64,000 nucleotides of DNA from an uncultured Eubacteriales bacterium (GTDB lineage: Bacteria > Acidobacteriota > Aminicenantia > Aminicenantales > Saccharicenantaceae): the NCBI GenBank assembly GCA_964585685.1, contig CAZPEP010000068.1, positions 91,686 through 155,685 on the forward strand, in the 5' to 3' direction. A program made the translations under genes and the position numbers. The first letter of the stretch is position 1, and each line of letters opens with the position of its first letter. The notes below the pieces were generated by a model. That model was given only the letters and a program-made list of their open reading frames with translations, had not been told where the DNA came from and did no database searches. Shown here piece after piece: positions 1-64,000 of this stretch.

Positions 1-475
1 AGGGAGGCTGTCTCTTGGTTATAAAAAATTCACCCCCAACGAAGCCGGGCGCAAGAGTTATTCCGGGCTCGTCGCCGACACGGATATCAATTTCCTGTTT
101 GGGCGGTTCAGCCTGCGCTTCGGCCTCGGCCGTGAAACCTATTTTTCCTATCTCGAGGACGCCTACTATTATGTCGAAAACAGGATGAGCCCTGGGATTT
201 CTTTTTATCTGACCCGGCGGTTCAGGCTCGATTACAACTTCAGGCAGGGGTCGCTCAGATACCCGGAGCCGTTCCGGGTCAACGATCCCGAGGCCGGCCC
301 CACGGAGATCGCCCGGCGGGACATCCACCGGACGCATTCGATCGGCCTTTCGATATTCTTCCTCCGTAAGACCGGTATCCAATTGAGCTACAATATCTTC
401 GAGCGGAACTCCAACGTTCCCGGCTACAACATGAACAGGAATTTTATAGGGCTCAGCCTGACCCAGGATTTCTGA
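1..475 (+). CDS. outer-membrane beta-barrel protein, 3-prime portion (5-prime end lies outside the window)
   Basis: Frame 2 is open from position 2 to the stop at 473-475. The C-terminus ends ...LTQDF, with the terminal Phe typical of OM beta-barrels. It sits immediately upstream of wza-like gene. Confidence 0.55.
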   Translation, partial: GRLSLGYKKFTPNEAGRKSYSGLVADTDINFLFGRFSLRFGLGRETYFSYLEDAYYYVENRMSPGISFYLTRRFRLDYNFRQGSLRYPEPFRVNDPEAGPTEIARRDIHRTHSIGLSIFFLRKTGIQLSYNIFERNSNVPGYNMNRNFIGLSLTQDF

Positions 476-497
476 TCGCCGCATCAAGGAGAATGAT

Positions 498-1343
498 ATG
501 GGCGCTAGATCGATCAAGTTCGCGATGGCGGGCCTCTTGGCCCTGTGTTCCGTCCTCCTGTCCGCGCAGGAGAAGTTCACCCAGGAATACCGGGTCGGGC
601 CCAAGGACCTCCTCGAGATCGCCGTCTTCGGGGCGGACGAGTTGAGCCGGACGGTTCGCGTCTCCGAGGACGGGAAGGTCAGCCTTCCGCTCCTTGGCGA
701 AGTGCTCGTCGATGGCTTGACGAAATCCGAGCTCGAGAAGAAGCTCGCCGACCTCCTGGGAGAGAAGTACGTCCAGAATCCGCAGGTGACCGTCTTCATT
801 CGCGAATACCAGAGCAAGCGGGTCTCCGTCCTGGGCGCGATCGAAAAGCCTGGGCCCTACCAGCTCCTCGGCCGTCAGACGCTCATGCAGATCGTTTCGG
901 AAGCGGGCGGCCTGACCCGCGACGCCGGGAGCGACATCATCATTATCCGCCAGCTCCTCGACGGAACGAGTACCTCGCTCCGCATCTCCATCGACGACCT
1001 CTTCCTCAAGGGCGACGCCAAGCTCAACGTCCCCTTGGAAGCGGGTGACATCGTTAACATTCCGGTGGACAAGATCGTGGCCGTTTACGTCTTTGGCCAG
1101 GTCAAGAACCCGGGCGCCCTTCAGGTCAAGAAGTCCGCGATCCCCACCCTCCTCCAGGCCATCGCCCAGGCTGGCGGCTTCACGGATCGGGCTTCCCGGG
1201 GCGGCGTCGTCATCAAACGGAAGGACGAGACCGGCAAGGCAAAAGAGATCAAGGTCAATGTGAGGAGCATCCTCAATAACAAACAGAAGGACGTCCCGCT
1301 CCTCGAGAACGACACGGTCTACGTCCCGGAATCCCTCTTCTAA
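498..1343 (+). CDS. polysaccharide export protein, Wza/OPX family (Poly_export + SLBB)
   Basis: RBS aaggaga lies 7 nt before the ATG. The protein has a signal peptide and the motif VSLPLLGEVLVDGLTKSELEKKLADLL..QNPQVTVFIREYQSKRVSVLGAIEKPGPYQL, which is typical of the Poly_export domain. Confidence 0.85.
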   Translation: MGARSIKFAMAGLLALCSVLLSAQEKFTQEYRVGPKDLLEIAVFGADELSRTVRVSEDGKVSLPLLGEVLVDGLTKSELEKKLADLLGEKYVQNPQVTVFIREYQSKRVSVLGAIEKPGPYQLLGRQTLMQIVSEAGGLTRDAGSDIIIIRQLLDGTSTSLRISIDDLFLKGDAKLNVPLEAGDIVNIPVDKIVAVYVFGQVKNPGALQVKKSAIPTLLQAIAQAGGFTDRASRGGVVIKRKDETGKAKEIKVNVRSILNNKQKDVPLLENDTVYVPESLF

Positions 1344-1354
1344 GGAATACGGCC

Positions 1355-3673
1355 ATGAACACCACGCTCGAAAGAAAAGAGATCGACCTCCAGGAATATA
1401 TCCACATCGTCCTGAAGAGGAAGAACATCCTCATCGCCTTCACGGCGGTCCTCCTCGTCTTCGTGGGGATCTTCTCGTTCACCGCGACGCGCCTCTATCG
1501 GGCCACAGCGACGATCATGATCGACGAGCCCAGCTCGAACATGCTCAACATCCAAGACATCCTGAGCTCCGGGGCGTATTATCGGTCCGATTACCTGGGG
1601 ACCTACTTCAGCACCCAGCTCAAGCTCCTCACGAGTCGGTCCCTGGCCGAGCGGGTGGCCAGGAAGATGAACTTCCCGACCCGACCTGAGTTCCAGGCAG
1701 CGGCGCGCCCCCGTCCGAACCCCCTCAAGGGCGTCAAGGACCTCGTCACCCTGCGCTGGCTCTTCGACTCGAAGAAGTCCGCCGCTCGTGGCGAACAGCC
1801 CCAGTACAAGCCGAGCCCCTATTCGGCCTATGCCTTCACGGTCCTCGGAGGGCTGAGCGTATCTCCCGTGGAGGAGACCCGGCTCGTCGACATCAGCTAC
1901 ACATCCACGCACCCGGTCCTTGCTGCGGACGTTGTGAATGCCCTGGTCGAGGAGTTCATCACCTACTCGATCGAGACGCGGTACGAGGCCACACAACAGG
2001 CCTCGGAGTTCTTGAGCCAGGAGATCGCCAAACTCCGCGACGACCTCGGCGCGAAGGAACGGGACCTCCAGAGGTACGGCGAGGAGAAGAAACTCCTCTT
2101 CCTCAATAAGGACGAGAGTTCGGTCGTCACCAAGTTCGCCGACGTGAGCTCGGCCCTGACGGAAGCCCAGGTTGACCGCATCAAGAAGGAATCCATGTTC
2201 CGGGAGTTGAAAGGTCTGAGCGTCGATACCCTGCCCCAGTTCATCGATAACTCCCTCATCCAGGGGCTCAAGACCTCCTACACCCAGACCAAGAACGCAT
2301 ACGACGAAAGGATTAAGGTCTTCAAGCCCGACTATCCCGAGATCATCAAGCTCAAGGCCCGGCTGGACAGCATGAAGTCCGAGCTCGAGAGCGAGATCCG
2401 CAAGGCCGTGGACGCCTCCGAGGCCGATTTCCGGGCTGCCCAGAAGAAAGAGGGCTCCCTCCAGAGCATGCTGGAGACGCAGAGGACCGAGGTGTCCAAG
2501 ACCGACAGCAACGCCATCCTGTACAACAGCCTGCGGATCGAGGTGGAGAACATGCGGAATCTCCTGAACTCCCTTACCGCAAAGCAGAACGAGACGCTCG
2601 TTTCGGCCCGGCTCGGGGGGCTCCGGACGAGCAATATCAAGATCATCGACAAGGCGCTCGTCCCCGGCGGTCCGTTCACGCCCGACACCCGGCGCAACCT
2701 CCTCATGGCCCTCCTCGTCGGCCTCATCGGGGGGCTCGGCCTCGTGTTCCTGGTCGAGTACCTGGACAACACGGTCAAGGGCCCCGAGGATGCCGAGAAG
2801 CTCACCGGCCTCCCGTCTCTTGGGATCATCCCGTTCCTCGAGCCCGGCGGCACGAAGAAGCGTGTCGATACTTACGGAGCCTATTCCTACGGGGCGGAGA
2901 ACGCCCCGGCTTCGGAGACCATGCCCGAGGCGAGCGACATCGAGCTCATCAACCACCTCTACCCGAAGTTCTCGATCTCCGAGGACTACCGGACGGTCCG
3001 GACGTCCATCCTGTTCTCCAACGCCGACCGCCAGCCGAAGACGATCTGTTTCACGAGCACGATGCCGCAGGAAGGGAAGACGGCCACGGTCGGGAACATG
3101 GCTGTCTCGTTCGCCCAGCTCGAAGGCAAGGTCCTGCTTGTCGACTGCGACCTGCGCAAGCCGCGGCTCCACAAGGTCTTCAAGGTGCGGAACCTTGTCG
3201 GCCTGAGCGGCTGCCTGACGGGCAAGGTGACGTTCGACGACGCCGTCCAGAAGACGGCCATCGAGAACATCTGGATCCTTCCCAGCGGCCCGCATCCCCC
3301 AAATCCGGCCGAGCTTCTCAACTCCCGGCGGATGAAGGACCTCCTCGCCCTTGTCAAGGACCGGTTCGATTTCGTCCTCCTGGACACGCCCCCGGTCCTG
3401 GCCGTCATCGACCCGGTCATCATCAGCTCGCTCGCCGACTGCACGGTCGTCGTCATCCGGGCCGGAAAGACGACGCGCAAGCCGCTCATCCGGGCGGTCG
3501 AGGAGCTTCGCAAGACCAAGTCCGATATCGTCGGCGTCGTCTTCAACGAGGTCAAGCTCGGTCGCCAGGGGGCCTCAGTGCCGTATTACCATTATTATCA
3601 GTACGAGTATTCCACGAACCCGGAAGACCGGAAGAAGCTTCCGGACGGGAAGGACGCGCGCACCCGGGGATGA
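1355..3673 (+). CDS. Wzc-like polysaccharide co-polymerase / BY tyrosine kinase (PCP-2a)
   Basis: N-terminal Wzz domain with two TM segments. Walker A QEGKTATVGNMAVSFAQ, Walker A-prime VLLVDCDLRKP, Walker B FDFVLLDTPP. C-terminal Tyr cluster YYHYYQYEY. Confidence 0.9.
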   Translation: MNTTLERKEIDLQEYIHIVLKRKNILIAFTAVLLVFVGIFSFTATRLYRATATIMIDEPSSNMLNIQDILSSGAYYRSDYLGTYFSTQLKLLTSRSLAERVARKMNFPTRPEFQAAARPRPNPLKGVKDLVTLRWLFDSKKSAARGEQPQYKPSPYSAYAFTVLGGLSVSPVEETRLVDISYTSTHPVLAADVVNALVEEFITYSIETRYEATQQASEFLSQEIAKLRDDLGAKERDLQRYGEEKKLLFLNKDESSVVTKFADVSSALTEAQVDRIKKESMFRELKGLSVDTLPQFIDNSLIQGLKTSYTQTKNAYDERIKVFKPDYPEIIKLKARLDSMKSELESEIRKAVDASEADFRAAQKKEGSLQSMLETQRTEVSKTDSNAILYNSLRIEVENMRNLLNSLTAKQNETLVSARLGGLRTSNIKIIDKALVPGGPFTPDTRRNLLMALLVGLIGGLGLVFLVEYLDNTVKGPEDAEKLTGLPSLGIIPFLEPGGTKKRVDTYGAYSYGAENAPASETMPEASDIELINHLYPKFSISEDYRTVRTSILFSNADRQPKTICFTSTMPQEGKTATVGNMAVSFAQLEGKVLLVDCDLRKPRLHKVFKVRNLVGLSGCLTGKVTFDDAVQKTAIENIWILPSGPHPPNPAELLNSRRMKDLLALVKDRFDFVLLDTPPVLAVIDPVIISSLADCTVVVIRAGKTTRKPLIRAVEELRKTKSDIVGVVFNEVKLGRQGASVPYYHYYQYEYSTNPEDRKKLPDGKDARTRG

Positions 3674-4476
3674 TCGACCTTCACTGTCATATCCTGCCGG
3701 GCCTGGACGATGGGGCCAGGGACCTGGCCCATGCCGTTGCGATGGCCCGGATCGCCCGCGACGACGGCATCACGCATATCGCGGGGACGCCGCACCTGTA
3801 CAAGGGGAGCTTCGAGTTCCCCGACCTCGGCGTGTTCGACGAGGCCCGTGACCGGCTTGCCGGAGCGCTTCGGGACGAGGGCATCGCCGTTACGATCCTG
3901 CCCGGGGCGGAGGTTCACATCACTCACGGCCTCCTCGGCGAGGTCCGGGCCCGCAGGAAGAGCCTGTCCCTCGCGGGAAGCGCCTACATCATCGTGGAAT
4001 TCCCCCACGATCACGTCTTCTCCGGGGCGAAGGACCTGTTCTTTAACCTCATGAGCGAGGGTGTCATCCCGATCATCGCCCATCCCGAGAGGAACACGAT
4101 GTTCGCCCGATCGCCCAAGCTCCTCTTCGAGCTGGTTGCCATGGGCGCCCTGGCCCAGGTGAACGCCGGGAGTCTGATGGATGCCCACGGCCTTGAGGCG
4201 CGCGAGGCGTCCCGCAAATTCCTGGAGCTGGTCCTTGCGCACTTCATCGGGAGCGACGGCCACAACACCCATTCCAAGGCTCCGAGGCTCGCGGCCGCCA
4301 CGGAGATCGCCGCCGCGGTCATCGGTGAGGCCGGCGCCTCGGCCCTCGTTACGGGTAATCCCCTGGCCGTCATCGAGGATCGGGAGATCCCGTACCGTCC
4401 CGACCCTGTCGATCCCGTGGGGAAGGACAGGAAGCTCAAGTTGAGGATCCCCGGTTTCCTGAGGCCGGGAAAATGA
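3670..4476 (+). CDS. PHP-domain protein-tyrosine phosphatase (CpsB/YwqE type)
   Basis: N-terminus MIDLHCHILPGLDDGA..HIAGTPH is a PHP metal-binding motif. The start overlaps the wzc stop by 4 nt (ATGA). Confidence 0.85.
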   Translation: MIDLHCHILPGLDDGARDLAHAVAMARIARDDGITHIAGTPHLYKGSFEFPDLGVFDEARDRLAGALRDEGIAVTILPGAEVHITHGLLGEVRARRKSLSLAGSAYIIVEFPHDHVFSGAKDLFFNLMSEGVIPIIAHPERNTMFARSPKLLFELVAMGALAQVNAGSLMDAHGLEAREASRKFLELVLAHFIGSDGHNTHSKAPRLAAATEIAAAVIGEAGASALVTGNPLAVIEDREIPYRPDPVDPVGKDRKLKLRIPGFLRPGK

Positions 4477-4498
4477 ACGTACCGGAGCACAGAGAACC

Positions 4499-5962
4499 AT
4501 GAAGATCAAGATCGCCCGTAAAGGATCGGCGTCCCGGCCCGCGGCCCCTCCCGGAACAGGCACGGGAGGAACGGCCAGGATCGTCCAGTACGGCCTCCTG
4601 GCCCTGATCGTCCTCAGTCCGCTCCCCATGGCATCGGTCAATGAATGGTCGATCCTGGTCATCGAGCTCACCGTGCTCGCGATGACCGGGATCTTTATCC
4701 TGGCGAGCGACAAGCCCGCGATCAACCTCCATCTCAAAGCAAGGCTGAAGTGGCCCCGCTACGCTTTCTTTGCTCTTTTTGCCTTCATTGTCTTCCAGGT
4801 CGTACCGCTCCCCGCGTTCCTCGTCCGTATCCTGTCGCCTGGCACCTACGATTTTTATAAGGCCTTTTCGCCGGGCTTTACGGGCAAGGGTTTCCTGAGC
4901 CTCTCAGTCGTCCCGGTCCGGACGTTCCATGAAGGCCTCGAGCTCGCGGCCTATGTCCTCGCTGGGTTTCTCGTCGTCAGGACGGTCACCCGCGGGCGCG
5001 AGATCCGGAGGGTCATCGCCTTCCTCGTCGCGGTGGGCGCGTTCGAGGCGTTCTACGGGCTTTACGAGTTGACCACGGCGAATCCGCACCTCCTCTTCTA
5101 TAAAAAGGTCTATAGCCTGGGCTCCGTGACCGGGACCTTCGTCAACCGGAGCCATCTGGCCGGCTACCTGGAGATGATCATCCCTCTAGCCATCGGGCTC
5201 CTCATCGCCCGGCTGGATTTTTTCTCCCTAGGAGGGGAGGGGCTCAAGGCGAAACTCCTTCATATGACGGGCAAGGGGCTGGTCCCGAACCTCCTCCTCT
5301 TTGCCGCCGTGATCGTCATGTCGCTGGGAGTCCTCTTCTCCCAGTCCCGGGCCGGGATCTTCATCCTGGTATTCACGTTCATCCTGTTCGTCGGGTTCAT
5401 CGTTCTGCATTTCGGCCGCTTCGGGCCCAGGCGGATGTGGCTCAGGAACTTCATCTGGATCACGTTCCTCTTCATTGCGGTCTCCGCCCTCTATATCGGC
5501 GTCGGGTCCACCATCCAGCGCTTCGCCCTCGACGACCTGCTCCGGGAGAGCCGGCCTCTCTTCTGGAGCAACGTGGGCCGCATCATCGCCGCCTTCCCCG
5601 TCTTCGGGAGTGGCCTGGGCGCGTTCGCATCGGTCTATCCGGCCTTCGAGAAGGCCGCCGGGCCGGAATTGCTCCTCACCCACGCTCACAACGATTATCT
5701 CGAATACCTTTCGGAGCTCGGGGCGGTCGGTTTCGTCCTTCTCTTCGGGGCCGTCCTCTTCATCGGTATTTCGTCCTTCCTCGTCTGGCGCGAAAGGAGG
5801 AACCCGGACGTCAAAGGGATCGCCCTCGGCGGGATCATCTCGCTCATCGTCATCCTGGTCCATAGCCTGACGGACTTCAACCTCCACATCCCGGCGAACA
5901 TGCTCCTCTTCGCGATTGTCCTTGCCTTGACCTTCGTCACGGCGTTCTACAGAAAGACATAA
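4499..5962 (+). CDS. Wzy_C / O-antigen ligase family membrane protein (candidate EPS polymerase)
   Basis: Polytopic membrane protein with the Wzy_C signature THAHNDYLEYLSELGAVGF in a periplasmic loop. It follows wza-wzc-wzb. Confidence 0.75.
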   Translation: MKIKIARKGSASRPAAPPGTGTGGTARIVQYGLLALIVLSPLPMASVNEWSILVIELTVLAMTGIFILASDKPAINLHLKARLKWPRYAFFALFAFIVFQVVPLPAFLVRILSPGTYDFYKAFSPGFTGKGFLSLSVVPVRTFHEGLELAAYVLAGFLVVRTVTRGREIRRVIAFLVAVGAFEAFYGLYELTTANPHLLFYKKVYSLGSVTGTFVNRSHLAGYLEMIIPLAIGLLIARLDFFSLGGEGLKAKLLHMTGKGLVPNLLLFAAVIVMSLGVLFSQSRAGIFILVFTFILFVGFIVLHFGRFGPRRMWLRNFIWITFLFIAVSALYIGVGSTIQRFALDDLLRESRPLFWSNVGRIIAAFPVFGSGLGAFASVYPAFEKAAGPELLLTHAHNDYLEYLSELGAVGFVLLFGAVLFIGISSFLVWRERRNPDVKGIALGGIISLIVILVHSLTDFNLHIPANMLLFAIVLALTFVTAFYRKT

Positions 5963-5971
5963 GGTCGTGCC

Positions 5972-7654
5972 ATGAAAAAAGCGCTTTTTCTGGTCGCACT
6001 CGGGCTTCTCGGGCTTGCGGCCGTCTGTTCTTACGCGAACATCCACCTCTATTACAAGGCAAAGGTCGCGACCGACGATCCCGTGGCACGGATTCGCCTG
6101 CTCGAGCGGGCCAACGGCTTCTTCCCCTGGAACGACCTCGTCCATTTCGAGCTCGGCAAGGCCTACTTCGAACGGGGCGTCGAAGACATCGGGAACGTCG
6201 GCCGCCGCGACGCCGATCTCCGGAGGAGCTTCGTGAGCTTCGAACGGTCCCTCCGCCTCGATCCCGGAGCCCTACAGACGCATTTCCAGTTCGCTCAAGC
6301 CCTTCTCTATATGACCTATCTCTCCCTTCCCGGGCCCATCAGCTATTTCGAGGAATTCAAGAAGGCCGCGCTCCTGACCGGACACAATAGCCAGATCTTC
6401 TTCGAGGTCGGCAAGGTCCTGCTATCCCGCTGGCCAAGCCTGTCCCCGGCGGAGCGTGTCTTCACGCGCGACATCCTGAAAAGGATGCTGGCCGGGAGGG
6501 ACAGGGAAAGGCTGGCCGCCGTCCTCCAGGTATGGGACCTGAACGCGCGGGATTACGCGCTCATGGACGCGATCCTGCCCGAGGATCCGGTTACGCTGCG
6601 CCTCTTTGCCCGGTTCCTCGGAGAGAAGACTCTTTCCGTCGAGGCCAGACAGAAGGCCCTCTCCCGGGCCGAGGGTCTTGAGTACGTGACGGCCGCCGGG
6701 GAGTCGGAGTCCGGACAGAGGGCGCTGGATTCGTTCCGGACGGTCGAGGCAGCCACGCATTTTTTGGCCTGCCTGGGCATCCTCAAGAACATCAAGTTCT
6801 ATCAGGCCCTCGCGGGCGAGATCCTGATCGACCCGAAGGAGCATGCCGACATGCGCCGGTCGGCGTATCTCAACCTTGCCAAGTGCCGGATCGAGGAGAC
6901 GCGGAGCCTCGAGAGCGCCGAACCCGACCTCGAAGCCTATCTGTCTCTGGAGGACCGCCCGTCGGCCGTCGGGGACCTCGAGACCTTCCTCAAGGAAAGG
7001 AACGTCCTCCCCGCGGAGCCGGCCCTGAACGCCAAGGACCTCAAGGCTCTCGCCTTCCAGCTTAGGCTAAGCTTCCGGCAGAACCGGTACCGGGATATCA
7101 CGCGATTCGGCGCGTCTCTCGAACAAGGACTCGTCTTCGTCCCCGAGGCCATGAAGCCCGATCTCCTCGAGACGTACGAGATCATCGGCGACGCATTCCA
7201 GAAACTCGATTACCTCTACGAAGCCGAGCGGTTCTACGAAAAGGCACTGGACGGCAGGTCCGGGAGCCTCGCCCTCCTGCTCAAGATCCGGAAGGGCTAT
7301 GAGCGCTTGAACGACGATGCCGGGCTACGGAAGGCCGATGAAGCCATTCGGTCGGCCTTAACCCCCGGGGAACAGGCTCTCGACGGTGCTCCCGTGCCGA
7401 AAGGGATGGAACGGGCCTTTCCGCTGGTCCTCGAAGCCGGCAAGCTCGCCCTGGACTTCGCGTTCGCGGCCTCCGGGGAAGGCCCCGGCCCCCTCGTGAG
7501 CCTGGAGTTCAACGGGCGGGTGGTCTGGGAAGGCCTGATCGGGCCCTCCGGGTGCAGGGTGGAGGCGGAAGCCACCACCGGAACTAACGGCCTCGTTCTC
7601 GGAGCCGTCAGCGGCCCTGTCGTCCCCCTCCGGCTGACCTGGCGGCCTCTCTGA
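5972..7654 (+). CDS. TPR-like repeat protein with N-terminal signal/anchor
   Basis: Signal peptide MKKALFLVALGLLGLAAVC. TPR-like helical repeats (GKAYFERG, FQFAQALLYM etc.). Function unknown. Confidence 0.5.
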   Translation: MKKALFLVALGLLGLAAVCSYANIHLYYKAKVATDDPVARIRLLERANGFFPWNDLVHFELGKAYFERGVEDIGNVGRRDADLRRSFVSFERSLRLDPGALQTHFQFAQALLYMTYLSLPGPISYFEEFKKAALLTGHNSQIFFEVGKVLLSRWPSLSPAERVFTRDILKRMLAGRDRERLAAVLQVWDLNARDYALMDAILPEDPVTLRLFARFLGEKTLSVEARQKALSRAEGLEYVTAAGESESGQRALDSFRTVEAATHFLACLGILKNIKFYQALAGEILIDPKEHADMRRSAYLNLAKCRIEETRSLESAEPDLEAYLSLEDRPSAVGDLETFLKERNVLPAEPALNAKDLKALAFQLRLSFRQNRYRDITRFGASLEQGLVFVPEAMKPDLLETYEIIGDAFQKLDYLYEAERFYEKALDGRSGSLALLLKIRKGYERLNDDAGLRKADEAIRSALTPGEQALDGAPVPKGMERAFPLVLEAGKLALDFAFAASGEGPGPLVSLEFNGRVVWEGLIGPSGCRVEAEATTGTNGLVLGAVSGPVVPLRLTWRPL

Positions 7655-7720
7655 TAATCATGCTTGACATTGGTCTTTGAATGACCTATGATTTTAAAGG
7701 GTTTTCTTAAGGAGGATTCA

Positions 7721-8503
7721 ATGCGTAAAGGTTTGAAATGTAAGGTTTTCTCTTTGGGGCTTGTCGCGGCGATTCTTATCTTGTATTCGCCACAGGTCCT
7801 GAAGGGGCAAGTCCCTGCCAAGGGCAATCTTCTTGGGTTTGTCTATGGCCAGGACAGGACGACGCCCCTCCCGGGCGCCGTTATCATGGTCAAAAACATC
7901 TCGTCGGGCAAGGTCTATGAGAGCGCTGCTTCGGACGGCTTGGGAGTCTTCAAGGTCCAGGGGCTCGAGATCGGCCTGTACGCCCTCGGGGTCATGTCGC
8001 CGGACGGTAGCTACAACTCGACCGACCTGGTCGGGGTCGCGGCCAACGAAACGGCGAAGATCGCCATTGCGCTGAACCCGTACGAGAAGGATGTCCGGGA
8101 AGCCGTCCAGCCGGTCAACAAGGACCAGCAGGAAAAGGGAGAATCCCGGGTCGGACCCGTCTCTGAGTTCATGGCGAACAACGTCCGAGCTGCGGTCTTC
8201 ATCGAGAGGGGCCTCTTGCAAGCGGGCGACAGGATCCATGTCAAGGGCGTGAACACGGACTTCTATCAGGACGCCAGAAACCTCACGGTCCAAGGCGCTT
8301 CCGTCAGAAAGGCCTTGGTCGGAGAGACGTGCGAGATAACCCTCAAACAGGCTTGCGTTCCTGGCGACATCGTTTACGTCGTCTGCAAAAGGGGCGTCCC
8401 GCCATTTTTCCTCGCGCCGCTCGGCATCGCCGCCGTGATCGCGGGCAGTGCCGCCCTGACCCCGAGCGAGACGGAGCAGCCCGCTAGCACCTCCAAGAAC
8501 TGA
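7721..8503 (+). CDS. secreted carboxypeptidase-regulatory-like (CarbopepD_reg) domain protein
   Basis: RBS aaggagg at 7708-7714 and ATG at 7721. Signal peptide present. GAVIMVKNISSGKVYESAASDGLGVFKVQGLEIGLY resembles a CarbopepD_reg beta-sandwich. Confidence 0.5.
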   Translation: MRKGLKCKVFSLGLVAAILILYSPQVLKGQVPAKGNLLGFVYGQDRTTPLPGAVIMVKNISSGKVYESAASDGLGVFKVQGLEIGLYALGVMSPDGSYNSTDLVGVAANETAKIAIALNPYEKDVREAVQPVNKDQQEKGESRVGPVSEFMANNVRAAVFIERGLLQAGDRIHVKGVNTDFYQDARNLTVQGASVRKALVGETCEITLKQACVPGDIVYVVCKRGVPPFFLAPLGIAAVIAGSAALTPSETEQPASTSKN

Positions 8504-8534
8504 CGACACGGCCTTTTTGGAATAAAGATCTTTC

Positions 8535-8564
8535 GGGCCCCGCTCGCAAGGGCGGGGCGTTTTC
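8535..8564 (+). terminator. rho-independent terminator
   Basis: Stem gccccgc / gcggggc with an 8 nt loop, followed by gtttt. Confidence 0.6.
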
Positions 8565-8594
8565 CCCGGAGAGTTTCCCCGAAGTTTTACCCCT

Positions 8595-9851
8595 ATGCCT
8601 TCAGGCTTGGTTCCGACCGCGACCGACCGCCTTCTCGTCGGACTCGCCCGTATCGCGCCGGGGGCCGAAGACCTTGCCAGGTTCCACGGCCTGATCCCGG
8701 GAACCGTCGATTGGGGCGAACTGGTCAAGAGGGCCGACCGTGAGAGCGTCTCTCCGCTCTTGTACCGCAGCCTTAAGCCCTTTGAGGCTTCGGTGCCGGC
8801 GGAGGCCTTGGCCTCCCTCCGAACGGCTTACTATGCCAACGAGGTCCGCAATTTCCGACTCTTTCGCCGGATCGCTCCCCTAATCGATGCCGTAAGCGTT
8901 GCGGGACTCCGAGCCGTCGTCACCAAAGGTGCTCGCCTTGCCCTGACCGTCTATCCGGACATCGGGCTCAGGCCCTTCATGGACATCGATTTCGTGGTCC
9001 ATCCGCGGGATTGGCCGGGTTTAAAAAAGGTCCTCGCCGCGCTGGGGTACGTCCCCGATTTCAAGGGTTACACCCGCCTCCACTCGGGGAACCGGGCACT
9101 CGATTGGACGTTTGCGCCTAATTATCGGCTGGGAGACCTTCTCGTCGAGCTCCATTTCGCCTATCTCGGCCTGCACGTGCCGTTTCGGTCTGAAGAGGAT
9201 TTCTGGGCGTCGGTCGGGAGGATCCGGATCGACGGCACGGACGCCCGCATCATGTCTCCGGAATATGAGTTATGCTATCTGTGCCTGCACGCCCAACAGC
9301 ACTCCTATGCCCGCCTGATGTGGCTCACAGACATCGCCGAGCTCGGTTCGCGGGCGGACATCGATTGGGACAAGGTTGTACGGATCGCCCGGCGGGAGGG
9401 GATCGGGGCCGTCGTCCGCCACGGCTTCGAGCTCGCGAACGCGCTATGGCCCGGAACGATCCCGGGGCGGGTCGTTTCGGAGTTCCGCATGGGAACGCTC
9501 GAATCCATGCTCCTGCCCGCCTTCTGGCCTCCCGGTAGGATCTTCCGCCGGTCCGGTCCGGTTCTCATGCCCTATTACGCGCCGACCTTCTTCGCTCTCC
9601 TCTCCCGGAGAAAACCCCTTCTGGCCGCCAGGACCTTGCTGAGGATCCTTTTTCCGCCCATGGACTGGATCGCCGATTCCTATAACGTCGTCCCCTGGTC
9701 TCCGAAAGCCTGGCTTCAATACGCACTGCGGCTAGTCACGCCGATCACCCTTCTCCTCAAAAAAAGGATGGCGAAGCTTGACCGGTCCGCTGGACCTTCC
9801 GACACGCCCTCCGCACGGACGTATCCTTCGTCGCGTCCCGCCTGTCCTTAG
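8595..9851 (+). CDS. uncharacterised nucleotidyltransferase family protein (NTP_transf_5-like)
   Basis: GLRPFMDIDFVVHPRDW matches the hG[GS]..DhD nucleotidyltransferase motif. Overall similarity is to the PF14907-type family. Confidence 0.5.
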   Translation: MPSGLVPTATDRLLVGLARIAPGAEDLARFHGLIPGTVDWGELVKRADRESVSPLLYRSLKPFEASVPAEALASLRTAYYANEVRNFRLFRRIAPLIDAVSVAGLRAVVTKGARLALTVYPDIGLRPFMDIDFVVHPRDWPGLKKVLAALGYVPDFKGYTRLHSGNRALDWTFAPNYRLGDLLVELHFAYLGLHVPFRSEEDFWASVGRIRIDGTDARIMSPEYELCYLCLHAQQHSYARLMWLTDIAELGSRADIDWDKVVRIARREGIGAVVRHGFELANALWPGTIPGRVVSEFRMGTLESMLLPAFWPPGRIFRRSGPVLMPYYAPTFFALLSRRKPLLAARTLLRILFPPMDWIADSYNVVPWSPKAWLQYALRLVTPITLLLKKRMAKLDRSAGPSDTPSARTYPSSRPACP

Positions 9852-9929
9852 CCAACTCCCCTAAAGACTCCCGCCGGCGGAGCTTCGTTTCCGGACGGCG
9901 GTTTTACTTGGCCGGGAGAATTTGCTAGC

Positions 9930-10544
9930 ATGGGGACGGAAGTCACAGTGAACGAAAACATGAGGATCGTGCGACTCGCGTCCATTCTCGTCGCCGCGCT
10001 GGCGATCGTTCCCGCGGGTTCGTCGAGACCGTCCACCGAGCTCAAACCTGATGTCCGGGCAGACGCCCAGAAGGTCCTTCAGGCCATCGAAAGGATCCGA
10101 TCTGAGAGCGGCGCGGCGCCCTCCGTCCGGCTGCGTTCAGCCGTGTTGTCGGAACGCGAACTGAACGCCTATATCGCCTACCGCGTTGAGACGGAGAAAG
10201 AGGACATTCTGAAGGACCTCCGGCTGAAACTCTTTGCCGGGAACCGGATCGAAGGCTTGGCCGTCATCGACCTGCGGGGCCGTAAGCTCCCGGCCTTCAT
10301 CAAGCCGATGATGAACATCACCTTTGCGGGGGTCGTCGAGTCGCAGCCGGGGAAGGTCCGGGTGCGTTTCGAGAGCCTTTACCTTGAGCAGCAGCGGATC
10401 CAGACGGCCTTCCTGGACCTGGTCTTTTCCGTTGTCTCCCAGCTCGAGGGTACGGACCCCGTCCGGCTCAACGATTGGTACGAGCTCCCGTACGGCATCA
10501 TAGGCCTGGAAACGCAGCAGGGGCGGCTCGTCGCATCCTATTAG
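9930..10544 (+). CDS. hypothetical exported protein
   Basis: An internal Met at 9960 gives signal peptide MRIVRLASILVAALAIVPAGS. No recognisable domain. Confidence 0.45.
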   Translation: MGTEVTVNENMRIVRLASILVAALAIVPAGSSRPSTELKPDVRADAQKVLQAIERIRSESGAAPSVRLRSAVLSERELNAYIAYRVETEKEDILKDLRLKLFAGNRIEGLAVIDLRGRKLPAFIKPMMNITFAGVVESQPGKVRVRFESLYLEQQRIQTAFLDLVFSVVSQLEGTDPVRLNDWYELPYGIIGLETQQGRLVASY

Positions 10545-10557
10545 GAGAGATCATCAC

Positions 10558-11145
10558 ATGATCCGAGTCATCGGCGGGGACTTCAAGGGGAGGCGGCTGA
10601 AGTTCATCCGGAGCCCGCTCGTCCGGCCCATGCAGGACAAGCTCAAGGGGACTCTGTTCAATATCATCCGGGACGGCGTCCCGGGGAGTTGGTTCCTGGA
10701 CGGGTTCGCCGGAACCGGCTCCGTGGGGATCGAAGCCCTGAGCCGGGGTGCCGAGCGCGTTGTTTTCGTCGAAGAGCTCCGGGCCGCTGCGAAGGTCATC
10801 GTGGCCAACGTCGCCAGGTGCGGGGTCGACGACAGGGCCCTTGTCGTCGAGAAGGAGTTCAACAGGGCCGTCATCGACCTGTCCAAGTCCGAGGTTTTGT
10901 TCGACATCGTCTTCCTCGACCCGCCCTACCGGCTCCTGGAAACCCGCAATCCCCTCAAGGTCGTCCGGAAGCGGGGCATCCTCCGCGTGGGGGGGGTGCT
11001 CATCCTGCGCCATTATTTCAAGGTCCGCCCCAAGTCCGAGGGCTTCCTCCTCCGGCGGACGGTCGCACTCGGGGACGACATCCTCTCCTTCTTCGTCCAG
11101 GCCCCTCCCTCCGCCGACCCCGGCCCCCCGGCCCCCCGGCCCTGA
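10558..11145 (+). CDS. rsmD: 16S rRNA (guanine966-N2)-methyltransferase
   Basis: MIRVIGGDFKGRRL..LDGFAGTGSVGIEALSRGA..VFLDPPY matches the RsmD family, with a Pro-rich C-terminal tail. Confidence 0.85.
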   Translation: MIRVIGGDFKGRRLKFIRSPLVRPMQDKLKGTLFNIIRDGVPGSWFLDGFAGTGSVGIEALSRGAERVVFVEELRAAAKVIVANVARCGVDDRALVVEKEFNRAVIDLSKSEVLFDIVFLDPPYRLLETRNPLKVVRKRGILRVGGVLILRHYFKVRPKSEGFLLRRTVALGDDILSFFVQAPPSADPGPPAPRP

Positions 11146-11193
11146 CGGGCGGTCCGTCTTGCCAGTTCCCGGCAAATCGCATAGAATCCTTAT

Positions 11194-12078
11194 ATGAAGC
11201 TCTTCGGCCCCAAGGTGAAACCGTTCGGGAAGGACGCTCCCCTCGTCGAACAGGACGAGATCTTCGCGACCCTGGCCGAGCGCAAGGGCAGTTTCCTGTT
11301 CCTCGGCCGCTACTCCCTGAACGAGGTCTTGGCGGTCATGAGGAAACGGAATTTCCTCAGGGAGGCCCACAAGAGGAAGCTCTGGCCCTTGGATTATGAC
11401 CTGGATTCCGGGGAATATCCCCTCCAAAGACTGCAGATCTTCTACAAGGACAAGAGTCCGGAGAACCTGATCGTCGACCTCAAGATCCGGGAAGCCGAGT
11501 ACCCCCTCAAGGTCCGGCTCGGTGGGCTCAACGCCGTCCTGTCGCCCAAGAGCCTCGTTCTGGAGTGGCTGACGCTCCAGAACCCCCTCGAGGCGTTCAC
11601 GGAAAAGCACGCCCCACTGCCGGGTCAGACGCACCCGGGGCTCAGCGTGTCCAAGAAGATCATGGACACTTTCGTTTACCTTGCCCGCCTGACCCGTAAG
11701 GACTGCCTCTTAGCCTTCCCGGCCTTCTTTCACAACGCTCTTCTGTTCTCGAGGTATTTCCGGTTCCTGAACCCCGAGAAGGAGGGCGAGGTCGCCGCCA
11801 TCCGCAAGGCCTTCAGCCACATGCCGTTCAAACAGCTGGCCTGGATCGTCCACCTCAACTGCCTCAGACGGAAGGACGGCTCGGTATATGAGTGGCGGTC
11901 CGAGGAGCAGGTCTATCCCCTGAACAGGGCCCTGAAGGAGTATTTCGAGTCCCGGGACTACCGCGACCGGGTGAAAACCGCCCAGAAGGGCCTGGAATTC
12001 GTCGTGGACCGGGACGACTTCCGGAAGAAGGCCGAAGGGATTCCGGCGCTTTGCGGTCCCGGCGGAAATCTGCTATAA
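11194..12078 (+). CDS. hypothetical protein
   Basis: 294 aa ORF between rsmD and rpmE. No recognisable motif. Confidence 0.45.
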   Translation: MKLFGPKVKPFGKDAPLVEQDEIFATLAERKGSFLFLGRYSLNEVLAVMRKRNFLREAHKRKLWPLDYDLDSGEYPLQRLQIFYKDKSPENLIVDLKIREAEYPLKVRLGGLNAVLSPKSLVLEWLTLQNPLEAFTEKHAPLPGQTHPGLSVSKKIMDTFVYLARLTRKDCLLAFPAFFHNALLFSRYFRFLNPEKEGEVAAIRKAFSHMPFKQLAWIVHLNCLRRKDGSVYEWRSEEQVYPLNRALKEYFESRDYRDRVKTAQKGLEFVVDRDDFRKKAEGIPALCGPGGNLL

Positions 12079-12105
12079 TGCCCGCTTCGATGAGGAGATG
12101 AATCC

Positions 12106-12312
12106 ATGAAGAAAGATGTCCATCCGGAATATCAGGAGTGTCTCGTTACCTGCGCCTGCGGGACTCATTTCAAGACACGTTCCACCAAGTCCGAGATCCG
12201 CGTGGAGATCTGCTCCCAGTGCCACCCGTTCTTCACGGGCAAGCAGAAGTTCCTGGACAGTGCTGGGCGCATCGAGAAGTTCCGGAAGAAATACGGCGAT
12301 GCCAAGAAATAA
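12106..12312 (+). CDS. rpmE: 50S ribosomal protein L31
   Basis: [28 protein letters not shown], the Zn-ribbon L31. RBS gaggag. Confidence 0.95.
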
Positions 12313-12317
12313 CTCCT

Positions 12318-13421
12318 ATGTTCCGGGAACTGAAGAGGCTCGAGGATAAATACCGCCAACTCACAATCTCCCTCTCCGACCCGGCCTGCCATACTAACCC
12401 CCAGAAGATCAGAGAAATCTCCAAGCAGCGGGCCGAACTCGAGCCCGCCGTCCGTAAATTCGAGGAGTACCGGAGGGTTGCGCGGGACAAAGACGAATCC
12501 CGCAAGATCCTGGCCGACCCCGCCGCCGACCCCGAACTGAAGGCGATGGCCGAAGGCGAAGCCGCCTCGCTCGAAAAACGGGAAAAGGCCCTCGAAGCCG
12601 AACTCAAGATCCTGATCCTTCCTAAAGACCCCTTCGACGCGAAGGATGTCATCCTCGAGGTCCGGGCGGGGGCCGGCGGGGACGAGGCCTCGCTCTTTGC
12701 CCAGGACCTGTTCCGGATGTATTCCCGCTACGCTGAGAACAAGGGTTGGAAGTTCGAGGTCCTGGACGTCAGCCCGTCGCCCGTCGGCGGGATCAAGGAG
12801 GCCGTCGCCAACGTCCGCGGGCACCGCGTCTATGCGACCATGAAGCACGAAAGCGGCGTCCATCGCGTCCAGCGCGTGCCGAAGACCGAGGCCGGCGGCC
12901 GGATCCATACGTCCACGGCCACCGTGGCCGTCCTTCCCGAAGCCGACGAGATCGATGTCCGGATCGACCCCAAGGACCTGAAGATCGAGGCTTTCGGGGC
13001 CTCCGGGCCCGGCGGGCAGAACGTCAACCGGAACTATACGGCCATCCGCGTCACCCACAAGCCCTCGGGGCTGGTCGTCTCCTGTCAGGACGAGAAATCC
13101 CAGCACCGGAACAAGGAAAAGGCCATGAAGATCCTCCGCTCCCGGCTTATGGACGCCGCCCAGAGCGAGCAGCAGCAGAGGATCGCCAAGGACCGGCGGT
13201 CCAAGGTCGGCACCGGGGATCGGAGCGAGAAGATCCGTACCTATAATTTTCCGCAGTCCCGCATCACCGACCACCGCCTCAACGAGAACTTCCACCGGAT
13301 GGAAGCGATCCTCGATGGGGACCTGGATGCCCTCACCGAAGCCCTGACCCTCCGTTCTCAGACCCCGGGCCGCGGGGAGGAGGGTCCGGGCGGGGAGCCT
13401 TCCGAAGACCTTGAAGCCTGA
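12318..13421 (+). CDS. prfA: peptide chain release factor 1
   Basis: Internal ATG at 12318 just after the rpmE stop. GGQ motif (SGPGGQNVN). RF1-type domain order. It is followed by prmC. Confidence 0.9.
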   Translation: MFRELKRLEDKYRQLTISLSDPACHTNPQKIREISKQRAELEPAVRKFEEYRRVARDKDESRKILADPAADPELKAMAEGEAASLEKREKALEAELKILILPKDPFDAKDVILEVRAGAGGDEASLFAQDLFRMYSRYAENKGWKFEVLDVSPSPVGGIKEAVANVRGHRVYATMKHESGVHRVQRVPKTEAGGRIHTSTATVAVLPEADEIDVRIDPKDLKIEAFGASGPGGQNVNRNYTAIRVTHKPSGLVVSCQDEKSQHRNKEKAMKILRSRLMDAAQSEQQQRIAKDRRSKVGTGDRSEKIRTYNFPQSRITDHRLNENFHRMEAILDGDLDALTEALTLRSQTPGRGEEGPGGEPSEDLEA

Positions 13422-14307
13422 GTCCCTGCGCGCCCTCTACATCCGGGGAATCAACGGACTCAAAAGCGTCCCTCGTCCGGAATTTGACGCCCGTGTCCTT
13501 CTCCTTCATGCCGCCCGCACCCCCGCAGAGACTTTCTACGCCCACCCCGAAACCCGGCCTTCCGCCAGGGATGCGGAAAGGTTCCTCCGGCTGGTCCGGC
13601 GCCGCTCGGAGGGCGTTCCCCTTGCGTATCTCACAGGCAGGAAGGAATTCTGGTCGCTCGAGTTCCGAGTGAGCCCCGGCGTCCTCATCCCGCGGCCGGA
13701 AACGGAGATCCTCGTCGAAAAGGCCGTCGGCCTCGCGGTGGGGCAAGGGAGGTCTGTCCTGGACTTGGGAACGGGGAGCGGGAACGTCGCCGTCGCCCTG
13801 GCCCGGGAACTCCCGCGGGCTCGCGTAACGGCCGCGGACATCTCCGTCCGGGCGCTCAGGATCGCCGCGGAGAATGCGGTCTTCAACGGGTGCCCCGGCA
13901 TCCGCTTCATCCGGAGCGACCTCTTTTCGGCCTTCGGGCGGCCCCGGCCTCTCTTCGATTTCATCGTCTCCAACCCGCCTTACATAGGCCACGCGGAATG
14001 GGCCCGGTTGACCGCCGACGTTCGGGACCACGAACCCCGCCGGGCCCTCGTCGGAGGCGTCCGGGGCACAGAGTTTACGGAGAAGCTCGTTCGCGAGGCG
14101 CGGTGCTTCCTGAGGCCGGGCGGCCGTCTCATCCTGGAGATCGGGGCCGGTCAGGAAGGGACGGTCCGGGCGATGTTCGAGGAGGGATGGGACGCGGTGG
14201 AGGTTGTGCCCGACCTCGCTGGGATCCCGAGGGTCGTCACCGCCCGCAAGGCCGCGAGGGCTCGGGGCGCGGCTACGTCCGGGACGCCAGCTTGTGGTAG
14301 TCAATGA
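13411..14307 (+). CDS. prmC: release factor glutamine N5-methyltransferase
   Basis: NPPY motif (SNPPYIG). SAM-binding motif LDLGTGSGN. Position directly after prfA. Confidence 0.9.
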   Translation: MKPESLRALYIRGINGLKSVPRPEFDARVLLLHAARTPAETFYAHPETRPSARDAERFLRLVRRRSEGVPLAYLTGRKEFWSLEFRVSPGVLIPRPETEILVEKAVGLAVGQGRSVLDLGTGSGNVAVALARELPRARVTAADISVRALRIAAENAVFNGCPGIRFIRSDLFSAFGRPRPLFDFIVSNPPYIGHAEWARLTADVRDHEPRRALVGGVRGTEFTEKLVREARCFLRPGGRLILEIGAGQEGTVRAMFEEGWDAVEVVPDLAGIPRVVTARKAARARGAATSGTPACGSQ

Positions 14308-15370
14308 TGGAGGGGAGGAGCCGCGTCGTCTCGAAACGGATCCTCTCCCACCGCGCGAGGGGCAGTTTTTCGAAGGCCTCGACGATCCGGGGATCGAACT
14401 GCGTTCCCTCGTGGCTCCGGATCTCCTCCTGGGCCGCGGGGAAGTCTCGCTCCCGCCGATAGGGGCGGTGGGACGTGATGGCGTCCAGGGCGTCGGCCAG
14501 GGCGAAGATCCGGGCTTCGAGCGGGATCTCCTCCTTTCTCAACCCTTGGGGGTAGCCCGTCCCGTCGTATCTCTCGTGATGGTGGAGGATGATGTTCGCG
14601 GCCTCCTTGACGAGCTTGATCTCCTTGACGAGGCCGTAGCCGAGCGCGGGATGGAGCCGGATCTTCTCCCATTCCTGGTCCGAGAGCCGGCCCGGCTTCT
14701 TCAGGATGGAATCCGGGATGGCGATCTTCCCTACGTCATGGAGGAGCGCCCCCTTCCGTATATTGTCCAAGACCTTCTCGTCCCGGATCCCCAGGAGTCC
14801 GGCCAAAACCTGACTGTATTTAGCCACCGTCTGGGAGTGGCCGAACGTCTCCACGTCCCTGAGGTCAAGGGCGGTCATCAGGTTCTCGAGCGTCGCATCG
14901 TAGATCTCCTCGAGGTCAAGAGCCCGACGGACGTTCCGAGACCTTTCGATCCTCGACTTCGCCAGGTTCTTCCGGCAGGCTTCGTTCTCGGCGGTCAACT
15001 GGGCCAGGGTCAGGCCGCTTCTGATGGCCGAATAGACCGCAAGGTGGCTGCCGGGGCTCGTGACGTGGTCGATGACGCCTTCCCGGAGGAGGGAGAGCAG
15101 GACCTGTGACCTGGAAGCGTCCGAGAGGACGACGACGGCGGGGCGTGGGTCGGCGGCCCCGATCGTCCGGAGTCGCTTCGCATGTTCCTCTCCCTGTTCC
15201 GTCGCCGCGACGACGATCAGCGAGACCCTTCCCGCGGGGCCAGCCAGGGCGGACGGCTCGGGCAGGAACGCGGACCTTTCGATGTCCAGTTCCAGATCAG
15301 CCAGGAACGCGGCCAGCCTCCGCGAGTTCCCGTCGTTCTCCCCGACGATGAGGATTCGGGGCCTGTTCAT
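14273..15370 (-). CDS. response regulator with HD-GYP c-di-GMP phosphodiesterase domain
   Basis: Start MNRPRILIVGE at 15370 with RBS gaggaag. REC domain followed by HD-GYP (HHERYDGTGYPQGL). The 3-prime end overlaps prmC convergently. Confidence 0.85.
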   Translation of the reverse strand: MNRPRILIVGENDGNSRRLAAFLADLELDIERSAFLPEPSALAGPAGRVSLIVVAATEQGEEHAKRLRTIGAADPRPAVVVLSDASRSQVLLSLLREGVIDHVTSPGSHLAVYSAIRSGLTLAQLTAENEACRKNLAKSRIERSRNVRRALDLEEIYDATLENLMTALDLRDVETFGHSQTVAKYSQVLAGLLGIRDEKVLDNIRKGALLHDVGKIAIPDSILKKPGRLSDQEWEKIRLHPALGYGLVKEIKLVKEAANIILHHHERYDGTGYPQGLRKEEIPLEARIFALADALDAITSHRPYRRERDFPAAQEEIRSHEGTQFDPRIVEAFEKLPLARWERIRFETTRLLPSIIDYHKLASRT

Positions 15371-15553
15371 GGGCACTTCCTCATGTGTTCCCTTATACAT
15401 TATATCGTCGACGGGATTCAAGGGGATTCGCTCCGGCCTTAACCCGTTCGCCGACGTTACCCCGCCTTTCATGGCGGGGCCGCGAAGCGAGGCTCAGGGC
15501 TAATTCCGAAAAAGCCCCGGTCCCGGCCTTGCCAGGACCGGGAAGTCAAGGGG

Positions 15554-15582
15554 TTGACAGCCCGACCGGCGGAGTTTATCAT
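15554..15582 (+). promoter_or_regulatory. sigma70-type promoter (TTGACA-17-TATCAT)
   Basis: TTGACA at 15554-15559, a 17 nt spacer, then TATCAT at 15577-15582. This is about 25 nt upstream of ATG 15608. Confidence 0.6.
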
Positions 15583-15607
15583 ATCGCCAGAGCCAAGGAG
15601 ATTTCGA

Positions 15608-16819
15608 ATGTCCGAATCCGGGGAAATCGAAAAAGAGTCCAATCTCGTCATCCAGGAGATCGAAAACCAGCTGGAGAGGCTTCTCGCCAGGAAAAAGGAC
15701 GAGATCGATAGCGCTCTGGCCGCGAGGATTCGGGAGGAGGAGGAAGCTGCCAGAGCCCGGATGGACGGCGTGGAGAAGGAGATCGACCGGGGACGGGAAT
15801 CCCTCCGGGAATTCCAGACCATGGTCTCCGAATCAGAAGGGGAGAGGCAGGCGGTCCTGGAGGAGATCCGGGCGGGCTTTTCCCAGGCCCTCGACTTCCA
15901 GTCCCAGATCGAAGGCCTCGTCAAGCGGACCGTTGAGGAGATCGGGAGAGTCGGTGACCTCCAGCGGAAACTGGAATCCTTAAGGCGGCGGACCTCGGAG
16001 GGCGCGGCCTTCCTGAAGAGGGACCTGAACGAGAGGTTCGGGATCGTGGCTGAAGCCCGCGGGGAAAAGGAGCGCTGGCCGGAACCCACCCCAGACCTCG
16101 ACGCAGAGCTGGAAAAGCTGAAGAGGATCCGGACACTCCTTGCCGGCGGGACGGAAGGTTTCCCCGGGTTGGAGAATTCTCCCGGATCGGAACCGGAGGA
16201 CGTCTGGCGGGCCCGGATCCCCGATATCCAGGAGCTCATTCAGGCGACTAAACCGGTCGAGGACGGCCGTCCGGTTGAGACTCCGCCCGGCCAGGGCGCC
16301 GGGGACGCGAGTTCCGTTTTGGACCGTCTGCGGAGGATCGAGCCCGTCGCGGGAAGCGGGAAGATCAGCTATTTTCAGAAAGGGGACAGGACCGTCTTGG
16401 ACGCCGGGATGCTTCTCGATGCCGTGGACAGGGCTGTGGACGTGGCCCGGAAGCTGGCCGGAAAGCTCGAAGAAACGGAATCGCCCCGGGAACGCTTCTT
16501 CATCAAACAGGATCTCATCAACGGCCAGGAGGGCCTCCGTATCCTCATCCTACGGGCCGCGACGCTGTGCGAGAAGGAGTCCATGACGCTTCCCCCGGAG
16601 ACCCTGGACGTCCTTGACGCCGCCGGGCTGAGGAGCCTGTTTGACCGGCTGAGCGTTGGGAACTGGGCGAACGCGGCGGACCTCACCGCATTCGCCGGAG
16701 AAGCGAAGGCGCTCCGGGCGGCCTTTCTGGAACGGGCGGTCCCCTCCGACCGGTATGTGCTGTCGATTCTCGAAAAGCTCGGCGGCGTGCCGTCAGTTGA
16801 GCGACCCGGCCTTCTGTAG
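15608..16819 (+). CDS. hypothetical coiled-coil protein
   Basis: RBS aaggag plus ATG at 15608. The N-terminal 150 aa are rich in heptad-like E/R/L repeats. No known domain. Confidence 0.55.
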   Translation: MSESGEIEKESNLVIQEIENQLERLLARKKDEIDSALAARIREEEEAARARMDGVEKEIDRGRESLREFQTMVSESEGERQAVLEEIRAGFSQALDFQSQIEGLVKRTVEEIGRVGDLQRKLESLRRRTSEGAAFLKRDLNERFGIVAEARGEKERWPEPTPDLDAELEKLKRIRTLLAGGTEGFPGLENSPGSEPEDVWRARIPDIQELIQATKPVEDGRPVETPPGQGAGDASSVLDRLRRIEPVAGSGKISYFQKGDRTVLDAGMLLDAVDRAVDVARKLAGKLEETESPRERFFIKQDLINGQEGLRILILRAATLCEKESMTLPPETLDVLDAAGLRSLFDRLSVGNWANAADLTAFAGEAKALRAAFLERAVPSDRYVLSILEKLGGVPSVERPGLL

Positions 16820-18814
16820 GGACTCGAAGTATTCCTCGAGCGCCTTCCGGTCGGTGGGCGACAGGTCCTTGAACTGCAGCCCGGAATAAAAATAAGGGGA
16901 TTCCCCCCCGGCTTTGTCCGAATAGACCACGTCGCTCGCGACGCGGTTCGCTTTGTTCCCCAGCACGAGGATCAGGCCGATCGACTTGGCGACGGGAAGC
17001 CGGGCCTCGGACAGGATCTTCGCCCCTCCGAGGCTCAGGTTGATCGTCTTCGCCACCTTGAACCCGCCGTTCTCCTGGATCATCACAAGGGTGGCCGCGT
17101 GGTATCTCTCGGACTTCCTCTTTTCCCGGTAAGACGTCTCCTTATAGGTCCGGATTATCCCGCCCTGCCGTTCCTCCGCCTGTTCTCGTGAGTAACAACA
17201 GACCTTGTTCTTCGCGAGGACCCGTTCGTCCGTCCCTCCGGCTCCCGGCTCGAAGAATCTCTTCCCCTTGGCCTCGGCCATGGCCATGTCCGCCTCGCCG
17301 GCCAGGATCCTCAGGTCAGGCTTGTCGACGTCCGGGGCCTGTCCGGGCGCCGGCGGCGGGAACATCGTTACGCCGAAGGACATGGTCAGGTTGTTCCCGG
17401 GTTGGAACTCCTGAAACTCGAAATAGTGCTCCTCGACGTTCTTCCGGATGCGGTCGGTGAGCAGGCAGGCGTCCTCGGGGCTCTTGACGCCAGTCAGAAA
17501 GAAGAGGAACTCCTCCCCGCCGTAGCGGCAGACGAGGTCCTCCTCGCGGATCGAGTCCTTCATGACGCCGGCCAGCTCGCGCAGGAGCTTGTTCCCCGCC
17601 TCATGACCGTTGCGGTCGTTGTAGTACTTGAACCAGTCCACGTCCCCCATGACCAAAGCCGAGGAGCCCTCCTCGCGCCGGCGTTTGCCCTGGGAATTGA
17701 TCTTCTGGACGACCTTCTCGAAGAAGGGGTCGGGCCGGAGCAGGCCGGTCAAGGCGTCGTACTGGATGAGGTTCAATTTCGTCATCGCGATGGCGATGTG
17801 CTCGGACAGCCCCCGGAGAATCTCCTGATCCTCCCGAGAGAAGCCGGACCGGGCGGACTTTCCGCCGGAGGTCTTGTTGTAGACCTCGACGACGCCGATG
17901 ACCTCCGTGTCGTGGCGGATGGGGACGGCCAACAGGCTCTTCAGCGGCGTCCGGAGGTGCTCGATGTACCTCCGCGAGAGGCGCTGGTCGAAGGAGAGTT
18001 CGGTGATGTTAACCTCCCGTCCGTTGAGGGCGACGGACGCGGCGAAGTCCTGGGCGTCGAGGCGGGCGACGTATCTCAGGAATTCGGGATGTGTCAGGAA
18101 GGTGTCGTCCCAAACCAGCGGCTTGAGGTACCGGCCGAGCGTCTCGTTCTCGTCCAGGATGTAGATCGTGGCCCCGGAGGCCTGGACGATGTCCTTGAAG
18201 TCCGTAGTGATGTCGAGAAGGCTCGAGACGTCGTTGGCCGCGTAGATCTTGCGGAGGACCTTTTCGATCCTCTGCCGCTCCTTCTGGAACCAGACGTACT
18301 TTGCCTCGATCGCCACCCGTTTCTCGAGCTCCTTGATGAAGTTCTCGTTGATGAGGCTCTTGATCTCCCGGATTTCGGCATAGACGTCACGGACCTTGGC
18401 CCCCTGGATGTCGAGGGCGCTCCTTAGGGAGCCGACTTCTGTCCTCATCGCGGCGTGGGTGAGTGCTCGTTCGACGGACCTGGTGAACTGGGCGTCGTCC
18501 TGGAGAGGGAAGGATAGGGCGAACGTGTCGACGTACCTGTCGGAAGGCCAGTCCCGGGCCAGGGACCGGAGCCTTTCATCGTCCCGGCCGGTGATGATGA
18601 CGGCCGTCGCCTTGCCGAACAGGCTTAGGGCGGAGGACTGCGCCGCGGCCGAGGCGTCGAGGACGGCGAGCAAGGTGTTTGCCGTTTCCGGCAGGGCCGC
18701 GGCCGACTCGAGGGAGGACGCGGCGACGACCGTCCCGTAACGCCGGCAGAGCTTCGACAGGAGGTCGGCCTCTATAGGATTCGGATTCAGAATGAGGATT
18801 GGTCTCTGGTTCAT
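16793..18814 (-). CDS. multidomain c-di-GMP protein: REC-like, GAF, GGDEF diguanylate cyclase and C-terminal PilZ
   Basis: GGDEF active site RYGGEEF. GAF-like core (EVIGVVEVYNK). The C-terminal PilZ carries RKSER (RxxxR) and NLSLGG (D/NxSxGG). Confidence 0.8.
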   Translation of the reverse strand: MNQRPILILNPNPIEADLLSKLCRRYGTVVAASSLESAAALPETANTLLAVLDASAAAQSSALSLFGKATAVIITGRDDERLRSLARDWPSDRYVDTFALSFPLQDDAQFTRSVERALTHAAMRTEVGSLRSALDIQGAKVRDVYAEIREIKSLINENFIKELEKRVAIEAKYVWFQKERQRIEKVLRKIYAANDVSSLLDITTDFKDIVQASGATIYILDENETLGRYLKPLVWDDTFLTHPEFLRYVARLDAQDFAASVALNGREVNITELSFDQRLSRRYIEHLRTPLKSLLAVPIRHDTEVIGVVEVYNKTSGGKSARSGFSREDQEILRGLSEHIAIAMTKLNLIQYDALTGLLRPDPFFEKVVQKINSQGKRRREEGSSALVMGDVDWFKYYNDRNGHEAGNKLLRELAGVMKDSIREEDLVCRYGGEEFLFFLTGVKSPEDACLLTDRIRKNVEEHYFEFQEFQPGNNLTMSFGVTMFPPPAPGQAPDVDKPDLRILAGEADMAMAEAKGKRFFEPGAGGTDERVLAKNKVCCYSREQAEERQGGIIRTYKETSYREKRKSERYHAATLVMIQENGGFKVAKTINLSLGGAKILSEARLPVAKSIGLILVLGNKANRVASDVVYSDKAGGESPYFYSGLQFKDLSPTDRKALEEYFESLQKAGSLN

Positions 18815-19015
18815 AACTCAGCCCCGGCGCAACAAACCCAATGGCCCGTGTCCAGCCTCGTCGCCAGCGTTGGACGCAAGGGACCGGCCGTGCCCTTTTT
18901 CTTGAAAACCCATTCTCATTTTATACCAATGTTTTTAGTCCCGTCAACTGCTTTCTGAGCCGTTTTGAAGTCCCCCCAGGGGATATGATATCATCGAAAC
19001 GTCGAGGAGGCACGC

Positions 19016-20683
19016 ATGATCGAGAGAACGGGAGCTCCATCGAAGCCTATCCGGGCCTACCGCGGGAACGTCCTGCACACGAAGGGCTGGTCCCAGGAGG
19101 GCGCGCTCCGGATGCTGATGAATAACCTCGATCCCGAGGTGGCGGAGAAGCCCCGGGACCTCATCGTATATGGGGGCACGGGCAGGGCCGCGCGCAATTG
19201 GGAATGCTACCGGGCGATCGTCGAAACCCTCAAGAGCCTCAGGAACGACGAGACGCTCATCGTTCAGTCGGGCAAGCCTGTGGCCGTGTTCCCGACTCAT
19301 GACCAGGCTCCCCGGGTCCTCATCGCCAACTCCCTGATCGTCCCCAAGTGGGCGACTTGGGACGAGTTCCGGAGGCTCGAAACCTTGGGACTGACGATGT
19401 ACGGGCAGATGACCGCCGGGAGCTGGATTTATATTGGGACCCAGGGCATCCTCCAGGGGACCTATGAGACCCTGGCCGCCGCGGCCCGCCGGCATTTCGG
19501 AGGGACGCTCAAGGGCAGGCTCGTCCTCTCGGCCGGGCTCGGGGGGATGGGCGGGGCACAACCGCTGGCCGTTACTATGAACGAGGGCGTGGCCGTTGTC
19601 GTCGAGGCCGACCCGGAGCGGATCCGGCGCCGCCTTGACACGCGGTATGTCGACGTCATGACCGAAAGCCTCGACGAGGCGCTGAGGCTCGCCGACGCGG
19701 CCATTAAAAAGGGAGAGCCCCTCTCCGTCGCCCTCCTCGGCAACGCCGCCGACGTCGTCCCCGAGTTCGTCCGGAGGGGGATCGTCCCCGATGTGCTGAC
19801 CGACCAAACCTCCGCCCACGACGAGCTTAACGGGTACGTCCCGAACGGCATCCCGTACGCCGAAGCCCTGAGGCTCCGCCGGGACGATCCGAAGGACTAC
19901 ATCCGGTGCTCCTACGAAGCGATGGCCGCCCACGTCCGGGCGATGCTCGAGCTCCGGAGGCTGGGGGCCCGGACGTTCGATTACGGGAACAACATCCGGG
20001 GCCAGGCCCTTAAGGCCGGCGTCGCCGACGCCTTCGACATTCCGGGCTTCGTCCCCGAATACATCCGCCCGCTCTTTTGCGTGGGCAAGGGCCCGTTCCG
20101 CTGGGCTGCCCTTTCCGGACGGGCGCGGGACATCCACGTCACGGACGAGGCCGTCCTCAAACTGTTCCCGGAGGACGAGGCTCTCGCGCGGTGGATCCGA
20201 AAAGCCCGGAAACACGTACGGTTCCAGGGATTGCCCTCGCGGATCTGCTGGCTCGGTTACGGCGAAAGGGCGGAGTTCGGCGACGTCATCAACCGCATGG
20301 TCCGAAAGGGCGAGATCAGCGCTCCGGTCGTCATCGGGCGCGACCACCTGGACACGGGCTCGGTGGCCTCGCCGAACCGCGAGACCGAGGGGATGAAGGA
20401 CGGTTCCGACGCCATCGCCGACTGGCCGGTCCTCAACGCCCTGCTTAACGCGGTGAACGGAGCCTCTTGGGTTTCCGTCCACCACGGCGGAGGCGTGGGC
20501 ATCGGTCTGTCCCTGCACGCCGGGATGGTCGTCGTCGCCGATGGCACGCCGGCCATGGGGAAGCGCCTGGAGAGGGTCCTCACCGGCGATCCCGGGATGG
20601 GGGTCGTCCGGCACGCCGACGCGGGCTACGACGAAGCGGTCCGGTTCGCCCGGGAGAATAAGATCAAGATCCCGATGATGTGA
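19016..20683 (+). CDS. hutU: urocanate hydratase
   Basis: [56 protein letters not shown] is the canonical urocanase N-terminus. 555 aa. Confidence 0.92.
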
Positions 20684-20781
20684 CGGATTTCCGTCCGCGG
20701 CCCCCGGCTCACGTCTTGTGACCTCCTCCGCACGCCTAAACGACTGTCTTTGAACGGCTCAGAGCTCGTGTCTCATCTTGA

Positions 20782-20811
20782 GCGCCCGTCGCCCGCTCTG
20801 CGGTCGGGCGC
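20782..20811 (+). promoter_or_regulatory. inverted repeat, candidate enhancer (UAS) about 100 bp upstream of the sigma54 promoter
   Basis: GCGCCCG..CGGGCGC arms (20782-88 and 20805-11). An AT-rich tract at 20833-20855 lies between this repeat and the -24/-12 element. Confidence 0.35.
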
Positions 20812-20882
20812 CGCTACCCCCGGTTCGCGCAGAATCTTATTATTATCAAGGGGATAGTTGGAGACCGTTTCCGGCGGCGTCC

Positions 20883-20898
20883 AGGCACGGAACTTGCA
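20883..20898 (+). promoter_or_regulatory. sigma54 (-24/-12) promoter
   Basis: AGGCACGGAACTTGCA against consensus TGGCACG-N4-TTGCA, 15 of 16 matches. The GG-N10-GC spacing is exact. It lies 27 nt upstream of ATG 20925. Confidence 0.7.
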
Positions 20899-20924
20899 TT
20901 GGAACCTGTCGAAAGGAGGTTCCG

Positions 20925-21143
20925 ATGAAAAAAGCCGTTGCCCTCGCGCTTGCAGGGCTGGTCATGTTCTCCGCGGTCTGGTTCTTTCCCCGGTTGGCAG
21001 AGGCCCGTGACACCGCCGAATGCTTCAGGAACCACTCCACGTGCCGCAACAACGCTTTCGGCATGGACGTGGGCTGGGTCAGGATGACGCTCGTGCTGAC
21101 GGTCTGCGACGCTGGCCTGGGAAGGTGCCTCCTGCTGGCTTGA
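20925..21143 (+). CDS. small secreted Cys-rich peptide (72 aa precursor with signal peptide; mature about 43 aa with 4 Cys)
   Basis: RBS aaggagg at 20913-20919. The sequence is MKKAVALALAGLVMFSAVWFFPRLAEA | RDTAECFRNHSTCRNNAFGMDVGWVRMTLVLTVCDAGLGRCLLLA. It is immediately followed by a hairpin terminator. Confidence 0.6.
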   Translation: MKKAVALALAGLVMFSAVWFFPRLAEARDTAECFRNHSTCRNNAFGMDVGWVRMTLVLTVCDAGLGRCLLLA

Positions 21144-21151
21144 AAAAGGAA

Positions 21152-21189
21152 AGGGGCCCCTGAGAAAAAAGGGGCCCCTTTCACGTTTC
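21152..21189 (+). terminator. rho-independent terminator
   Basis: AGGGGCCCCT-gagaaaaa-AGGGGCCCCT followed by TTTCACGTTTCTCTTT. Confidence 0.7.
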
Positions 21190-21214
21190 TCTTTATAGCA
21201 CGTGGAGGTTCCCG

Positions 21215-22210
21215 ATGAAGATGGCAATTACTCGTCCGGCCGCGGCCGCGCTGGCCGCCGTAATCGTCGCGGCGGCCTTTCCTTCCGGCGGGAAGGGGGA
21301 CCTCCGGCGCCTCTCGGTCCGGGACGTCAAGGCTGATTTCCGAACGGATGCCGAGGCCGCGTTCGGCCGGCCCGTCTCCATTTCTCACGACGCCGACGCC
21401 GTCTACGTCGTCGACGCGGAGGCCCACGAGGTCAGGGTTTTTTCCAGGGCAGGCGTCTTTCTCAAGGCGCTGGGGAGGAAAGGGCAGGGCCCCGGAGAGT
21501 TTGATACACCCGCCGATCTGGACGCGCGGGAAGGCCGTCTTTATGTTGCCGACAAGTTCAATGACAGGATCCAGGTCCTGGACGGGGCCGGGAAATACCT
21601 CGGCGGCTTCAAGGTCCCGTTCAGTCCGGACCAGGTCTGCGCCTTGAACGGGGGAAAGGTCGTCGTATCCCATCTTCCTTTGGGACTCAGGGGGGCCGAG
21701 CCTATGCTCCATTGTTACTCGGCGGAAGGGAGGCTCCTCTGGGAGGGGATGGCGTGCCATGTGTCGGGGGACAGGACCTACGATGCGTTCCGCAACCTCC
21801 TCGTCATGGTCCGCGGAGGGAGGGACGATCTCTACGTCATCCGGAAGAGCGACGAGAACGCGATTCACCGTTTCGACGGATCGGGAAGGCCGCTCGGCCC
21901 GATCGTGGTCCCCGACGCCTATGCCTTTAAAACGATCACCCTCCCGCTTCCTGGCCCGAACCGGGTCCTCAAGGCCTTTTGCTGGGACGCCGCCTTCGAC
22001 GGGGACCGGATCGGTCTCCTCGCCCCGGACTACACCGACGAGGGGGACATTGGCCCCGGGAGGCGCATCTATATCGTCGGTCTTGACGGGAGCCTTGGCG
22101 GGCTGGTTGAGCTCCCCGTAATCGTCAGGAGGATAGATCTGGACGGCGACACGATCCACGCCATCGACGACGACTACAATCTGAGGATCTTCAAGATGGA
22201 GCTTCGATGA
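21215..22210 (+). CDS. secreted NHL-repeat (six-bladed beta-propeller) protein
   Basis: RBS ggagg. Signal peptide present. Repeated hydrophobic-YVVD/YVAD-x-N-RIQV motifs (YVVDAEAHEVRVF, LYVADKFNDRIQVLD). Confidence 0.8.
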   Translation: MKMAITRPAAAALAAVIVAAAFPSGGKGDLRRLSVRDVKADFRTDAEAAFGRPVSISHDADAVYVVDAEAHEVRVFSRAGVFLKALGRKGQGPGEFDTPADLDAREGRLYVADKFNDRIQVLDGAGKYLGGFKVPFSPDQVCALNGGKVVVSHLPLGLRGAEPMLHCYSAEGRLLWEGMACHVSGDRTYDAFRNLLVMVRGGRDDLYVIRKSDENAIHRFDGSGRPLGPIVVPDAYAFKTITLPLPGPNRVLKAFCWDAAFDGDRIGLLAPDYTDEGDIGPGRRIYIVGLDGSLGGLVELPVIVRRIDLDGDTIHAIDDDYNLRIFKMELR

Positions 22211-22695
22211 GGCGCGGCGGGGCTCTCGCGGGCTGGGCGGTGGTCTTCGCTTTTTCCTGTCTCGGGGCAGGGGGCGGCGACCGACGGTTCGTCCTGCATT
22301 CCCTGGACGAAGCCCTCCCGGCCAACGGTAGGCCGGCCCTGCTGGTATTCTTTTCGACGGGCTGCACCCCGTGTTTTGACGACCTCCTGGAGATGGCCCT
22401 GTTTGTCCGCCGGAACGGGCTCGACCTGGCGGTCGTGGGGGTCAGCGGTGATACCGAGGCCGAAATTGATAAGTTCGTCGAAAAACATTCCTTGACCTGG
22501 CCGGTTGTCCGCGACGAACGGGGGCGGATCCGCCGCAGGTTTAAGGTGGACCTCCTTCCCTATAAGATCGTCCTGGTCGGAGGGACCGAGGTCTACAGGG
22601 ACGATTATTACCTGGTCCTGGATGAGCGGCTGAGGAGGGTCCAACGATGCCTGATAGAGCTCGCGGCCGGCTCGCGGTCCGGCTCACCGTCCTGA
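22207..22695 (+). CDS. TlpA-like thiol:disulfide oxidoreductase (thioredoxin fold)
   Basis: CxxC motif LLVFFSTGCTPCFDDL, a redoxin-type fold. Start overlaps the NHL stop by 4 nt. Confidence 0.75.
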   Translation: MRRGGALAGWAVVFAFSCLGAGGGDRRFVLHSLDEALPANGRPALLVFFSTGCTPCFDDLLEMALFVRRNGLDLAVVGVSGDTEAEIDKFVEKHSLTWPVVRDERGRIRRRFKVDLLPYKIVLVGGTEVYRDDYYLVLDERLRRVQRCLIELAAGSRSGSPS

Positions 22696-23384
22696 AACTC
22701 CGGCGTTCGCCGGCGACCGTCGTGTCGGCGCTGTTGCTGCCGGCGCTCGTCGTCCTTGTCTGGGCTCGTGAGTCTCACGGGACCGCCCTGAGGATCTTCC
22801 TCTATCTCCTTCCCCACGTTTTCCTCGTCACGACGCAGAATATGTTCAAGGGCGAAGCCGCCGGGGGCGCGCTCGAGAACGTCCTCTTCGTCCGCGACGG
22901 CTTTAGACGGCATGTCCTCTGGAAGACCGCGGCCCTCGTTCTGTCGAGCGTCGCCTGCGCCCTCCTCGTCTTCGCGACCATTCAAGTCGGAGGTCTCGGA
23001 ACTCACCGGCCCGGCTGCGTGGACCTTCGGGGCTTAGCGGTTTCCCTTTGTGCCGGTGTCTATTATATCGGGCTCGGCGGCTTACTGGGGCACTTCCTCG
23101 AGGGAGGGTCGAATGTCCTGGCCCTCATCGTCGCCCAGGCGGCGGCGTTCGTCGGCTTGATCGTCGACGCCTCGGCCGGGCACCGATTTCTTGAATCCCT
23201 GGCGACGGGCACGTTCTCCGGCCCGGGGGAGCAACTGAGATTCATCGTTCTTGCGGGAGTTCTCCCCAATATCCTCGTCGCCGTTCCCTTGCGCCGCTAC
23301 GCGCCCTGGATTGTGCCGGCTGCCGGGGCCCTGTTTCTTATTCAGGTCCTGATCGTTCGGAGGTCGGAGCTGAGGGGACGATGA
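22647..23384 (+). CDS. polytopic membrane protein, probable ABC-2-type permease partner
   Basis: About six hydrophobic segments. It overlaps upstream and downstream genes, which indicates translational coupling. The true start is uncertain. Confidence 0.5.
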   Translation: MPDRARGRLAVRLTVLKLRRSPATVVSALLLPALVVLVWARESHGTALRIFLYLLPHVFLVTTQNMFKGEAAGGALENVLFVRDGFRRHVLWKTAALVLSSVACALLVFATIQVGGLGTHRPGCVDLRGLAVSLCAGVYYIGLGGLLGHFLEGGSNVLALIVAQAAAFVGLIVDASAGHRFLESLATGTFSGPGEQLRFIVLAGVLPNILVAVPLRRYAPWIVPAAGALFLIQVLIVRRSELRGR

Positions 23385-24085
23385 GCCGGACCGTTCTGGC
23401 CGTCCTGGGTCTCGCCCGGCGGTTCGGCGCCGTCCGGGCCGTCCGCGATATCGGGTTCTCCCTTGATGGGGGACGGGTCGCGGCGCTCCTCGGCGAGAAC
23501 GGCGCGGGCAAGTCCACGACCATCAGGATCGCCTTGGGCTTCCTGCGCAAAGACGAAGGGGAGGTCCTCATCGACGCCGGGACCGTCGGCTATGTCTCGG
23601 AACAGCCGTCGTTCTTCCCTTGGGCTTGCGGCGACGAACTCCTGGACTGCGCGGCCCTCCTCAACGGGATCCCGCGGGACCGGGCGCGCCGGAGCGCCCT
23701 CGAATGGTGCGAACGCCTGCCGTTCCCTCCCGAGCTCCTCCGGCGCAGGGTCTCGACATATTCCCAGGGGAACCGGAAGAAATTCGCCTACCTGCAGAGC
23801 CTCATCCTCTCGCCGGACCTCTTCGTCGCGGACGAACCCTTTTCGGCCCTCGACCCGGTCTCCATCCGGAACGTGCGCGGCATCTTCCGGGAACTCGCTT
23901 CCGGGGGGAGCGCCGTCCTGCTGAGCTCCCATCTTATTGCGGAGGTCGGGAAGGTCTATGACGACATCATCGTCCTCCATCAAGGAGCGGTGGTCCTCCG
24001 GGAGCGGCGGGAGAATCTAGGCCCCGGCGTCGACCTCGAAGCCCTCTTCCTGAAAGCGATCAAATCACCGTGCCGTCGGGGATGA
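23381..24085 (+). CDS. ABC transporter ATP-binding protein
   Basis: Walker A GENGAGKST. Signature YSQGNRKK (LSGGQ variant). Walker B LFVADEP. H-loop SSH. Confidence 0.85.
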   Translation: MSRTVLAVLGLARRFGAVRAVRDIGFSLDGGRVAALLGENGAGKSTTIRIALGFLRKDEGEVLIDAGTVGYVSEQPSFFPWACGDELLDCAALLNGIPRDRARRSALEWCERLPFPPELLRRRVSTYSQGNRKKFAYLQSLILSPDLFVADEPFSALDPVSIRNVRGIFRELASGGSAVLLSSHLIAEVGKVYDDIIVLHQGAVVLRERRENLGPGVDLEALFLKAIKSPCRRG

Positions 24086-25343
24086 CGGCGTTCTTTGGGA
24101 TGACGAGGATGCCGTCGACGATGACGTGGTTGTCGGAGCTGTCGGCAACTCTCTTCCGGACGTTGACCAGCCTCACTCCGGCGCCTATCCGGGCGTTCTT
24201 GTCGATGATGGCTTTGCGGACCTCCGAGTCCTTCCCGACGCCGATGTCGGGGATCCTCTGCGCCCGGTTCACCTTCAAGCCTTCCAAGGATTCGAAATAA
24301 TCCGCTCCCATCATGACGGTCCGCTCGATACGGCAGTTCTCGCCGATCCGCGACCGGACGCCGATAATCGACTGCCGGATCTTCGAACGGTTGACGATGC
24401 TTCCCTCGCAAAGGATCGAACCCTCGACCTCCGAACTCAGGATCTTCGAGCCCGGGAGGAACCGGGCGTGGGTGAAGATCGGCCGCTCTTCGTCGTAAAA
24501 ATTAAACCGCGGCAGGGCCTTGGTGAGGTCCATATGGGCCTCGAAGAAGCTCGGGATGGTCCCGATGTCCGCCCAGTAGCCGTCGAAGAAGTGGGCGAAG
24601 ACCTTCTGCTCCCGGATGGCGAAGGGGATGACCTCCCGGCCGAAATCCTCGTAGGCCGTTGAGGCGAGAAGGTCGCTGAGGACTCCCGAATCAAAGAGGT
24701 AGATCCCCATCGAGGCGAGATGCGAGCATCCGGCCGCGGAGGCGCCGAGCCGCCGGAGCACTTCCTCCGGGACCCTCGTCCGCTCGAGGTCCTCCGGCGT
24801 CTTCGGCTTCTCGCGGAAATCGACGATCCGGCCGTGCCGGTTGACCCTCATGACCCCTAGTTCCGGGGCCCGGTCGGGGCCGACGTGGGTCACGGAGATA
24901 CTGATCTCGGCGCGCTTTCGGAGGTGCGACTCCACGAACTTCCGGTAGTCCATCCGGTAGAGGTGGTCCCCGGACAGGACGAGGACAAGGTCGCCCATCT
25001 TCTCGATGAACTTCAGATTCTGCCGGACAGCGTCGGCCGTTCCCTGATACCAGTTCCGATTCTCGAGCGTTTGCTGGGCCGACAGGATCGTTACGAAATC
25101 CTTGGTGAAGTTGTCGAACCTGTAGGTCAGGAAGATATGGCGGTGGAGGGATTCGCTGGCGAACTGGGTGAGGATGAAGATCTTCCGGAAGCCCGAATGG
25201 ATACAGTTGCTGATCGGGATGTCAATGAGGCGGAAACGGCCGGCGATGGGTACGGCCGGCTTGCTCCGGACCCGGGTCAACGGAAAGAGCCGGCTTCCTT
25301 GACCGCCAGCCATGATGATCGTTACGATATTGGCCACGGGCAT
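24060..25343 (-). CDS. glgC: glucose-1-phosphate adenylyltransferase
   Basis: Start MPVANIVTIIMAGGQGSRLFPLT with RBS aaagga. C-terminal left-handed beta-helix. The longer 824 aa ORF extension has no RBS and is rejected. Confidence 0.9.
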   Translation of the reverse strand: MPVANIVTIIMAGGQGSRLFPLTRVRSKPAVPIAGRFRLIDIPISNCIHSGFRKIFILTQFASESLHRHIFLTYRFDNFTKDFVTILSAQQTLENRNWYQGTADAVRQNLKFIEKMGDLVLVLSGDHLYRMDYRKFVESHLRKRAEISISVTHVGPDRAPELGVMRVNRHGRIVDFREKPKTPEDLERTRVPEEVLRRLGASAAGCSHLASMGIYLFDSGVLSDLLASTAYEDFGREVIPFAIREQKVFAHFFDGYWADIGTIPSFFEAHMDLTKALPRFNFYDEERPIFTHARFLPGSKILSSEVEGSILCEGSIVNRSKIRQSIIGVRSRIGENCRIERTVMMGADYFESLEGLKVNRAQRIPDIGVGKDSEVRKAIIDKNARIGAGVRLVNVRKRVADSSDNHVIVDGILVIPKNAVIPDGTVI

Positions 25344-25490
25344 CGTCCTTTCGGCGGATTCGACCCCAGTATACGACAAAACGGGCTTCGCGTCTTGGCT
25401 TCCGCGCCACGCCCGAGAGTTGACATCTGGGCCCTTTCCTTCTATAAGGAATGGGATGATCCCACCCGCCTTTCCGAAAGGAGATCCTTG

Positions 25491-26510
25491 ATGAAAAAAC
25501 CCGTTTTGTTCCTGACCGCCTTGGCTGTCCTCGTGGCGCCGGCCTTTTCGGGCGTCGTCAAGAAGAGCCGATCCGAGATCACGTTCAAAGGGTTCGGCAA
25601 GCTGACCATGACCCAGTCCTCGAGGCTTGTCCCCGAGAGGCAATGGGTCGATTCCCAGAACGATTTCAAGGGCAAAGGCCTGCTGGGAGGCCTGGCCGGG
25701 AAGACCGTCCTCCGGTCGGGCAGTTTCGGCGAGATCACCGACCTCCCTGCGCTGACCGTCACCCGGATCGACCCCAAGAAAAAAGAATACACCGTCGCTC
25801 CCATCAAGAAGTTCGAGCAGGAGAAAGCGGAGGAGCGAGAGGCCGGGGAAAAGGCCGAGAAGCCCGCCGAAAGTGACGTCCGCATCATCAAGAGCGAATT
25901 CCGGGTGGATGACACGGGAGAGGCCATGGACGTCAACGGCTTCCCTACGAAGAAGTATGTCGTCACCTGGACCGTGGACTGGGAGAACGTCCGGACCGGC
26001 GAGAAGGGGACGAACATGCTCGAGACCGACGTCCGGACGACGTCCCTCACCGACGCCATCGTCAAGGCGCAGGAAGAGGAGGCGAAATATTTCCGCGGCT
26101 ATATGAAGGCCGTGGGGCTTGACCAGGAAAAGCTCCAGCAGGACGTCCTCGGCACGAACTGGATGTCCCTGCTCGACAGCATGAACGCGGCCAAAGGGCG
26201 ACCGGGCGCCTCCTTTGACGTGTCCAAGACCGTCTCCGAGATGAAGAAGATCAAGGGCTATCCCGTGGTCATCGACGGGAAATACACCGTGACCTCCGAC
26301 AAGCCCCAGGGCGATGCGGGGGAACAGGGGGGTGGCGGCTCGAAGAGCCTCTTCGGCGGTCTGGCCAAGAAGGTCCTCAAGAAAAAGCCGGCCGAGGAAG
26401 GGCCCGCCGAGCCCGCCCTGGCCTATAGGGTGGAGATCATGGAGCTCGCCCCAGCCGACTTGGGTGAAGCCGATTTCCAGGTTCCCCCGGATTATAGGAA
26501 AAAGGGCTGA
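25491..26510 (+). CDS. hypothetical exported protein
   Basis: RBS aaaggag and ATG 25491. Signal peptide MKKPVLFLTALAVLVAPAFSG. Lys/Glu-rich with no known domain. Confidence 0.55.
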   Translation: MKKPVLFLTALAVLVAPAFSGVVKKSRSEITFKGFGKLTMTQSSRLVPERQWVDSQNDFKGKGLLGGLAGKTVLRSGSFGEITDLPALTVTRIDPKKKEYTVAPIKKFEQEKAEEREAGEKAEKPAESDVRIIKSEFRVDDTGEAMDVNGFPTKKYVVTWTVDWENVRTGEKGTNMLETDVRTTSLTDAIVKAQEEEAKYFRGYMKAVGLDQEKLQQDVLGTNWMSLLDSMNAAKGRPGASFDVSKTVSEMKKIKGYPVVIDGKYTVTSDKPQGDAGEQGGGGSKSLFGGLAKKVLKKKPAEEGPAEPALAYRVEIMELAPADLGEADFQVPPDYRKKG

Positions 26511-26644
26511 TCCGGACGAACATCCGTTTATCAAGAGATATGATGCCGTAAGGAAGAACCATACGCGCCATCAAAGGGGGACTCGGGCTCGCGCTTACGG
26601 CCCTCACCCTCTTCCAGGTCCGGTGCGCTTCGAAACCTGCCGTC

Positions 26645-27652
26645 GTGACTACCCCGCGGAAGCCGCTCATCTTCGCCGCCCACATCCTGCTGGACCGGTC
26701 GGCCGGGGCCAGCATGGCCGGGCTCAGGAAGGAGATCCCGAAAATGGCGAAAGCGGGCGTCAACCTCATCGTCCTGGAGATCGATTACAACTATGAATTC
26801 GTCTCCCATCCCGAACTCCAGGGCAACGATCCCCTGACCAAGGCCCAGGTCAAGGAGATCGTCGGACTCTGCAGACAGTACAAGATCCGGCTCATCCCCG
26901 AATTCCAATCCCTCGGCCACCAGTCCTGGGCGGAGACGACCTATTCCCTCCTCGAGAAGTACCCCCAGCTCGACGAGACGCCGGGCAAGTACCCGGGAAA
27001 CAGGGACGGAGACAAGGACATCTACTGCCGGAGCTGGTGCCCCTTCCATCCAGACCTTTACCCCATCGTCAACGCCCTCTATGACGAGCTCATCGACGTC
27101 TTCGAGGCCGACGCCCTGCACGTCGGGATGGACGAGGTCTTCCTGATCGCCGACCCCGACTGCCCGCGCTGCAAGGACAAGACCACGGCCGAATGCTTCG
27201 CTTACGCCGTCAACCGTGCCTACGACCACCTCGTTAAAGAAAAGGGCGTCGAGATGTTCATGTGGGCCGACCGGTTCATCGACGGGACGAACACCTATGG
27301 CGAATGGGAATCCTCGATGAACAAGACCGACCCCGCCGTCGATATGGTTCCCAAGGACATTGTCATGTGCGATTGGCATTATGAGAGCAAGTACGAGCGG
27401 ATGAAGACCCCGGGCTTCCCGTCGGTCGACATGTTCATCGGGAAGGGCTTCCGGGTCCTGCCCGTCACCTTCAGGGACACCAAGGCCATCAGGATGTTCA
27501 TCGATTATTCCTTCAAGTTCCCCTCCGACAAGATGCTCGGCCACATGTGCACGACATGGGGCGGCGTCAAGGCCGGCTCGATCTACAAGTCGAAACAGTT
27601 CAAGGCCGTCGCCAAGGAGCTGAAGAAGTACGGGCTCAAGCCCGCGAAATAA
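26645..27652 (+). CDS. glycoside hydrolase family 20-like (beta-N-acetylhexosaminidase catalytic domain) protein
   Basis: Motifs RLIPEFQSLGHQSW and LHVGMDEV (H-x-G-x-DE) fit a GH20 TIM barrel. GTG start. The N-terminus is uncertain: the in-frame upstream region encodes a signal-peptide-like stretch without a canonical start codon. Confidence 0.55.
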   Translation: MTTPRKPLIFAAHILLDRSAGASMAGLRKEIPKMAKAGVNLIVLEIDYNYEFVSHPELQGNDPLTKAQVKEIVGLCRQYKIRLIPEFQSLGHQSWAETTYSLLEKYPQLDETPGKYPGNRDGDKDIYCRSWCPFHPDLYPIVNALYDELIDVFEADALHVGMDEVFLIADPDCPRCKDKTTAECFAYAVNRAYDHLVKEKGVEMFMWADRFIDGTNTYGEWESSMNKTDPAVDMVPKDIVMCDWHYESKYERMKTPGFPSVDMFIGKGFRVLPVTFRDTKAIRMFIDYSFKFPSDKMLGHMCTTWGGVKAGSIYKSKQFKAVAKELKKYGLKPAK

Positions 27653-27675
27653 CCCAGCGCAGCCGTCCGATCGCA

Positions 27676-27719
27676 ACGGGCGCGGGATCCCCGCGGGGGG
27701 CCCCGCGCCCGTTTATTTT
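27676..27719 (+). terminator. rho-independent terminator
   Basis: ACGGGCGCGGG ... CCCGCGCCCGT followed by TTATTTT. Confidence 0.7.
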
Positions 27720-27725
27720 GCGGCG

Positions 27726-27755
27726 TTGACGCTCCGGCCTCGTATCACGTATGAT
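27726..27755 (+). promoter_or_regulatory. sigma70-type promoter (TTGACG-18-TATGAT)
   Basis: Located 40 nt upstream of ATG 27796. Confidence 0.55.
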
Positions 27756-27795
27756 GGAAATCGGATATGATCCGACCGGGAAAGGGGATCGAACC

Positions 27796-28407
27796 ATGAA
27801 AGCAGAGGGAATCGTCATTCTTGCCCTCGCCGCTCTTCTGGGAGCGGCCATTTTCCTGTTCCTCAGGACGAGGGCGAAGCTTGAGAAGACCCGCGCCCGC
27901 CTGGAGACGATAGCCGTGACGGACGAGATGACGGGGGTCTTCAACCGGCGGCACCTCTTTCAAAGGTTCGAGGAGGAGTTCCAGGAGCACCGACGGCAAG
28001 GGGCGGAGATGGGCTGTATCCTCGTCGACCTGGACCGCCTCCGAAGCATCAATGAAACGCACGGCCACAGGACGGGAGACGCCGTCCTCAAGGAGTTTGC
28101 CCGCGTCATGCGGGGCTGCATCCGCGTTTACGACATCCTCGGGCGATACGGCGGGGAGGAGTTCATGATCCTCCTCCCCCTGACCGGCCTCCTCCACTCC
28201 ATGGCGTTCGCCGAGAGGGTCCGGAAGACCATCGAAAGAGACTTCGCGGTGACGGAGCCGTCCGGGGAGTCCGTCAAGTTGACTATCAGCCTAGGCGTGT
28301 CTAACCTCAGGGTGGGGGACTCGTCCATCGACGTCATTGCCAAACGGGCGGAGGAAGCCCTCCTCAAGGCCAAGGAAAGCGGCCGTAACAGGGCCGAACT
28401 GGCATGA
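27796..28407 (+). CDS. membrane-anchored GGDEF diguanylate cyclase
   Basis: One TM segment, then a GGDEF domain with RYGGEEF and a preceding I-site-like RxxD. Confidence 0.85.
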   Translation: MKAEGIVILALAALLGAAIFLFLRTRAKLEKTRARLETIAVTDEMTGVFNRRHLFQRFEEEFQEHRRQGAEMGCILVDLDRLRSINETHGHRTGDAVLKEFARVMRGCIRVYDILGRYGGEEFMILLPLTGLLHSMAFAERVRKTIERDFAVTEPSGESVKLTISLGVSNLRVGDSSIDVIAKRAEEALLKAKESGRNRAELA

Positions 28408-28491
28408 GCCCCTCCGGAGGACTCTCCGGGCGCTGAAGTGTCCCCCCCCCTTTGGAAAAGGGAGGACAGGGGGGATCCAGCCGGCCGGGAC

Positions 28492-29445
28492 TCAGGAAAG
28501 GACCTTCAACAGTTCGTAATCGACATCGGTCTCAATTATCTTCGGCCGGATGGCCGTCGCCAGGGGCACGAGGACCGGCCTGTCATCCTTCAGGCTGACG
28601 CAGACGTCCGACCCGCCTTCGATGAGCGTCAAGACGGCCCTATGGCCGAGCTTGGCGGCCAACAGGCGGTCGACGGCCGTCGGCCGGCCGCCCCTCTGGA
28701 TATGGCCGAGAACGGCGATCCGGGTCTCGAGACCCGTGTTCAGGGAGATGGCCGCTGCCACGTCCTCGGCCTTGGCGATGCCCTCGGCGACGATGAGGAT
28801 CCAACTGACCTTACCCCGGGCGTTGCCGGCCAGAATCTCGTTTGAGATGGCCGTCATGTCGAACCCTTCTTCGGGAAGGAGGACCTCTTCGCACCCTCCG
28901 GCCAAAGCGACCTGCATGGCGATGTAACCGCTGCTCCGGCCCATGACCTCGACCACGAAGATGCGCTCGAGGCTGGTCGCCGTGTCCCGGATCTTGTCCA
29001 CGGCGTCCAGGGCCACGTTGACGGCCGTGTCAACGCCGATGGCGAGGTCGACGCCGTTGATGTCGTTATCGATCGTCGCCGGGACACCGACGGTCGGGAA
29101 GCCGTACCGCTCCGCCAGGATATGGGCGCCCGTCAGTGAGCCGTTCCCCCCGATAACGACGAGGCCGTCGATGGCCTTCCCCCGCGCCGACTCCACGGCC
29201 TTCTTCTGGCCCTCTTCCGTAAAAAACGCCTCGGATCGTGCCGATTTGAGGATGGTCCCGCCGAGGTTGATGATGCCGGAAACGGAGCGGCGATCCAGGG
29301 GGACGAAGTCCCCGCGGATGAGGCCTTCGTAACCCCTCATGACCCCGAAGACCTCGAGCCCCCGGGCGGAAGCCGTCCGGACGACGGCCCTAATGGCGGC
29401 GTTAACACCGCCGCAATCCCTGGTGATGACGCCGATTCTGTTCAT
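28492..29445 (-). CDS. pfkA: ATP-dependent 6-phosphofructokinase
   Basis: MNRIGVITRDCGGVNAAIRAVV..GGNGS..MGR motifs, typical PfkA. Confidence 0.9.
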   Translation of the reverse strand: MNRIGVITRDCGGVNAAIRAVVRTASARGLEVFGVMRGYEGLIRGDFVPLDRRSVSGIINLGGTILKSARSEAFFTEEGQKKAVESARGKAIDGLVVIGGNGSLTGAHILAERYGFPTVGVPATIDNDINGVDLAIGVDTAVNVALDAVDKIRDTATSLERIFVVEVMGRSSGYIAMQVALAGGCEEVLLPEEGFDMTAISNEILAGNARGKVSWILIVAEGIAKAEDVAAAISLNTGLETRIAVLGHIQRGGRPTAVDRLLAAKLGHRAVLTLIEGGSDVCVSLKDDRPVLVPLATAIRPKIIETDVDYELLKVLS

Positions 29446-29571
29446 GGCTCCTCCGGATCCTAAGAGCTTATTCTAGCACGGAACGGACGCCGCCCGTCCT
29501 CCCGCGCGATTGACCGGGCCGTTCCGGTTGTGGTAGAAGAAGGGTCCACGAATATCTTTATGGAGGGCGGA

Positions 29572-31692
29572 ATGAAAAAAGGGCTCGCGGCGCTCGCTGT
29601 TCTGGGGATAATCATCGGTCTTGCCAGCTGCGCGAAGGAGACTCGAAGCTTGAAATATCCGGTCACGAATAAGGTCGAACAGGTGGACGATTATTTCGGC
29701 GTCAAGGTCCCCGACCCATATCGCTGGCTCGAGGACGATAACGCCGCCGATGTCAGGGAATGGGTCAAGGCCCAGAACGCGACGACCTTCGACTACCTCG
29801 CGAGGATCCCGTTCCGGGAGAAGGTCCGGGCGCGCCTGACCGAGATCTACAATTACCCGAGGTTCTCGTCCCCGATGAGGGCCGGCGAGTACTATTTCTT
29901 CTCCAAGAACGACGGCCTTCAGAACCAGTCCGTCATCTACGTCCAGAAGGGGCTCGCGGGGACGCCCGAGGTCTTCATCGACCCCAACGCCCTCTCCGCC
30001 GACGGAACGGTCCGCGTAAACCTCGCGGGGTTCTCGCCGGACTTCAGATACGTCGCGGTCGCGCGCGGCGAGGCCGGCTCGGACTGGTCCGAGCTCCGGG
30101 TGATGGAGATCGCGACGAAGACGGAGCTTCCCGACGTCGTCCGCTGGCTCAAGTTCTCCGGGGCCGCCTGGCTCAAGGACGGGTTCTTCTACAGCGGCTA
30201 CGACAAGCCCGCCCCGGGCCGGGAGCTGACGGCGAAGAACGAGTTCCAGAAGGTCTTCTTCCACCGGCTCGGCGAACCCCAGGAAAAGGACGCCCTGGTC
30301 TACGAGGACAAGGAGCACCCCCTGCGGTACCTGAGCCTGGACGTCAGCGAGGACCGGGCCTACGGGTTCCTAACGGTCTCCGAAGGGACATCGGGGAACG
30401 AGCTCCTCTGGAAGCCGCTTGCCGGCAAGGACGCGGCGTTCAAGGTCCTCGTCAAGGGGTTCGAAAACGACAGCGCCGTCGTCGACAACGTCGGGGACAA
30501 ATTCCTCGTCCAAACGAACCTCGGCGCGCCGAATTACCGCGTCGTCCGGATCGATCCGGCGGACCCGGCCCCCGAAAAATGGGTCGATGTCATCTCCGAG
30601 AGGCCCGAGGTCCTGCTCTCTGCGGGCACGGCCGGAGGCCAGCTCTTCTGCTCCCACCTCAAGGACGTCCTGACCCAGTTCTCCCAGCACGGTCTCGACG
30701 GCACGCTCGTCCGCGAGATCGCGCTGCCGGGGCTCGGCACGGCCGGCGGCTTCGGGGGGTGGAAGGACGATAAGACCGTCTTCTATACCTTCCAGTCCTA
30801 CACGCACCCGCCGACGATCTTCAAGTACGACATCGCCTCCGGGACCTCCGACGTGTTCCGAAAGGCCGAGGTCAAGTTTGATCCCGCCGACTACGAGACC
30901 AAGGAGGTCTTCTATGCGAGCGCGGACGGGACGAGGGTCCCGATGTTCATCGTCCACAAGAAAGGGCTCGAGCTCGACGGGAAAAATCCGACCTTCCTGA
31001 CGGCCTACGGCGGGTTCAACATCAGCATGCGGCCCGCTTTCATCCCGTCCCTCCTCGTCCTCCTCGAGAACGACGGCGTCTACGCGGAGGCTGGCCTCCG
31101 CGGCGGCGGGGAATACGGGGAGGCCTGGCACAAAGCGGGGATGCTCCTCAACAAGACCAACGTCTTCGACGACTTCATTGCGGCGGCCGAATACCTGATC
31201 CACGAGAAGTACACCACGAAGGATCTTCTGGCCATCGAGGGCGGCTCGAACGGCGGCCTGCTCATCGGCGCGGCCATGAACCGCCGGCCCGACCTTTTCC
31301 GGGTGGCCTTCCCGGCGGTCGGGGTCATGGACATGCTCCGCTACCACAAGTTCACCGTCGGCTGGGGCTGGGTGGTGGAATACGGTTCGAGCGACACCGA
31401 AAAGGATTTCCGGAACCTCTACGGGTATTCCCCGCTCCACAATCTCAAGCCGGGCACCTGTTATCCGGCGACCCTGGTGACGACGGCCGATCACGACGAC
31501 CGGGTCGTCCCGGCCCATTCGTTCAAGTTCGCGGCTGCTCTCCAGGATGCCCAGGCCTGCGCGAACCCGGCCTTCATCCGGATCGAGACGAGGTCGGGGC
31601 ACGGCTCGAGCAACGTCACCAAAGCCATCGACCTGCTGGCCGACCAGTGGAGCTTCATGTTCCACAATATGGAGATTGTCCCGAAATATTGA
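29572..31692 (+). CDS. prolyl oligopeptidase family serine peptidase (S9A), lipoprotein
   Basis: RBS ggagggcgg. Lipobox LASC. N-terminal beta-propeller with DPYRWLEDD. Catalytic GGSNGGLL, with Asp/His in the C-terminal domain. Confidence 0.88.
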   Translation: MKKGLAALAVLGIIIGLASCAKETRSLKYPVTNKVEQVDDYFGVKVPDPYRWLEDDNAADVREWVKAQNATTFDYLARIPFREKVRARLTEIYNYPRFSSPMRAGEYYFFSKNDGLQNQSVIYVQKGLAGTPEVFIDPNALSADGTVRVNLAGFSPDFRYVAVARGEAGSDWSELRVMEIATKTELPDVVRWLKFSGAAWLKDGFFYSGYDKPAPGRELTAKNEFQKVFFHRLGEPQEKDALVYEDKEHPLRYLSLDVSEDRAYGFLTVSEGTSGNELLWKPLAGKDAAFKVLVKGFENDSAVVDNVGDKFLVQTNLGAPNYRVVRIDPADPAPEKWVDVISERPEVLLSAGTAGGQLFCSHLKDVLTQFSQHGLDGTLVREIALPGLGTAGGFGGWKDDKTVFYTFQSYTHPPTIFKYDIASGTSDVFRKAEVKFDPADYETKEVFYASADGTRVPMFIVHKKGLELDGKNPTFLTAYGGFNISMRPAFIPSLLVLLENDGVYAEAGLRGGGEYGEAWHKAGMLLNKTNVFDDFIAAAEYLIHEKYTTKDLLAIEGGSNGGLLIGAAMNRRPDLFRVAFPAVGVMDMLRYHKFTVGWGWVVEYGSSDTEKDFRNLYGYSPLHNLKPGTCYPATLVTTADHDDRVVPAHSFKFAAALQDAQACANPAFIRIETRSGHGSSNVTKAIDLLADQWSFMFHNMEIVPKY

Positions 31693-31721
31693 CGGGCGGG
31701 GTCCGCCCGGGGAGGTGTGAC

Positions 31722-32192
31722 ATGAGACTGAGCACGGGCAAAGTCGTTTTTCTCGCGTCCTGCCTTGCCTTCGTCCTGGCCGGCGTCGTACCCGCGGCGG
31801 CGCAGGACAGGGGGCTCGGGCTGGGGCTTATCCTCGGCGAGCCGACCGGCGTGAGCCTGAAGAGCTGGACCGGCCGGAGGACGGCCATAGATGCCGCCGC
31901 TGCCTGGTCCTTCGACCGGGACGGGTCCCTGCATTTCCACGCGGATTACCTCATCCATGATTTCAATCTCCTCAAGACCCGAACGGGGCGGCTTCCCGTG
32001 TACTATGGGATCGGCGGGAGGATCCGCCTCGAGGACAAGACCAGGATCGGCATCCGGATCCCGGTTGGTATATGCTATATATTTGAGAACACTCCCCTCG
32101 ACATCTTCGTCGAGCTCGGCCCCGTGTTCGACGTCTTTCCCAGGACGGAAGTGACCGTGGCCGGATTCCTGGGGCTCAGGTACTTTTTCTAG
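31722..32192 (+). CDS. small outer-membrane beta-barrel protein
   Basis: RBS ggaggtg. Signal peptide present. Alternating hydrophobic strands. C-terminal ...GLRYFF. Confidence 0.6.
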   Translation: MRLSTGKVVFLASCLAFVLAGVVPAAAQDRGLGLGLILGEPTGVSLKSWTGRRTAIDAAAAWSFDRDGSLHFHADYLIHDFNLLKTRTGRLPVYYGIGGRIRLEDKTRIGIRIPVGICYIFENTPLDIFVELGPVFDVFPRTEVTVAGFLGLRYFF

Positions 32193-32509
32193 GCGCCGGT
32201 CGGAAATCTTCTGAAATCATATCGGAAGCAGCTTCCTTCCCCTTGACGCCGCTGCTGACCACGTATAAGGCTTAATCGCAGAGGGAAATTTCCCCACTCA
32301 CGAGGGGGACAGGGGAGCCGGAGGGCTCTCCAGACGGGGGGGCGTGAGAAGGGCCCTTCTCGTCGCGGGGGGCACTATCCGAATCCATGGAATCGTCTGC
32401 TTGTTCTTCGGGGAGGATGCCCGTTGTCGGAAACTCCCAGATTGCTGTATGATAGAAGGCCGGTCGGCGTGCGCGGCACGTCCCCGATTCGTCTACGAAA
32501 GAGACATCC

Positions 32510-33793
32510 ATGGTGAAAGTGCGTTTCGCCCCGAGCCCGACGGGCTTCCTCCATATTGGAAGCGCCCGGACGGCCATCTTCAACTGGCTTTACGCCCGGC
32601 ATACGGGCGGCAAGTTCCTCCTCAGAGTCGAGGATACGGACCTCAAGAGGTCCGACGTCCGGTTCCTGGACGAGATCCTCGACGACCTTCGCTGGCTGGG
32701 TCTCGACTGGGACGAGGAGCCCATCTTCCAGAGCCGCCGGTTCGACGTCTACAAGGAGAAGGCCGAGGGCCTGGTGGCCGTGGGCAAGGCCTACCGGGAC
32801 GGGGAGGCGATCCTCTTCAGGGTAGAACCTGGCCGGACAATCGAGCTCCGGGACTTGGTCCACGGCGTCATCTCGTTCCAAACGGAGACCATCAAGGACC
32901 AGGTCCTCATCAAGTCCGACGGCTCGCCCGCCTACAATTTCTCCTGCGTCGTCGACGACGTCCATCTCGGTATCACCCATATCCTGCGGGGTGACGACCA
33001 CGTCTCGAACACGCCTAAACAGATCCTGTTTTACGAGGCCCTGGGGATCCCGATTCCCGAATTCGGCCATATGCCCCTCATCCTGGGCCGGGACGGGGCC
33101 AAGCTCTCCAAGAGGCACGGCGGCGTTTCCGTCCGTGAATACAGGGACGAAGGCTTCCTGCCCGAGGCCTTGGCCAATTACCTCACCCTCCTCGGCTGGA
33201 TGCCGAAGGACGGGAAGGAGATCATGCCTCCGGAGCGGGCCGTCCGCGAGTTCGAGATAACGTCGATGAACGACGTCCAGGCCAAGTTCGACCTCGACAA
33301 GCTCCGGTGGATCAATAGCGAATACATCATGGCCGTGCCCGACGAACGGCTCCTGCCCCTCGTCAAAGACCGGCTGAAAGCCGCCGGCTTCGACTTCTCC
33401 GGCCGGGATGACGCATACGTCACTAAGGTCCTCGGCCTCTACAAGGTTCGGATCAAGACCCTGGCGGAGCTTCCGGCGATGACGGAATTCTTCTTCCGGG
33501 ACAATTTTGCGATGGAGGAGGAGGGACGGAGCCAACTGGACAAGCCGGGGGCCAGGGAGAACGTCGGGCTCTTCGCCGCGAGACTCGAGGCCCTGGCTGA
33601 GTTTAGGCACGATGCCCTGGAGATCGCCTGTCGGGAGCTCGCCGCGGAGAAGGGGCTGAAGCCGGCGGCCGTCATCCACCCGACCCGGGCGGCCGTCAGC
33701 GGGAAGACCAAGGGTGCGGGCCTCTTCGAGATGATGGAGGTCCTCGGAAAAGAGACCGTGGTGAAGCGGATGAGGAGCGTGTCCCATGGATGA
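32510..33793 (+). CDS. gltX: glutamate--tRNA ligase
   Basis: HIGH motif (HIGSARTA). KMSKS motif (KLSKRHG). Class I GluRS catalytic core plus anticodon-binding domain. Short for the family, at 427 aa. Confidence 0.85.
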
Positions 33794-35489
33794 GACCCCG
33801 AAGCCCAGGACCAATTTCGTCAAGGAGATCATCGACGAACACCGGAGGACAGGCCGGTTCGGCGCGCGCCAGGTCCACACCCGTTTTCCCCCCGAACCAA
33901 ACGGCTACCTCCATATCGGCCACGCGAAGTCTATTTGTCTCAACTTCGGCCTGGCCGCCGAGTATGGCGGGCTCTGCAACCTCCGCTTCGATGACACGAA
34001 CCCGGAGACCGAAGAGACCGAATATGTGGAGAGCATCAAGGAGGACGTCCGCTGGCTGGGATTCGACTGGGAGGATCGGGAATTCTACGCATCCGGCTAC
34101 TGCGAGGAACTCTACGGGCTTGCCGTGGACCTTATCAAGAAGGGCAAAGCCTACGTCTGCGACCTCGACGTGGAAAAGGTCCGGGAATATCGCGGGACCA
34201 TCAACCGGCACGGGCTGGAGAGCCCCTGGCGGAACAGGACGGTCGACGAGAACCTGGACTTGTTCGATCGCATGCGCCGGGGCGAGTTCCCGGACGGTTC
34301 GCGGACGCTCCGGGCGAAGATCAACATGGCCGACCCGAACCTGCTCCTCCGGGACCCCCTCATGTACCGCATCCGGAGGGCGACCCATTACCGGACGGGG
34401 GAAGCCTGGTGCATCTATCCGACCTACGACTGGGCCCATGGCCAATGCGATTCCCTTGAGGGCATCACCCATTCCATCTGCACCCTCGAATTCGAGGTCC
34501 ACAGGCCGCTCTACGACTGGTTCCTCGACCAGCTCGGCATCCACCATCCCCAGCAGATCGAATTCGCCCGGCTCAACCTCAGTCACACCGCGCTGAGCAA
34601 GAGGCGTCTCCTCGAGCTCGTCGAACAAGGCTTCGTATCCGGCTGGGACGACCCTCGCATGCCGACGATCTCCGGTTACCGACGGCGCGGATACACCCCG
34701 TCGTCGATCCGGGCGTTCTGCGACATCATCGGCGTGGCCAAGGCCAACAGCATAGTCGACGCCGGCGTCCTCGAGAACTGCCTGCGCGAGGAATTGAACA
34801 GGACGGTGCCCCGGGCCATGGCCGTCATCCGGCCGCTCAAGGTCGTCCTGACGAATTATCCGGAGGGAAAGGTCGAGGAATTCGAGGCCGTAAACAATCC
34901 CGAGGACCCCGCCGGCGGGACCCGGAAGGTCCCGTTCTCCAGGGAACTCTACATCGAGCGGGAGGACTTCATGGAGAACCCGCCGAAGAAGTTCTTCCGG
35001 CTGGCGCCGGGGCGCGAGGTTCGATTGCGTTATGCGTATTTCATCAAGTGCGAGGAGGTCGTCAAGGACCCGGCGACGGGGGAGATCTTGGAGCTTCGTT
35101 GCACTTATGACCCGGCGACCCGCGGCGGGGACGCCCTGGACGGCCGGAAGGTCAAGGCGACCCTCCACTGGGTCTCGGCCGCCCAAGCCGTCGGCGCCGA
35201 GGTCCGGCTCTACGATACGCTGTTCACGGTCCGCGACCCCAACGACGTCCCTGAGGGCGTCGACTATAAGACGAACCTGAATCCGAAGTCCCTCGAGGCT
35301 CTCAGGGGATGCTGGCTTGAGCCAGCGCTTGGGGCCGCAGAGCCCGGGAGCCGGTGGCAGTTCGAACGCCTTGGTTATTTTGCGGCGGATTTCCGGGATT
35401 CGAAACCGGGCGCGCCCGTCTTTATCCGCACGGTGACCCTCCGCGACGAATGGGCGAAACTCAGCCGGTCCGGGAGGACCGGGGAATAG
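33786..35489 (+). CDS. glnS: glutamine--tRNA ligase
   Basis: [16 protein letters not shown] with the GlnRS-specific N-terminal region. 567 aa. Overlaps gltX by 8 nt. Confidence 0.9.
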
Positions 35490-35602
35490 GCCACCTGCTA
35501 CGGGACGCGGTTTCCGGCCAACTCACGGCCGGGACAGAGTACGGCGTCCCAGATCATTGTTGATTCCCGGCCGGAAAAGGGACAGGGTATTGCGTCCCCT
35601 TA

Positions 35603-37405
35603 TTACCTGTCGGCTATGTTATACGCCGCGACAAAGACCAGCTTCGAGATCTTCTCGATGAGGTCGCCGCTGACCTTTTCCACGCTGTCGCTCGTCTGGT
35701 GGTAATCCTCAGTCATGGCCGCGATGCAGAAGGCCCAGGGGACCTTGGCCGTGGCAAAAGACGAGTGGTCGGAGCCGCCGCCCCCGCGCTCGTTGGACTT
35801 CGATTCGCGCAGGAACAGGCTGAGGCCGATATGACGATCGGCCTCCCTGAAGACGTCGCCCAGGCCGGCGCCTGCCGCGAGCGAGATCGGGAGGAAATCG
35901 GCCGGCTTGATCTTCTTCATCAGCTCCGGGCCCGGCTGGAAGTTGAACATCCGGCCCATGCGGACGATGGTCTTCTCGTCATAGGGCCGGCTGATCATGT
36001 CCAGGTTGATGTAGGCCACGGTTTTATCGATGGGGAAGGGCGGGTTCCGGACATAATACCGGGAGCCGAGGAGGCCCTCCTCCTCGCCGGTCCAGAGGCA
36101 GAATACGACGGTCCGCTTGGGCTTTTCGGGATTCATGGCGAAGGCCCGGGCCAGGTTCATGACCCCAACCGAGCCGGAGCCGTTGTCATCGGCCCCGTTG
36201 AAGACGTAATCGCCGCGTTTGCCCAGGTGATCATAGTGAGCCCCGACGACGACGACCTCGTTCTTCAGGACGGGGTCTGAGCCCTCGATGTAACCGAGGA
36301 CGTTCCGGCAACGGACGAGGGCGGTCTTGGCGGTCGTCGACAGCGTCACGGTCGTCCCGGGGAGTGCCATGGAGGCGGGCTTGTAGGTTGCCTCGATCTT
36401 CTTTTGCAGCTCGTCGATCTTCGTCCCGGAGTTCTCCAGGATGGCGTCGGCCATCTCTCGCGTGATGGTGATGACCGGGGAGCTCTCCCATGGCATCCTG
36501 TCCCCGGCGCCGGGAATGAGCAGGCGTCGCCGCGGCTCGTTGATGATCGGTCGGGCGTCGTCGATGCGCCTGGGGCCGGCGACGGCCTTGTAGAGGTCCG
36601 CATCCTTGCCCGAAGCTTGGACCTGGAGGACGGCGATGGCCCCGAGCTTCGCGATCTCGCGGGCCTTATTGAAGCCTCCCATCATTCGGAAGGCGAAGGG
36701 CCCTTCCGGTGGGAAGTACTTCTCCTTGAGCTCTTTGGCTTGGAAGGGCGACTTGGGGTCGTTCTTCCCCGGGGCCTCCGAGAGGACGAGGACGATCTTT
36801 CCCTTGATGTCGATGCCCTTGAGCTCGTCCCAGCCGGCTGTCTTTTCGGCGATCCCATAACCGGCGAAAACCACCGGCGCGGAGAGGGACTCCGCGGTCG
36901 AGGTCATGCTCTGGAAATCAATCCCCGACTCGAAGGCGCGCGACTTGACGGTCCCGTCCTTGCGCAGCTCCAGCGTGAGCCTGCCCTGGACGTCCGTGAG
37001 CTCCTTTATGACGAATTCCTGGAGGTGTCCCTTCACGGGGGGGGAGGGGGGCGTTCCGTCCAGCATCGCTGACATCGATCGGGGGACTACTAGAAGATCG
37101 CCGGCGGGCGTGACTTTCCATAGCTTGAACAGGAACGCGGCGTATTCCGTGGCCAGCTGGTAGCCGCGCGTCGCCGTCTCGCGACCCTCCATCAGGTCCG
37201 AGGAGATATAGGCCAGCAGGGCCAGGGAGTCCAGGGCCGTTATGGACTCGAATCCGGGCTTCATCTTATCGGGCACGGGCTCGGTCTCGTCGACGAGGAC
37301 CATGTTCTTCAGGACGTCCTCGGGCTTGGGCGCAGGGGTTTGCTGGGCTCCGAGGGCGAAGACCATAATGAGGATGATGAGGACAGAGAGAACGGTTCTT
37401 TTCAT
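35603..37405 (-). CDS. M28 family aminopeptidase with PA domain, secreted
   Basis: Signal peptide present. VVVVGAHYDHLG..GADDNGSGSVGVMNLARAF is the M28 zinc-ligand region. Confidence 0.85.
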   Translation of the reverse strand: MKRTVLSVLIILIMVFALGAQQTPAPKPEDVLKNMVLVDETEPVPDKMKPGFESITALDSLALLAYISSDLMEGRETATRGYQLATEYAAFLFKLWKVTPAGDLLVVPRSMSAMLDGTPPSPPVKGHLQEFVIKELTDVQGRLTLELRKDGTVKSRAFESGIDFQSMTSTAESLSAPVVFAGYGIAEKTAGWDELKGIDIKGKIVLVLSEAPGKNDPKSPFQAKELKEKYFPPEGPFAFRMMGGFNKAREIAKLGAIAVLQVQASGKDADLYKAVAGPRRIDDARPIINEPRRRLLIPGAGDRMPWESSPVITITREMADAILENSGTKIDELQKKIEATYKPASMALPGTTVTLSTTAKTALVRCRNVLGYIEGSDPVLKNEVVVVGAHYDHLGKRGDYVFNGADDNGSGSVGVMNLARAFAMNPEKPKRTVVFCLWTGEEEGLLGSRYYVRNPPFPIDKTVAYINLDMISRPYDEKTIVRMGRMFNFQPGPELMKKIKPADFLPISLAAGAGLGDVFREADRHIGLSLFLRESKSNERGGGGSDHSSFATAKVPWAFCIAAMTEDYHQTSDSVEKVSGDLIEKISKLVFVAAYNIADR

Positions 37406-37420
37406 GTGCCTATGACTCCT

Positions 37421-39241
37421 TCAGTTTGTCGCGCTGCCGCGCGTCGGGGAGGGCGCCCAAAGCCTGTTGACGACCCAGATCAGGACCGTGCCGCTCACGA
37501 GGAAGGCCCCGAGGAGGGCGAACGCGTAGTTCCATCGCCCGTAAAGGATATTACCCACCGCGAAGAGGGCCGACCAGATCGTCGCCGTGCCGGCCGCCCA
37601 GCCGACCAGCGCTATCGGGAAGTTGTCGCCGGAGCTGCGGGCCTCGGCCTTGGAGATCCCGGCTTCCTTGCGGATGGGCTCCCAGCCCGGGCCGAAGGGC
37701 CGGACCTTCTTATAGAACCCGATGAGGGCCTTGCGGTCCGTCTGGGGCCCGAGATACGTCGTCAGCACCCAGCAGGCAGTGGTCACGACGATGGTCAGGA
37801 TGAGGGCGTAATGGGTGGGGATGATCACGCCGAACTTCCGAAGGACCAGAATGAGGATGGAGAAGCCGAAGGAGCTGATCATCGCGTTGACTTCGGCCCA
37901 CGCGTTGACCCGCCACCAGAACCACCGGACCAGGTAGAGAAGGCCTGTGCCGGCCCCGACCTGGAGGATGATGTCGAACGTGTCCTTGGCCGTATCCAGG
38001 AGGAAAACCATGCTCGAGGAGCAGAGGAACAGTCCGACTGTGACGAAGCGGGCCGCCCGGACGTAATGTTTCTCGCTCATGTCCTTCTTCAGGAAGCGGC
38101 GGTAGAAGTCATGGACGAGGTAGGAAGCGCCCCAGTTGAGGTGGGTCAGGATGGTCGAGGAGTTGGCGGCGATGAGGCCCCCGACCATAAGCCCGATAAA
38201 GCCGACGGGCATGAATTTGAGCATGGCCGGGAAGGCGATGTCGTGCCCAATGAGGCTTGGATCGAGGTGGGGGTAGGCGGCCTGGATGTCCGAGAGCTGG
38301 GGATAGACGATGAGGGAGCAGAGGCCGACGAGGATCCAGGGCCAGGGGCGGAGGACGTAGTGGGCGATGTTGAAGAAGAGGACCGAGCCGAGCGAATCCT
38401 TCTCGGACTTCGAGGCCAACATCCGCTGGGCGATGTAGCTGCCGCCGCCCGGCTCGGCGCCGGGATACCAGACGGCCCACCATTGGACGGCGATGGGCAT
38501 GATAAAGATAGCCACTGCGATGTCCCAGTTGTTCTTGAAGTCGGGGAGCATGCTGAGGAAGTTGACGCCGTTCGGGCCCGTCTTGGCCGCGAGGGTGGTC
38601 ATGAGGACGTGCATCCCGCCGATGTGCTTGACGGCGAAGTAGGCGGCGGCGATGACGGCCGTCATCTTGATGAAGAACTGGACCATGTCGATGACCAGGA
38701 CCCCCCAGAGGCCGGAGACCGTGGCGAAGACGACGTTGAGACAGCCGACGAAAAGGAGGGTCTGCCACCGGGGCAGGCCGAACAGGACGCCGGCGATCTT
38801 GCAGGCGGCCAGGTTGACCGAAGCCATGATCATGCAGTTGAAGAAGAAGCCCAGGTAGATCGACCGGAAGCCGCGGACGAACGCGGCCGGCTTCCCCGAG
38901 TAACGGATCTCGTAGAATTCGAGGTCCGTCATGACCTCGGAGCGCCGCCACATCCGAGCGTAGAAAAAGACCGTCGCGACCCCCGTCAGGGTAAAGGCCC
39001 ACCAGACCCAGTTCCCCGCGACGCCGTTGCGTCGGACAATGTCGGTCACCAGGTTGGGGGTATCGCTCGAGAAGGTCGTGGCGACCATGGACAGCCCGGC
39101 CAGCCACCAGGGGACGGCCCGGCCGGAGACGAAGAATTCCGTGGTGCTCTTGCCCGCCCGCCTCCCGTAGAACAGGGCGGGGATAAAACAGATCCCAAGC
39201 GAGATGGCGACGATGATCCAGTCGAGGAGATGAAGGTGCAT
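37421..39241 (-). CDS. sodium:solute symporter (SSS) family transporter
   Basis: 13-14 TM segments. The N-terminal region FFVSGRAVPWWLAGLSMVATTFSSDT is typical of SSS. Confidence 0.85.
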   Translation of the reverse strand: MHLHLLDWIIVAISLGICFIPALFYGRRAGKSTTEFFVSGRAVPWWLAGLSMVATTFSSDTPNLVTDIVRRNGVAGNWVWWAFTLTGVATVFFYARMWRRSEVMTDLEFYEIRYSGKPAAFVRGFRSIYLGFFFNCMIMASVNLAACKIAGVLFGLPRWQTLLFVGCLNVVFATVSGLWGVLVIDMVQFFIKMTAVIAAAYFAVKHIGGMHVLMTTLAAKTGPNGVNFLSMLPDFKNNWDIAVAIFIMPIAVQWWAVWYPGAEPGGGSYIAQRMLASKSEKDSLGSVLFFNIAHYVLRPWPWILVGLCSLIVYPQLSDIQAAYPHLDPSLIGHDIAFPAMLKFMPVGFIGLMVGGLIAANSSTILTHLNWGASYLVHDFYRRFLKKDMSEKHYVRAARFVTVGLFLCSSSMVFLLDTAKDTFDIILQVGAGTGLLYLVRWFWWRVNAWAEVNAMISSFGFSILILVLRKFGVIIPTHYALILTIVVTTACWVLTTYLGPQTDRKALIGFYKKVRPFGPGWEPIRKEAGISKAEARSSGDNFPIALVGWAAGTATIWSALFAVGNILYGRWNYAFALLGAFLVSGTVLIWVVNRLWAPSPTRGSATN

Positions 39242-39454
39242 GCCGGCTTCCTTTCAGGTCTGTTCCTGCAGAGTATATCGCCCCCGAAAAAGGCCTGTCA
39301 ATAAAATTCAACAGGGGAAAATTGTCCGCGGGGGAGAGAAGCGGCTTTCGAGCCCCCCGGTTCCGTTCGGCGCCCGTTCAGTTCCTGGCTCCCCCGTCTT
39401 TGTAAGGCCTGATGAACGACGAGCGACCTGCGACGAGGGACCTCTGCCTGCCGA

Positions 39455-39483
39455 TTTACTTCGGCCCCGAGATGCTGTAAAAT
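39455..39483 (+). promoter_or_regulatory. sigma70-type promoter for tRNA-Arg (TTTACT-17-TAAAAT)
   Basis: Spacing and position put the +1 site about 5 nt before the tRNA 5-prime end. Confidence 0.55.
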
Positions 39484-39494
39484 GGCTTGCCTAC

Positions 39495-39571
39495 GTGCCT
39501 GTAGCTCAGCTGGATAGAGCGTTGGACTCCGGATCCAAAGGTCGGAGGTTCGAATCCTCTCAGGCACGCCA
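39495..39571 (+). tRNA. tRNA-Arg (anticodon CCG), CCA encoded
   Basis: Cloverleaf read by hand: acceptor GTGCCTG/CAGGCAC, D-arm GCTC-AGCTGGATA-GAGC, anticodon arm TTGGA-CTCCGGA-TCCAA, T-arm GGAGG-TTCGAAT-CCTCC, discriminator G, then CCA. Confidence 0.85.
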
Positions 39572-40460
39572 CGCTTTCCCCCTCTGTTATAACGATTAAT
39601 CAGCGACTTACGATGAGCCCTGACCCCTCATCGTCTTTCAGTCCGAAACCCTAATTTTGCCGGCGTTTTCAGTCTGTTTTGGCACGCCACCGGCACACGG
39701 CCGGCACTCTGCGAACGAGTAAGAAGTTTCCCCTGCTCCAGTCGTCTATTTAAATGAAATGCTATTGAATGACCCAGTCAGTATATGAGGTGGTAAACGT
39801 CCCGAACTTTTTCAATTCCTCAAGGATGGGCTTAAGTTTTTCATTTGCGGAGTTCCCTAATTCGCTATAACTCCGGTCGGCATTATAGTACCTTTCCCAG
39901 TCCTTTTCTGATTTGATGACAATGACCAACCCAACACCGTTTTTGATATCACCTCTGATGCTCTTTACAAAATATGCCTTCCAGCCGATCCTGTTCTTTT
40001 CGAATTCTGGAATATATTTATTAGTAAAGAACGCAATGAATTGCTCCATAGTCACCCCGGGTTCAAGAGCTATGGTCGCTACGTGAACGCCTATTACGTT
40101 CCCCTTTTGTAAAGTTTGTCCAAAAGGGATGCCCGCTAATAAGATAATGGCTGCCGTAATAAGAAAAACATACCTCATTGAATTTTTCATAACCCTCCTC
40201 CTTGTTGAAGCATTGTAGGGCCTATAGGGCCTCATTTATGCATACTAAGGCGTATTATTTGGGAGAGGATACTCATACCCTGCCTTTTGTCTGGACCGCC
40301 ACCGCTGATTCCAGCCTCGAAAAGAGTATAAGACTTTGTCAACATATTTGCGAGACGGAACACTAGCTTGATCTCGTTATTGAAAATCAGAGCTTAGGAG
40401 AAATCAATTCCTGTCCGAATTTCGCGGACGTCAAACAGCGTCTTCCTCATCGGAGTGGCC
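39572..40460. other. low-GC islet immediately 3-prime of tRNA-Arg (candidate horizontally acquired remnant)
   Basis: A visibly AT-richer composition (roughly 40-45% GC) starts at the tRNA 3-prime end and ends near 40460. It carries one orphan gene with a different RBS style (AAGGAGGAGGG). Confidence 0.55.
39762..40190 (-). CDS. hypothetical exported protein (orphan, low-GC)
   Basis: Strong RBS aaggaggagggtt and ATG (complement 40190). Signal peptide MKNSMRYVFLITAAIILLAGIP. No known domain. Confidence 0.6.
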   Translation of the reverse strand: MKNSMRYVFLITAAIILLAGIPFGQTLQKGNVIGVHVATIALEPGVTMEQFIAFFTNKYIPEFEKNRIGWKAYFVKSIRGDIKNGVGLVIVIKSEKDWERYYNADRSYSELGNSANEKLKPILEELKKFGTFTTSYTDWVIQ

Positions 40461-40535
40461 AGGCTCATTTATAGGTCCCCAAGGTGGGCGGCATGACTCG
40501 AATCGGAAATTAAGGCACCCAACGTACTGAGTCCA

Positions 40536-40691
40536 ACGACCGTGATAGAGCAGGCATCGATCGCGGTGCTGCCCTTCGAGAACCTGAGCGCGGACAAGGA
40601 GAACGAGTACTTCAGCGACGGCCAGGCCGCGTTGCCCGTGAAGTCGCTGTGCCGGCGGGCTGCCTCCTGGACGATGCGGAGGCCGTTCTGA
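40536..40691 (+). pseudogene. 5-prime fragment of a TolB_N-like domain gene (IAVLPFENLS motif), truncated
   Basis: Translates as ..VIEQASIAVLPFENLSADKENEYFSDG, then diverges and stops after 52 codons. No start context. The region is overlapped by unconvincing ORFs on both strands. Confidence 0.4.
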
Positions 40692-41049
40692 ACAGGGCCG
40701 TTGTTCAGGTTGACGAAGTTCCGGTCTTCGGTGAAGGCCTGCTGGACCTCGAACCAGAAGTCCTCGTCGGCCGCGACCACGACGGGAATGAGATCCGTTG
40801 TGTCACGCCCCGCCCCGAGGATCCGTTCGAGAGCGTCACAGGGCGAGCTCGACAGCGCGCTGACGCCGACCGTGCAGCCTCGAAGGGAATCACACCTGTT
40901 CAACGCGTTGCCTCCCAAGGAAAGACAGAAATATAGTTTCTCTTTGTGCCGGCAATATATCGCCGGCCGCACGGCCCCGTCGATAGCCGAGAAAATCGAC
41001 AAAAGGGCCCATGTCATGCTTCGGAACGCGCCTCCGCCGGCGCGGAAGT

Positions 41050-41766
41050 TCACCGCGTCCCGTTCAGGACATCCAGGACCTTGAATAAGTAATCGTATTC
41101 CGGCCGGTCCACGGTGTTCTGGCCGAGGTACTTGAACTGGAGCGTCCCTTCAGCGTCTACGACATAGACGCTCGGAATGTTCTGATCGACCTTGCCGCCG
41201 CCCCATTCCGTCATGAAAAGTCCGAGGCTTTTAGACAGTTCCCTGTCCGCGTCGATGAGAATGGGGAAGGGGGTCGAAACTTCGCCTTTCTTGACGTTCA
41301 GATCGAGAGGGAAGAGCTGGCGGTAGCGTTCCATCGATTTTTTACCCTTCTCGTCGAGCTTGGCGGGGTCGGCGGGGTATTTTCGCTCCTTGACCTTGTC
41401 CAGCTGTTCGGGCAGGACATCGACCCAAGCCTTGACAACGTCCGGACCGTAGGGCAGGACGATGAGGACTTCGACGTTGTATTTCGTTCGGATCTGTTGC
41501 GTTCTCTCGAGCTCGATGAGCTCGGCATACTTGTAGTTGCAGATCGTGCACCAATAGTTCTCGGCGGCGTAGCTCCTGGGGAACATGATCATGACGTTCT
41601 TCCCCTTGAGGGCCGAAAGGGTAACCGTCCCGCCCTGAAAGGCGGGCAGGGTGAAGTCGGGCATGGGCTGTCCAACGGTCACGGGCTTGGTTTCAACTTC
41701 CTGCGCAGCTGCGAGCCCGCAGGCAATAACCAGGACGATAACGGCGAAGAAAGCGGTTCCCTTCAT
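41050..41766 (-). CDS. secreted thioredoxin-fold (redoxin/peroxiredoxin-like) protein
   Basis: Signal peptide present. WCTIC thioredoxin-like motif. Redoxin-type fold. Confidence 0.6.
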   Translation of the reverse strand: MKGTAFFAVIVLVIACGLAAAQEVETKPVTVGQPMPDFTLPAFQGGTVTLSALKGKNVMIMFPRSYAAENYWCTICNYKYAELIELERTQQIRTKYNVEVLIVLPYGPDVVKAWVDVLPEQLDKVKERKYPADPAKLDEKGKKSMERYRQLFPLDLNVKKGEVSTPFPILIDADRELSKSLGLFMTEWGGGKVDQNIPSVYVVDAEGTLQFKYLGQNTVDRPEYDYLFKVLDVLNGTR

Positions 41767-41838
41767 GGTTTCCTCCTTCCCAGGATATCAACCGGGAGGA
41801 TATTCCACCCACGGATCAGCGTCAAGAGAGGGATACAG

Positions 41839-41895
41839 CCCGGGTGGACTCCGTATAATGCGATGGCTTTTTCGCGAAAACCCTGATATAAATGC
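41839..41895. repeat. copy 1 of a conserved ~55 bp intergenic element containing the perfect palindrome TTTTCGCGAAAA
   Basis: CGGGTGGACTCCGTATAATGCGATGGCTTTTTCGCGAAAACCCTGATATAAATGCC. The palindrome is at 41869-41880. It lies about 100 bp upstream of ATG 41993. Confidence 0.7.
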
Positions 41896-41992
41896 CTTCG
41901 ACGAAGGCACCGGCTCTTGGGGTGCCGGGCAACGCGGACGGGTGCCGCGGGCTTCCCGCCGCGAATGAGTCCGCTTTCAGGAGGAGGACAGC

Positions 41993-43141
41993 ATGACATC
42001 CAGTTCTTTACCCACGGCCGCTCTTGAAAAACTTGTCGTCCCCAAGATCAACCACATCGATCTCGTCACCGTCAAGCTGCCGTTCGTCGCGCCGTTCGGG
42101 ACGAGCGTCTATGTCTGGACCGACAAGGAAGCGATGCTCATGCGGCTCGAGTCCGGCGGCGTGATCGCCTGGAGCGAGTGTGTCTCCGACCCTGACCCGT
42201 TCTACTTCTACGAGACGAACGCCACGGCCCGCCACATCATCAAGGGCTTCCTTCTGCCCCTCATCGAGCCGGGGATCGCGCTCGGCGAACTCGAGGCGCG
42301 CTTCCGGCACGTTCGCGGCCACGGGATGGCCAAAGCGACCATCGAGAACGGCCTCCTCAACCTGATCTCGATGCAGCAGGAGATTCCTCTCCACCGGCTC
42401 CTCGGCCGGCCGGCAAAAAAGATCATGTCGGGTCTGAGCATCGGGCTCAAGGAAACGCAGGACGCACTCCTCGCCGCCGTCGAAAAAGCTGTGGCCAGGA
42501 AGTACCACCGCGTCAAGATGAAGATCAAAAAGGGCCAGGACGTCGACTGGGTGGCGGCGGTGCGGGACCGTTTTCCGGAGCTTCGGCTCATGGTCGATGC
42601 CAACGGCGATTATTCGCTCGACGACATCGGTCACCTCAAGCGGCTTGACGCCTTCAACCTGATGATGATCGAACAGCCGCTCGCCTACAACGACATCTAC
42701 CAGCATGCGGCGGTCCAAAAAGAGTTGAAGACGGCGATTTGCCTCGACGAGTCTATCCACAGCCTGGCGGATGCGACCACGGCCATCGCCCTCGGCGCCT
42801 GCCGTATCATCAACGTCAAGCAGGGGAGGGTCGGCGGCCTGATGGAGTCGATGAGGATCGCCCGTACCTGCGCCGACCACGGCATCGATGTCTGGTCGGG
42901 CGGCATGGACGAGACGGGCATCGGCCGGGCCGTCAACATCCACCTCCAGACGGCCGAAGGATTCACCCTGCCCGGCGATACATCGGAAACAAGCAATTAC
43001 TTCGACGAGGACATCGCCGAGCCTTCCGTCTTCCTCGGTTCCGACGGGTTTATCGCCATCCCGGAAGGCCCCGGCATCGGCGTAAAGGTCAGGCCGGAGC
43101 GCATTCTGAAACGGGCCGTCCGCATGGAACGCCTGGTCTGA
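41993..43141 (+). CDS. enolase-superfamily enzyme, o-succinylbenzoate synthase / N-acylamino-acid racemase subgroup
   Basis: Catalytic KxK (VKMKIKKG). Metal ligands in MVDANGD, MIEQP and CLDES. Second catalytic Lys in INVKQGRVGG. Confidence 0.8.
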   Translation: MTSSSLPTAALEKLVVPKINHIDLVTVKLPFVAPFGTSVYVWTDKEAMLMRLESGGVIAWSECVSDPDPFYFYETNATARHIIKGFLLPLIEPGIALGELEARFRHVRGHGMAKATIENGLLNLISMQQEIPLHRLLGRPAKKIMSGLSIGLKETQDALLAAVEKAVARKYHRVKMKIKKGQDVDWVAAVRDRFPELRLMVDANGDYSLDDIGHLKRLDAFNLMMIEQPLAYNDIYQHAAVQKELKTAICLDESIHSLADATTAIALGACRIINVKQGRVGGLMESMRIARTCADHGIDVWSGGMDETGIGRAVNIHLQTAEGFTLPGDTSETSNYFDEDIAEPSVFLGSDGFIAIPEGPGIGVKVRPERILKRAVRMERLV

Positions 43142-43168
43142 GGCGACCGCAATAGAGGACGAGCTGGA

Positions 43169-44611
43169 TCATTTTTTCAGCACTTCCCAGTTCATGTCCC
43201 ACTGCCACTGATCGAAATAGATATTGCCGCCGTTCCATTCCACTTCGCCGCGCTGTGAATCCACGGTTTCTGAGCGGAAATGATCCTTCACCGGGGTGAA
43301 CGGCTGGGTGAGCGCATCGTTGAAAATGAGCCTATAGCTGTCCATGCCGCTCAGGTAGAACCATTTGAGCTTTTCGTCGGCGGTCTTGCGCAGGCCGTAG
43401 GTGACATCCATCGGCACCCACCCGTACGGCTCGAAGTAGATCATGCCCCAGTCGTGCATGCTGTCGGTCGGAGGCTTGAATTCCCAGCCGGACTGCCAGC
43501 GCGCCGGAATATCGTTCATCCGGCAGAGCGTGATCAGGATCATGGACTGGATGCCGCAATCGCCATGATGATTTTCGTAAGCGTACGTCGAGAGGTTGGG
43601 GATCGTCGAATACTCCCGGGACGAAGCCCAGGGGATATTCTCCTCGACCCAGGCGAATAGTTTTTGGGCGATACGGTAGGGATTCTTTTCCGTACCGACA
43701 ATGCGTTTCGACAGCTCGCGCAGGGAGTCCGTGAAGACGATATGCGGGTATTCCTGCTCGAGATAGGGTTTCAGGGCGCCTTTGGGATCGACCGGCCTGA
43801 CCCGGTCCGGATCGATATCGACATAGACGCCGGAACTCGAATATTCATACTCCAAGCTGAACCCCGTCGGCTGGCCCTTCACGGCATTCTTTTCAAAATA
43901 GATCATGCGCTGAAGGTCTTTATTGGGCGCGAGCCGGTGTTCGGCCGGATCGGTCTTCATCAGATGGATGTCGGTTTGGCGCTGCGGGATCTCCCGGGGA
44001 TAGGGGATCCAGCAACGGATCAGCTCGCCGGCGGGCGTTACGTCGGGATTCACGGTGATCATATAGCGGATCCGAAGCCGGACCGGCTTTGCATAAGTTT
44101 GCTTCTGCCGGAGGACTTCCTCGCGGATCGTTTTTATGTGTTCGTCGAGGTCCAATGCCCCTTCTGCCGGTGGCTTGGCCAGCTCATCCGCATGCCTTTC
44201 GTTCCAGATGCGACGGCACTCTTTATCGATCCGGAACAGATTGCGGGCGGCGCTGTTGAAATAGCGCTTCTCGCCGTCGATGGTCGTGCATTCAAGGGAG
44301 CGCTCCTTCTCCCAGCGGGCAAGATCCTGGTCGGTAACGGCCGGGATGCTCTTCTTGATGAAATCAAGGACATCCTGCCGGCTCTTCGTGAAGTCCTTTC
44401 GTATCCGTTCCATCCGTTCGATCTCGAATCGCATTTCGTTGCGCAATGGATTGCTGACCGTCTCGTCGTGCGCCAGGCGACTCTGGATTACTTCGCGGGC
44501 TTTGACAAATTCACCGTTGGCAATCAGCGTCCGGTAATCGGCCTGTTGATCAGATGCGCAGCCAATCCAGCAGATGGCAGTTGTCAGAATCAGACTTATG
44601 ATACTTTTCAC
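43169..44611 (-). CDS. transglutaminase-like superfamily lipoprotein
   Basis: Lipoprotein-type signal peptide. Transglutaminase core GDCGIQSMILITLCRMNDIPAR. Confidence 0.75.
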   Translation of the reverse strand: MKSIISLILTTAICWIGCASDQQADYRTLIANGEFVKAREVIQSRLAHDETVSNPLRNEMRFEIERMERIRKDFTKSRQDVLDFIKKSIPAVTDQDLARWEKERSLECTTIDGEKRYFNSAARNLFRIDKECRRIWNERHADELAKPPAEGALDLDEHIKTIREEVLRQKQTYAKPVRLRIRYMITVNPDVTPAGELIRCWIPYPREIPQRQTDIHLMKTDPAEHRLAPNKDLQRMIYFEKNAVKGQPTGFSLEYEYSSSGVYVDIDPDRVRPVDPKGALKPYLEQEYPHIVFTDSLRELSKRIVGTEKNPYRIAQKLFAWVEENIPWASSREYSTIPNLSTYAYENHHGDCGIQSMILITLCRMNDIPARWQSGWEFKPPTDSMHDWGMIYFEPYGWVPMDVTYGLRKTADEKLKWFYLSGMDSYRLIFNDALTQPFTPVKDHFRSETVDSQRGEVEWNGGNIYFDQWQWDMNWEVLKK

Positions 44612-44771
44612 TGATAATCTCCTTTTCCGCGGCGCGAGGAAGGGTTGCTTCCTGCGATGAATATCCCGTCCTGATCATGTGATGATGGGATACTACCGCC
44701 GTCCGTACAACCATGTCAATCACCGCGAGAACCGATGCCCGAAGAGCGTGTCTCGATGAAAAACCCTGCCG

Positions 44772-44828
44772 CCCGGGCGGACCCTAAAAATGCGATGGCT
44801 TTTTAGCGAAAACCCTGCTATACATACC
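44772..44828. repeat. copy 2 of the ~55 bp intergenic element (palindrome degenerate: TTTTAGCGAAAA)
   Basis: CGGGCGGACCCTAAAAATGCGATGGCTTTTTAGCGAAAACCCTGCTATACATACC, about 85% identical to copy 1. It lies about 95 bp upstream of ATG 44920. Confidence 0.7.
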
Positions 44829-44919
44829 ATTGACAATTTTCTTTCGGCAGGGAAAAGCAAGTCCCGAATGATCTACAGTCTGCCGGAAAAAAGATAAGCA
44901 ACCTGGAGAGGAGGAAGAA

Positions 44920-45387
44920 ATGGAATCAAAGAAGAAGCAGATGCTCATGCGGCAGAAAGCCTCTTTTGAACATGAACTGAAGGACCGGCTCTCTTTTCTG
45001 ACGGGGAAAGGGATCAAATCTCCCAAGGCCGACAAAGATACTATCGTTAGGAAAATAAGGGCAGATATCAAGGCTGGGAACAATAGGCTGAGGCTGATTG
45101 CCGACAACGAAAAGAGAACGGAAGAAATGGCGAAGATAAAGGCGGAAAGGGCGGCAGCCCACCGGAAAGAACAAGAAGGCGGCAAAGGCGAGAATCCTAA
45201 GAAAGCCCCCGAAGAGGGCAAAGGAAAGAAGATAAAGGCAGAAAAGAAAGCCGGCCCTTCGAGAGCACCGGAAGGCGGCAAAAGCCGGAAAACGACGGAA
45301 TCCCCCGAAGAAGGCAAGACAACAACGAAAAAGAAAGGTGAAGAAACGAGGGAGAAACCGGCAAGCCAAATGAAGGCAGATAAGTAA
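44920..45387 (+). CDS. Lys/Glu-rich low-complexity protein (histone H1-like tail composition), hypothetical
   Basis: RBS ggagaggagg. The 155 aa product is about 45% K/E/R/G with KKAPEEGKGKK-type repeats. The coding strand is strongly purine-skewed. Local GC is lower than the surroundings. Confidence 0.5.
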   Translation: MESKKKQMLMRQKASFEHELKDRLSFLTGKGIKSPKADKDTIVRKIRADIKAGNNRLRLIADNEKRTEEMAKIKAERAAAHRKEQEGGKGENPKKAPEEGKGKKIKAEKKAGPSRAPEGGKSRKTTESPEEGKTTTKKKGEETREKPASQMKADK

Positions 45388-45463
45388 TTAAATAAATCCG
45401 GCAAATACAGGGTCACTTTCCAGGTCTATGAGGTTGTGACCGGGGACGTGCTTAAGACGAGGA

Positions 45464-46705
45464 TCATTGCCTCCCTCCGATCCTTTGGGCGGCGAGGGCC
45501 GCGGTCGAGAACGCGGCCTGCAGATTGTATCCGCCGGTATCCCCGTCGATGTCCAGGACCTCGCCGACGAAGAAGAGGCGGGGAACGAGCCTGGACTCCA
45601 TCGTCTTCGGCTGGATCTCTGCTAACGATACTCCGCCGCGGGTCACCATTGCCTCTTGAATTCCCCCGAGGCGGCTAACCACGAACGGGCATCCGGTCAG
45701 GAGTTCGATAAGAGCGGAGCGGCATTTTCTGGAGAGATGAGCCCCGGTCAGATCAAATTCAATCCCGGCCAAAGTCAAGAGCTTGTTAACGAACCGTTCC
45801 GGCAGATCATAAGCCTTCAGGACCGTCCTGACCCGCGCATTCCCGGCGGCGGAAATGCGGTTCAGCAGGGTCTCTTTCACTTTCTGATGATCAATGCCCG
45901 GGAGGAAAGATATCCTGAGAGCATCACCCGGACGGATAAACCGGGAAAAATCGAGAATCCCCGGCCCGGATAAGCCGGAATGGGTCAAAAGCAGGTCACC
46001 GGTGCGCTGTCTTGTCTTCTGGCCAACGCGGGCAAGAGAGATGATCACAGCCGCAAAAGAAATTCCGGCCAGGTCAGAGAATGGATAGTCCTGAATGGTC
46101 ACCGCGGCGAGCGCCGGGCTCACTTCCGTCACGCTATGCCCCAGGCTCCGAGCGAAAACATATCCGTCTCCCGTCGAGCCCGTGGCCGGATAGGTGATGC
46201 CTCCGGTCGCCAGAACCAACTGCTCGGCGCGACACGTCCCTTGACCTGTCCGGATCGAAAAACCTTCGTCCCGTACGGAGACTTCCAAGACCGGGTCCCC
46301 ACATCGAATCTCCACATGGCCGGCCGCACATTCTTTGACCAGAATATCCAAAATCCCGGACGCCTTCCGGGACAGGGGAAACACTTTTCCGCCGGGCTCC
46401 GTCATAAGCGGCAGTCCCCGTTCGGTGAAGAACGAAATCAAATCCCGATTTTGGAAATTCATCAGGGCGGGTTTGAGAAACCGGCCGTTGTCTCCATAAT
46501 GGAAAAAAAACGATCCGATGTCTTCTCCGTTGGTGATATTGCACTGCCCCGAACCGGAGAGGAGGAGCTTCCGGCCCGGCAATGGATTTTTTTCAAAGAT
46601 AAGAATTTTTCGCCCGTTTCCCGCCGCCTTCAAGGCGCAGAAGAGTCCGGCCGGCCCGCCACCGATCACGACAAGCGAATACTTTTCCATCTTGATCGAA
46701 ACCAA
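45464..46705 (-). CDS. FAD-dependent oxidoreductase, HI0933/BaiN-like family
   Basis: Rossmann motif VVIGGGPAGLFCALKAA. HI0933-like length and motifs. Start is either 46705 or 46690. Confidence 0.8.
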   Translation of the reverse strand: MVSIKMEKYSLVVIGGGPAGLFCALKAAGNGRKILIFEKNPLPGRKLLLSGSGQCNITNGEDIGSFFFHYGDNGRFLKPALMNFQNRDLISFFTERGLPLMTEPGGKVFPLSRKASGILDILVKECAAGHVEIRCGDPVLEVSVRDEGFSIRTGQGTCRAEQLVLATGGITYPATGSTGDGYVFARSLGHSVTEVSPALAAVTIQDYPFSDLAGISFAAVIISLARVGQKTRQRTGDLLLTHSGLSGPGILDFSRFIRPGDALRISFLPGIDHQKVKETLLNRISAAGNARVRTVLKAYDLPERFVNKLLTLAGIEFDLTGAHLSRKCRSALIELLTGCPFVVSRLGGIQEAMVTRGGVSLAEIQPKTMESRLVPRLFFVGEVLDIDGDTGGYNLQAAFSTAALAAQRIGGRQ

Positions 46706-46748
46706 ATAATACCATGAATGAGGGAATAACTCTTTCCGGTCGGAAATC

Positions 46749-47873
46749 TTATTTTCCGTTGCGTTCAGTCCATTTTGTTTCTCTTGAGTCGAGCTTGGGC
46801 TCGGCCTTATTGTGCGAATTCCCGGTCATGGTGCTGGCCTCGAACGCCGCAGCCATTTCGTCCCAGCTCCACCCGTGCTGAAGGGAAAGCGCTGCGACGT
46901 GCTGCCGCCGCCACAGGACGTCGTTCGTGAGAAGTTCAACGGCGTGCCGGACAAAGGTTTCATCATCCGAGGCGACGAAGCCCGTCACACCGTCGAGCAC
47001 CCGTTCCGGCATGACGGCGATCGGTCTGACCACGGCGGGGACTCCCAATGCCTGCGCCTCGGCAACGGCCAGGCAGAAGGCTTCAACGCGATGCCCTCCG
47101 TAAAGCATGACACGACTGGAATACATCGCATCCCACAGCTCTTCCCGGCGCGCCGGAGGATGAGGATTCAGGGATCTGATCGCCTCCGCCGAATGCCCTT
47201 CAGGAATGAATTGCCCCAAACGTTTGCGTGTCTCTTCCCACCGGTCCGCGTAGCGGTACGCATAATCGCGGATGCCGTAGATGTGGAGCTCCGCGCCCGG
47301 CACCTGCGGCAGGATCCGTCGCTCCCAGATTCCGAGCAACCATCTTAAATCGCGCATCGGGTTGGACGCGAAGATGGCGCGGGGCGGGGGCGGAGTATCA
47401 AGCGAGGGGCGTCCGCGCACGGCGGCTGGAAGGCCGAAGGGTAGGATAAGAAGGGGATCGGGCTTGGGCAGAAAATGCCAGTAGACGGTGACCTGGTATT
47501 GGCTGACAAAAATCGGAAGGGGACGATAGAGCCACATTCGGAGAAAATGCAACCGCTTGCGCAGATTGTGCGGGGGCCAGACCAACCACAGCGCGCGGCG
47601 GCGGGGACGGCGGGCAAGGTCAAGAAGGTCCGGATGCTGCACGGCGAGAAAGAGATCGCATGGACCAGGGCTTTCCGCTTGCAGCGGCGACCATGTGACG
47701 CCTTGATGAATAACTCTTTCATCGCAATGAGTCAAGCAGGTCACGGTGTGCCCGCGCCGGGACAGGGCTTCGGCCAGGTAAATCACGGACATCTCCGTCC
47801 CGCCGAGCGGTCGGAGCGCCACGTCGCGTCCGTCATAATGATTGGTCCGATCCGCGATGACGATGCGCGCCAT
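46749..47873 (-). CDS. glycosyltransferase family 4 (GT-B fold)
   Basis: N-terminal GT4 sugar-donor domain. C-terminal EAQALGVPAVV..GVTGFV motif. Confidence 0.8.
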   Translation of the reverse strand: MARIVIADRTNHYDGRDVALRPLGGTEMSVIYLAEALSRRGHTVTCLTHCDERVIHQGVTWSPLQAESPGPCDLFLAVQHPDLLDLARRPRRRALWLVWPPHNLRKRLHFLRMWLYRPLPIFVSQYQVTVYWHFLPKPDPLLILPFGLPAAVRGRPSLDTPPPPRAIFASNPMRDLRWLLGIWERRILPQVPGAELHIYGIRDYAYRYADRWEETRKRLGQFIPEGHSAEAIRSLNPHPPARREELWDAMYSSRVMLYGGHRVEAFCLAVAEAQALGVPAVVRPIAVMPERVLDGVTGFVASDDETFVRHAVELLTNDVLWRRQHVAALSLQHGWSWDEMAAAFEASTMTGNSHNKAEPKLDSRETKWTERNGK

Positions 47874-47876
47874 GAC

Positions 47877-48992
47877 TCACTCGCGATTTGGTAAAGCGCG
47901 ATGGCCGGCGATCTGCTGCAGAATGTATTCGCAGATATTTCTGTGGGTATGGTGCCGGAGCACATGTTCCCGACCGGCTTCGGCCATTGCGCGCAGTTTA
48001 TCTTTATCGGCGAGCGCCGCTTTGACTGCGGCCGCAAGATTCCCCCCGGACGGTTCATAGAAGAAGCAGTGGATGCCCTCCTTCATTTTCCTGTGCCAGG
48101 TGATCCGGGGCTGGTTGATGACGGGGACGGAACGACAAACGGACGCTTCATAGTGCCGGAAACAATCCCAGCCCAATCCCTCGGGCGACCAGACCAGCCA
48201 AGCCTGGGCGCAGTGTTGGTAGAATTCCTTCCTGGGGAGCAGGGCAGGCGGCACATCGATCTTGATTCCGAAGCGCGATAGTTCGAGAAGCTCGGGAAAT
48301 CCGCTGCACCGGACTTCTGAGTTCATCCGTCCGGAGAAGAATATATCCGTCGTTTTTTCCGATGGTTTATCCGGGACATCGGCCAGCCTTCCGGCGGAAA
48401 TTCCGATCGACGTCGGGAAGAGCTTTTGCTCATTATTTCGGTAGATGCGGCTTTGAAGGACCGCATCGGCGGAATCGAACCATGGGGTCGTTCCCAGCAG
48501 AAGCAATTCACGGGAGACGGGAAGCTCCCGCTTGAAATACCACGAAGCTTGCTTCAAGAGGTGATGGTTGTGCCGACGGATCTGGACCCGGTCGCTGTAG
48601 TCCAAAATGGCGAACGAAGCGTATCCGGTGAGCACGGGAGAGCGGAGGAGCACGTGGTAGAGAAGTCTTCGACATAAGGATTTTCGTGACCTGGCTTCTC
48701 TCCAGGGCGGCAACTCCGGAGGATAGCAGACGATAAGGTCGAAGGCACCGGAGGCCAGGCTGCGCCGGAGCCGCTGATACACCGGCCAGGACAGCAGCTT
48801 GTGATCCGGGACCTGTATGTTGTCCGTTGGTTCTCCCGCCCATATGAGAGTGGTTTGCTCCGGCAATCCCTGCTTGAATAGGCACATGCCGCCCAATTCG
48901 AGGATACGCAGCTTTCTGTTCAGCCCGGGAGGTTGTTTCTTGCGCACGACAGGTGGACGCAGACCGCTGTCCCGCCTATCCTGGTTTTTCAC
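47877..48992 (-). CDS. hypothetical protein with GT-B-like C-terminal glycosyltransferase domain
   Basis: The C-terminal region EASVCRSVPVI..KEGIHCFFYEP..LAAAVKAALAD resembles a GT-B donor-binding domain. The N-terminus is unclear. Confidence 0.5.
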   Translation of the reverse strand: MKNQDRRDSGLRPPVVRKKQPPGLNRKLRILELGGMCLFKQGLPEQTTLIWAGEPTDNIQVPDHKLLSWPVYQRLRRSLASGAFDLIVCYPPELPPWREARSRKSLCRRLLYHVLLRSPVLTGYASFAILDYSDRVQIRRHNHHLLKQASWYFKRELPVSRELLLLGTTPWFDSADAVLQSRIYRNNEQKLFPTSIGISAGRLADVPDKPSEKTTDIFFSGRMNSEVRCSGFPELLELSRFGIKIDVPPALLPRKEFYQHCAQAWLVWSPEGLGWDCFRHYEASVCRSVPVINQPRITWHRKMKEGIHCFFYEPSGGNLAAAVKAALADKDKLRAMAEAGREHVLRHHTHRNICEYILQQIAGHRALPNRE

Positions 48993-49122
48993 CTGAGAAA
49001 AAACATATCACATAAAGAGTTCAAGTCAAGGATTATCGGGAACATCATGGAAGTTCCCCCCTACCCATCGGTCCCCCCCCGCTAGGGAGTCCGTATATTC
49101 CCTCATGGGCTTTTCGTGGTTA

Positions 49123-49152
49123 TTGACAGCGCCGCTCGGCCGGCGATATATT
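49123..49152 (+). promoter_or_regulatory. sigma70-type promoter (TTGACA-17-ATATAT) for cstA
   Basis: Near-consensus hexamers with a 17 nt spacer, 25 nt upstream of ATG 49177. Confidence 0.65.
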
Positions 49153-49176
49153 ACCAGTTACCTTTTGGAGGTTCCC

Positions 49177-50922
49177 ATGAACGTCCTCGTTATTCTCGGT
49201 ATCGCGGCAGTCGCCTTTCTCCTGGCCGGCCGGTTTTACGCTCGATTCATAGCCCGTCAGTTGGGAGAGGATCCGAATCGTCCGACGCCGGCGGTCACTT
49301 TCCGCGATGACCGCGATTTCGTTCCGACCAAAGCTCCCGTCGTGTTCGCCCATCATTTCTCAGCCATTGCCGGGGCCGGCCCGATTCTCGGCCCCACCAT
49401 GGCCATCCTCTACGGATTCGTCCCGGCGTGGCTGTGGGTCGTCCTGGGCGGGATATTTATCGGAGCTGTCCACGATTTTACGACGTTGTTCGTCAGCATC
49501 CGGGAAGGCGGCCGGTCCATCGCCGAAGTCGCCCGCCGCACCTTCGGCGTCCGCGGATTCAATCTGTTCATTTCGTTCACCCTCGTCATGGTCGTGCTGG
49601 TGACGTCCTCGTTCTTGAGCGCGACTTCGATTTCGCTCACTTCGATCTGGCCGTTGGCGAAAATCGGAGTGAAGGAAGGCGAGACGTTCTTGAAAACCGT
49701 CTTCGTCGACGGCATCCCGATGGGGAAGATCGGCGGGATCGCCTCGATGTCGGTAATCGTTATCACCCTGTGTTCGCCGATCCTAGGCTGGCTGATCTTT
49801 AAAAAAGGCCTCAAGATGGCCGTCGCCTATGTGTTGGCCGCGGCGATCTGTGTCGTTTCCGTACTTCTGGGCATCGCTTATCCCGTTTCGATGGCCGCCA
49901 CTACCTGGATGATCATTATCTCCATTTATGTTCTTTTGGCCGCCGGTGCTCCGGTGTGGATGATTCTTCAACCGCGAGATTTCATCAACGTCCAAATCCT
50001 CTACGGCGGCATCATTCTGATGGTGGTTTCGCTGATCCGCGCGGGATTCTCCGGGCTCCAGGTAACGGCCCCGAGTATCAACTTGGCCGAAGGCGTCAAG
50101 AACCTTGGCCTGGTCTGGCCGATGATGTTTTGCATGATCGCCTGCGGGGCGATTTCCGGCTTTCACGCCCTGGTGGCCGGAGGGACGACGGGAAAACAGC
50201 TGGCCAAGGAAACGCATGCCCGAAAAGTAGGCTATAATGCCATGCTCCTGGAATCTCTGTTGGCCGTTTGCGTTCTGCTGGCGATCGGAGCGGCCTTGAG
50301 CTTCGCCGATTACAAATCGATCGTCTGGCCGACGGACCCTGGGGTCAAGTCCAATCCCATCCTCGGGTTTTCGCTGGCGGCGGGCCATCTCTTCCACCGG
50401 GGCTTGGGGATTCCTCCGGCCTTGGGAACGGTTTTCGGAATCCTTCTGGTCGAGGGGTTCGTCGTCACGACGCTCGATGCGGCCGTGCGCCTGAACCGTT
50501 ATCTCTTCGAAGAGCTCTGGGGCATTATATTTAATAAAGTCCCCGGGTTCCTCAGGCATTCTTGGGTCAATTCCGGGCTCTCCGTCATCATCATGTGGGT
50601 CCTCGCGTCCTCGAGCGCCTTTAATCTTCTCTGGCCGATTTTCGGGACGGCCAATCAAATGTTGGCGGCCATGAGTTTGCTGGCGGTTTCGGCGTGGCTG
50701 ATGCTCCGAAAAAAGCGGGCCTGGTTCACCCTGATTCCGGCCGTTTTCATGATGATCACGACGATTGCTTCTCTGGTGATCCTCTTCGGCAAATACCTGC
50801 ATAAGAAAAACTATATATTGGCGGCGGCCGACGTGGTCCTGTTTTCCCTGGCGATCGGCGTCGTGATGCTGGTAGGAAAATCGTTTAAAAACCGGGATCA
50901 TAAGGCCCCGGCCGCCGGCTGA
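49177..50922 (+). CDS. cstA: carbon starvation protein A (peptide/pyruvate transporter family)
   Basis: RBS ggagg. FAHHFSAIAGAGPILGPTMAILYGFVPAWLWVVLGGIFIGAVHDF is the CstA N-terminal signature. Confidence 0.9.
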   Translation: MNVLVILGIAAVAFLLAGRFYARFIARQLGEDPNRPTPAVTFRDDRDFVPTKAPVVFAHHFSAIAGAGPILGPTMAILYGFVPAWLWVVLGGIFIGAVHDFTTLFVSIREGGRSIAEVARRTFGVRGFNLFISFTLVMVVLVTSSFLSATSISLTSIWPLAKIGVKEGETFLKTVFVDGIPMGKIGGIASMSVIVITLCSPILGWLIFKKGLKMAVAYVLAAAICVVSVLLGIAYPVSMAATTWMIIISIYVLLAAGAPVWMILQPRDFINVQILYGGIILMVVSLIRAGFSGLQVTAPSINLAEGVKNLGLVWPMMFCMIACGAISGFHALVAGGTTGKQLAKETHARKVGYNAMLLESLLAVCVLLAIGAALSFADYKSIVWPTDPGVKSNPILGFSLAAGHLFHRGLGIPPALGTVFGILLVEGFVVTTLDAAVRLNRYLFEELWGIIFNKVPGFLRHSWVNSGLSVIIMWVLASSSAFNLLWPIFGTANQMLAAMSLLAVSAWLMLRKKRAWFTLIPAVFMMITTIASLVILFGKYLHKKNYILAAADVVLFSLAIGVVMLVGKSFKNRDHKAPAAG

Positions 50923-51000
50923 AGCTCCGCGGACTTACGTCCGGGGAATCCCGCGAAGGGGATTGAAATCGGGAAGGGTTTCGACGTGGGGGGGGAATGC

Positions 51001-52203
51001 TTAGCGAATGGGGCGGGGCGAAAAGGCGAGAACCTGAAACGGCTCCTCGTCCGGCCGGCCCGGAGAGATGTGCAGCTCGGGTTCCGCACCCAGGACCATG
51101 ATGGTGCAGCCGTAGGTTCCCGCATTGTTGATCCCCGAAGCGCGATTCTGGAAGAGAGCCTTGAGGCTGGCGAGGTCGATCGCGGTGGAGTTGTCCTTGA
51201 GGACCTGACCGAGAAAGTTGAATCGCGGACAGAGAGTCCGGTATTTCTCAAGGGTCATCCCCCCGCGCTTCAACGTCTCCGGGAATCTCGGATTGAAATC
51301 GTCGTTGATCAGAGGATGGTTCGTATGGTAGGTGAATTCGGCGCCCTCGAACGGGAAAAAGCTGGATATTTTGCAGGCCGAGCGCTCGAAGGCGGCGGCA
51401 TCGGCCGGCCCGCCGATGACGTAGTTCTGCGGCGCCGCGGGTTGGATGTCCTGAAGAAACTTCACTGCCTGCTCGTAGGATTTTTGGCGTAGGATCCCCC
51501 TGATGACGAAGGCGACGGGGAGTCCTTTCGGGGAATAGGCGAGCTGGGTGACGGCGTTGACACAAACCGCGACCGACCGGCCATTCAACCCGTTGGCGGC
51601 GACGACGCCCGGGATCGTAAAGACGAGGGTTTCCAGATCCTCCCGCTTGTCTCGCAGGCGAAGGACCGTCTGAAAACCATGATAGAAGGCTGGGATATCG
51701 AGTGTTTGGGCGACATAAGCGGGGTTTCCGTTCCTTTTTCCGGCGGCTATGGATGTGCACTTGGAGAGACCCAGGTCTTCGTTGATGGCCCAGATCTCGT
51801 CGATGAGCTGATAGGCATACATCGTATCGAAATCCACGCCGGCTCCGTCGGCGATGCCACGGACTTCATCGAGGAGGCCCGGCGTCCATCGGGCGATGGC
51901 GGGCTGGAAATCCGTTTTCTTTAGGAGATTCTTGATGAAAGCCTCCGCCGTGACCCGATACGTCTTTACCAGGTCCTCTTTCCAGCGCTTGAGCAGTTCC
52001 CGAATTTCCGGTTTGAGAGTCTGCCCGTGGACCTTCCCCATCTGGTAAGGTGTTCCCTCCAGATCGACGATCCTGAGTTTCTCTGCCCGTCCGGGCATGG
52101 AGCTGTCCCCGGTTGCAAAGGCCAACGACCGGAAGATTACGAGGACAAGCAGGAGCACAATCCCTTTGACCGATAATGTCGTCGCGTGTTTCCTTTTTTT
52201 CAC
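51001..52203 (-). CDS. C45 family peptidase / acyl-CoA:6-aminopenicillanic acid acyltransferase-like Ntn hydrolase
   Basis: Signal peptide present. Nucleophile context LSKCTSIAAG. Family-typical length. Confidence 0.7.
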   Translation of the reverse strand: MKKRKHATTLSVKGIVLLLVLVIFRSLAFATGDSSMPGRAEKLRIVDLEGTPYQMGKVHGQTLKPEIRELLKRWKEDLVKTYRVTAEAFIKNLLKKTDFQPAIARWTPGLLDEVRGIADGAGVDFDTMYAYQLIDEIWAINEDLGLSKCTSIAAGKRNGNPAYVAQTLDIPAFYHGFQTVLRLRDKREDLETLVFTIPGVVAANGLNGRSVAVCVNAVTQLAYSPKGLPVAFVIRGILRQKSYEQAVKFLQDIQPAAPQNYVIGGPADAAAFERSACKISSFFPFEGAEFTYHTNHPLINDDFNPRFPETLKRGGMTLEKYRTLCPRFNFLGQVLKDNSTAIDLASLKALFQNRASGINNAGTYGCTIMVLGAEPELHISPGRPDEEPFQVLAFSPRPIR

Positions 52204-52269
52204 CAGGCTATACTCCCCCTGCGCTTTATCCTGCCCGCCTATGTCCCTTATAATAATGCTTCAATTGGA

Positions 52270-55200
52270 TCATATTCCCGGCTTCTTAACCATTGAAGAC
52301 TCTTCTTGAGTTGGACCGCCTCTTCCCTTTCGCCAACGCTTCCAGAGGTTGTCGAAGGAGACGTAGAAGACCGGCGTGACGTAAAGCGTGACGAGCTGCG
52401 AGAACAGCAGTCCACCGACGACGACCAGCCCCAACGGGCGCCGCGATTCGGCCCCGGCGCCGAAACCGATGGCGATGGGCAGAGTCCCGAGCAGGGCAGC
52501 CATGGTCGTCATCATGATAGGCCGGAACCGGATGAGGCAAGCCTCGAAGATCGCGGCCTCGGCTTTCTTTCCCTCCCCGCGTTCGGCGGCCAGGGCGAAA
52601 TCAACCATCATGATGCCGTTTTTCTTCACCAGCCCGACCAGCATGATGACGCCGACGAAGGCGTAGATGCTGAGCTCGGTCCGAAAAATGAAAAGTGTCG
52701 CCAGGGCCCCGAAGCCGGCGAACGGCAGGGCGGAAAGGATCGTCAGCGGATGGATGAAGCTCTCATAAAGGATGCCCAGGATCATGTAGATGACGATGAT
52801 CGTCATCAGGAGGAGGAAGCCCAGGCCGCTCATTGAGGACTTGAAGGCCTGGGCCGTGCCCTGGAAGTTCGTGCTGACCGAGGTCGGCAGGGTCTCCCGG
52901 GCCAGGCGCGTGATCTCCGTCACCGCCGGGCCGAGCGAAATGCCCGGCCTGAGGTTGAAGGAAACCGTGACCGATGGGATCTGACCGGAGTGGTTCACCG
53001 TCAGGGGGCCGACCGTCGGGGTCAGGCGCGCCACGGAATCGAGAGGCACAAGTCTCCCTGTCGACGATTGAATGTAGAGCTTGGAGAGTTGGGACGGGTC
53101 GTTTTGATATTGGGGCTCGAGCTCCATGATTACATAGTATTGGTTGGTGGCGGCGTAGATCGTCGAAACTTGGCGGGAGCCGTAGCTGTAATAGAGGGCG
53201 TCCTCGATCTGAAAGGGCGTGACGCCCAGGGCCAGGGCCTTGTCCCGGTCGATCTTGACCGTGACTTCGGGGTTTTGGAGCTGCATGTCTGACGTCACGT
53301 CCTGGAGGAGCGGCAGGGTACGCATCTTGGTTTCGAGCTGGGCCGCGCCGCTGTAGAGGGTATCGACCTCGGGGCTCTGGAGGGTGAACTGGTAGAGGCC
53401 CTTCGTGAAACGCCCTCCGATCGTGATGGGCGGAGGATTTTGAAGGAAGGTGTTGATTCCGGTGATGCCGAAAAGCTTAGGTCGAAGGCTCTCGATGACC
53501 GCGTCTACCTTGAGCGGCCTCAGGCCGCGCGGCTTCAGGCGGATGAACATGCGGCCCGCATTGCTGGCCCCGATGCCGCCGATGGACGAGACGAAAGACT
53601 CGATGTTGGGGTCGTCTTGAACCACCTGCGCCACCGCGGCCTGATGCTCCGTCATCGCCCGGAAGGAGATGCCCTGGGCGGCTTCTGTCACTCCCACCAT
53701 GAGGCCGGAGTCCTCGCTCGGGATGAACCCCTTGGGTATCTTGATGAAGAGGATGACCGTCAGGACAAGAATGAGCGCGGAGAAGGCCAGCGCCGAACGC
53801 CGATGCCTCAGTACCCAGGCCAACGTCACCCGGTAGAAATTGAGCATGACCTGGATACTTTTTTCGGCTGCGTGATAAAAGGCTCCGTGTTTTTCCTGGC
53901 CCGGGGCCCGGAGAATGCGGCTAGCCATAGCTGGGGTCAGGGTCAGGGAGACGAAACCGGAAAAGAGGACCGCCACTGCGATGGTGATAGCGAACTCGTG
54001 GAAGAGGCGCCCCAGGATCCCCCCCATGAACAGGATGGGGATGAAGACCGCGGCCAGCGACAGGGTCATGGATACGATCGTGAAACCGATCTCCTTCGAG
54101 CCCTTGAGCGTGGCCTCGAAGGCCGACTTGCCCATCTCCTGATGACGGACAATGTTCTCAAGCATGACGATGGCGTCGTCGACCAGGAAGCCGATCGATA
54201 GGGTTAGGGCCATCAGGGTCAGGTTGTTGAGGCTATAGCCGAGAAGCTGCATGACGGCGAACGTCCCGACGATAGAGAATGGCAGGGCCAGGCTGGGAAT
54301 GACGGTTGCCCGGACGCTCCTCAGAAAGAAAAAGATGACAAAGACGACCAGGATCAGGGCGAGGATGAGCGTAAACCGGACGTCGTTGACCGAGGCCTGG
54401 ATGGACTCGGATCGGTCGATGAGGACCTGGAAGTCTACCGAGGCCGGCAGCAGGGAGCGGAACAGGGGGAGGAGCTTCCTGACGGCGGCGGCCACGGCGA
54501 CCGTGTTCGTCCCAGGCTGGCGCTGGATCGCGAGCATGACCGCCCGCTCGTGCGATTTGTCCTTATAGGCCCAGGCTGCGACTTTGTCGTTCTGAACGCT
54601 GTCGATGACCCGGCCCAGGTCCTTCAGCCGGACCGGCGATCCGTTCCGGTAGGTCACGACGAGCTCCCGGTATTCGGCGGCGTTATTGAGCTGGCCGGTG
54701 GACTGGATCGTGAAGGCCCGATTGGGCCCGTAGAGGGTTCCCGTCGGCAGGTTCACATTGCCGGCCTGGACCGCGTGGCTGACCTGGTCGATCCCGATCC
54801 CTCTCGAAGCCAGGGCGTTGGGATTGAGCTGGACTCTGACGGCGTAGGTCTGCGACCCATAGACGGCCACCTGGGCCACCCCGTTGATCATCGAAATGCG
54901 CTGGGCCATCATCGTCTGGGCGTACTCGTCGAGCGTCGAGAGAGGCAGGGTCTCCGACTTGAGAAGCAGGAAGAGGACCGGCGTGCTGGCCGGGTTGACC
55001 TTCTGGTAGACGGGTGGCGAGGGCATGTTCTGCGGCAACTGGCGGGCAGAGAAGGCGATGGCCTCCTGGACGTCCTGGGCGGCGGCGTCCAGGTTGCGGC
55101 TTAAGGCGAACTGGAGCGTGATCTGGGTGAGGCCGAGCTGGTTGGTCGAAGTCATGGAATCCAGGCTCTGGATCGTCGAGAGCTGCTTCTCGAGGGGCGT

Positions 55201-55392
55201 CGCGACCGTCGCGGCCATGGTCTCTGGGCTCGCGCCGGGCAGTCCGGCGGTGACCTGGATGGTCGGGAAATCGACATTAGGGAGGTCGCTTACCGGGAGG
55301 AGGCGGTAGCCCAGAATCCCGAAGATGAGGAGCGCCGACATCAGCAGCGTCGTCATCACGGGGCGGCGGACGAAGGTTTCCGAAAAATTCAT
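52270..55392 (-). CDS. RND efflux transporter permease (AcrB/HAE1-like)
   Basis: 1040 aa with 12 TM segments. N-terminus MNFSETFVRRPVMTTLLMSALLIFGILGYRLLPVSDLPNVDFPTIQV. Confidence 0.92.
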   Translation of the reverse strand: MNFSETFVRRPVMTTLLMSALLIFGILGYRLLPVSDLPNVDFPTIQVTAGLPGASPETMAATVATPLEKQLSTIQSLDSMTSTNQLGLTQITLQFALSRNLDAAAQDVQEAIAFSARQLPQNMPSPPVYQKVNPASTPVLFLLLKSETLPLSTLDEYAQTMMAQRISMINGVAQVAVYGSQTYAVRVQLNPNALASRGIGIDQVSHAVQAGNVNLPTGTLYGPNRAFTIQSTGQLNNAAEYRELVVTYRNGSPVRLKDLGRVIDSVQNDKVAAWAYKDKSHERAVMLAIQRQPGTNTVAVAAAVRKLLPLFRSLLPASVDFQVLIDRSESIQASVNDVRFTLILALILVVFVIFFFLRSVRATVIPSLALPFSIVGTFAVMQLLGYSLNNLTLMALTLSIGFLVDDAIVMLENIVRHQEMGKSAFEATLKGSKEIGFTIVSMTLSLAAVFIPILFMGGILGRLFHEFAITIAVAVLFSGFVSLTLTPAMASRILRAPGQEKHGAFYHAAEKSIQVMLNFYRVTLAWVLRHRRSALAFSALILVLTVILFIKIPKGFIPSEDSGLMVGVTEAAQGISFRAMTEHQAAVAQVVQDDPNIESFVSSIGGIGASNAGRMFIRLKPRGLRPLKVDAVIESLRPKLFGITGINTFLQNPPPITIGGRFTKGLYQFTLQSPEVDTLYSGAAQLETKMRTLPLLQDVTSDMQLQNPEVTVKIDRDKALALGVTPFQIEDALYYSYGSRQVSTIYAATNQYYVIMELEPQYQNDPSQLSKLYIQSSTGRLVPLDSVARLTPTVGPLTVNHSGQIPSVTVSFNLRPGISLGPAVTEITRLARETLPTSVSTNFQGTAQAFKSSMSGLGFLLLMTIIVIYMILGILYESFIHPLTILSALPFAGFGALATLFIFRTELSIYAFVGVIMLVGLVKKNGIMMVDFALAAERGEGKKAEAAIFEACLIRFRPIMMTTMAALLGTLPIAIGFGAGAESRRPLGLVVVGGLLFSQLVTLYVTPVFYVSFDNLWKRWRKGRGGPTQEESSMVKKPGI

Positions 55393-55405
55393 GGCGCCTT
55401 CCCTC

Positions 55406-56524
55406 CTAGCGGCCGGTCTTGACCTCGACGCGCGCGCCGGGGGCGAGGCGGAGCTGCCCGTCCGTGACGACGCGTTCCCCGGGCTTCAGCCCTTCCATGA
55501 TGACGGATTCCTCGCCATATGTGCGGCTGACCTTGACCGGTCTCATTTCGGCGGTCATGTCGTCCTTGACGACATAGACGTACTGGCCGGCCTGCCCAGT
55601 CTGGACGGCGTGGGACGGGACGACGACGACCCCGTTCTCGGTGGTCAGAGTCAGGCGGACGTTCAGGAACTGGCCTGGCCAGAGGGCCCCTTCACGGTTG
55701 TCGAAGGTCGACTTGAGCAAGATCGTCCCCGTGGACTGGTCGATCGCGTTATCGACAAAGGTCAGGATACCGGAGACCGGCGGTTGTCCGTCGCCGGTTG
55801 GAACGGCCTCCGTCTTCAGCGGCTCCCTGGCCATGAACTCCTTGATCCGCGGCAGGTGCTGCTCGGGGACGGAGAACGTGACGTAGATGGGCGTCGTCTG
55901 GCAGATCACGACGGCCGGGCCGACGTCGTTGGCCTTGACGATATTGCCCGCACTGATGAGGAGACTTCCCGTTCGGCCGTCGATTGGCGACCTGAGCGTT
56001 GCGTAATCGAGTTGCAGACGGCTGTTGGAGACGTTGGCCTCGTCGGCCTTGACGCCGGCGGCAAGGACGTCCCGGTTGGCGACGAGCGCATCATATTGCT
56101 GCTTTGTTACATAATCCTTCTCTATGAGGTTGGCGTATCGCGCGACGTCGGCCTGCGCGTTTTGGAGAAGGGCCCGGTCTTTCTCGAGCAGGGATTCAGC
56201 CTGCTTCAAGGCGATCTCGAAGGGTCGCGAGTCGATGGTCAGCAGCCGGTCCCCTTTCCTGACAGTCTGGCCTTCTTTGAAATATACGCCCGTGACTTCT
56301 CCGCCGACCTGAGCCTTGACGGAAACCGTCGATATGGCTTCGACACGGCCGACGGACGCGATCCCGAGAGGAACGTCTTTCTGAATGGTGGGGACCACAC
56401 TCACGGGGCTTTTGGCGAAAGCCCTTCCGGACGGTTGTCCGCCAGGGGACGAGCAGGCCGCCGTCCAGAGGACCGCAACGACCGCCGCCATTATTCTGAT
56501 GAACTTGAAAAGGGACGTCATCAT
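55406..56524 (-). CDS. RND efflux periplasmic adaptor (MFP)
   Basis: Signal peptide. Lipoyl/beta-barrel/MP domain pattern. Coupled to the upstream OMF by a 4 nt overlap. Confidence 0.88.
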   Translation of the reverse strand: MMTSLFKFIRIMAAVVAVLWTAACSSPGGQPSGRAFAKSPVSVVPTIQKDVPLGIASVGRVEAISTVSVKAQVGGEVTGVYFKEGQTVRKGDRLLTIDSRPFEIALKQAESLLEKDRALLQNAQADVARYANLIEKDYVTKQQYDALVANRDVLAAGVKADEANVSNSRLQLDYATLRSPIDGRTGSLLISAGNIVKANDVGPAVVICQTTPIYVTFSVPEQHLPRIKEFMAREPLKTEAVPTGDGQPPVSGILTFVDNAIDQSTGTILLKSTFDNREGALWPGQFLNVRLTLTTENGVVVVPSHAVQTGQAGQYVYVVKDDMTAEMRPVKVSRTYGEESVIMEGLKPGERVVTDGQLRLAPGARVEVKTGR

Positions 56525-58044
56525 GGCCTGTGATCTCCTTTTCCCGAACTCGCGGGAGGGCCGGATTTAGCCGGCGCGGGGGGCGGCTCCAGGGTTCCCG
56601 TATCATGGGTGAACTGGACCAGGGCCAGGAACCAGTCGGCTTTGGCTTGGACGAGTTGGACGCGGCCGTTCTCGAGGACGGTCTGGGCAGAAAGCAGGTC
56701 GAGGATACTGCCGACGCCTTCTTTGTAGCGGCCAAGGGCCACGTCGTACGAAGCTTGGGCGCTCTCCAGGAGGTCCCGGGCGGTCAGGATCTTCTGCTCC
56801 GACGTCTTGAGGCCGTAATAGCTCGTCCAGACCTGGAGCTCGATTCCGCGGCCGAGTTCCGTCATCATGTCCTTGGCCACTTCAACCTGGGCTTTGGCCG
56901 CCAGAACTTGGTATTCCTGCAAGCCGAAAAGGAAAGGCAGGTTGATCGAAACAGAGATCGTATAAAAAGGATTGGAAACCGGATTGCCCTGGTAGTAAAT
57001 GCGGCCGATGTTGCCGCTCAATGAGAAGTCAGGGAAAAACGTCGACCGGGCTTTCCTGATACCGGCCTCGGCTTCGAGGACCAGCGCTCGCGAGGCAGCC
57101 AGGTCGGGCCTTTTGGCCTCGGCGTCCTTGATGCAAAGGTCAACCTGCTTGGCGACGATTTCGAACGGGATGTTCTCGGGAAGGCCGTCCGAGACGTCGA
57201 AGCTTGTGTTGGCCGGGAGCCCCATCGAGCTGGCCAGGGCCCCGTGGAGAGTCTGGCTGAGCCCGCGCGTCGTCACGATCTGGAGTTCGACCGTCGAGAG
57301 GGCGGTCTTGGCCTGGAGGACATCGGCGATGGTGGCGACACCGGCCCGGCGGCGATCGTTTGCGGCGTCATAGTTGGCCTGGGCGCCTTTGCGATTTGTT
57401 ATCTGGGCCTCGAGGAGGGCCTTGGCGGACAGGTACTGATAATAAACGCTCTCGATCTGGAGGATGACGTTCTGGAGGATGGCGTTCTGAGTCCAGTTGG
57501 CCGCTTCAAGGGCCCGCCGTGCCGCCTGGACGCCGGCCTCCCGTCCCCCGAAATCAAAGAGCAGGAGGTTAAGGCTGGCCGTGGGAGTCAAAGTGGTCTG
57601 GTCGACCATGAACCGGCCTCCGGCGAAAGCCATCTTCTGCTTGGTGCCGGGAAGTGACGCGTTGATCTGGGGGAGGTAAGAGCCCAGAGAGATGCTTAAG
57701 GCCGCCGAGGCGGTGCGCGCGGCATTCCAGGCCGCCCGCGTTCGAGGGTTATTGGCCAGGCCCACGTCGACGATATCGCTCAGCGCCCAGGCCCGCCCCG
57801 CGGCTTGGAGCTCGGCGGGGATCAGGGGGGAAGGAAGGGGCGTCGGCGGCGTCACGACTTTAGCGGGCGGCACCCAGGGATGAGCAGGAGAATCCGCAGT
57901 CTTCTTGGTGATGCCGTCCATCGTCGCGCAGGCCGTAAGCATCGACAGGAGCAGGGCCCCGGCCACGGCCCTTATGAACAGGCCGAAAAGGGGCCGACGG
58001 TGTTCCGTGATCAACCGGGTCCGGAATTCCGCGCTTGTGGTCAT
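56521..58044 (-). CDS. outer-membrane efflux protein (TolC/OprM family) lipoprotein
   Basis: Start MTTSAEF at 58044 with RBS gggagg. Lipobox LTAC. Two OEP repeats. Confidence 0.85.
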   Translation of the reverse strand: MTTSAEFRTRLITEHRRPLFGLFIRAVAGALLLSMLTACATMDGITKKTADSPAHPWVPPAKVVTPPTPLPSPLIPAELQAAGRAWALSDIVDVGLANNPRTRAAWNAARTASAALSISLGSYLPQINASLPGTKQKMAFAGGRFMVDQTTLTPTASLNLLLFDFGGREAGVQAARRALEAANWTQNAILQNVILQIESVYYQYLSAKALLEAQITNRKGAQANYDAANDRRRAGVATIADVLQAKTALSTVELQIVTTRGLSQTLHGALASSMGLPANTSFDVSDGLPENIPFEIVAKQVDLCIKDAEAKRPDLAASRALVLEAEAGIRKARSTFFPDFSLSGNIGRIYYQGNPVSNPFYTISVSINLPFLFGLQEYQVLAAKAQVEVAKDMMTELGRGIELQVWTSYYGLKTSEQKILTARDLLESAQASYDVALGRYKEGVGSILDLLSAQTVLENGRVQLVQAKADWFLALVQFTHDTGTLEPPPAPAKSGPPASSGKGDHRP

Positions 58045-58352
58045 TCTGAGCCTCCCATTACGAGGAGCGGAGGCGGGATTTCGGCATCCCGATTTCTCGC
58101 TTACACCCCTCCTCTGTCGCAGGGTGAGGGCGTCCATAATCCGGCTATTATTGCAGGTTGCCGGGAATTATTCAACGTGGCGGAGAAACCCTGTCCCAAA
58201 GTTTGAAGTCCCTCCCCCTTTCCGTTTGACCAAGGACGTCTTCTCCCTCAAGGCGGAGCGCGTAATGGACTAGTACAGGAGAGTATCGTTCTACAACCTG
58301 GAGTTTAAGCGGGAGCCGTCTGAGCGGCCGGCCCCGCATCGCGCGGGTGAGG

Positions 58353-59450
58353 CTAATCCTTCGCGGCGAACGAAAAATGCTGCTGGACGATCACCCAGCG
58401 GCCGTTCCTTTTCTCGAGGACGCCGGTCCAGCGGGTGTCTTCCCAGTTCGCCGCCTGACCCTTCCACTCGTTGATGTCGTCGAGGATGCCGGAGAACCAG
58501 GCCACGTCGCCGGACCTCGAAAGGCGGATCCTGAGGTCCCGGATCTCATACCGGACGGCCTTGAAATCGGGACTGCCCCAGAACTTCTCCGCCTTCCTGA
58601 AATCCTCAAACCCCTTGACGACCTTACCGTCCGGATGGACTTCCAGGAAATCAGCGTCGTTGGCGATGACGCCGTAGAGGAGGTTGAAGTCCTTCGTCTT
58701 GGCCCAGCCGATGCAGGAATGGATGGCACGGGTGATCTTTTCCATCTCGGCGTCCCGGCTTTTCTCTCCTGCCGCCGCTCGTCCCGACGACGAGGCGGCC
58801 GGTTTTGTCAGCTCCAGGAAGAACCCCTGCTGGGCGGTTTTCTTGGATACCGCCGTGAAGCCGGTCCTTTGAGCCAGCTCTTGGAAATGGGCCAGGCCCT
58901 GCTCACCCGGGCGGAGATGCACGCCGTAGCCCGTGTTGATCTCGCGGTCCGGCAGTTTGAAGGTGAAGGGGAAGTAGGCGACCGTCTTCCGTTCGTCCTC
59001 AAGCTTGGGGAAGACGACATCCCAGATGAGGAGCCGCCCGCCCGGGGCGAGGACGCGGTGGAGCTCGCGGAAGACCTTTTCATGGTCGGCCGGGTCGATG
59101 TACATGAACGTGAAGAAGACCGTGGCCGTCGCAAACGAACCGTCAAGGAACTTCAGGTCCCTGGCGTCCATCACGATCTTGAGAAGGGGCCCTGGGGGCG
59201 CGTCCTCGAGCTCGCGCTTGATGAGGTCGATAGCGATGACCTGCTGACCCTTGAGCTGGCCGATGACGCCTTCGCCCCCGCCGCCGATGTCCAGGATTAA
59301 TCCCGGGGCCGAGAAATTCTCGACAGTGACGAGCTGGCGCTCGGCTTGCCAGATCGACTCCGGAGAGGGCTCTTTATGTTGGGCTGCCGCAACGGCTGAG
59401 ACGATGAGGACGATGACCGTGGCTAACGGAATGGTTCGCTTCATGGCCAT
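58353..59450 (-). CDS. exported class I SAM-dependent methyltransferase fused to a C-terminal NTF2/SnoaL-like domain
   Basis: RBS aaggag. Signal/anchor MAMKRTIPLATVIVLIVSAVAAA. Methyltransferase motif I ILDIGGGGEG. Motif II/III present. The C-terminal 140 aa have an NTF2-like alpha+beta pattern. Confidence 0.7.
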   Translation of the reverse strand: MAMKRTIPLATVIVLIVSAVAAAQHKEPSPESIWQAERQLVTVENFSAPGLILDIGGGGEGVIGQLKGQQVIAIDLIKRELEDAPPGPLLKIVMDARDLKFLDGSFATATVFFTFMYIDPADHEKVFRELHRVLAPGGRLLIWDVVFPKLEDERKTVAYFPFTFKLPDREINTGYGVHLRPGEQGLAHFQELAQRTGFTAVSKKTAQQGFFLELTKPAASSSGRAAAGEKSRDAEMEKITRAIHSCIGWAKTKDFNLLYGVIANDADFLEVHPDGKVVKGFEDFRKAEKFWGSPDFKAVRYEIRDLRIRLSRSGDVAWFSGILDDINEWKGQAANWEDTRWTGVLEKRNGRWVIVQQHFSFAAKD

Positions 59451-59540
59451 GATGATAGTTCTCCTTCTTTCTTCCCTATACACATTAATACGCGAACGTG
59501 GCCTAAAAAGGTTTCTGGGGTGGGGTGAAATAGGACAGGA

Positions 59541-61064
59541 TCAGCTTGCAAGGACAAGATCGGCGGCCAGGCTGCCCGTGTATAGGGCCGTTGGGACGCC
59601 TCCTAGAAATAGCTCGGATGTCGCGTAGGCGCCGGCCACGAAGAGCCCGGGGACCGGGGTCTGAACCAGGAGCTTGCCGGGCAGGCGGGCGGAATCGGGG
59701 CCGGACCACGTCCAGCCGGCGATCGAGCCTTTGTAGCGGTTCCCCCAATCGCGATATGTGAGCGGAGTCGCCGTTTCCATGACCTCGATGGCGCCGGAGA
59801 GACCCGGGAGGACGCTTTCCGCGGTCCTGATGAGGCCCTCGGCCAAACGGCGCTTGTACTCCCCATACCCTTCCTTCCGCAGTCTGTATCCCGTGCTCCA
59901 GGCCTCGAAATGGCGGTAGGGAAAGCCGACCCTCAGGACCAAGGAGGCCCGGGCCGCCGGGACCAGGTCGGGCGCTTTCCTGGACCAGAAGCAGATCTCG
60001 ATCTCGCGGTCGTCGAATTCCTCGAGCTCCGGCTCCGCATCGCCGCGGATCTCTCGGCGATAAAAAAGATGTTCGGCCCTGATGGCGCCGAGGTCTACCT
60101 CGTCCGGCCGCAGGCCGAGATAAACGCAGAATTCGGACCCCGTGTAAGGGACATCGCGGACGGCACCGAGGTCGAGGTCGGGAACCTCCGTTGCGTCCAA
60201 GAGCTCGAGGAACGTGGTCTTGTAATCGGCATTGGAGATCACCCATCGCGATTCCAGGGCCTCGCCCAGATATGTCATGATCCCGGCGGCTCGTCCCTTC
60301 CGGGTGAGGATCCTCCGGACCGGCGCCGAGAGCCGGATCTCCGTGCCCAGGTCTCGAAGCCTCCGGAGAAGAAGGTCGGCAATGCCGTGGACTCCGCGGG
60401 AGGGGAACCAGATGCCTTCCACGGCCATGATGTTCCACATCGAGGCGAGGTTGAGCATGGACATCTCGGGCCGGGAGGTGCCCATGGATCCCAGAAAATT
60501 TCTGAGCGGCGCGCTCCCGATCAGGCCATCGAGGACCCGGGCGGCGGGAAGACGGGAGAGACGACGGACCTCCTCGACCCTGTCCGGATCGGCCGAAACG
60601 ACGCGCCGTTCCGTGGGCCTTGCAGCCGGGGGCAAGGCGAAGTCCGGGTGCCAGAGGTCCATGTCCTTGGACACCGAGACGGCTGATCCGAGCTCGCGGA
60701 AGAACCGGGCGAGGCCAGCCTGCTCCCCGGGGAAGATGCCGGCCAGCTCGGATTCGAGGTTGGCGAGCCCTTTCGACATCATCACGTCGAGGTCCGGCGT
60801 CCGCAGTTCGAAGCCGCTGCGGCGGAACGTGACCTTCTCTCCTATCCCCGCCTCATTGAGGAAGCCTTGGACGCGCCCAGGGAAGCTGAACGAAAGGGGC
60901 CCCATGGGAAACGAGTAGCCAGCCCGGCGGAAAAGGTAGCTCGTCCCGCCGGGCAGCGGCTTTTTCTCCAGGACGAGGACCTTTTTCCCCGCGGCGGCGA
61001 TCTTAGACGCCGCCATCAGGCCCCCGAGGCCCGCACCGATTACGATCACATCGACCATGGCCAT
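59541..61064 (-). CDS. FAD-dependent oxidoreductase, phytoene desaturase (CrtI)-related family
   Basis: N-terminal VIVIGAGLGGLMAASKIAAAGKKVLVLEK dinucleotide-binding motif. About 500 aa amine-oxidase fold. Confidence 0.8.
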   Translation of the reverse strand: MAMVDVIVIGAGLGGLMAASKIAAAGKKVLVLEKKPLPGGTSYLFRRAGYSFPMGPLSFSFPGRVQGFLNEAGIGEKVTFRRSGFELRTPDLDVMMSKGLANLESELAGIFPGEQAGLARFFRELGSAVSVSKDMDLWHPDFALPPAARPTERRVVSADPDRVEEVRRLSRLPAARVLDGLIGSAPLRNFLGSMGTSRPEMSMLNLASMWNIMAVEGIWFPSRGVHGIADLLLRRLRDLGTEIRLSAPVRRILTRKGRAAGIMTYLGEALESRWVISNADYKTTFLELLDATEVPDLDLGAVRDVPYTGSEFCVYLGLRPDEVDLGAIRAEHLFYRREIRGDAEPELEEFDDREIEICFWSRKAPDLVPAARASLVLRVGFPYRHFEAWSTGYRLRKEGYGEYKRRLAEGLIRTAESVLPGLSGAIEVMETATPLTYRDWGNRYKGSIAGWTWSGPDSARLPGKLLVQTPVPGLFVAGAYATSELFLGGVPTALYTGSLAADLVLAS

Positions 61065-61163
61065 TATCTTATCATAAACGGGCAGGCCATCCGGCCGTTG
61101 AACGCCGCGCTTTCCATCGCGCCCCCGTTTTGTATATAATCGGGGGCGGACAGAGGATTCCCG

Positions 61164-62174
61164 ATGAACAGCAGGAAAAGACTCCGCCTTGCCGTCATCC
61201 TATTCGTCGTCGTCTTCGCGTTCGGTGTCGCGGGGTTTAAAGTTTTCGGCGGGAGGGGCTGGTCCTTCTTTGACAGTGTCTACATGACTGTCATCACCGT
61301 GGCCACCGTCGGCTACGGCGAAGTCCACGACCTCAGCGGGAACCTTCCGGCGCGCGTTTTTACATCCGTCTATATCCTCCTCAGCCTGGGCACGATCGCC
61401 TTCGCTGTGACGTCCATCACGGCGTTCGTCGTCGAGGGGGAGCTCAAGAACATCCTAGGGAGAAGGAAGATGGAAAAAGAGATAAGCCGGCTCAGGGACC
61501 ACTACATCGTCTGCGGCGGGGACGAGATCGCGGGGACCATCATCCGCGAGCTTCATGAAACGAAGCGCCCGTTCGTCGTCATCGAGCCCTCCAAGGAGAA
61601 GCTCGACCGGCTCCTGGCCGCCCATCCCTTCCCCTACATTCAGGGCGACCCGGCCGAGGACGAGGTTCTTATCAAGGCGGGACTCGCGAACGCCAAGGGC
61701 GTCCTCCTCAGCCTGCCGACCGACGAGGCCAACCTTTACGTCACCGTGACCGTCCGGAGCCTCAACCCCCGGATCCGCATCGTGGCCAAGGGGACCGACG
61801 TCAATTCCCATGCGAAGATGCGGAGGGCGGGGGCCGACTACGTTGTCTCGCCGGCCTTCATCGGCGGGATGCGCATGGCCTCCCAAATGGTTCGGCCTTC
61901 CGTCGCCACCTTCCTGGACACGATGCTCCGGGATCGGGAAAAAGGCCTCCGCGTGGAGGAGATCACCGTCACCAAGGATTCGCCGTTGGCCGGAAAGACC
62001 GTCGGCGAGTCGCGGCTCAGGGAAAGGAAGAGTGCCCTCCTGGTTGCCATCAAGAGGGGAGGGACGGACGCCTATGATTTCAATCCCCCGGACGCGGACC
62101 AGCTCCGGGAAGGCGACGTCCTCATCTTCATCGCGTCGCCGGAAAGCCTGCACGAGATTGAATCCCTGGGCTGA
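61164..62174 (+). CDS. potassium channel with two TM segments, pore helix and RCK (TrkA-N/TrkA-C) domains (MthK-like)
   Basis: Selectivity filter TVATVGYGE. RCK NAD-fold GxGxxG-like YIVCGGDEIAG. C-terminal TrkA-C. Confidence 0.85.
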   Translation: MNSRKRLRLAVILFVVVFAFGVAGFKVFGGRGWSFFDSVYMTVITVATVGYGEVHDLSGNLPARVFTSVYILLSLGTIAFAVTSITAFVVEGELKNILGRRKMEKEISRLRDHYIVCGGDEIAGTIIRELHETKRPFVVIEPSKEKLDRLLAAHPFPYIQGDPAEDEVLIKAGLANAKGVLLSLPTDEANLYVTVTVRSLNPRIRIVAKGTDVNSHAKMRRAGADYVVSPAFIGGMRMASQMVRPSVATFLDTMLRDREKGLRVEEITVTKDSPLAGKTVGESRLRERKSALLVAIKRGGTDAYDFNPPDADQLREGDVLIFIASPESLHEIESLG

Positions 62175-62386
62175 GTCCTCGAGGCGTCCGTTCATCGGTC
62201 GATCAACGGACGAATTACGACGATACGCCGGTTATTGACCCGTTCGCCGCCGCCACCCCGCCATGAAAAACGGGGCCTAAGATCGGAGCCCCGCATTTCA
62301 AGGCGGGGACGCGAAGCGCGAAATGAGGCTCAGGGTCAATCCCGAACAAGCCCCGGCCCCGGCATTCATTCCGGGGAGTCGAGGGA

Positions 62387-62415
62387 TTGACAAGGCGGGG
62401 GAACTCGTTTAAACT
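62387..62415 (+). promoter_or_regulatory. sigma70-type promoter for tRNA-Lys (TTGACA-17-TAAACT)
   Basis: Consensus -35, 17 nt spacer, +1 about 8 nt before the tRNA. Confidence 0.6.
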
Positions 62416-62428
62416 AGGTGCGTTTTTC

Positions 62429-62501
62429 GGCCCGTTAGCTCAATTGGTAGAGCAACAGACTCTTAATCTGTGGGTTGTAGGTTCGAGTCCTACACGGGTC
62501 A
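62429..62501 (+). tRNA. tRNA-Lys (anticodon CTT), CCA not encoded
   Basis: Acceptor GGCCCGT/ACGGGTC (one GU pair). D-arm GCTC-AATTGGTA-GAGC. Anticodon arm ACAGA-CTCTTAA-TCTGT. T-arm GTAGG-TTCGAGT-CCTAC. Confidence 0.85.
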
Positions 62502-62580
62502 CTTCCCATTTTTCCACACGCATGATGGAGGACGGTTTCTGTCTTGAATTCGGCCCGATGATATGTTACGGTCCCTGCCC

Positions 62581-64000
62581 ATGGGAAAGTTATCCGCGCG
62601 GACACGCTTCCTTCTGCGATCCTTCGCGATCATGACGGGGCTGTCCCTAGTGATCATCGGGGCTGCGGCCCTGATCCTGAAGGTCGGAAGGCCTGCAGTG
62701 CTCTCGTCGGGTTCGATCGCGTTCGCCCTGGACGTCCTCTCCATACTTGTTTTCCTTCTTCTCTTCCTTTCGAGTCTGAAAACGGACCCGGGGCCGAAGA
62801 GTTTCTCTTTCGGAAAACTCGACGCCTTTTACGCGGCCTCGGTCGCCGTCGCCCTCGTGTCCTTTCTCGCCGCTTCCAGATCCAGGGAGAATTTCCTTCA
62901 GCCGTACATTCTCGTGACGGCCTTTGCCGTCTATCTCCTGGTCCGGGCCAACCGTCATCGTCTCGGGGGGACGCCCGCCGCGCTCCTGGCGGGAGCCCTC
63001 GCCGCCTTCGCCGGCGTCGAGGCCGCACACGGCCTGGCCCAATGGGCGGCCGGGCGGGAGATGAGAGGCTTCTTCTTCAACGTCAATCACTTCGCGATGT
63101 TCCTGGCGGTGGCCCTCCCCTTGGCTTGGGCGGCGTCCCGGCTTGGAAAGAACGCGTTCATCAGGTTCGCGGGTTACGGGGTCAATACGCTCATGATTGC
63201 GGCCATCGGGCTCTCCCGCTGTCGCACGGCTTATACGGCGCTCATTCTCGTCGGCGGAGTTGCCTTCCTTTTACGACGCCTGCCTCGCCAGGTTCCCGCC
63301 GGCTATGACCCGCGTCCGTGGCGGTTTGCCGTCCGGGGGGGAGTCGTCCTCGGCGCGGCCGGTTTGGTCGTCGTCTCGGCCCTGGCTGTTTCATTCAAGC
63401 CGATGTCGGCTGCGGGCCGCCTCCTGATCTGGAAGGTCTCCCTCAGGGCTTCCCTGGCCCATCCCGTCGCCGGCGTCGGATACGGAAATTTCCCGGCCGT
63501 CTACAACGCCGAACAGGGACGCTATTTCGAGGAAGGGAAGGGGACTGCCACCGAGCGGCTTTCGGCCTCGGCGGACGCCTATGCCTTCAACGACTATCTC
63601 GAATCCTTCATGGAAACGGGTCTGATCGGATTTATCGTGCTCCTGCCGTTCTGGGGACTCGTCTTCGGGGCGATCGCGCGCGTTTTCTGCCGTGCGAATT
63701 CCCCGTCGCCCGGCCCGGGACCGTCTCCGGACGGGCGTCTTGCAACAGGTGCGGCCGGATCCGTCCTGGCCTATATGGTCCTGGCCGGTTTCTATTATCC
63801 GAGCCGCATCCTCCCGCTGGTCCTCTTGTTCTCGGGAGCCTTGGGGTGGATCGCCGACAACGAACGGCCCGCCTCCGACAGGGTTCGGCGCTCCTTCAGA
63901 GGTTTCGTGCTTGCGTTCGCGGCCGTCTCTTTCTCGGCGGCCGTCATCCTGTTCCCGACACTCAAGAAACGCTATGCCGCCGAGCAGACCTGGTCGGAGG
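62581..64000 (+). CDS. second Wzy_C / O-antigen ligase family membrane protein (3-prime end outside the window)
   Basis: Open frame from ATG 62581 to the window end with no stop. Polytopic. Wzy_C loop motif AYAFNDYLESFMETGLIGF. Confidence 0.7.
   Translation, partial: MGKLSARTRFLLRSFAIMTGLSLVIIGAAALILKVGRPAVLSSGSIAFALDVLSILVFLLLFLSSLKTDPGPKSFSFGKLDAFYAASVAVALVSFLAASRSRENFLQPYILVTAFAVYLLVRANRHRLGGTPAALLAGALAAFAGVEAAHGLAQWAAGREMRGFFFNVNHFAMFLAVALPLAWAASRLGKNAFIRFAGYGVNTLMIAAIGLSRCRTAYTALILVGGVAFLLRRLPRQVPAGYDPRPWRFAVRGGVVLGAAGLVVVSALAVSFKPMSAAGRLLIWKVSLRASLAHPVAGVGYGNFPAVYNAEQGRYFEEGKGTATERLSASADAYAFNDYLESFMETGLIGFIVLLPFWGLVFGAIARVFCRANSPSPGPGPSPDGRLATGAAGSVLAYMVLAGFYYPSRILPLVLLFSGALGWIADNERPASDRVRRSFRGFVLAFAAVSFSAAVILFPTLKKRYAAEQTWSE

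Follow-up and report, generated by a model that had tools for sequence, protein, structure and literature searches.

A short gene for an exported four-cysteine peptide, followed by a GC-rich hairpin and four further genes, was analyzed together with its upstream region in a window of 64 kb, that is, the whole stretch of DNA under study. The features of the locus are as follows.

20707–20723, no strand assigned: candidate enhancer (UAS) site 1, the palindrome GCTCACGTCTTGTGACC; family consensus GTCACA-N3-TGTGAC
20768–20785, no strand assigned: candidate enhancer site 2, GTGTCTCATCTTGAGCGC, in which the palindrome recurs in degenerate form ~62 bp downstream of site 1
20782–20811, no strand assigned: GC inverted repeat, GCGCCCG (20782–20788) and CGGGCGC (20805–20811)
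20833–20857, no strand assigned: AT-rich tract with the core TTATCAAGGGGATAG (20843–20857), an IHF-like bend site ~59 nt upstream of the presumed transcription start
20883–20898, + strand: sigma-54 -24/-12 element AGGCACGgaacTTGCA, GG-N10-GC, agreeing with 11 of the 12 specified consensus positions
20912–20919, + strand: ribosome-binding site AAAGGAGG, 5 nt before the ATG
20925–21143, + strand: peptide ORF encoding 72 aa, with ATG at 20925 and stop codon at 21141–21143
20925–21005, + strand: signal peptide, residues 1–27 (MKKAVALALAGLVMFSAVWFFPRLAEA), with signal peptidase I cleavage predicted after AEA
21006–21143, + strand: predicted mature mini-protein of 45 aa and stop codon, with two C-x6-C motifs (C33 and C40; C61 and C68)
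21149–21182, + strand: GC-rich hairpin after the stop codon, 13-bp stem, dG -34.6 kcal/mol, z -3.3
21215–22210, + strand: exported six-bladed NHL/DUF5128 beta-propeller, 331 aa (Pfam PF17170, PF01436)
22207–22695, + strand: TlpA/ResA-like extracytoplasmic thiol-disulfide oxidoreductase with a CTPC active site, its start overlapping the propeller stop (ATGA)
22647–23384, + strand: hydrophobic membrane protein of 245 aa, presumed to be an ABC-2-type permease
23381–24085, + strand: ABC transporter ATPase of the DrrA/ABC-2 type (PF00005)

Both the family search and the selection analysis indicated that the peptide gene is real and under purifying selection. An exhaustive profile search identified 33 clusters at E ≤ 1e-3, of which 27 were 68–76 aa in length and the remainder were fragments or longer calls (87–249 aa); all of the named clusters came from Candidatus Aminicenantes, and none was annotated. 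In the peptide alignment (A3), 24 of the 30 rows are 68–76 aa, a length that is maintained down to ~25% identity, and the four cysteines, arranged as two C-x6-C motifs, are the only invariant columns. The dN/dS values for the peptide were mostly 0.2–0.5. Pattern scans of genomes and metagenomes with the close-family alignment recovered close relatives alone, and the distant members were reached through the propeller neighbours and the exhaustive profile search. The locus is syntenic, from the hutU side to the glgC/PFK side, and is retained under purifying selection across the whole class. Two antisense ORFs, at 20814–21227 and 20846–22159 (the latter of 437 aa), were rejected as GC-driven shadows, the selection signal being located in the + frame. 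The concern raised in the first-pass annotation that homologues might turn out to be longer proteins, with the present ORF as a truncated N-terminus, was not borne out, nearly all of them being 68–76 aa.

No described family had been recognized for this product in the first-pass annotation, and the database searches agreed. Pfam and NCBIfam searches with the single sequence and with 30 members (Pfam at E ≤ 10) returned noise alone, a sequence profile search of the PDB with the peptide gave no match, and a Foldseek comparison of the AF2 model of the peptide with the PDB gave nothing at E < 1. A match to the PhrA family of quorum-sensing peptides (NF040904) was discarded, with 20.2 bits (E 5e-4) versus a curated cut-off of 40 bits; it spans residues 2–50, about half of which are signal peptide. 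An Rfam search of 20500–21400 produced sub-threshold hairpin noise alone, and a full-text literature search found no papers for DUF5128, for NVEALA, or for Aminicenantes in combination with sigma-54. The family is therefore described here as one of undescribed, tiny, exported four-cysteine proteins that are found only in uncultured Aminicenantes.

The sigma-54 promoter called in the first-pass annotation was examined with the consensus TGGCACG-N4-TTGCW. Within the 64 kb, only the element at 20883–20898 matches with at most one mismatch; since chance predicts 0.28 such matches, and one or more appeared in 20 of 100 shuffled sequences, uniqueness in the window alone is weak evidence for the site. 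The decisive evidence for accepting the element, and with it the earlier call, is its conservation at a fixed distance from the ATG. Of the 16 loci, 15 have GG-N10-GC at 25–26 nt from the start codon, among them loci of orthologues that share only 25–40% peptide identity and have flanking DNA that cannot otherwise be aligned; the one that lacks it is the second member of the tandem pair in L026. The intergenic alignment (A5) shows hardly any variation from the promoter through to the ATG, and the core of the ribosome-binding site, GAAAGGAGG, is present in all loci. Transcription would start near 20909, leaving a leader of presumably only ~16 nt ahead of the ATG. A stem that could occlude the ribosome-binding site, formed by GGAACC (20902–20907) and GGTTCC (20918–20923), was considered and rejected; the distant loci do not retain it, and its 5' arm precedes the likely transcription start.

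Upstream of the promoter, the first-pass annotation had described a GC inverted repeat and an AT-rich tract in the order of a classical UAS, IHF site and sigma-54 promoter. Both elements exist, but the inverted repeat could not be retained as the UAS; it falls in the least conserved, indel-rich part of alignment A5, its sequence is not conserved, and other loci have different GC-rich inverted repeats in the same stretch. A better enhancer candidate, judged from sequence conservation, is the palindrome GTCACA-N3-TGTGAC, which is preferred because its position is fixed in 13 of the 16 loci whereas the repeat is not conserved. Matches at nine or more of the 12 positions are found at -213 to -227 (about -216) from the ATG in these 13 loci, compared with a shuffled expectation of < 0.11 per locus, and the palindrome is absent in the other three (L020, L023 and L027). 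In the window, candidate site 1 is located ~194 nt upstream of the putative start, within a conserved block of alignment A5, and holds the only TCAC-N5-GTGA match of the window. Candidate site 2 coincides with a block (GCGTCTCATTTCGAGCGC) that hardly varies among eight close relatives. Clear second copies of the palindrome at -152 to -158 were identified in four loci (L011, L017, L026 and L028), and in some loci the second copy is ~62–64 bp downstream of the first. These palindromes may be bound by a regulatory protein.

The core of the AT-rich tract, TTATCAAGGGGATAG, is conserved among the close relatives in alignment A5, and at the position of the tract L017 carries TATCAACGAGTTA, an exact match to WATCAANNNNTTR; the tract is therefore a putative IHF-binding site. 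A six-frame scan of the 64-kb window for GAFTGA-type motifs detected no enhancer-binding protein, in agreement with the earlier proposal that none is encoded in cis.

The first-pass annotation had also proposed that a strong terminator closes the gene before the downstream operon. A stable hairpin does follow the stop codon, but it does not isolate the peptide gene from the operon. Its T-tract is interrupted (TTTCACGTTTCTCTTT) and its tail reads UUUCACGUUUCUCUUU; better U-tracts are found in several orthologue hairpins (L017 and L023). The position of the hairpin is kept, with a different sequence, in L016, L017, L018, L023, L026 and L028, and in every cassette locus it is followed directly by the propeller gene. 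The 32-nt gap that separates the hairpin from the propeller gene yielded no sigma-70-like promoter. L026 has a further peptide gene behind such a hairpin, and this second copy lacks a sigma-54 site of its own, which implies read-through. The empty gap, the adjacency of hairpin and propeller gene, and the tandem arrangement in L026 together indicate that the peptide gene is most likely the first gene of the propeller operon. Promoter, ribosome-binding site and hairpin are all conserved, and we read the hairpin as either a leaky intrinsic terminator or an mRNA-stabilizing element.

The peptide gene is located immediately upstream of the propeller gene in seven of the seven distinct propeller loci examined (the window clade and L016, L017, L018, L023, L026 and L028), and in each of these a TlpA-like gene follows the propeller. 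The linkage of the peptide gene to propeller and redoxin is strict, though plain synteny in a single vertically inherited clade would give the same picture. In Bacteroidales, DUF5128 propellers often have TlpA-like genes and small 'NVEALA' proteins as neighbours. In L020 and L027 the peptide gene is an orphan, preceded by a sigma-54 promoter of its own and with no cassette attached. The peptide can therefore apparently be encoded at a distance from its partners, although a cassette may be present at another site in these genomes. Tandem peptide paralogues also exist, as in the pair in L026.

The AF2 model of the propeller had a pLDDT of 88 and a pTM of 0.85. Its nearest folds were NHL domains, Vgb lyase, PAL and BF0058, with TM ~0.5–0.6 and identities of 11–14%, and these predicted fold matches are generic NHL matches; no catalytic-looking cluster of His or Cys was seen among the conserved propeller columns. 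In the redoxin, the CxxC motif and a proline at what the sequence suggests is the cis-proline position are invariant in nine orthologues, and one protein (P0036) is a natural fusion of propeller and redoxin. The 245-aa membrane protein had no match in Pfam or NCBIfam, and is always paired with the ATPase where it is present; the ABC pair is absent in L017 and L023. The best NCBIfam matches of the ATPase were DrrA, lantibiotic-protection and PQQ-system ATPases, all far below cut-offs.

The claim that the product is a 72-aa protein with a Sec-type signal peptide and a four-cysteine mature part was found to hold at the locus. The precursor begins with MKK, followed by an 18-residue hydrophobic core and PRLAEA|RD, so that by inspection a basic n-region, an h-region and a small-x-small motif characteristic of Sec export and signal peptidase I processing are present; these regions and the motif are kept across the 30 family members in alignment A3, and AF2 places residues 2–20 of the precursor in a separate helix. 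If cleavage takes place after AEA, as the sequence predicts, the mature peptide has 45 aa, a mass of 4988 Da when reduced and a pI of 7.9. The size given previously (about 43 aa, ~4.7 kDa) was too small, the sequence quoted for it itself being 45 aa, while the four cysteines stand. The window also encodes an AcrB/MFP/OEP efflux system, which indicates that the host is diderm, and a Sec signal in a diderm host would deliver the peptide to the periplasm and not outside the cell. The product is thus most likely periplasmic, and its earlier description as secreted was not upheld.

In silico structure prediction with AF2 suggested, with high confidence (pLDDT 88–94), that the mature peptide is a helix-loop-helix with helices at residues 30–45 and 51–71. 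The second helix is strongly hydrophobic (mean Kyte-Doolittle value of 1.36), and the first is polar. By sequence arithmetic the two C-x6-C pairs are in register (33+68 = 40+61), and two interhelical disulfides could therefore staple the hairpin; the predicted pairing, C33–C68 and C40–C61, is deduced from this register and not from model coordinates. AF2 and register together thus predict the arrangement that defines twin CXnC proteins, an antiparallel helix pair that carries two CXnC motifs in C1–C4/C2–C3 register. Membership in the CHCH/Tim10 group, for which n is 3 or 9 and homology is expected, was not supported, n being 6 and the 30 members giving no Pfam match at E ≤ 10.

The best explanation of these results, in which we have moderate confidence, is that the gene encodes a disulfide-stapled periplasmic hairpin that is a client or partner of the propeller and the redoxin and is expressed, as the first cistron, from a sigma-54-dependent operon that is particular to Aminicenantes. 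An enhancer-binding protein encoded elsewhere would bind the two GTCACA-N3-TGTGAC palindromes, ~194 and ~132 nt upstream of the start, and the IHF-like bend site at about -59 would bring this activator to the sigma-54 RNA polymerase at 20883–20898. With a ~16-nt leader and a perfect Shine-Dalgarno sequence, the peptide gene would be the most strongly expressed cistron, and the stable, leaky hairpin would leave peptide mRNA far more abundant than mRNA of the four downstream genes. The 72-aa precursor would be exported by Sec and cut after AEA to give a 5-kDa protein in the periplasm, which may fold as an antiparallel helix-loop-helix stapled by C33–C68 and C40–C61. The co-translated NHL propeller and TlpA-like CxxC oxidoreductase would have this mini-protein as their dedicated client or as a small partner, with the propeller serving as a binding platform, the redoxin setting the thiol/disulfide state of the four cysteines, and the ABC-2 transporter having an accessory role. 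Physical contact between the peptide and these two proteins is thus a presumed part of the model, and the physiological role is probably an inducible envelope or redox function. A more specific proposal, that the peptide is an abundant and mobile carrier of dithiols/disulfides, or perhaps of persulfide or metal, which a split Trx-NHL pair charges or discharges, is offered only tentatively and is in our judgement rather doubtful.

It is unlikely that the product is instead a periplasmic Cys4 ligand-binding mini-protein (a carrier of a metal, a persulfide or a cofactor), an inducible stress chaperone whose logic resembles that of the sigma-54-dependent ZraP, or a small structural subunit that fits into the propeller, with the TlpA-like protein keeping its thiols reduced. 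Such a role would suit four cysteines that are the only invariant residues, as well as the strict linkage to an exported propeller, which an ABC-2 exporter often accompanies, a combination that recalls NosDFY-type maturation systems. Aminicenantes habitats are anoxic, and periplasmic disulfides are not a given there. TlpA-family proteins are typically specific periplasmic reductases that prepare cysteine ligands before metallation, and TlpA with ScoI and CoxB, as cited in PMC6107167 (ref. 40), is a precedent for such a reductase. Cysteines at i and i+7 on two antiparallel helices, however, have the geometry of disulfide staples, as in twin CXnC proteins, and not that of common metal sites; there are no conserved His, Met or extra Cys ligands, and no metal-related gene is found in the locus.

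The first-pass annotation had interpreted the locus as having the architecture of a bacteriocin, pheromone or RiPP-like precursor, and this interpretation was not sustained. One form of it, an unmodified, Sec-dependent, disulfide-stabilized antimicrobial or signalling peptide (class II bacteriocin- or pheromone-like) with the ABC-2 transporter acting in immunity or export, is improbable. The helical hairpin is small and cationic (pI 7.9), and its very hydrophobic second helix would fit a membrane-active peptide; the design of the operon provides a high peptide-to-enzyme stoichiometry, tandem and orphan paralogues occur, the ATPase weakly resembles lantibiotic-protection and DrrA-type ATPases, and disulfide-stapled helical-hairpin bacteriocins such as gallocin A are known (bioRxiv 10.1101/2022.12.05.519244). 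However, the host is diderm and the locus provides no function for crossing the outer membrane, nor does it have a recognized maturase, a double-glycine leader, a C39 peptidase exporter or a small immunity gene. The two loci without ABC genes (L017 and L023) still keep peptide, propeller and redoxin, and a syntenic, class-wide locus under purifying selection is not patchy as typical accessory bacteriocin loci are.

The other form, a RiPP-like precursor whose core would be modified outside the cytoplasm by the redoxin and by the propeller, the latter working as a PAL- or Vgb-like lyase or cyclase, is very improbable. The gene order of precursor, hairpin and enzyme genes and a propeller fold common to two peptide-acting lyases, PAL and streptogramin B lyase, are what could be expected of such a system, but the fold similarity is of the generic NHL kind described above, and the metal-binding and catalytic residues of PAL and Vgb are not evident among the conserved propeller columns. 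In addition, no known maturase family (rSAM, LanB/C/M, YcaO or others) is adjacent, and the N-terminus is a conserved Sec-type signal and not a recognition leader. That the ORF is untranslated and the sigma-54 promoter merely drives the propeller operon through a structured leader has a negligible probability, for although high-GC DNA gives many spurious ORFs, such as the 437-aa antisense frame, the perfect ribosome-binding site is conserved, the length of 68–76 aa persists to ~25% identity, the cysteines are invariant with dN/dS < 1, and orphan copies have no operon behind them.

The analysis defines an unannotated, clade-wide family of small proteins in Aminicenantes, an abundant uncultured lineage of anoxic sediments and bioreactors, from genes of ~70 aa of a kind that is routinely left 'hypothetical'. 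It also provides an unusually clean footprinted sigma-54 region, with candidate UAS palindromes, an IHF-like site, a -24/-12 element and a fixed leader of presumably 16 nt, which can be used for finding the activator and its regulon. If the mini-protein is a client of propeller and redoxin, the locus would be a tractable bacterial model for the Trx-NHL architecture, whose role is disputed both in humans (NHLRC2, FINCA disease) and in plants (SOQ1). Should it be a redox carrier, it would be the first genetically defined bacterial client of the Trx-like plus NHL-propeller architecture of NHLRC2 and SOQ1, which is widespread yet enigmatic, and the locus would represent a previously unrecognized periplasmic redox module and the first bacterial counterpart of the eukaryotic twin-CXnC hairpins. 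If it is antimicrobial instead, it would provide a new disulfide-stapled hairpin scaffold.

Among known systems, zraP and Geobacter pilA are sigma-54-dependent genes for small, abundant exported proteins that have a UAS and an IHF site. The locus resembles them in its order of candidate enhancer sites, putative bend site, -24/-12 promoter and short gene for an extracytoplasmic protein, with the activator acting in trans, but the peptide has no sequence relation to ZraP or the pilins and no class III signal peptide. Lantibiotic and bacteriocin operons, including that of gallocin A, likewise combine a short structural gene, a stem-loop, and accessory and ABC genes, with a helical-hairpin product that contains cysteines and, in some genomes, several paralogous structural genes. 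In contrast to these operons, the present locus has no leader, no double-glycine motif, no maturase and no C39 exporter; its peptide carries a Sec signal, its host is diderm, and the locus belongs to the vertically inherited core.

The predicted fold of the peptide is most readily compared with the twin CXnC proteins (CHCH, Cox17 and small Tims) and the plant alpha-hairpinins (CX3C...CX3C, vicilin-leader peptides such as Jug r 2), which also have ~40–70 residues, two antiparallel helices and in-register CXnC pairs; Jug r 2 leader structures were among the non-significant Foldseek matches. The peptide differs from these proteins in being CX6C and not CX3C or CX9C, in having no sequence homology to them, and in being bacterial, exported by Sec, controlled by sigma-54 and provided with a hydrophobic second helix, and its disulfides are predicted. 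A dedicated oxidoreductase in an oxidizing or extracytoplasmic compartment is common to the twin CXnC proteins and alpha-hairpinins and is proposed here for the peptide.

The cassette can be compared with NHLRC2, in which the same Trx-like and NHL architecture is conserved from bacteria to humans (PMC6107167), and with SOQ1, in which a module of thioredoxin-like domain and NHL propeller has one specific protein as its client (bioRxiv 10.1101/2024.11.01.621559). The propeller profile matches the NHL domains of both proteins; this similarity is limited to generic NHL repeats, and the cassette is not an orthologue of either. In the locus, the two parts are separate proteins with the propeller first (fused in P0036), the active site is CTPC or CxxC and not CC(I/V)NC, and there is no C-terminal beta domain. 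Common to the locus, NHLRC2 and SOQ1 is an extracytoplasmic or lumenal pairing of a TlpA-like thioredoxin fold and a six-bladed NHL propeller.

The peptide open reading frame lies in a 531-nt gap between hutU on one side and a four-gene cluster on the other, and the promoter, hairpin and other features listed in the first-pass annotation were all located there, as was a ribosome-binding site. These and further features of the window are as follows.

1355-7654, plus strand: polysaccharide cluster, including a Wzz/tyrosine-kinase-like protein (772 aa) and a Wzy_C O-antigen-ligase-like protein
19016-20683, plus strand: hutU, urocanate hydratase (TIGR01228, 938 bits)
20883-20898, plus strand: sigma-54 element AGGCACGgaacTTGCA, upstream of the peptide ATG
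20912-19, plus strand: ribosome-binding site AAAGGAGG, upstream of the peptide ATG
20925 (ATG) to 21141-21143 (stop), plus strand: peptide gene, 72 aa
21149-21182, plus strand: GC-rich hairpin with a 13-bp stem (dG -34.6 kcal/mol, z -3.3)
21215-22210, plus strand: NHL/DUF5128 six-bladed propeller, first of the four-gene cluster
22207-22695, plus strand: TlpA/ResA-like redoxin with a CTPC motif, its start overlapping the propeller stop
22647-23384, plus strand: hydrophobic 245-aa protein with no family match
23381-24085, plus strand: ABC ATPase, last of the cluster
52270-58137, minus strand: RND efflux operon (AcrB-like protein of 1040 aa, MFP, outer-membrane factor)

The hutU gene has neither hutH nor hutI adjoining it, and in almost every locus inspected (L001, L005, L016, L017, L026 and L028) it immediately precedes the peptide locus. 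A 673-aa protein (16793-18814, minus strand) with GAF, GGDEF and C-terminal PilZ domains, a predicted diguanylate cyclase with its own c-di-GMP receptor domain, was syntenic with the peptide locus throughout the clade. Two ORFs (39762-40235, minus strand; 44920-45387, plus strand) had third-position GC of 0.49 and 0.57, versus 0.7-0.9 elsewhere in the window, and may be foreign or non-coding.

The sigma-54 element was the only match with at most one mismatch inside the window; 20% of shuffled sequences contain one as well, so a match in a single window proves little. Sixteen distinct loci were compared, including orthologues of 25-45% identity reached via propeller neighbours. At 15 of these a GG-N10-GC element, with a score of 9-12 of 12, ends 25 or 26 nt 5' of the ATG, and GAAAGGAGG stands upstream of the start codon; the DNA flanking the elements could not be aligned between distant loci. 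The lone exception was L026b, which comes second in a tandem pair of genes. The comparative data settle the question of chance and bear out the proposed sigma-54 promoter, with a footprint as good as sequence alone allows.

In an alignment of the upstream regions of eight close relatives, conservation was concentrated in four blocks: 20708-20735, 20768-20788, 20843-20857, and from 20881 up to the ATG. A palindrome of the family consensus GTCACA-N3-TGTGAC occurs in both block 1 and block 2. Thirteen of the 16 loci have a site between -213 and -227 relative to the ATG that matches it at 9 or more of 12 positions, where shuffling predicts fewer than 0.11 per locus. Another copy was found at about -152 in L011, L017, L026 and L028, and in degenerate form in the window, the centres of the two copies being about 62-64 bp apart. 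Block 3 (TTATCAAGGGGATAG) aligned with TATCAACGAGTTA of L017, which is an exact WATCAANNNNTTR IHF consensus. The proposed order of activator site, bend site and -24/-12 promoter was thus retained, with these palindromes as candidate activator sites in place of the GC inverted repeat (20782-20788 and 20805-20811) originally proposed. That repeat falls between blocks 2 and 3, in the most variable, indel-rich stretch, and is unlikely to be an activator site. GC-rich inverted repeats lie between the second palindrome site and the IHF-like block in the window (20782-20811), L007, L009, L013 and L014; they differ in sequence among relatives and are not followed by a T-tract. The first palindrome site starts just 24 nt past the hutU stop codon. 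As the first-pass annotation had stated, no GAFTGA-type activator is encoded within the window.

The hairpin, previously described as closing the gene before the downstream operon, is indeed strong, and every cassette locus has one 3' of its final peptide gene, with a sequence that varies among distant loci; the U-tract after the window hairpin is interrupted. Its isolation of the downstream genes was not upheld: no promoter-like site was found in the 32 nt ahead of the propeller ribosome-binding site, the second peptide gene of L026 follows a hairpin and has no sigma-54 site, and an ATGA overlap couples translation of the propeller and redoxin genes, which together argue that the hairpin is leaky. 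We infer a leaky terminator or stabiliser, which would set a high peptide:enzyme ratio inside a single sigma-54 operon. Two tandem divergent peptide genes precede the propeller in some genomes, 17 nt apart in L023 (5284-5750) and hairpin-separated in L026 (5686-6219).

Thirteen close homologues of the peptide were found, 12 of exactly 72 aa; the other, P0013 (57 aa), is a frameshifted fragment. The long-read MAG contigs L006 and L010 carry frameshifted or truncated genes, the peptide gene among them (P0013, and read-through in L010); these resemble assembly errors, with indels in homopolymer runs, more than pseudogenes. An exhaustive profile search (E <= 1e-3), built on the close-homologue alignment and run against 1.84 billion representative proteins, matched 33 clusters, 27 of 68-76 aa, so the homologues are not the longer proteins that the earlier annotation had considered. 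All source-named members are "hypothetical protein" entries from Candidatus Aminicenantes or Saccharicenans MAGs. In a 30-member alignment, C33, C40, C61 and C68 were the sole invariant residues, and an L-T-x-C-D motif was near-invariant. The peptide family matched nothing in curated family, PDB sequence and fold collections, in agreement with the original statement that no described family was recognised, and full-text searches on the family and its setting found no publication. Each of its parts is of a known type: sigma-54 promoter, Sec signal, predicted disulfide-stapled hairpin and Trx-NHL pairing.

An AlphaFold2 model built from the 30-sequence alignment contained a signal-peptide helix (2-20) and two helices (30-45 and 51-71) forming a helical hairpin (pLDDT 88-94). 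By residue number (33+68 = 40+61) the two C-x6-C motifs lie in antiparallel register, as they do in twin CX3C and CX9C proteins and in plant alpha-hairpinins, whose two interhelical disulfides depend on this geometry; a rival reading casts the peptide as a carrier of a ligand on its four Cys (Cys4), or as a small subunit. The first hairpin helix is polar and amphipathic, and the second is hydrophobic (mean hydropathy 1.36), which implies that it packs against a partner, an oligomer or a membrane. The predicted mature sequence comprises 45 aa (4988 Da, pI 7.9), slightly above the size first given. The AcrB/MFP/outer-membrane-factor system indicates a diderm host, and together with the predicted Sec signal this makes a periplasmic, not extracellular, product most likely.

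The best-supported interpretation takes the product as an abundant periplasmic mini-protein, induced through sigma-54 and folded as a twin-Cx6C helical hairpin. A RiPP modified outside the cytoplasm is a further rival. The bacteriocin-, pheromone- or RiPP-like architecture originally proposed has a low probability: its defining parts are absent from the locus, and it fits poorly with a diderm host and with a vertically inherited, syntenic locus. What still speaks for it are the hydrophobic second helix, the existence of paralogues and the ABC-2 genes. Another reading takes the region as a non-coding leader; pairwise dN/dS among seven close orthologues was mostly 0.2-0.5.

In the best-supported interpretation the mini-protein would also be the client, or a small partner, of the propeller and redoxin encoded alongside it, and the ABC-2 transporter would be an accessory. 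One or two peptide genes lay directly upstream of the propeller in all seven distinct propeller loci examined (the window clade, L016, L017, L018/19, L023-25, L026 and L028), and the TlpA-like gene was always 3' of it; the ABC pair was missing from L017 and L023. Orphan members of the peptide family, each under a sigma-54 promoter of its own, were found in L020 (479-709), adjoining a tRNA and a PAP2-like gene, and in L027 (6001-6222), amid rubrerythrin, NadA and Fe-S assembly genes; both have the element and ribosome-binding site at the usual spacing but no GTCACA-N3-TGTGAC palindrome.

The redoxin CxxC and a proline at the expected thioredoxin-fold cis-proline position were invariant in nine orthologues. 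P0036 (488 aa), a protein from outside the window, joins the propeller to a TlpA-like redoxin in a single reading frame, which may reflect either a true gene fusion or a frameshift introduced by sequencing where the genes overlap at ATGA. The propeller model was confident (pLDDT 88) but generic, its closest fold matches being eukaryotic NHL domains, Vgb lyase, PAL and Bacteroides BF0058, and its sequence profile also matched the NHL domains of NHLRC2 and SOQ1. In both proteins a thioredoxin domain of TlpA-like type is joined to an NHL propeller, an architecture shared from bacteria to humans and of unclear role (PMC6107167); SOQ1 reportedly works on a single, specific client through its thioredoxin-like domain (bioRxiv 10.1101/2024.11.01.621559). 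The cassette is thus a split, reversed analogue of the NHLRC2/SOQ1 module; it is not an orthologue, as it has a CTPC active site, versus CCINC in NHLRC2/SOQ1, and lacks their C-terminal domain.

Follow-up and report, generated by a model that had tools for sequence, protein, structure and literature searches.

Within the window, by which we mean the whole 64-kb stretch of DNA that was analyzed, a gene for a 72-residue precursor peptide (positions 20925–21143, plus strand) is followed by four open reading frames on the same strand, at 21215–22210, 22207–22695, 22647–23384 and 23381–24085. The original prediction had placed four genes between 21215 and 24085, and these proved to be real ORFs. 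It had also held that each gene overlaps the next by 4 nt, which is correct for two of the three junctions, those between the first and second ORFs (22207–22210) and between the third and fourth (23381–23384), each consisting of an ATGA overlap; at the remaining junction, however, the overlap is 49 nt, the ATG of the third ORF (22647) lying that far ahead of the stop of the second (22695) and being served by a good ribosome binding site, GAGGAGG. At its 3′ end the last ORF overlaps a convergent glgC gene by 26 nt. The peptide gene and the four genes downstream of it constitute one five-gene envelope cassette, inherited as a unit in the uncultured Aminicenantes lineage and previously undescribed; we found no paper in the literature that describes it.

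The 72-residue precursor was defined from its ORF, its orthologs and an AlphaFold model. It carries a Sec-type signal peptide (residues 1 to ~27) with an AxA site, followed by a mature part of ~45 residues, and because it has this signal of its own the ABC transporter encoded downstream is not needed for its primary export. Across 119 cluster representatives C33, C40, R41, L58, T59, C61, D62, G66 and C68 are invariant, giving an invariant twin Cx6C arrangement (C33-x6-C40 and C61-x6-C68), and in the most divergent members only the four cysteines and one leucine remain so. The model places helices at residues 30–45 and 51–71, with pLDDT values of 93–97 over residues 31–60, and the mature peptide is predicted to be a helical hairpin. 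It is neutral to anionic in charge, its second helix is hydrophobic, and its C-terminus is variable with no conserved glycine. Searches of Pfam and NCBIfam with the peptide returned no family match, and a Foldseek search with the hairpin returned no significant match; plant α-hairpinins (Cx3C) and CHCH proteins (Cx9C) differ in cysteine spacing, share no sequence similarity with the peptide and belong to unrelated biology. The peptide and its relatives define a new small-protein family of about 150 clusters at 90% identity, for which we found neither a Pfam model nor any literature.

A putative σ54-type promoter, AGGCACGGAACTTGCA, lies at 20883–20898 on the plus strand, 42 nt before the ATG of the peptide gene, and was recognized by its match to the −24 GG/−12 GC consensus TGGCAC-N5-TTGCW, whose GG and GC doublets stand ten bases from one another. 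The pattern GGCAYN5TTGCW has a single match in the 64-kb window, where 0.21 would be expected by chance; TGGCA[CT]-N5-TTGC[TA] occurs at −39 to −42 in 16 of 18 first-round loci, and the element is present in all 77 of the metagenome loci that have upstream sequence. The consensus suggests that the site acts as a σ54-dependent promoter; no gene for an enhancer-binding (GAFTGA-type) protein is encoded within the 64-kb window. The ribosome binding site of the peptide gene was read from the sequence as AAAGGAGG (20912–20919, plus strand), and GAAAGGAGG is invariant there in the alignment of upstream regions. Directly 3′ of the peptide stop codon is a strong, GC-rich stem-loop of 13 bp (21149–21182, plus strand), which had been taken for a terminator. 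A conserved hairpin is indeed present, an equivalent being found in 63 of 69 distinct orthologous sequences (z < −2 relative to shuffled sequences), but a U-rich tail follows it in only 6 of the 69, and the structure is more likely an attenuator or mRNA stabilizer than a full terminator. The conserved σ54 element and the conserved stem-loop were counted as support with respect to stoichiometry and regulation.

The operon had been regarded as dedicated to the Cys-rich peptide gene, a view that could not hold were homologous operons to lack the small ORF. Among 80 metagenome loci chosen by the peptide alone, and counting for each gene the loci with enough downstream sequence, the propeller gene was found downstream of the peptide at 63 of 63, the thioredoxin gene at 50 of 50, the permease gene at 42 of 42 and the ATPase gene at 34 of 34, with no violation of gene order. 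In the reverse direction, the peptide precedes every orthologous propeller for which upstream sequence exists, and at 70 paralogous propeller loci the peptide, thioredoxin, permease and ATPase are all absent. The refuting condition thus fails decisively, and dedication of the operon to the peptide is supported. Chance adjacency is excluded, since all the related loci that were examined show the cassette again with its gene order kept; it persists in a relative with 36% GC, and the pairwise identities of its five proteins correlate (Pearson 0.62–0.89). The cassette is also syntenic with hutU in 48 of 48 loci, so that some of the linkage signal must come from the stable gene order of the clade. 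In one genome (L004) the peptide, propeller and thioredoxin genes are retained while the ABC genes are missing, which together with the peptide's own Sec signal argues that the core can do without the pump. In a distant variant (L095) the peptide is accompanied by an ABC pair, but the secreted protein there is an unrelated one and the thioredoxin is missing.

The first of the downstream genes (21215–22210, plus strand) encodes a 331-residue, six-bladed NHL/DUF5128 β-propeller, predicted to be exported, and the secreted propeller of the original prediction was recovered by Pfam above gathering scores (DUF5128, 7e-11, 42.2 bits, cut-off 22.9; NHL, 5e-6, 26.8 bits, cut-off 20), by an AlphaFold model (pLDDT 88, about 25 strands) and by Foldseek, in which the best matches of the model were six-bladed NHL domains at TM 0.62–0.65. 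Its N-terminus (residues 1–28) is hydrophobic and forms a signal or anchor, and a PDB profile search matched TRIM71, Brat, NHLRC2 (6gc1) and SOQ1 (7djj_A). It had been thought conceivable that the propeller modifies the peptide in the manner of a peptidyl-hydroxyglycine amidating lyase (PAL). Such enzymes have a three-His zinc site with a catalytic Tyr and Arg, and their substrates end in (hydroxy)glycine. Among 22 orthologs of the propeller H166 is the one near-invariant histidine, and the three-His site therefore cannot be conserved; the peptide offers no conserved C-terminal glycine, and the PAL structure 3fvz appeared only at Foldseek rank 27 with 11% identity. Assignment of the propeller as a PAL was rejected on these grounds. 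Nor is there an invariant cysteine pair in the 22 orthologs, which leaves the four-Cys peptide as the obvious thiol client.

The second gene (22207–22695, plus strand) encodes a TlpA/ResA-like thiol-disulfide oxidoreductase of 162 residues, recognized from Pfam, NCBIfam, solved relatives and the ortholog alignment. It has an N-terminal hydrophobic anchor or signal and a CTPC active site, and its cis-Pro and a C-terminal Cys are conserved; the CxxC and P118 are invariant in 16 orthologs, and Pfam AhpC-TSA matches at 6e-11 (42.9 bits, cut-off 26), in agreement with the CxxC TlpA-like protein that had been predicted. ResA and StoA are its closest solved relatives, but it was rejected as an equivalog of either, or of MauD, given NCBIfam scores of 35.8 against a cut-off of 210 for StoA, 35.7 against 170 for ResA and 21.5 against 188.6 for MauD. 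With TlpA, ResA, StoA and ScsD it shares the thioredoxin fold, the FxxxxCxxC active site, the cis-Pro, the N-terminal anchor and, in our proposal, a dedicated single-client role, but it is orthologous to none of them, its proposed client is a 45-residue hairpin, and neither CcdA nor DsbD is encoded next to it. Hydrophobic N-terminal segments in the peptide, propeller and thioredoxin alike suggest that all three are exported, and the suggestion of disulfide handling is plausible, since the four invariant cysteines of a predicted twin-Cx6C helical hairpin adjoin a putatively exported CxxC oxidoreductase. The roles in processing and in export or immunity that had been suggested along with it are conjectural.

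Two assemblies with 89% identity (P0023 and L011) carry a genuine fusion in which the thioredoxin follows the propeller on one polypeptide and has no anchor of its own, and the lumenal chain of SOQ1 (7djj_A) was matched independently by the propeller, in its NHL part, and by the thioredoxin, in its Trx-like part (E = 7e-4). The ATGA overlap, the fusion and the shared SOQ1 match were counted as support for a partnership of the two proteins. SOQ1 of the plant thylakoid lumen and NHLRC2 of animals (structure in PMC6107167), like the cassette, combine a TlpA-type Trx-like CxxC module and a six-bladed NHL propeller, located in a compartment of extracytoplasmic type. In those proteins, however, the two form one polypeptide with the Trx module first, whereas here they are usually encoded by separate, translationally coupled genes; their C-terminal β-stranded domain with its second redox pair is missing here, the propeller stopping at 331 and the thioredoxin at 162; the dedicated twin-Cx6C peptide and ABC-2 transporter are found only in the cassette; and sequence similarity is confined to generic NHL and Trx features. 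The pair in the window was not accepted as a SOQ1/NHLRC2 member, being separate genes with no C-terminal domain and, where fused in relatives, having the order NHL then Trx. One could still suppose that the pair is a SOQ1/NHLRC2-like periplasmic redox-repair enzyme acting on other envelope proteins, with the hairpin as its adaptor, regulator or subunit and the ABC-2 genes doing a separate job. SOQ1, a Trx-like/NHL protein, acts through thiol chemistry on a small client protein and reduces methionine sulfoxide on a client (bioRxiv 10.1101/2024.11.01.621559), which favors this idea, as do the existence of the fusion, the SOQ1 matches of both proteins and the NHLRC2 match of the propeller. Yet the domain absent here is the one that bears the reductase activity of SOQ1, the fused forms have the domains in reversed order, and the simplest account of a four-Cys peptide that occurs strictly one to one with the pair is that the peptide is the client, so that we consider redox repair of other proteins improbable.

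The third gene (22647–23384, plus strand) encodes a divergent ABC-2 type permease of 245 residues, assigned from hydrophobicity, the ortholog alignment and weak ABC-2 matches. A topology check revealed six strongly hydrophobic segments, as expected of the ~6-TM membrane protein that had been predicted, and a conserved QDM..DE..SGxLENV motif was observed. Weak matches to ABC2_membrane_4 were obtained for 7 of 15 orthologs (best 6e-4) and matches to ABC2_membrane_2 for 3 of the 15 (best 1.7e-5); the copy in the window had no significant Pfam match, and no solved relative of the permease was detectable by sequence. The fourth gene (23381–24085, plus strand) encodes an ABC ATPase of 234 residues of the ABC-2 (DrrA/NosF/ABCA) class, identified through Pfam, NCBIfam and alignment, with a Pfam ABC_tran match at 7e-18 and intact Walker A, Q-loop, Walker B and H-loop. 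Its signature had been called degenerate. The motif YSQGNRKK is present as described, but it is a conserved, family-specific variant rather than a decayed one, YSxGN[RQK]KK occurring in all orthologs and aligning with the LSGGQRQR of solved ABC ATPases such that the Ser and second Gly are kept. In NCBIfam it matched DrrA (4e-31) and, in second-best place, the lantibiotic-protection ABC subunit (8e-31), and its best full-length solved matches include NosF (8e-23) and Rv1218c. The pair resembles LanFEG and other ABC-2 exporters (DrrAB, Rv1218c, NosFY) in having an ABC-2 class ATPase and a small six-segment permease, but all scores fall far under the family cut-offs and there is one permease gene only.

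A TlpA/ResA-like thioredoxin beside an ABC-2 transporter superficially recalls CcmAB with CcmG, and we give very little credence to the cassette being part of Ccm/Res cytochrome c maturation or another recognized housekeeping system, or a set of unrelated neighbors. The original prediction had set the operon apart from Ccm System I, rightly: the Pfam families of CcmC (WWD), CcmE and CcmF were found neither in the cassette nor within ±8 kb of it at any of the annotated loci, CcmH and ResB/ResC were likewise absent in or near the cassette at any locus, CcmA was not among the best 25 of 186 NCBIfam matches of the ATPase, and neither the permease nor its 15 orthologs matched CcmB. Together with the sub-threshold ResA score and the co-occurrence counts, which dispose of unrelated neighbors, these tests have already refuted such readings. 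Searches with PADLOC anti-phage defense models gave generic similarity for the ATPase only and no match for the other four proteins.

The order of precursor gene, stem-loop and accessory genes is the usual bacteriocin layout, and the hairpin might be a Sec-dependent, disulfide-stapled bacteriocin that is folded by the thioredoxin and expelled from the producer's own membrane by the ABC-2 pump in a LanFEG-like form of self-immunity. Sublancin and glycocin F are helix-loop-helix peptides clamped by two disulfides, with two Cx6C motifs, a spacing that the cassette peptide repeats. Glycocin clusters also carry thioredoxin-like genes and an ABC transporter beside such disulfide-stapled hairpin peptides (PMC6405829). 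The likeness to sublancin, glycocin F and pallidocin lies in the small precursor and the two-Cx6C hairpin, the hairpin being predicted and its disulfide bonding proposed here. The differences are that the cassette has an NHL propeller, lacks a SunS-type glycosyltransferase and a DsbB-like partner, uses a Sec signal rather than a double-glycine leader and a split ABC-2 pump without a C39 peptidase rather than SunT, and is distributed clade-wide and syntenically in a presumably diderm host. It was rejected as a glycocin cluster, there being no glycosyltransferase in the cassette or its conserved neighbors, a Sec leader and no peptidase domain. The ABC pair was likewise rejected as LanFEG, having a single permease, only weakly similar to ABC2_membrane_4, in place of MutE/EpiE- and MutG-type permeases, and a TIGR03740 score of 107.4 bits against a cut-off of 309.75, despite the second-best rank of the lantibiotic-protection subunit. 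That rank, the weak ABC2_membrane_4 matches and the hydrophobic second helix would suit a bacteriocin, but bacteriocin loci are usually patchy, while this one occurs as a single syntenic copy, passed on vertically among relatives at only ~35–40% identity. The peptide itself is strongly conserved (10 invariant positions in 119 clusters), not cationic and absent from viral contigs, no outer-membrane export component was found, and L004 does without the supposed immunity pump. A bacteriocin is, on balance, unlikely.

Thiol-based handling of metals or metalloids was weighed as well. The cysteine pairs would bind soft metal ions such as Cu(I) as thiolates, the TlpA-like protein would keep them reduced, and the propeller and ABC-2 pair would form a NosDFY-like maturation or detoxification machine. 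TlpA keeps ScoI and CoxB reduced, and σ54-driven small periplasmic helical stress proteins exist, ZraP being an example; the cassette peptide is abundant and neutral to acidic. The NosF match of the ATPase and the ABC2_membrane_2 matches of the permeases, a family that includes NosY, point the same way. TlpA-type proteins reduce the cysteines of copper sites (PMC7558416), a further precedent. However, the similarity to Nos proteins is all generic to the ABC-2 class, and the cassette was rejected as a NosDFY(L) system, the NosD β-helix, the NosL lipoprotein and a nosZ neighbor being absent at every locus. The conserved neighborhood encodes neither a metalloenzyme nor a metal sensor nor a P-type ATPase, metal motifs of the His, Met or CxxC kind do not occur in the peptide, and cysteines spaced i/i+7 on facing helices, with the invariant R41 and D62, suit structural staples better. 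Metal handling therefore seems to us to have only a slim chance of being the function.

In the mechanism that we propose, which we regard as having close to an even chance of being correct, the propeller keeps hold of the hairpin while its disulfides are set by the thioredoxin, and at the membrane the ABC-2 pump acts on it. The mini-protein would be made in excess from the regulated σ54 promoter, exported by Sec and folded in the periplasm into an α-helical hairpin. The propeller would then serve as a docking platform, a binding role suggested by co-occurrence only, and present the hairpin to the membrane-tethered TlpA-like oxidoreductase, which would set, by oxidation or reduction, the redox state of the inter-helix pairs C33–C68 and C40–C61, most likely by forming or proof-reading two disulfide staples. 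Glycocin clusters offer a precedent for a thioredoxin-like gene devoted to a disulfide-stapled hairpin peptide (PMC6405829). Finally, the ABC-2 pump might spend ATP on shifting or releasing the hairpin, which is rather hydrophobic, at the inner membrane, either to pass it onward or to protect the membrane. Relatives of TlpA and ResA are usually reductants, and the cassette contains no redox partner (CcdA/DsbD or DsbB/VKOR); disulfide formation by the thioredoxin is therefore put forward as a proposal. As to the role of the whole, our tentative reading, quite possible though short of probable, is of an Aminicenantes-specific envelope system in which a σ54-controlled, Sec-exported twin-Cx6C hairpin is the dedicated client of a SOQ1/NHLRC2-like pair and is coupled to an ABC-2 transporter. 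Its function would be housekeeping or stress-responsive, as a redox buffer, a chaperone, a signal or a component of the surface, and not that of a bacteriocin.

The pairing of a Trx-like domain with an NHL propeller spans bacteria to humans; NHLRC2 is essential and carries mutations in FINCA disease, and SOQ1 is a regulator of photoprotection. To our knowledge, how propeller and thioredoxin cooperate, and on which clients, is poorly understood. Here a very small four-Cys hairpin, an obvious candidate client, is linked to the pair genetically in a one-to-one manner, and the client question can therefore be put to a direct test using three small recombinant proteins. Should the hairpin prove antimicrobial, or a carrier of metals, it would represent a new scaffold among such molecules. 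The cassette also adds a conserved, putative member of the σ54 regulon, recognized by consensus, for Aminicenantes, a phylum of which we know no cultured representative, and, should the envelope-client reading be true, the hairpin would be the first defined bacterial client for a widespread and poorly understood Trx–NHL module.

The peptide gene (20925-21143, 72 aa), with a AAAGGAGG site in front of it, lies upstream of four plus-strand open reading frames that encode an NHL propeller (21215-22210, 331 aa), a thioredoxin-fold protein (22207-22695, 162 aa), a permease (22647-23384, 245 aa) and an ATPase (23381-24085, 234 aa); relatives are labelled Candidatus Aminicenantes. The original prediction had the four frames overlapping by 4 nt each. 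All four frames were recovered, and the propeller/thioredoxin and permease/ATPase junctions are indeed 4-nt ATGA overlaps; the permease gene, however, starts at 22647 behind the ribosome-binding site GAGGAGG and shares 49 nt with the thioredoxin gene, and the description therefore holds at only two of the three junctions. The ATPase gene is convergent with glgC, with an overlap of 26 nt (24060-24085), and its product is without the ~50-aa C-terminal extension seen in several orthologues (284-290 aa). At one locus from a metagenome-assembled genome (L018:6370-8208) a single long frame spans permease and ATPase, probably through a frameshift or assembly error.

That the operon is tied to the cysteine-rich peptide gene was borne out by surveys started from either partner. 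When the search began with the propeller, the peptide was present in every orthologous locus with upstream sequence, and the thioredoxin, permease and ATPase followed at each orthologous locus where the contig permits; all four were absent from 70 paralogous NHL propeller loci. When it began with the peptide, the full cassette was found on five of five long contigs, and among 80 metagenome loci retrieved by a peptide-only pattern the propeller (63/63), thioredoxin (50/50), permease (42/42) and ATPase (34/34) were found downstream at every locus with enough sequence to tell, with no violation of gene order. Given this co-occurrence from both directions, the possibility that homologous operons never accompany a small cysteine-rich frame is clearly excluded. 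The pairwise identities of the five cassette proteins co-vary (Pearson 0.62-0.89), and a relative of 36% GC retains the full cassette. Freshwater sediments (for example the Ga0315xxx series) are among the sampled sources of the cassette. We give next to no credence to adjacency by chance or to a Ccm system, and Ccm identity was rejected in membership tests.

Two exceptions were encountered. The metagenome-assembled genome GCA_975969775.1 (L004:5705-7577) keeps the peptide, propeller and thioredoxin and is without permease and ATPase, as though the ABC half had been cleanly deleted; its thioredoxin is 195 aa long with an odd C-terminal tail, and glgC follows directly. At L095:759-2816, a divergent locus, the first gene encodes a distant peptide of the twin-Cx6C type (profile E 1e-6); behind it come genes for a secreted protein of 323 aa, a membrane protein of 225 aa and an ABC ATPase, with the thioredoxin absent. 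Profile comparisons detected no homology of the 323-aa and 225-aa proteins to the window propeller and permease, and a scan with the 323-aa protein found no relatives; this locus may represent a second, analogous type of cassette.

The peptide begins with a signal typical of Sec export (MKK, hydrophobic core, AxA site), followed by a mature part of 44-49 aa. Among 119 cluster representatives C33, C40, R41, L58, T59, C61, D62, G66 and C68 are invariant, and 117 have exactly four mature cysteines; in the most divergent peptides invariance is limited to the four cysteines and one leucine. In both pairs the cysteines have Cx6C spacing (i and i+7), which puts them two helical turns apart, and AlphaFold predicted two helices, 30-45 and 51-71, with a short loop between them (pLDDT 93-97). 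The family has no model in Pfam or NCBIfam; a Pfam scan of the 119 members gave sub-threshold hydrophobic matches only (DUF3262 in 26, best 9e-4), and Foldseek found no significant PDB match to the peptide model (best E 2.5). When 1.84 billion representatives were searched with an HMM, no more than 45 clusters at 50% identity emerged, almost all of them stand-alone proteins of about 70-77 aa; a word-indexed search gave 148 clusters at the 90% identity level, none of which has a name. An Fe-S or haem protein was rejected, the signal being of Sec and not Tat type and a CxxCH motif being absent, as was a type IV pilin, given that there is no class III signal.

The layout of the cassette, together with the glycocin precedent (PMC6405829), would suit a Sec-dependent bacteriocin with LanFEG-like immunity. 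The mature peptide, however, is neutral to slightly acidic and of moderate hydrophobicity, and this lack of positive charge, the clade-wide synteny, the strong conservation and the L004 locus with its missing ABC half all argue against a bacteriocin, which we consider unlikely. Glycocin cluster identity was rejected in membership tests, and no relatives of the peptide were found on viral contigs.

In Pfam the propeller scored above cut-off for both DUF5128 ('6-bladed beta-propeller') and NHL, and an AlphaFold model built with 22 orthologues was confident (pLDDT 88), with residues 1-28 disordered, as fits a signal or anchor. Its Foldseek neighbours were six-bladed NHL domains, such as those of Brat, Thin and TRIM2/71 (TM 0.62-0.65). 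It had been proposed that such a propeller might modify the peptide in the manner of an amidating lyase (PAL), but PAL ranked only 27th in the Foldseek search, at 11% identity, and across the 22 orthologues there is one near-invariant histidine and no invariant cysteine pair, so that neither a zinc site of PAL type nor a redox centre within the propeller itself is likely; we therefore abandoned the proposal. At least 500 other stretches, many from Aminicenantes and Acidobacteriota, encode NHL/DUF5128-like propellers with a GQGPGEFxxP motif, and given that the 70 inspected paralogue loci (L019-L088, from GTDB genomes) lack the partners, the cassette propeller is a specialised branch of a large expansion. 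In Bacteroides, DUF5128 propellers may be neighbours of small NVEALA proteins; when the 119 members of the peptide family were scanned with Pfam, no NVEALA match appeared.

The thioredoxin-fold protein is exported and of the TlpA/ResA/StoA kind. Sixteen orthologues conserve FFSxxCxxC, a cis-proline and a C-terminal cysteine, and in the NCBIfam comparison the protein fell far under the cut-off of every named equivalog; MauDE identity was rejected in membership tests. Its gene, joined to that of the propeller by the ATGA overlap, is fused to it in two independent assemblies (L011:4860-6320 and P0023, 89% identical), giving a 488-aa protein with the propeller first and the thioredoxin anchor lost. 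In profile searches of solved structures both proteins matched the lumenal chain of SOQ1, the thioredoxin its Trx-like part (E 7e-4) and the propeller its NHL part, and the propeller also matched NHLRC2. SOQ1 and NHLRC2 are the known Trx-like/NHL proteins (PMC6107167), and for SOQ1 electron transfer from the Trx-like domain and repair of a small client, LCNP, have been reported (bioRxiv 10.1101/2024.11.01.621559). By analogy, the window pair would work like a Trx-like/NHL module. In contrast to SOQ1 and NHLRC2, however, the window genes are separate, the fused relatives have their domains the other way round, and there is no C-terminal domain; the pair is therefore not a member of that group. 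A SOQ1-like repair enzyme to which the peptide serves as adaptor strikes us as quite improbable.

Six segments of the permease are strongly hydrophobic, and its N-terminus is rich in K/R. It had no significant Pfam match of its own, and a profile search against PDB sequences found no relative; 7 of 15 orthologues matched ABC2_membrane_4 and 3 of 15 ABC2_membrane_2 (best 1.7e-5), and from these sequence matches we regard it as an ABC-2 permease of divergent sequence. In the ATPase the Walker A, Q-loop, Walker B, D-loop and H-loop are intact, and the signature YSQGNRKK (YSxGN[RQK]KK in all orthologues) aligns to LSGGQRQR with the serine and second glycine kept. The nearest named relatives are of the ABC-2 class (DrrA, lantibiotic-protection, GldA, NosF, Rv1218c and ABCA NBDs), none reaching a family cut-off, and PADLOC returned only generic ATPase matches for the cassette proteins. 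A thiol-based metal-handling module, in which NosFY-like ABC proteins would act with a TlpA-like reductant, finds similarities at class level only (background in PMC7558416), and we judge it improbable; NosDFY membership was rejected.

A sigma-54 consensus, TGGCA[CT]-N5-TTGC[TA], stands 39-42 nt upstream of the peptide ATG in 16 of 18 first-round loci and in 77/77 metagenome loci with upstream sequence, and is the sole such match in the 64-kb window; a search of the window for a sigma-54 activator with the GAFTGA motif found none. Ahead of it, ~70-85 nt before the ATG, a TATCA(A/G)...(A/T)TAG element (20844-20857), conserved at most orthologous loci, could be an activator or IHF site. After the peptide stop codon comes a 13-bp GC stem-loop, with comparable hairpins in 63 of 69 distinct orthologous sequences and a U-rich tail in only 6; at L094, among the most divergent cassettes, the corresponding gap is only 16 nt. 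The stem-loop (21149-21182, core GGGGCCCC) is almost identical to its reverse complement and would therefore form on either strand, with the more T-rich tail on the minus strand (CTTTTTCAAG). Rfam gave no match above threshold over 20600-24200. We infer that peptide and partners are transcribed as a unit and that the stem acts as attenuator or stabiliser, which would provide peptide in excess of its partners.

Directly upstream on the same strand is hutU (urocanate hydratase, 19016-20683). It occupies this position in 48/48 of the loci that were selected by the peptide and extend far enough upstream, and in one relative it shares 81% identity, against only ~38% for the cassette proteins. The most divergent cassettes (L094, L095 and L096) do not have hutU in front of them, and there are no further hut genes alongside. 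Beyond hutU (16793-18814, minus strand, and further upstream), most loci share genes for a GAF-GGDEF-PilZ protein and for an HD_5/HD protein of HD-GYP type, as well as a ~403-aa frame without Pfam match, which together make up a neighbourhood of c-di-GMP signalling.

The sequences themselves show which genes are present, how they are linked, their motifs and predicted folds, and the fusion; hairpin binding, the redox direction, the pump substrate and the final role are inferred. The hairpin, made in excess and exported by Sec, would dock onto the propeller; the tethered thioredoxin would set the state of its two inter-helix cysteine pairs, the ABC-2 pump would handle the hydrophobic hairpin at the membrane, and the mature hairpin would then act in a further role. 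We hold this to be the best-supported reading, at a little under an even chance. The cassette parts belong to known superfamilies, and, as a concept, pairing a small disulfide peptide with an oxidoreductase and an ABC transporter of its own is already known; searches of full-text literature and Pfam gave no published description or curated family of the cassette. The novelty lies in the peptide family, in the NHL propeller as partner, in the putative control by sigma-54 and in a housekeeping-like distribution across the clade, and the cassette may, we tentatively suggest, constitute a distinct kind of envelope system.

Follow-up and report, generated by a model that had tools for sequence, protein, structure and literature searches.

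Two closely similar copies of a short intergenic segment, each standing in front of a different gene, raise the question of what this segment does in the genome of a member of Candidatus Aminicenantes and why it occurs twice within so short a distance. Below, the window denotes the whole stretch of DNA that was analysed (64 kb), P the repeated element, P1 and P2 its two copies, and KE the K/E-rich ORF that follows P2. We consider it likely that P is the promoter region of KE, a lineage-specific small gene of Candidatus Aminicenantes, and that the second copy in the window arose from the splitting of an operon.

The repeat pair and its promoter-like layout

Segments 41838-41902 and 44770-44834 (plus strand, 65 bp each) form a real repeat in the 64-kb window. 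They share the 29-mer AATGCGATGGCTTTTTMGCGAAAACCCTG exactly (41857-41885 and 44789-44817), for which 100 dinucleotide shuffles produced 0 matches, and the repeat search returned an ungapped core (41857-41902 versus 44789-44834) of 46 nt with 87% identity. Allowing one indel, the likeness extends back to 41838/44770 (GCCCGGGYGGAC...), reaching 81% over 67 aligned nt, and it halts at TTCGAC/TTGAC (41902/44834), some 3 nt beyond the predicted transcription start. An earlier, sequence-only reading of this DNA had correctly placed both copies in divergent intergenic regions (by our count 98 nt before the ATG at 41993 for copy 1, and 92 nt before the ATG at 44920 for copy 2) and had correctly described a palindrome that is perfect in copy 1 (TTTTCGCGAAAA, 41869-41880) and off by one base in copy 2 (TTTTAGCGAAAA, 44801-44812). 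The features of the region are the following (promoter boxes, starts and leaders are predicted):

41050-41766, minus strand: redoxin gene, divergent from copy 1
41797-41825, minus strand: canonical promoter-like TTGACG-17-TATCCT for the redoxin gene (flank conserved in L007 and L084)
41838-41902, plus strand: copy 1 (P1), now directly 5' of the enolase/MenC gene; weight-matrix score 51.4 bits
41864-41869, plus strand: TGGCTT, hexamer at the -35 position of copy 1, with 17 bp between it and the -10 box; the conservation across loci sets in at this hexamer
41869-41880, no strand: TTTTCGCGAAAA, the perfect palindrome, read as promoter spacer, within the imperfect inverted repeat GGCTTTT-N5-AAAACCC (41865-41883)
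41884-41892, plus strand: TGA-TATAAA, putative extended -10 of copy 1; start predicted near 41899
41903-41992, plus strand: putative remnant of the old KE-enolase spacer that now forms the leader of the enolase gene; 41940-41992 aligns with positions 3943-4000 of L103 (KE stop to enolase start)
41993-43141, plus strand: enolase-superfamily gene (o-succinylbenzoate synthase type); Pfam MR_MLE_C 1e-47; TIGR01928 316.7 bits (cutoff 200.65)
43169-44611, minus strand: transglutaminase-like gene, divergent from copy 2
44690-44719, minus strand: canonical promoter-like TTGACA-18-TAGTAT for the transglutaminase-like gene, separate from P2
44770-44834, plus strand: copy 2 (P2); weight-matrix score 62.2 bits
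44796-44801, 44801-44812 and 44816-44824, plus strand: boxes of copy 2 (TGGCTT, TTTTAGCGAAAA and TGC-TATACA, respectively); start predicted near 44831
44831-44919, plus strand: predicted KE leader, conserved across loci (middle part 80%, 3' part 88%)
44920-45387, plus strand: KE gene (155 aa); a helical hairpin and a disordered K/E-rich tail are predicted
45388-45429, plus strand: start of a conserved tail 3' of the KE stop (about 85 nt in many loci, truncated in the window)

The analysis supports an association of P with a promoter, and the TATAAA/TATACA hexamers near the ends of the copies, which had already been pointed out from the letters alone, are best read as -10 boxes after a TG, found one base before the hexamer in the window copies and in 55 of the 56 aligned loci (L039 has CG). 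P would consist of T[G/A]GCTT at -35, a 17-bp spacer with a T4-N5-A4 inverted repeat and an extended -10 (TGnTATAnA), and transcription would begin about 7 nt after the -10 box, giving a leader of about 90 nt; for P1 and P2 alike we infer promoter activity and a start site. TATA is invariant in the 56 aligned loci (T-12 and A-11 never vary), and the -10 ends in A in the majority of loci (TATACA, TATAAA, TATATA) and in T only in L110 (TAGGGT). The spacing T[GA]GC[TC]T-N17-TA is common to the window copies, L102, L103 and the distant L110, L118 and L119; in these last three, whose KE homologues have 43-55% identity, T[GA]GCTT-N14-TGn-TA is held over a diverged spacer. Several lineages carry a 2-nt insertion right after TGA, which gives TATATA and preserves the spacing.

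Within the 31-nt core (to the ATA after the -10 box) the two window copies have three differences, all at the three most variable columns of the core, and a fourth lies 2 nt further on, in a well-conserved column. The remaining well-conserved core positions are unbroken in both, and both score high on the weight matrix for P (maximum 68 bits; KE-linked copies score at least 30). Copy 1 resembles the majority type (87%), and copy 2 resembles L084 (85%), slightly more than the two copies resemble each other (81%).

Extended -10 promoters, known from E. coli and Gram-positive bacteria, tolerate a weak -35 and rely on the TGn. P resembles this sigma-70-type class in its TG one base before a TA-starting hexamer, its poor -35 match and its position about 90 nt 5' of a gene with a strong Shine-Dalgarno sequence (GGAGAGGAGG at 44905-44914 for KE, very strong; GGAGGAGG at 41980-41987 for the enolase). 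It departs from the class in that the non-consensus TGGCTT is itself conserved, the -10 usually ends in A and not T, and the 17-bp spacer is almost invariant and holds an inverted repeat. TGGCTT has two of six bases in common with TTGACA and does not pass as a -35 resemblance, and a simple sigma-70 consensus scan called neither copy. Textbook TTGACA-17-TAnnnT promoters are present elsewhere in the same genome and window, and L056, which has lost P, carries a canonical TTGAAA-18-TGGTATATT in its stead. Other sigma factors were considered and set aside: sigma-54 needs 12 nt from the G of GG to the G of GC (TGGCAC-N5-TTGC) and TGGCTTTTTNGCG has 9, 3 too close, while the sigma-32, ECF and FliA types misfit in motif or spacing by direct reading of the sequence. 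A literature search on Aminicenantes promoters yielded nothing relevant.

P and the KE gene in related genomes

The association of P with KE was assessed in 80 loci that were collected through the KE protein (not DNA), and the flanks of which were then compared. Conservation in these loci jumps at (G)ATGGCTTTTT, a point 123-126 nt away from the ATG in 66 of 69 loci, and the mean pairwise identity amounts to 92.7% in the core, 89.4% at KE codon positions 1+2, 83.7% at KE third positions and 45% in the upstream flank. Across about 90 related Aminicenantes loci P stands at a fixed distance of ~124 nt 5' of the KE start, always in the same orientation and normally once per genome. The exact core pattern, which recovers only ~54% of true P copies, had 17 true genome matches, all of them Aminicenantes-type (the other four were chance matches in unrelated taxa). 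A KE orthologue follows 77-226 nt downstream in 15 of these 17 (101-102 nt in twelve); of the two others, one runs off the end of its locus and the second is a partial duplicate of the unit in one MAG (SPRUCE_56, L015). This duplicate is the exception to a rule of one exact core per genome, always before KE, that holds in ~15 Aminicenantes genomes, two of them complete chromosomes of 4.3 Mb.

The KE family comprises 118 clusters at 50% identity. Helices are predicted for residues 4-28 and 36-86, the AlphaFold model is a helical hairpin (pLDDT 62.6), and searches found no Pfam or NCBIfam match and, with Foldseek against the PDB, nothing below E = 3. A leader peptide at the edge of the conserved block (ATG GCT TTT TGG CGA AAA CCC TGA) was rejected, as codon 4 is TAG/TGA in several lineages and the ATG is replaced by GTG/AAG in others.

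A generic REP-like repeat that also falls inside genes, the outcome that the sequence-only reading had set against its own proposal, does not describe P: the element has a fixed place before KE, and nothing else of the kind was found in 588 kb. The weight-matrix scan of the window (64 kb) and 524 kb of related DNA gave no scores between chance level and the true copies. A single-copy site of the dif or parS type was likewise rejected, given the fixed distance and orientation to one gene and the conserved leader after P.

A probable operon split as the source of the second copy

In L102 and L103 the gene order is redoxin (minus), P-leader-KE-enolase (plus) and transglutaminase (minus), with one P shared by KE and the enolase gene (the stop of KE and the ATG of the enolase gene overlap in L102), while L007, L084 and L086 have redoxin (minus), P-KE and transglutaminase (minus). 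In the window the leader and KE are absent behind copy 1, which is joined at ~41903 to the old KE-enolase spacer, and a second P-leader-KE stands beyond the transglutaminase gene; the same arrangement is repeated in an independent assembly (L109). Orthologues of the enolase have P only where KE stands in front of them (L102, L103), and none has it in L104-L107, where the context is another. The gene table of one further enolase orthologue (P0122) lists, in order, an unannotated 142-aa ORF (possibly KE), a trypsin/PDZ protease, the enolase and a transglutaminase on the minus strand.

We reason that one P drives a KE-enolase operon in close relatives, between divergent redoxin and convergent transglutaminase genes, and that this operon came apart in the genome of the window. 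The original P would have lost the leader and KE that followed it and, as P1, would now drive only the enolase, while the P2-leader-KE unit stands on the far side of the transglutaminase gene. The route may have been a duplication followed by a deletion, or recombination between lineages; the P core is too short for a tree of its copies. The window thus appears to hold two copies of P because the one-promoter operon of close relatives was split here. Synteny and breakpoints are seen directly in the sequences; the operon split that would explain the second copy is essentially the local duplication named in advance by the sequence-only reading as an outcome against its own proposal. The two downstream genes, earlier called unrelated, are so in sequence only; close relatives have them side by side in a single operon.

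The same comparison bears on another suggestion, which we regard as highly improbable: that P, promoter included, is a miniature mobile element of the REP, MITE or Correia class and has spread through the genome. P does share with REP and MITE repeats its shortness, its intergenic position, an inverted repeat and more than one copy in the window, it precedes two non-homologous genes, and the neighbourhood of the KE unit differs widely between loci (47 upstream and 43 downstream context types); independent partial duplicates of P also occur in two other lineages (L046, beside an IS3-type transposase fragment, and SPRUCE_56 L015). However, P is effectively single-copy per genome, and two copies in 64 kb with one per genome elsewhere do not amount to the many dispersed copies of such a repeat. 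Its orientation and distance to one gene are constant, the aligned flanks of the shared segment show no terminal inverted repeats or target-site duplications, and the duplication in the window is accounted for by rearrangement of the neighbouring genes.

Operon splitting places the window close to the promoter reuse (putative mobile promoters) described as a highly similar promoter 5' of non-homologous genes in one genome (Nijveen, Matus-Garcia & van Passel 2012, PMC3575422). A near-identical P precedes KE and the enolase gene, and P1 is parted from its original downstream gene, so that the case falls within this description; it differs in that the enolase was formerly the distal operon gene of P and in that the window has no mobile element. 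Since the enolase would already have been transcribed from P as the distal gene of the operon, the split preserves existing regulation and entails no rewiring. The window offers a well-documented but unremarkable instance of promoter reuse and reveals no new kind of genetic element.

The inverted repeat in the spacer

Within Aminicenantes the spacer is nearly invariant, more so than a plain promoter needs, so that a further constraint, from a regulator or an RNA role, may be at work on it. None of the 56 loci departs from the T4/A4 arms or the GG/CC bases, and the symmetry is eroded in L118 and L119; at the centre of the palindrome most lineages have G, others A or C (G > A > C), and the palindrome is perfect only in copy 1.

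The sequence-only reading took the palindrome for a dimeric transcription-factor operator overlapping a promoter and serving a small regulon. The association with a promoter stands, the palindrome being its spacer, and the regulon does not: in ~15 genomes the exact core occurs once each, always before KE bar the one partial duplicate. An operator for a small regulon with the enolase and KE among its members seems to us quite unlikely, although the repeat (GGCTTTT-N5-AAAACCC) is centred at about -25, between -35 and -10, a typical location for a repressor or a MerR-like protein, its region is more conserved than a promoter spacer requires, and in L070/L071 both arms are altered and still perfectly complementary (GGATTTT/AAAATCC). 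Weight-matrix and palindrome searches of the window and the 524 kb of related loci found no third operator site, the sole near-match (56410) lying inside an ORF and within chance expectation. Complete chromosomes have one exact copy each, both genes of the supposed regulon are former operon partners, enolase orthologues in other contexts (L104-L107) are without P, and no linked regulator gene is conserved near the KE unit. MerR promoters typically have spacers of 19-20 bp; P is like repressor and MerR-type operators in the position of its dyad within the spacer, unlike the MerR type in its 17-bp spacer, and unlike both in its lack of additional sites and a dyad centre that varies between loci (the A-tract, too, is eroded in L118 and L119).

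In most loci a -10-like TAAAAT/TATAAT lies just 5' of the conserved block, and because of it an upstream start is possible in those lineages. On this rests an alternative that we hold to be unlikely, namely that a transcribed leader begins with the conserved block. Transcription would start around GGCUUUUU from the upstream TAAAAT/TATAAT, the T4/A4 repeat would fold into a hairpin at the 5' terminus with a stabilising or regulatory effect on the mRNA, and of this RNA copy 1 would keep only the first ~40 nt. In most loci the hexamer precedes GG by 6-7 nt (consensus CCTCCTAAAATGCGATGG), copy 1 having a perfect TATAAT, conservation sets in almost exactly at the upstream predicted start, the inverted repeat is able to pair (99% of cells paired), and the rest of the leader is conserved too. 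Against this, at least ten lineages are, by eye, without a -10-like hexamer before GATGGC (L026, L042, L090, L079, L032, L087, L016, L102, L103, L055), and the upstream box has no matching -35 in either window copy. The pairs of the inverted repeat never vary and hence give no covariation, RNAalifold yields -2.6 kcal/mol (-2.58), and single-sequence folding with shuffles gives z-scores of 0 to -1.4. Other candidate helices are broken as often as compensated, and three hand-drawn helices found no support; the one compensatory event is common to four related sequences, and shuffle controls were not exceeded, in tests whose power suffers from how little the sequences have diverged. Distant homologues retain the spacing of the two boxes on either side of a 'stem' region that has itself diverged. 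Rfam searches over the element, the leader and the 3' tail gave no match at the gathering threshold or at permissive E-value cutoffs (1-10), and the small-RNA promoter that had been offered as another explanation finds no support.

Returning to P as the promoter of KE, it may be bound by a regulator or a special sigma factor, and T4-N5-A4 may be a single autoregulatory operator. A more speculative proposal, conceivable if doubtful, is that the almost invariant 34-nt core (TGGCTT, T4-N5-A4, TGnTATAnA) goes beyond a housekeeping promoter and serves as the dedicated site of an alternative sigma factor or of a regulator, with KE perhaps feeding back on it, that this factor controls an abundant family of small basic Aminicenantes proteins, and that the ~0.7-kb P-leader-KE-tail unit could also move between sites as a self-contained expression cassette.

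With P in the role of a promoter, the window would illustrate the break-up of an operon in which expression is kept, as each of the two genes comes to have a promoter copy to itself, and the intermediate gene orders survive in related uncultured genomes. Candidatus Aminicenantes is, to our knowledge, a phylum without a cultured member or mapped promoters, and P provides a first usable description of a strongly constrained, predicted promoter and leader in it. The analysis also flags the KE proteins as a family that is probably highly expressed and is modelled as a helical hairpin with a K/E-rich tail.

Two copies of a conserved element and their setting

A conserved, promoter-like element (P) is present twice in the window (copies P1 and P2). 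In agreement with the sequence-only reading, the gene positions place both copies in divergent intergenic regions, and the second one precedes an ORF rich in lysine and glutamate codons (K/E-rich; KE):

41050-41766 (-), redoxin gene
41838-41902 (+), P1
41993-43141 (+), enolase-superfamily gene
43169-44611 (-), transglutaminase-like gene (TGase)
44770-44834 (+), P2
44920-45387 (+), KE
45388-45429, first half of a conserved tail, after the KE stop

The 29-mer AATGCGATGGCTTTTTMGCGAAAACCCTG was found in exact form at 41857-41885 and 44789-44817; 100 shuffles gave no match. The ungapped repeat spans 46 nt at 87% identity (41857-41902 versus 44789-44834), and with one indel allowed the similarity reaches back to 41838/44770 and stops at 41902/44834. 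The palindrome noticed in the same reading is indeed perfect in P1 (TTTTCGCGAAAA, 41869-41880) and altered in P2 (TTTTAGCGAAAA).

Occurrence of the element and the KE unit in other genomes

The search for further copies, proposed in the sequence-only reading, was run with the exact pattern GGCTTTTTNGCGAAAACCCTG on one genome per species (in a collection from which the window's own genome, with contig JGI 3300036982 Ga0393266_0000003, is absent), and returned 21 matches: 17 in Candidatus Aminicenantes-type MAGs and 4 chance ones in unrelated taxa. A KE orthologue lies downstream in 15 of these 17, usually at 101 nt; locus L003 ends before any ORF, and L015 (5761-5887, SPRUCE_56 MAG) holds P, the leader (the stretch between the predicted transcription start and the KE ATG) and the start of KE up to codon 19, beyond which the frame diverges. 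The latter is a truncated second genomic copy of the unit, whose full copy is L001. Two complete 4.3-Mb chromosomes yielded one match each; since the exact pattern picks up only 54% of the true copies, a single copy per genome should be read as a good estimate and no strict count.

As this first set had been chosen by the pattern itself, we used the KE protein, independently of the DNA pattern, to gather another 80 loci. Here conservation jumps at (G)ATGGCTTTTT and continues to the ATG, over 123-126 nt in 66 of 69 loci. Mean pairwise identity amounts to 92.7% in the 34-nt core and 45% in the upstream flank, to 79.9% and 88.4% in the middle and 3' part of the leader, and to 89.4% and 83.7% at KE codon positions 1+2 and third positions, respectively. 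Within the 31-nt core consensus (aTGGCTTTTTnGCGAAAAcCCTGnTATAnATA) the window copies differ exactly at its three most variable columns, and a fourth difference (G in P1, A in P2), 2 nt past it, falls where the alignment is well conserved. Most lineages have G at the centre of the ‘palindrome’ and some have A; C occurs there in P1 alone.

The window and 524 kb of related loci were scanned with a weight matrix derived from the core. P2 and P1 reached 62.2 and 51.4 bits, respectively, and KE-linked copies at least 30 bits, while no other site in these sequences exceeded 14 bits (shuffled maximum, -10.6 bits). Palindrome-only searches gave one extra near-match (56410), situated inside an ORF and within chance expectation. 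The earlier view of P as the operator of a small regulon is thus largely unsupported, and so is that of a repeat element, with one KE-linked exact match per complete chromosome. REP or MITE elements, sigma-54 sites and described RNA families were considered for P and rejected.

Some loci depart from the common arrangement. In L046, P and the first part of the leader are duplicated (1747-1826 and 2877-2956, 80 nt identical, 1.1 kb apart), which is an independent event; a C-terminal fragment of an IS3-type transposase (ORF 1869-2099) lies between the copies. The leader of L005 (minus strand; P near 4220, start of KE at 3971) has an insertion of ~125 nt with two repeats that are GC-rich and hairpin-like (GGACCCCCGGGCAAAGCCCGGGGC / GGATCCCCAGACAAAGCCTGGGGCC). 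L056 (185-408) has lost P together with the larger part of the leader, and a canonical TTGAAA-18-TGGTATATT stands in their place.

KE encodes 155 aa, for which an AlphaFold model (pLDDT 62.6) predicts a helical hairpin (residues 4-28 and 36-86) followed by a K/E-rich repeat tail that is disordered; no structural, Pfam or NCBIfam match was found, and the family comprises 118 clusters at 50% identity. In four homologues of 187-219 aa (P0002, P0003, P0004 and P0014) the tail contains a 32-aa unit (KIKAEKKAAPQKEPEGGKGEKHEKAPEEGKGN-like), of which some lineages carry one or two additional copies. The Shine-Dalgarno sequence of KE is strong and its third codon positions are conserved, which suggests high expression. 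In many loci (e.g., L019, L022, L046) ~85 nt 3' of the KE stop are conserved (TCAAAAAAAATACGGCAAATACAGGGACACTTTCCAGGTCTATTTCGATATTGGCCTAAAAAGTCACAGGTTTTTCAAGGCC), of which the window has the first half only; the conserved unit therefore extends from P to this tail (~0.7 kb). Its flanks (L001-L101, tblastx) fall into 47 upstream types in 80 loci and 43 downstream types in 69, and enolase contexts are likewise varied, a diversity that may reflect the poor synteny of these genomes and not mobility of the unit.

A putative promoter inside the conserved block

Sequence comparison makes it probable that P is a promoter, formed within the block by T[G/A]GCTT, a 17-bp spacer and TGn-TAnnnn, which would work like an extended -10 promoter; to this extent the sequence-only reading is supported. 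Both boxes keep their spacing in KE homologues of 43-55% identity (L110, L118, L119), where the spacer has diverged, and are absent in the distant homologues L113, L116 and L120; by our estimate, chance would produce the two-box pattern in well under 1% of 200-nt upstream regions. A recurrent 2-nt insertion directly after TGA (giving TATATA) leaves the spacing intact, the spacer of L070 and L071 measures 16 bp, the similarity between P1 and P2 stops ~3 nt past the predicted start, and in L056 the canonical pair of hexamers stands where P has been replaced. Transcription from TAAAAT/TATAAT upstream of the block, which would then form the 5' end of the RNA, is attractive too, since conservation sets in near the start predicted for it. 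However, in at least 10 lineages whose flanks differ, a -10-like hexamer is missing from this place, and covariation, a stable fold and an Rfam match were all looked for and not found; a promoter inside the block is therefore favoured.

This preference carries caveats: the -35 hexamer of P shares only 2 of its 6 bases with the consensus, the last base of its -10 box is usually A, and a consensus promoter scan of the window did not call it, textbook TTGACA-17-TAnnnT promoters being present elsewhere. Because the non-consensus -35 box is conserved and the T4-N5-A4 spacer nearly invariant, P may be recognised by a further factor, either a regulator or another sigma.

A second, unrelated pair of upstream sequences (15439-15560 and 62235-62400; ~90-130 nt at 77-84% identity) lies directly 5' of canonical promoters (TTGACA-17-TATCAT at ~15553 and TTGACA-17-TAAACT at ~62388), which precede a protein gene and a tRNA (62429-62501), respectively. 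L010 has a related stretch (3869-3981); here, too, sequence upstream of promoters may be shared. Directly 5' of P in L102 (3405-3450), GGGAGTTGACAAGGCGGGGGTATCAT is close to the window's tRNA promoter region GGGATTGACAAGGCGGGGGAACTCGTTTAAACT (62384-62416), but has only 9 nt between its own two hexamers.

Probable splitting of a former operon

The closest relatives (L007, L084, L086, L070, L071) have the order redoxin(-), P-KE(+), with TGase(-) next in L007, L084 and L086, where the contig continues. L102 and L103, whose enolases are orthologues at 88-90% identity, show the order redoxin(-), P-leader-KE(+)-enolase(+), TGase(-); the KE stop of L102 overlaps the enolase ATG, hence KE and enolase belong to one operon with a single P in front. 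The window enolase occupies the exact KE position of L007, blastn homology jumps from window position 43107 to 45349, and homology to the spacer between KE and enolase in L103 covers the 53 nt 5' of the enolase ATG, so that the leader and KE (~560 nt) are missing behind P1, which joins the old spacer near 41903. The full P-leader-KE unit is present beyond TGase. Given that L109 (an independent assembly from another sample) has the same redoxin-P1-enolase-TGase order, the arrangement is not an artefact of assembly. P is absent where enolase orthologues stand in unrelated contexts (L104-L107).

The split could have arisen by duplication and subsequent complementary deletions, or by recombination between lineages; P1 is marginally nearer to the majority type, and P2 to L084, than they are to each other, in a segment too short to decide. 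The window's duplication fits the definition that Nijveen et al. (PMC3575422) gave of promoter reuse; in this case P already served the second gene, as the distal one of an operon. The finding is ordinary in kind.
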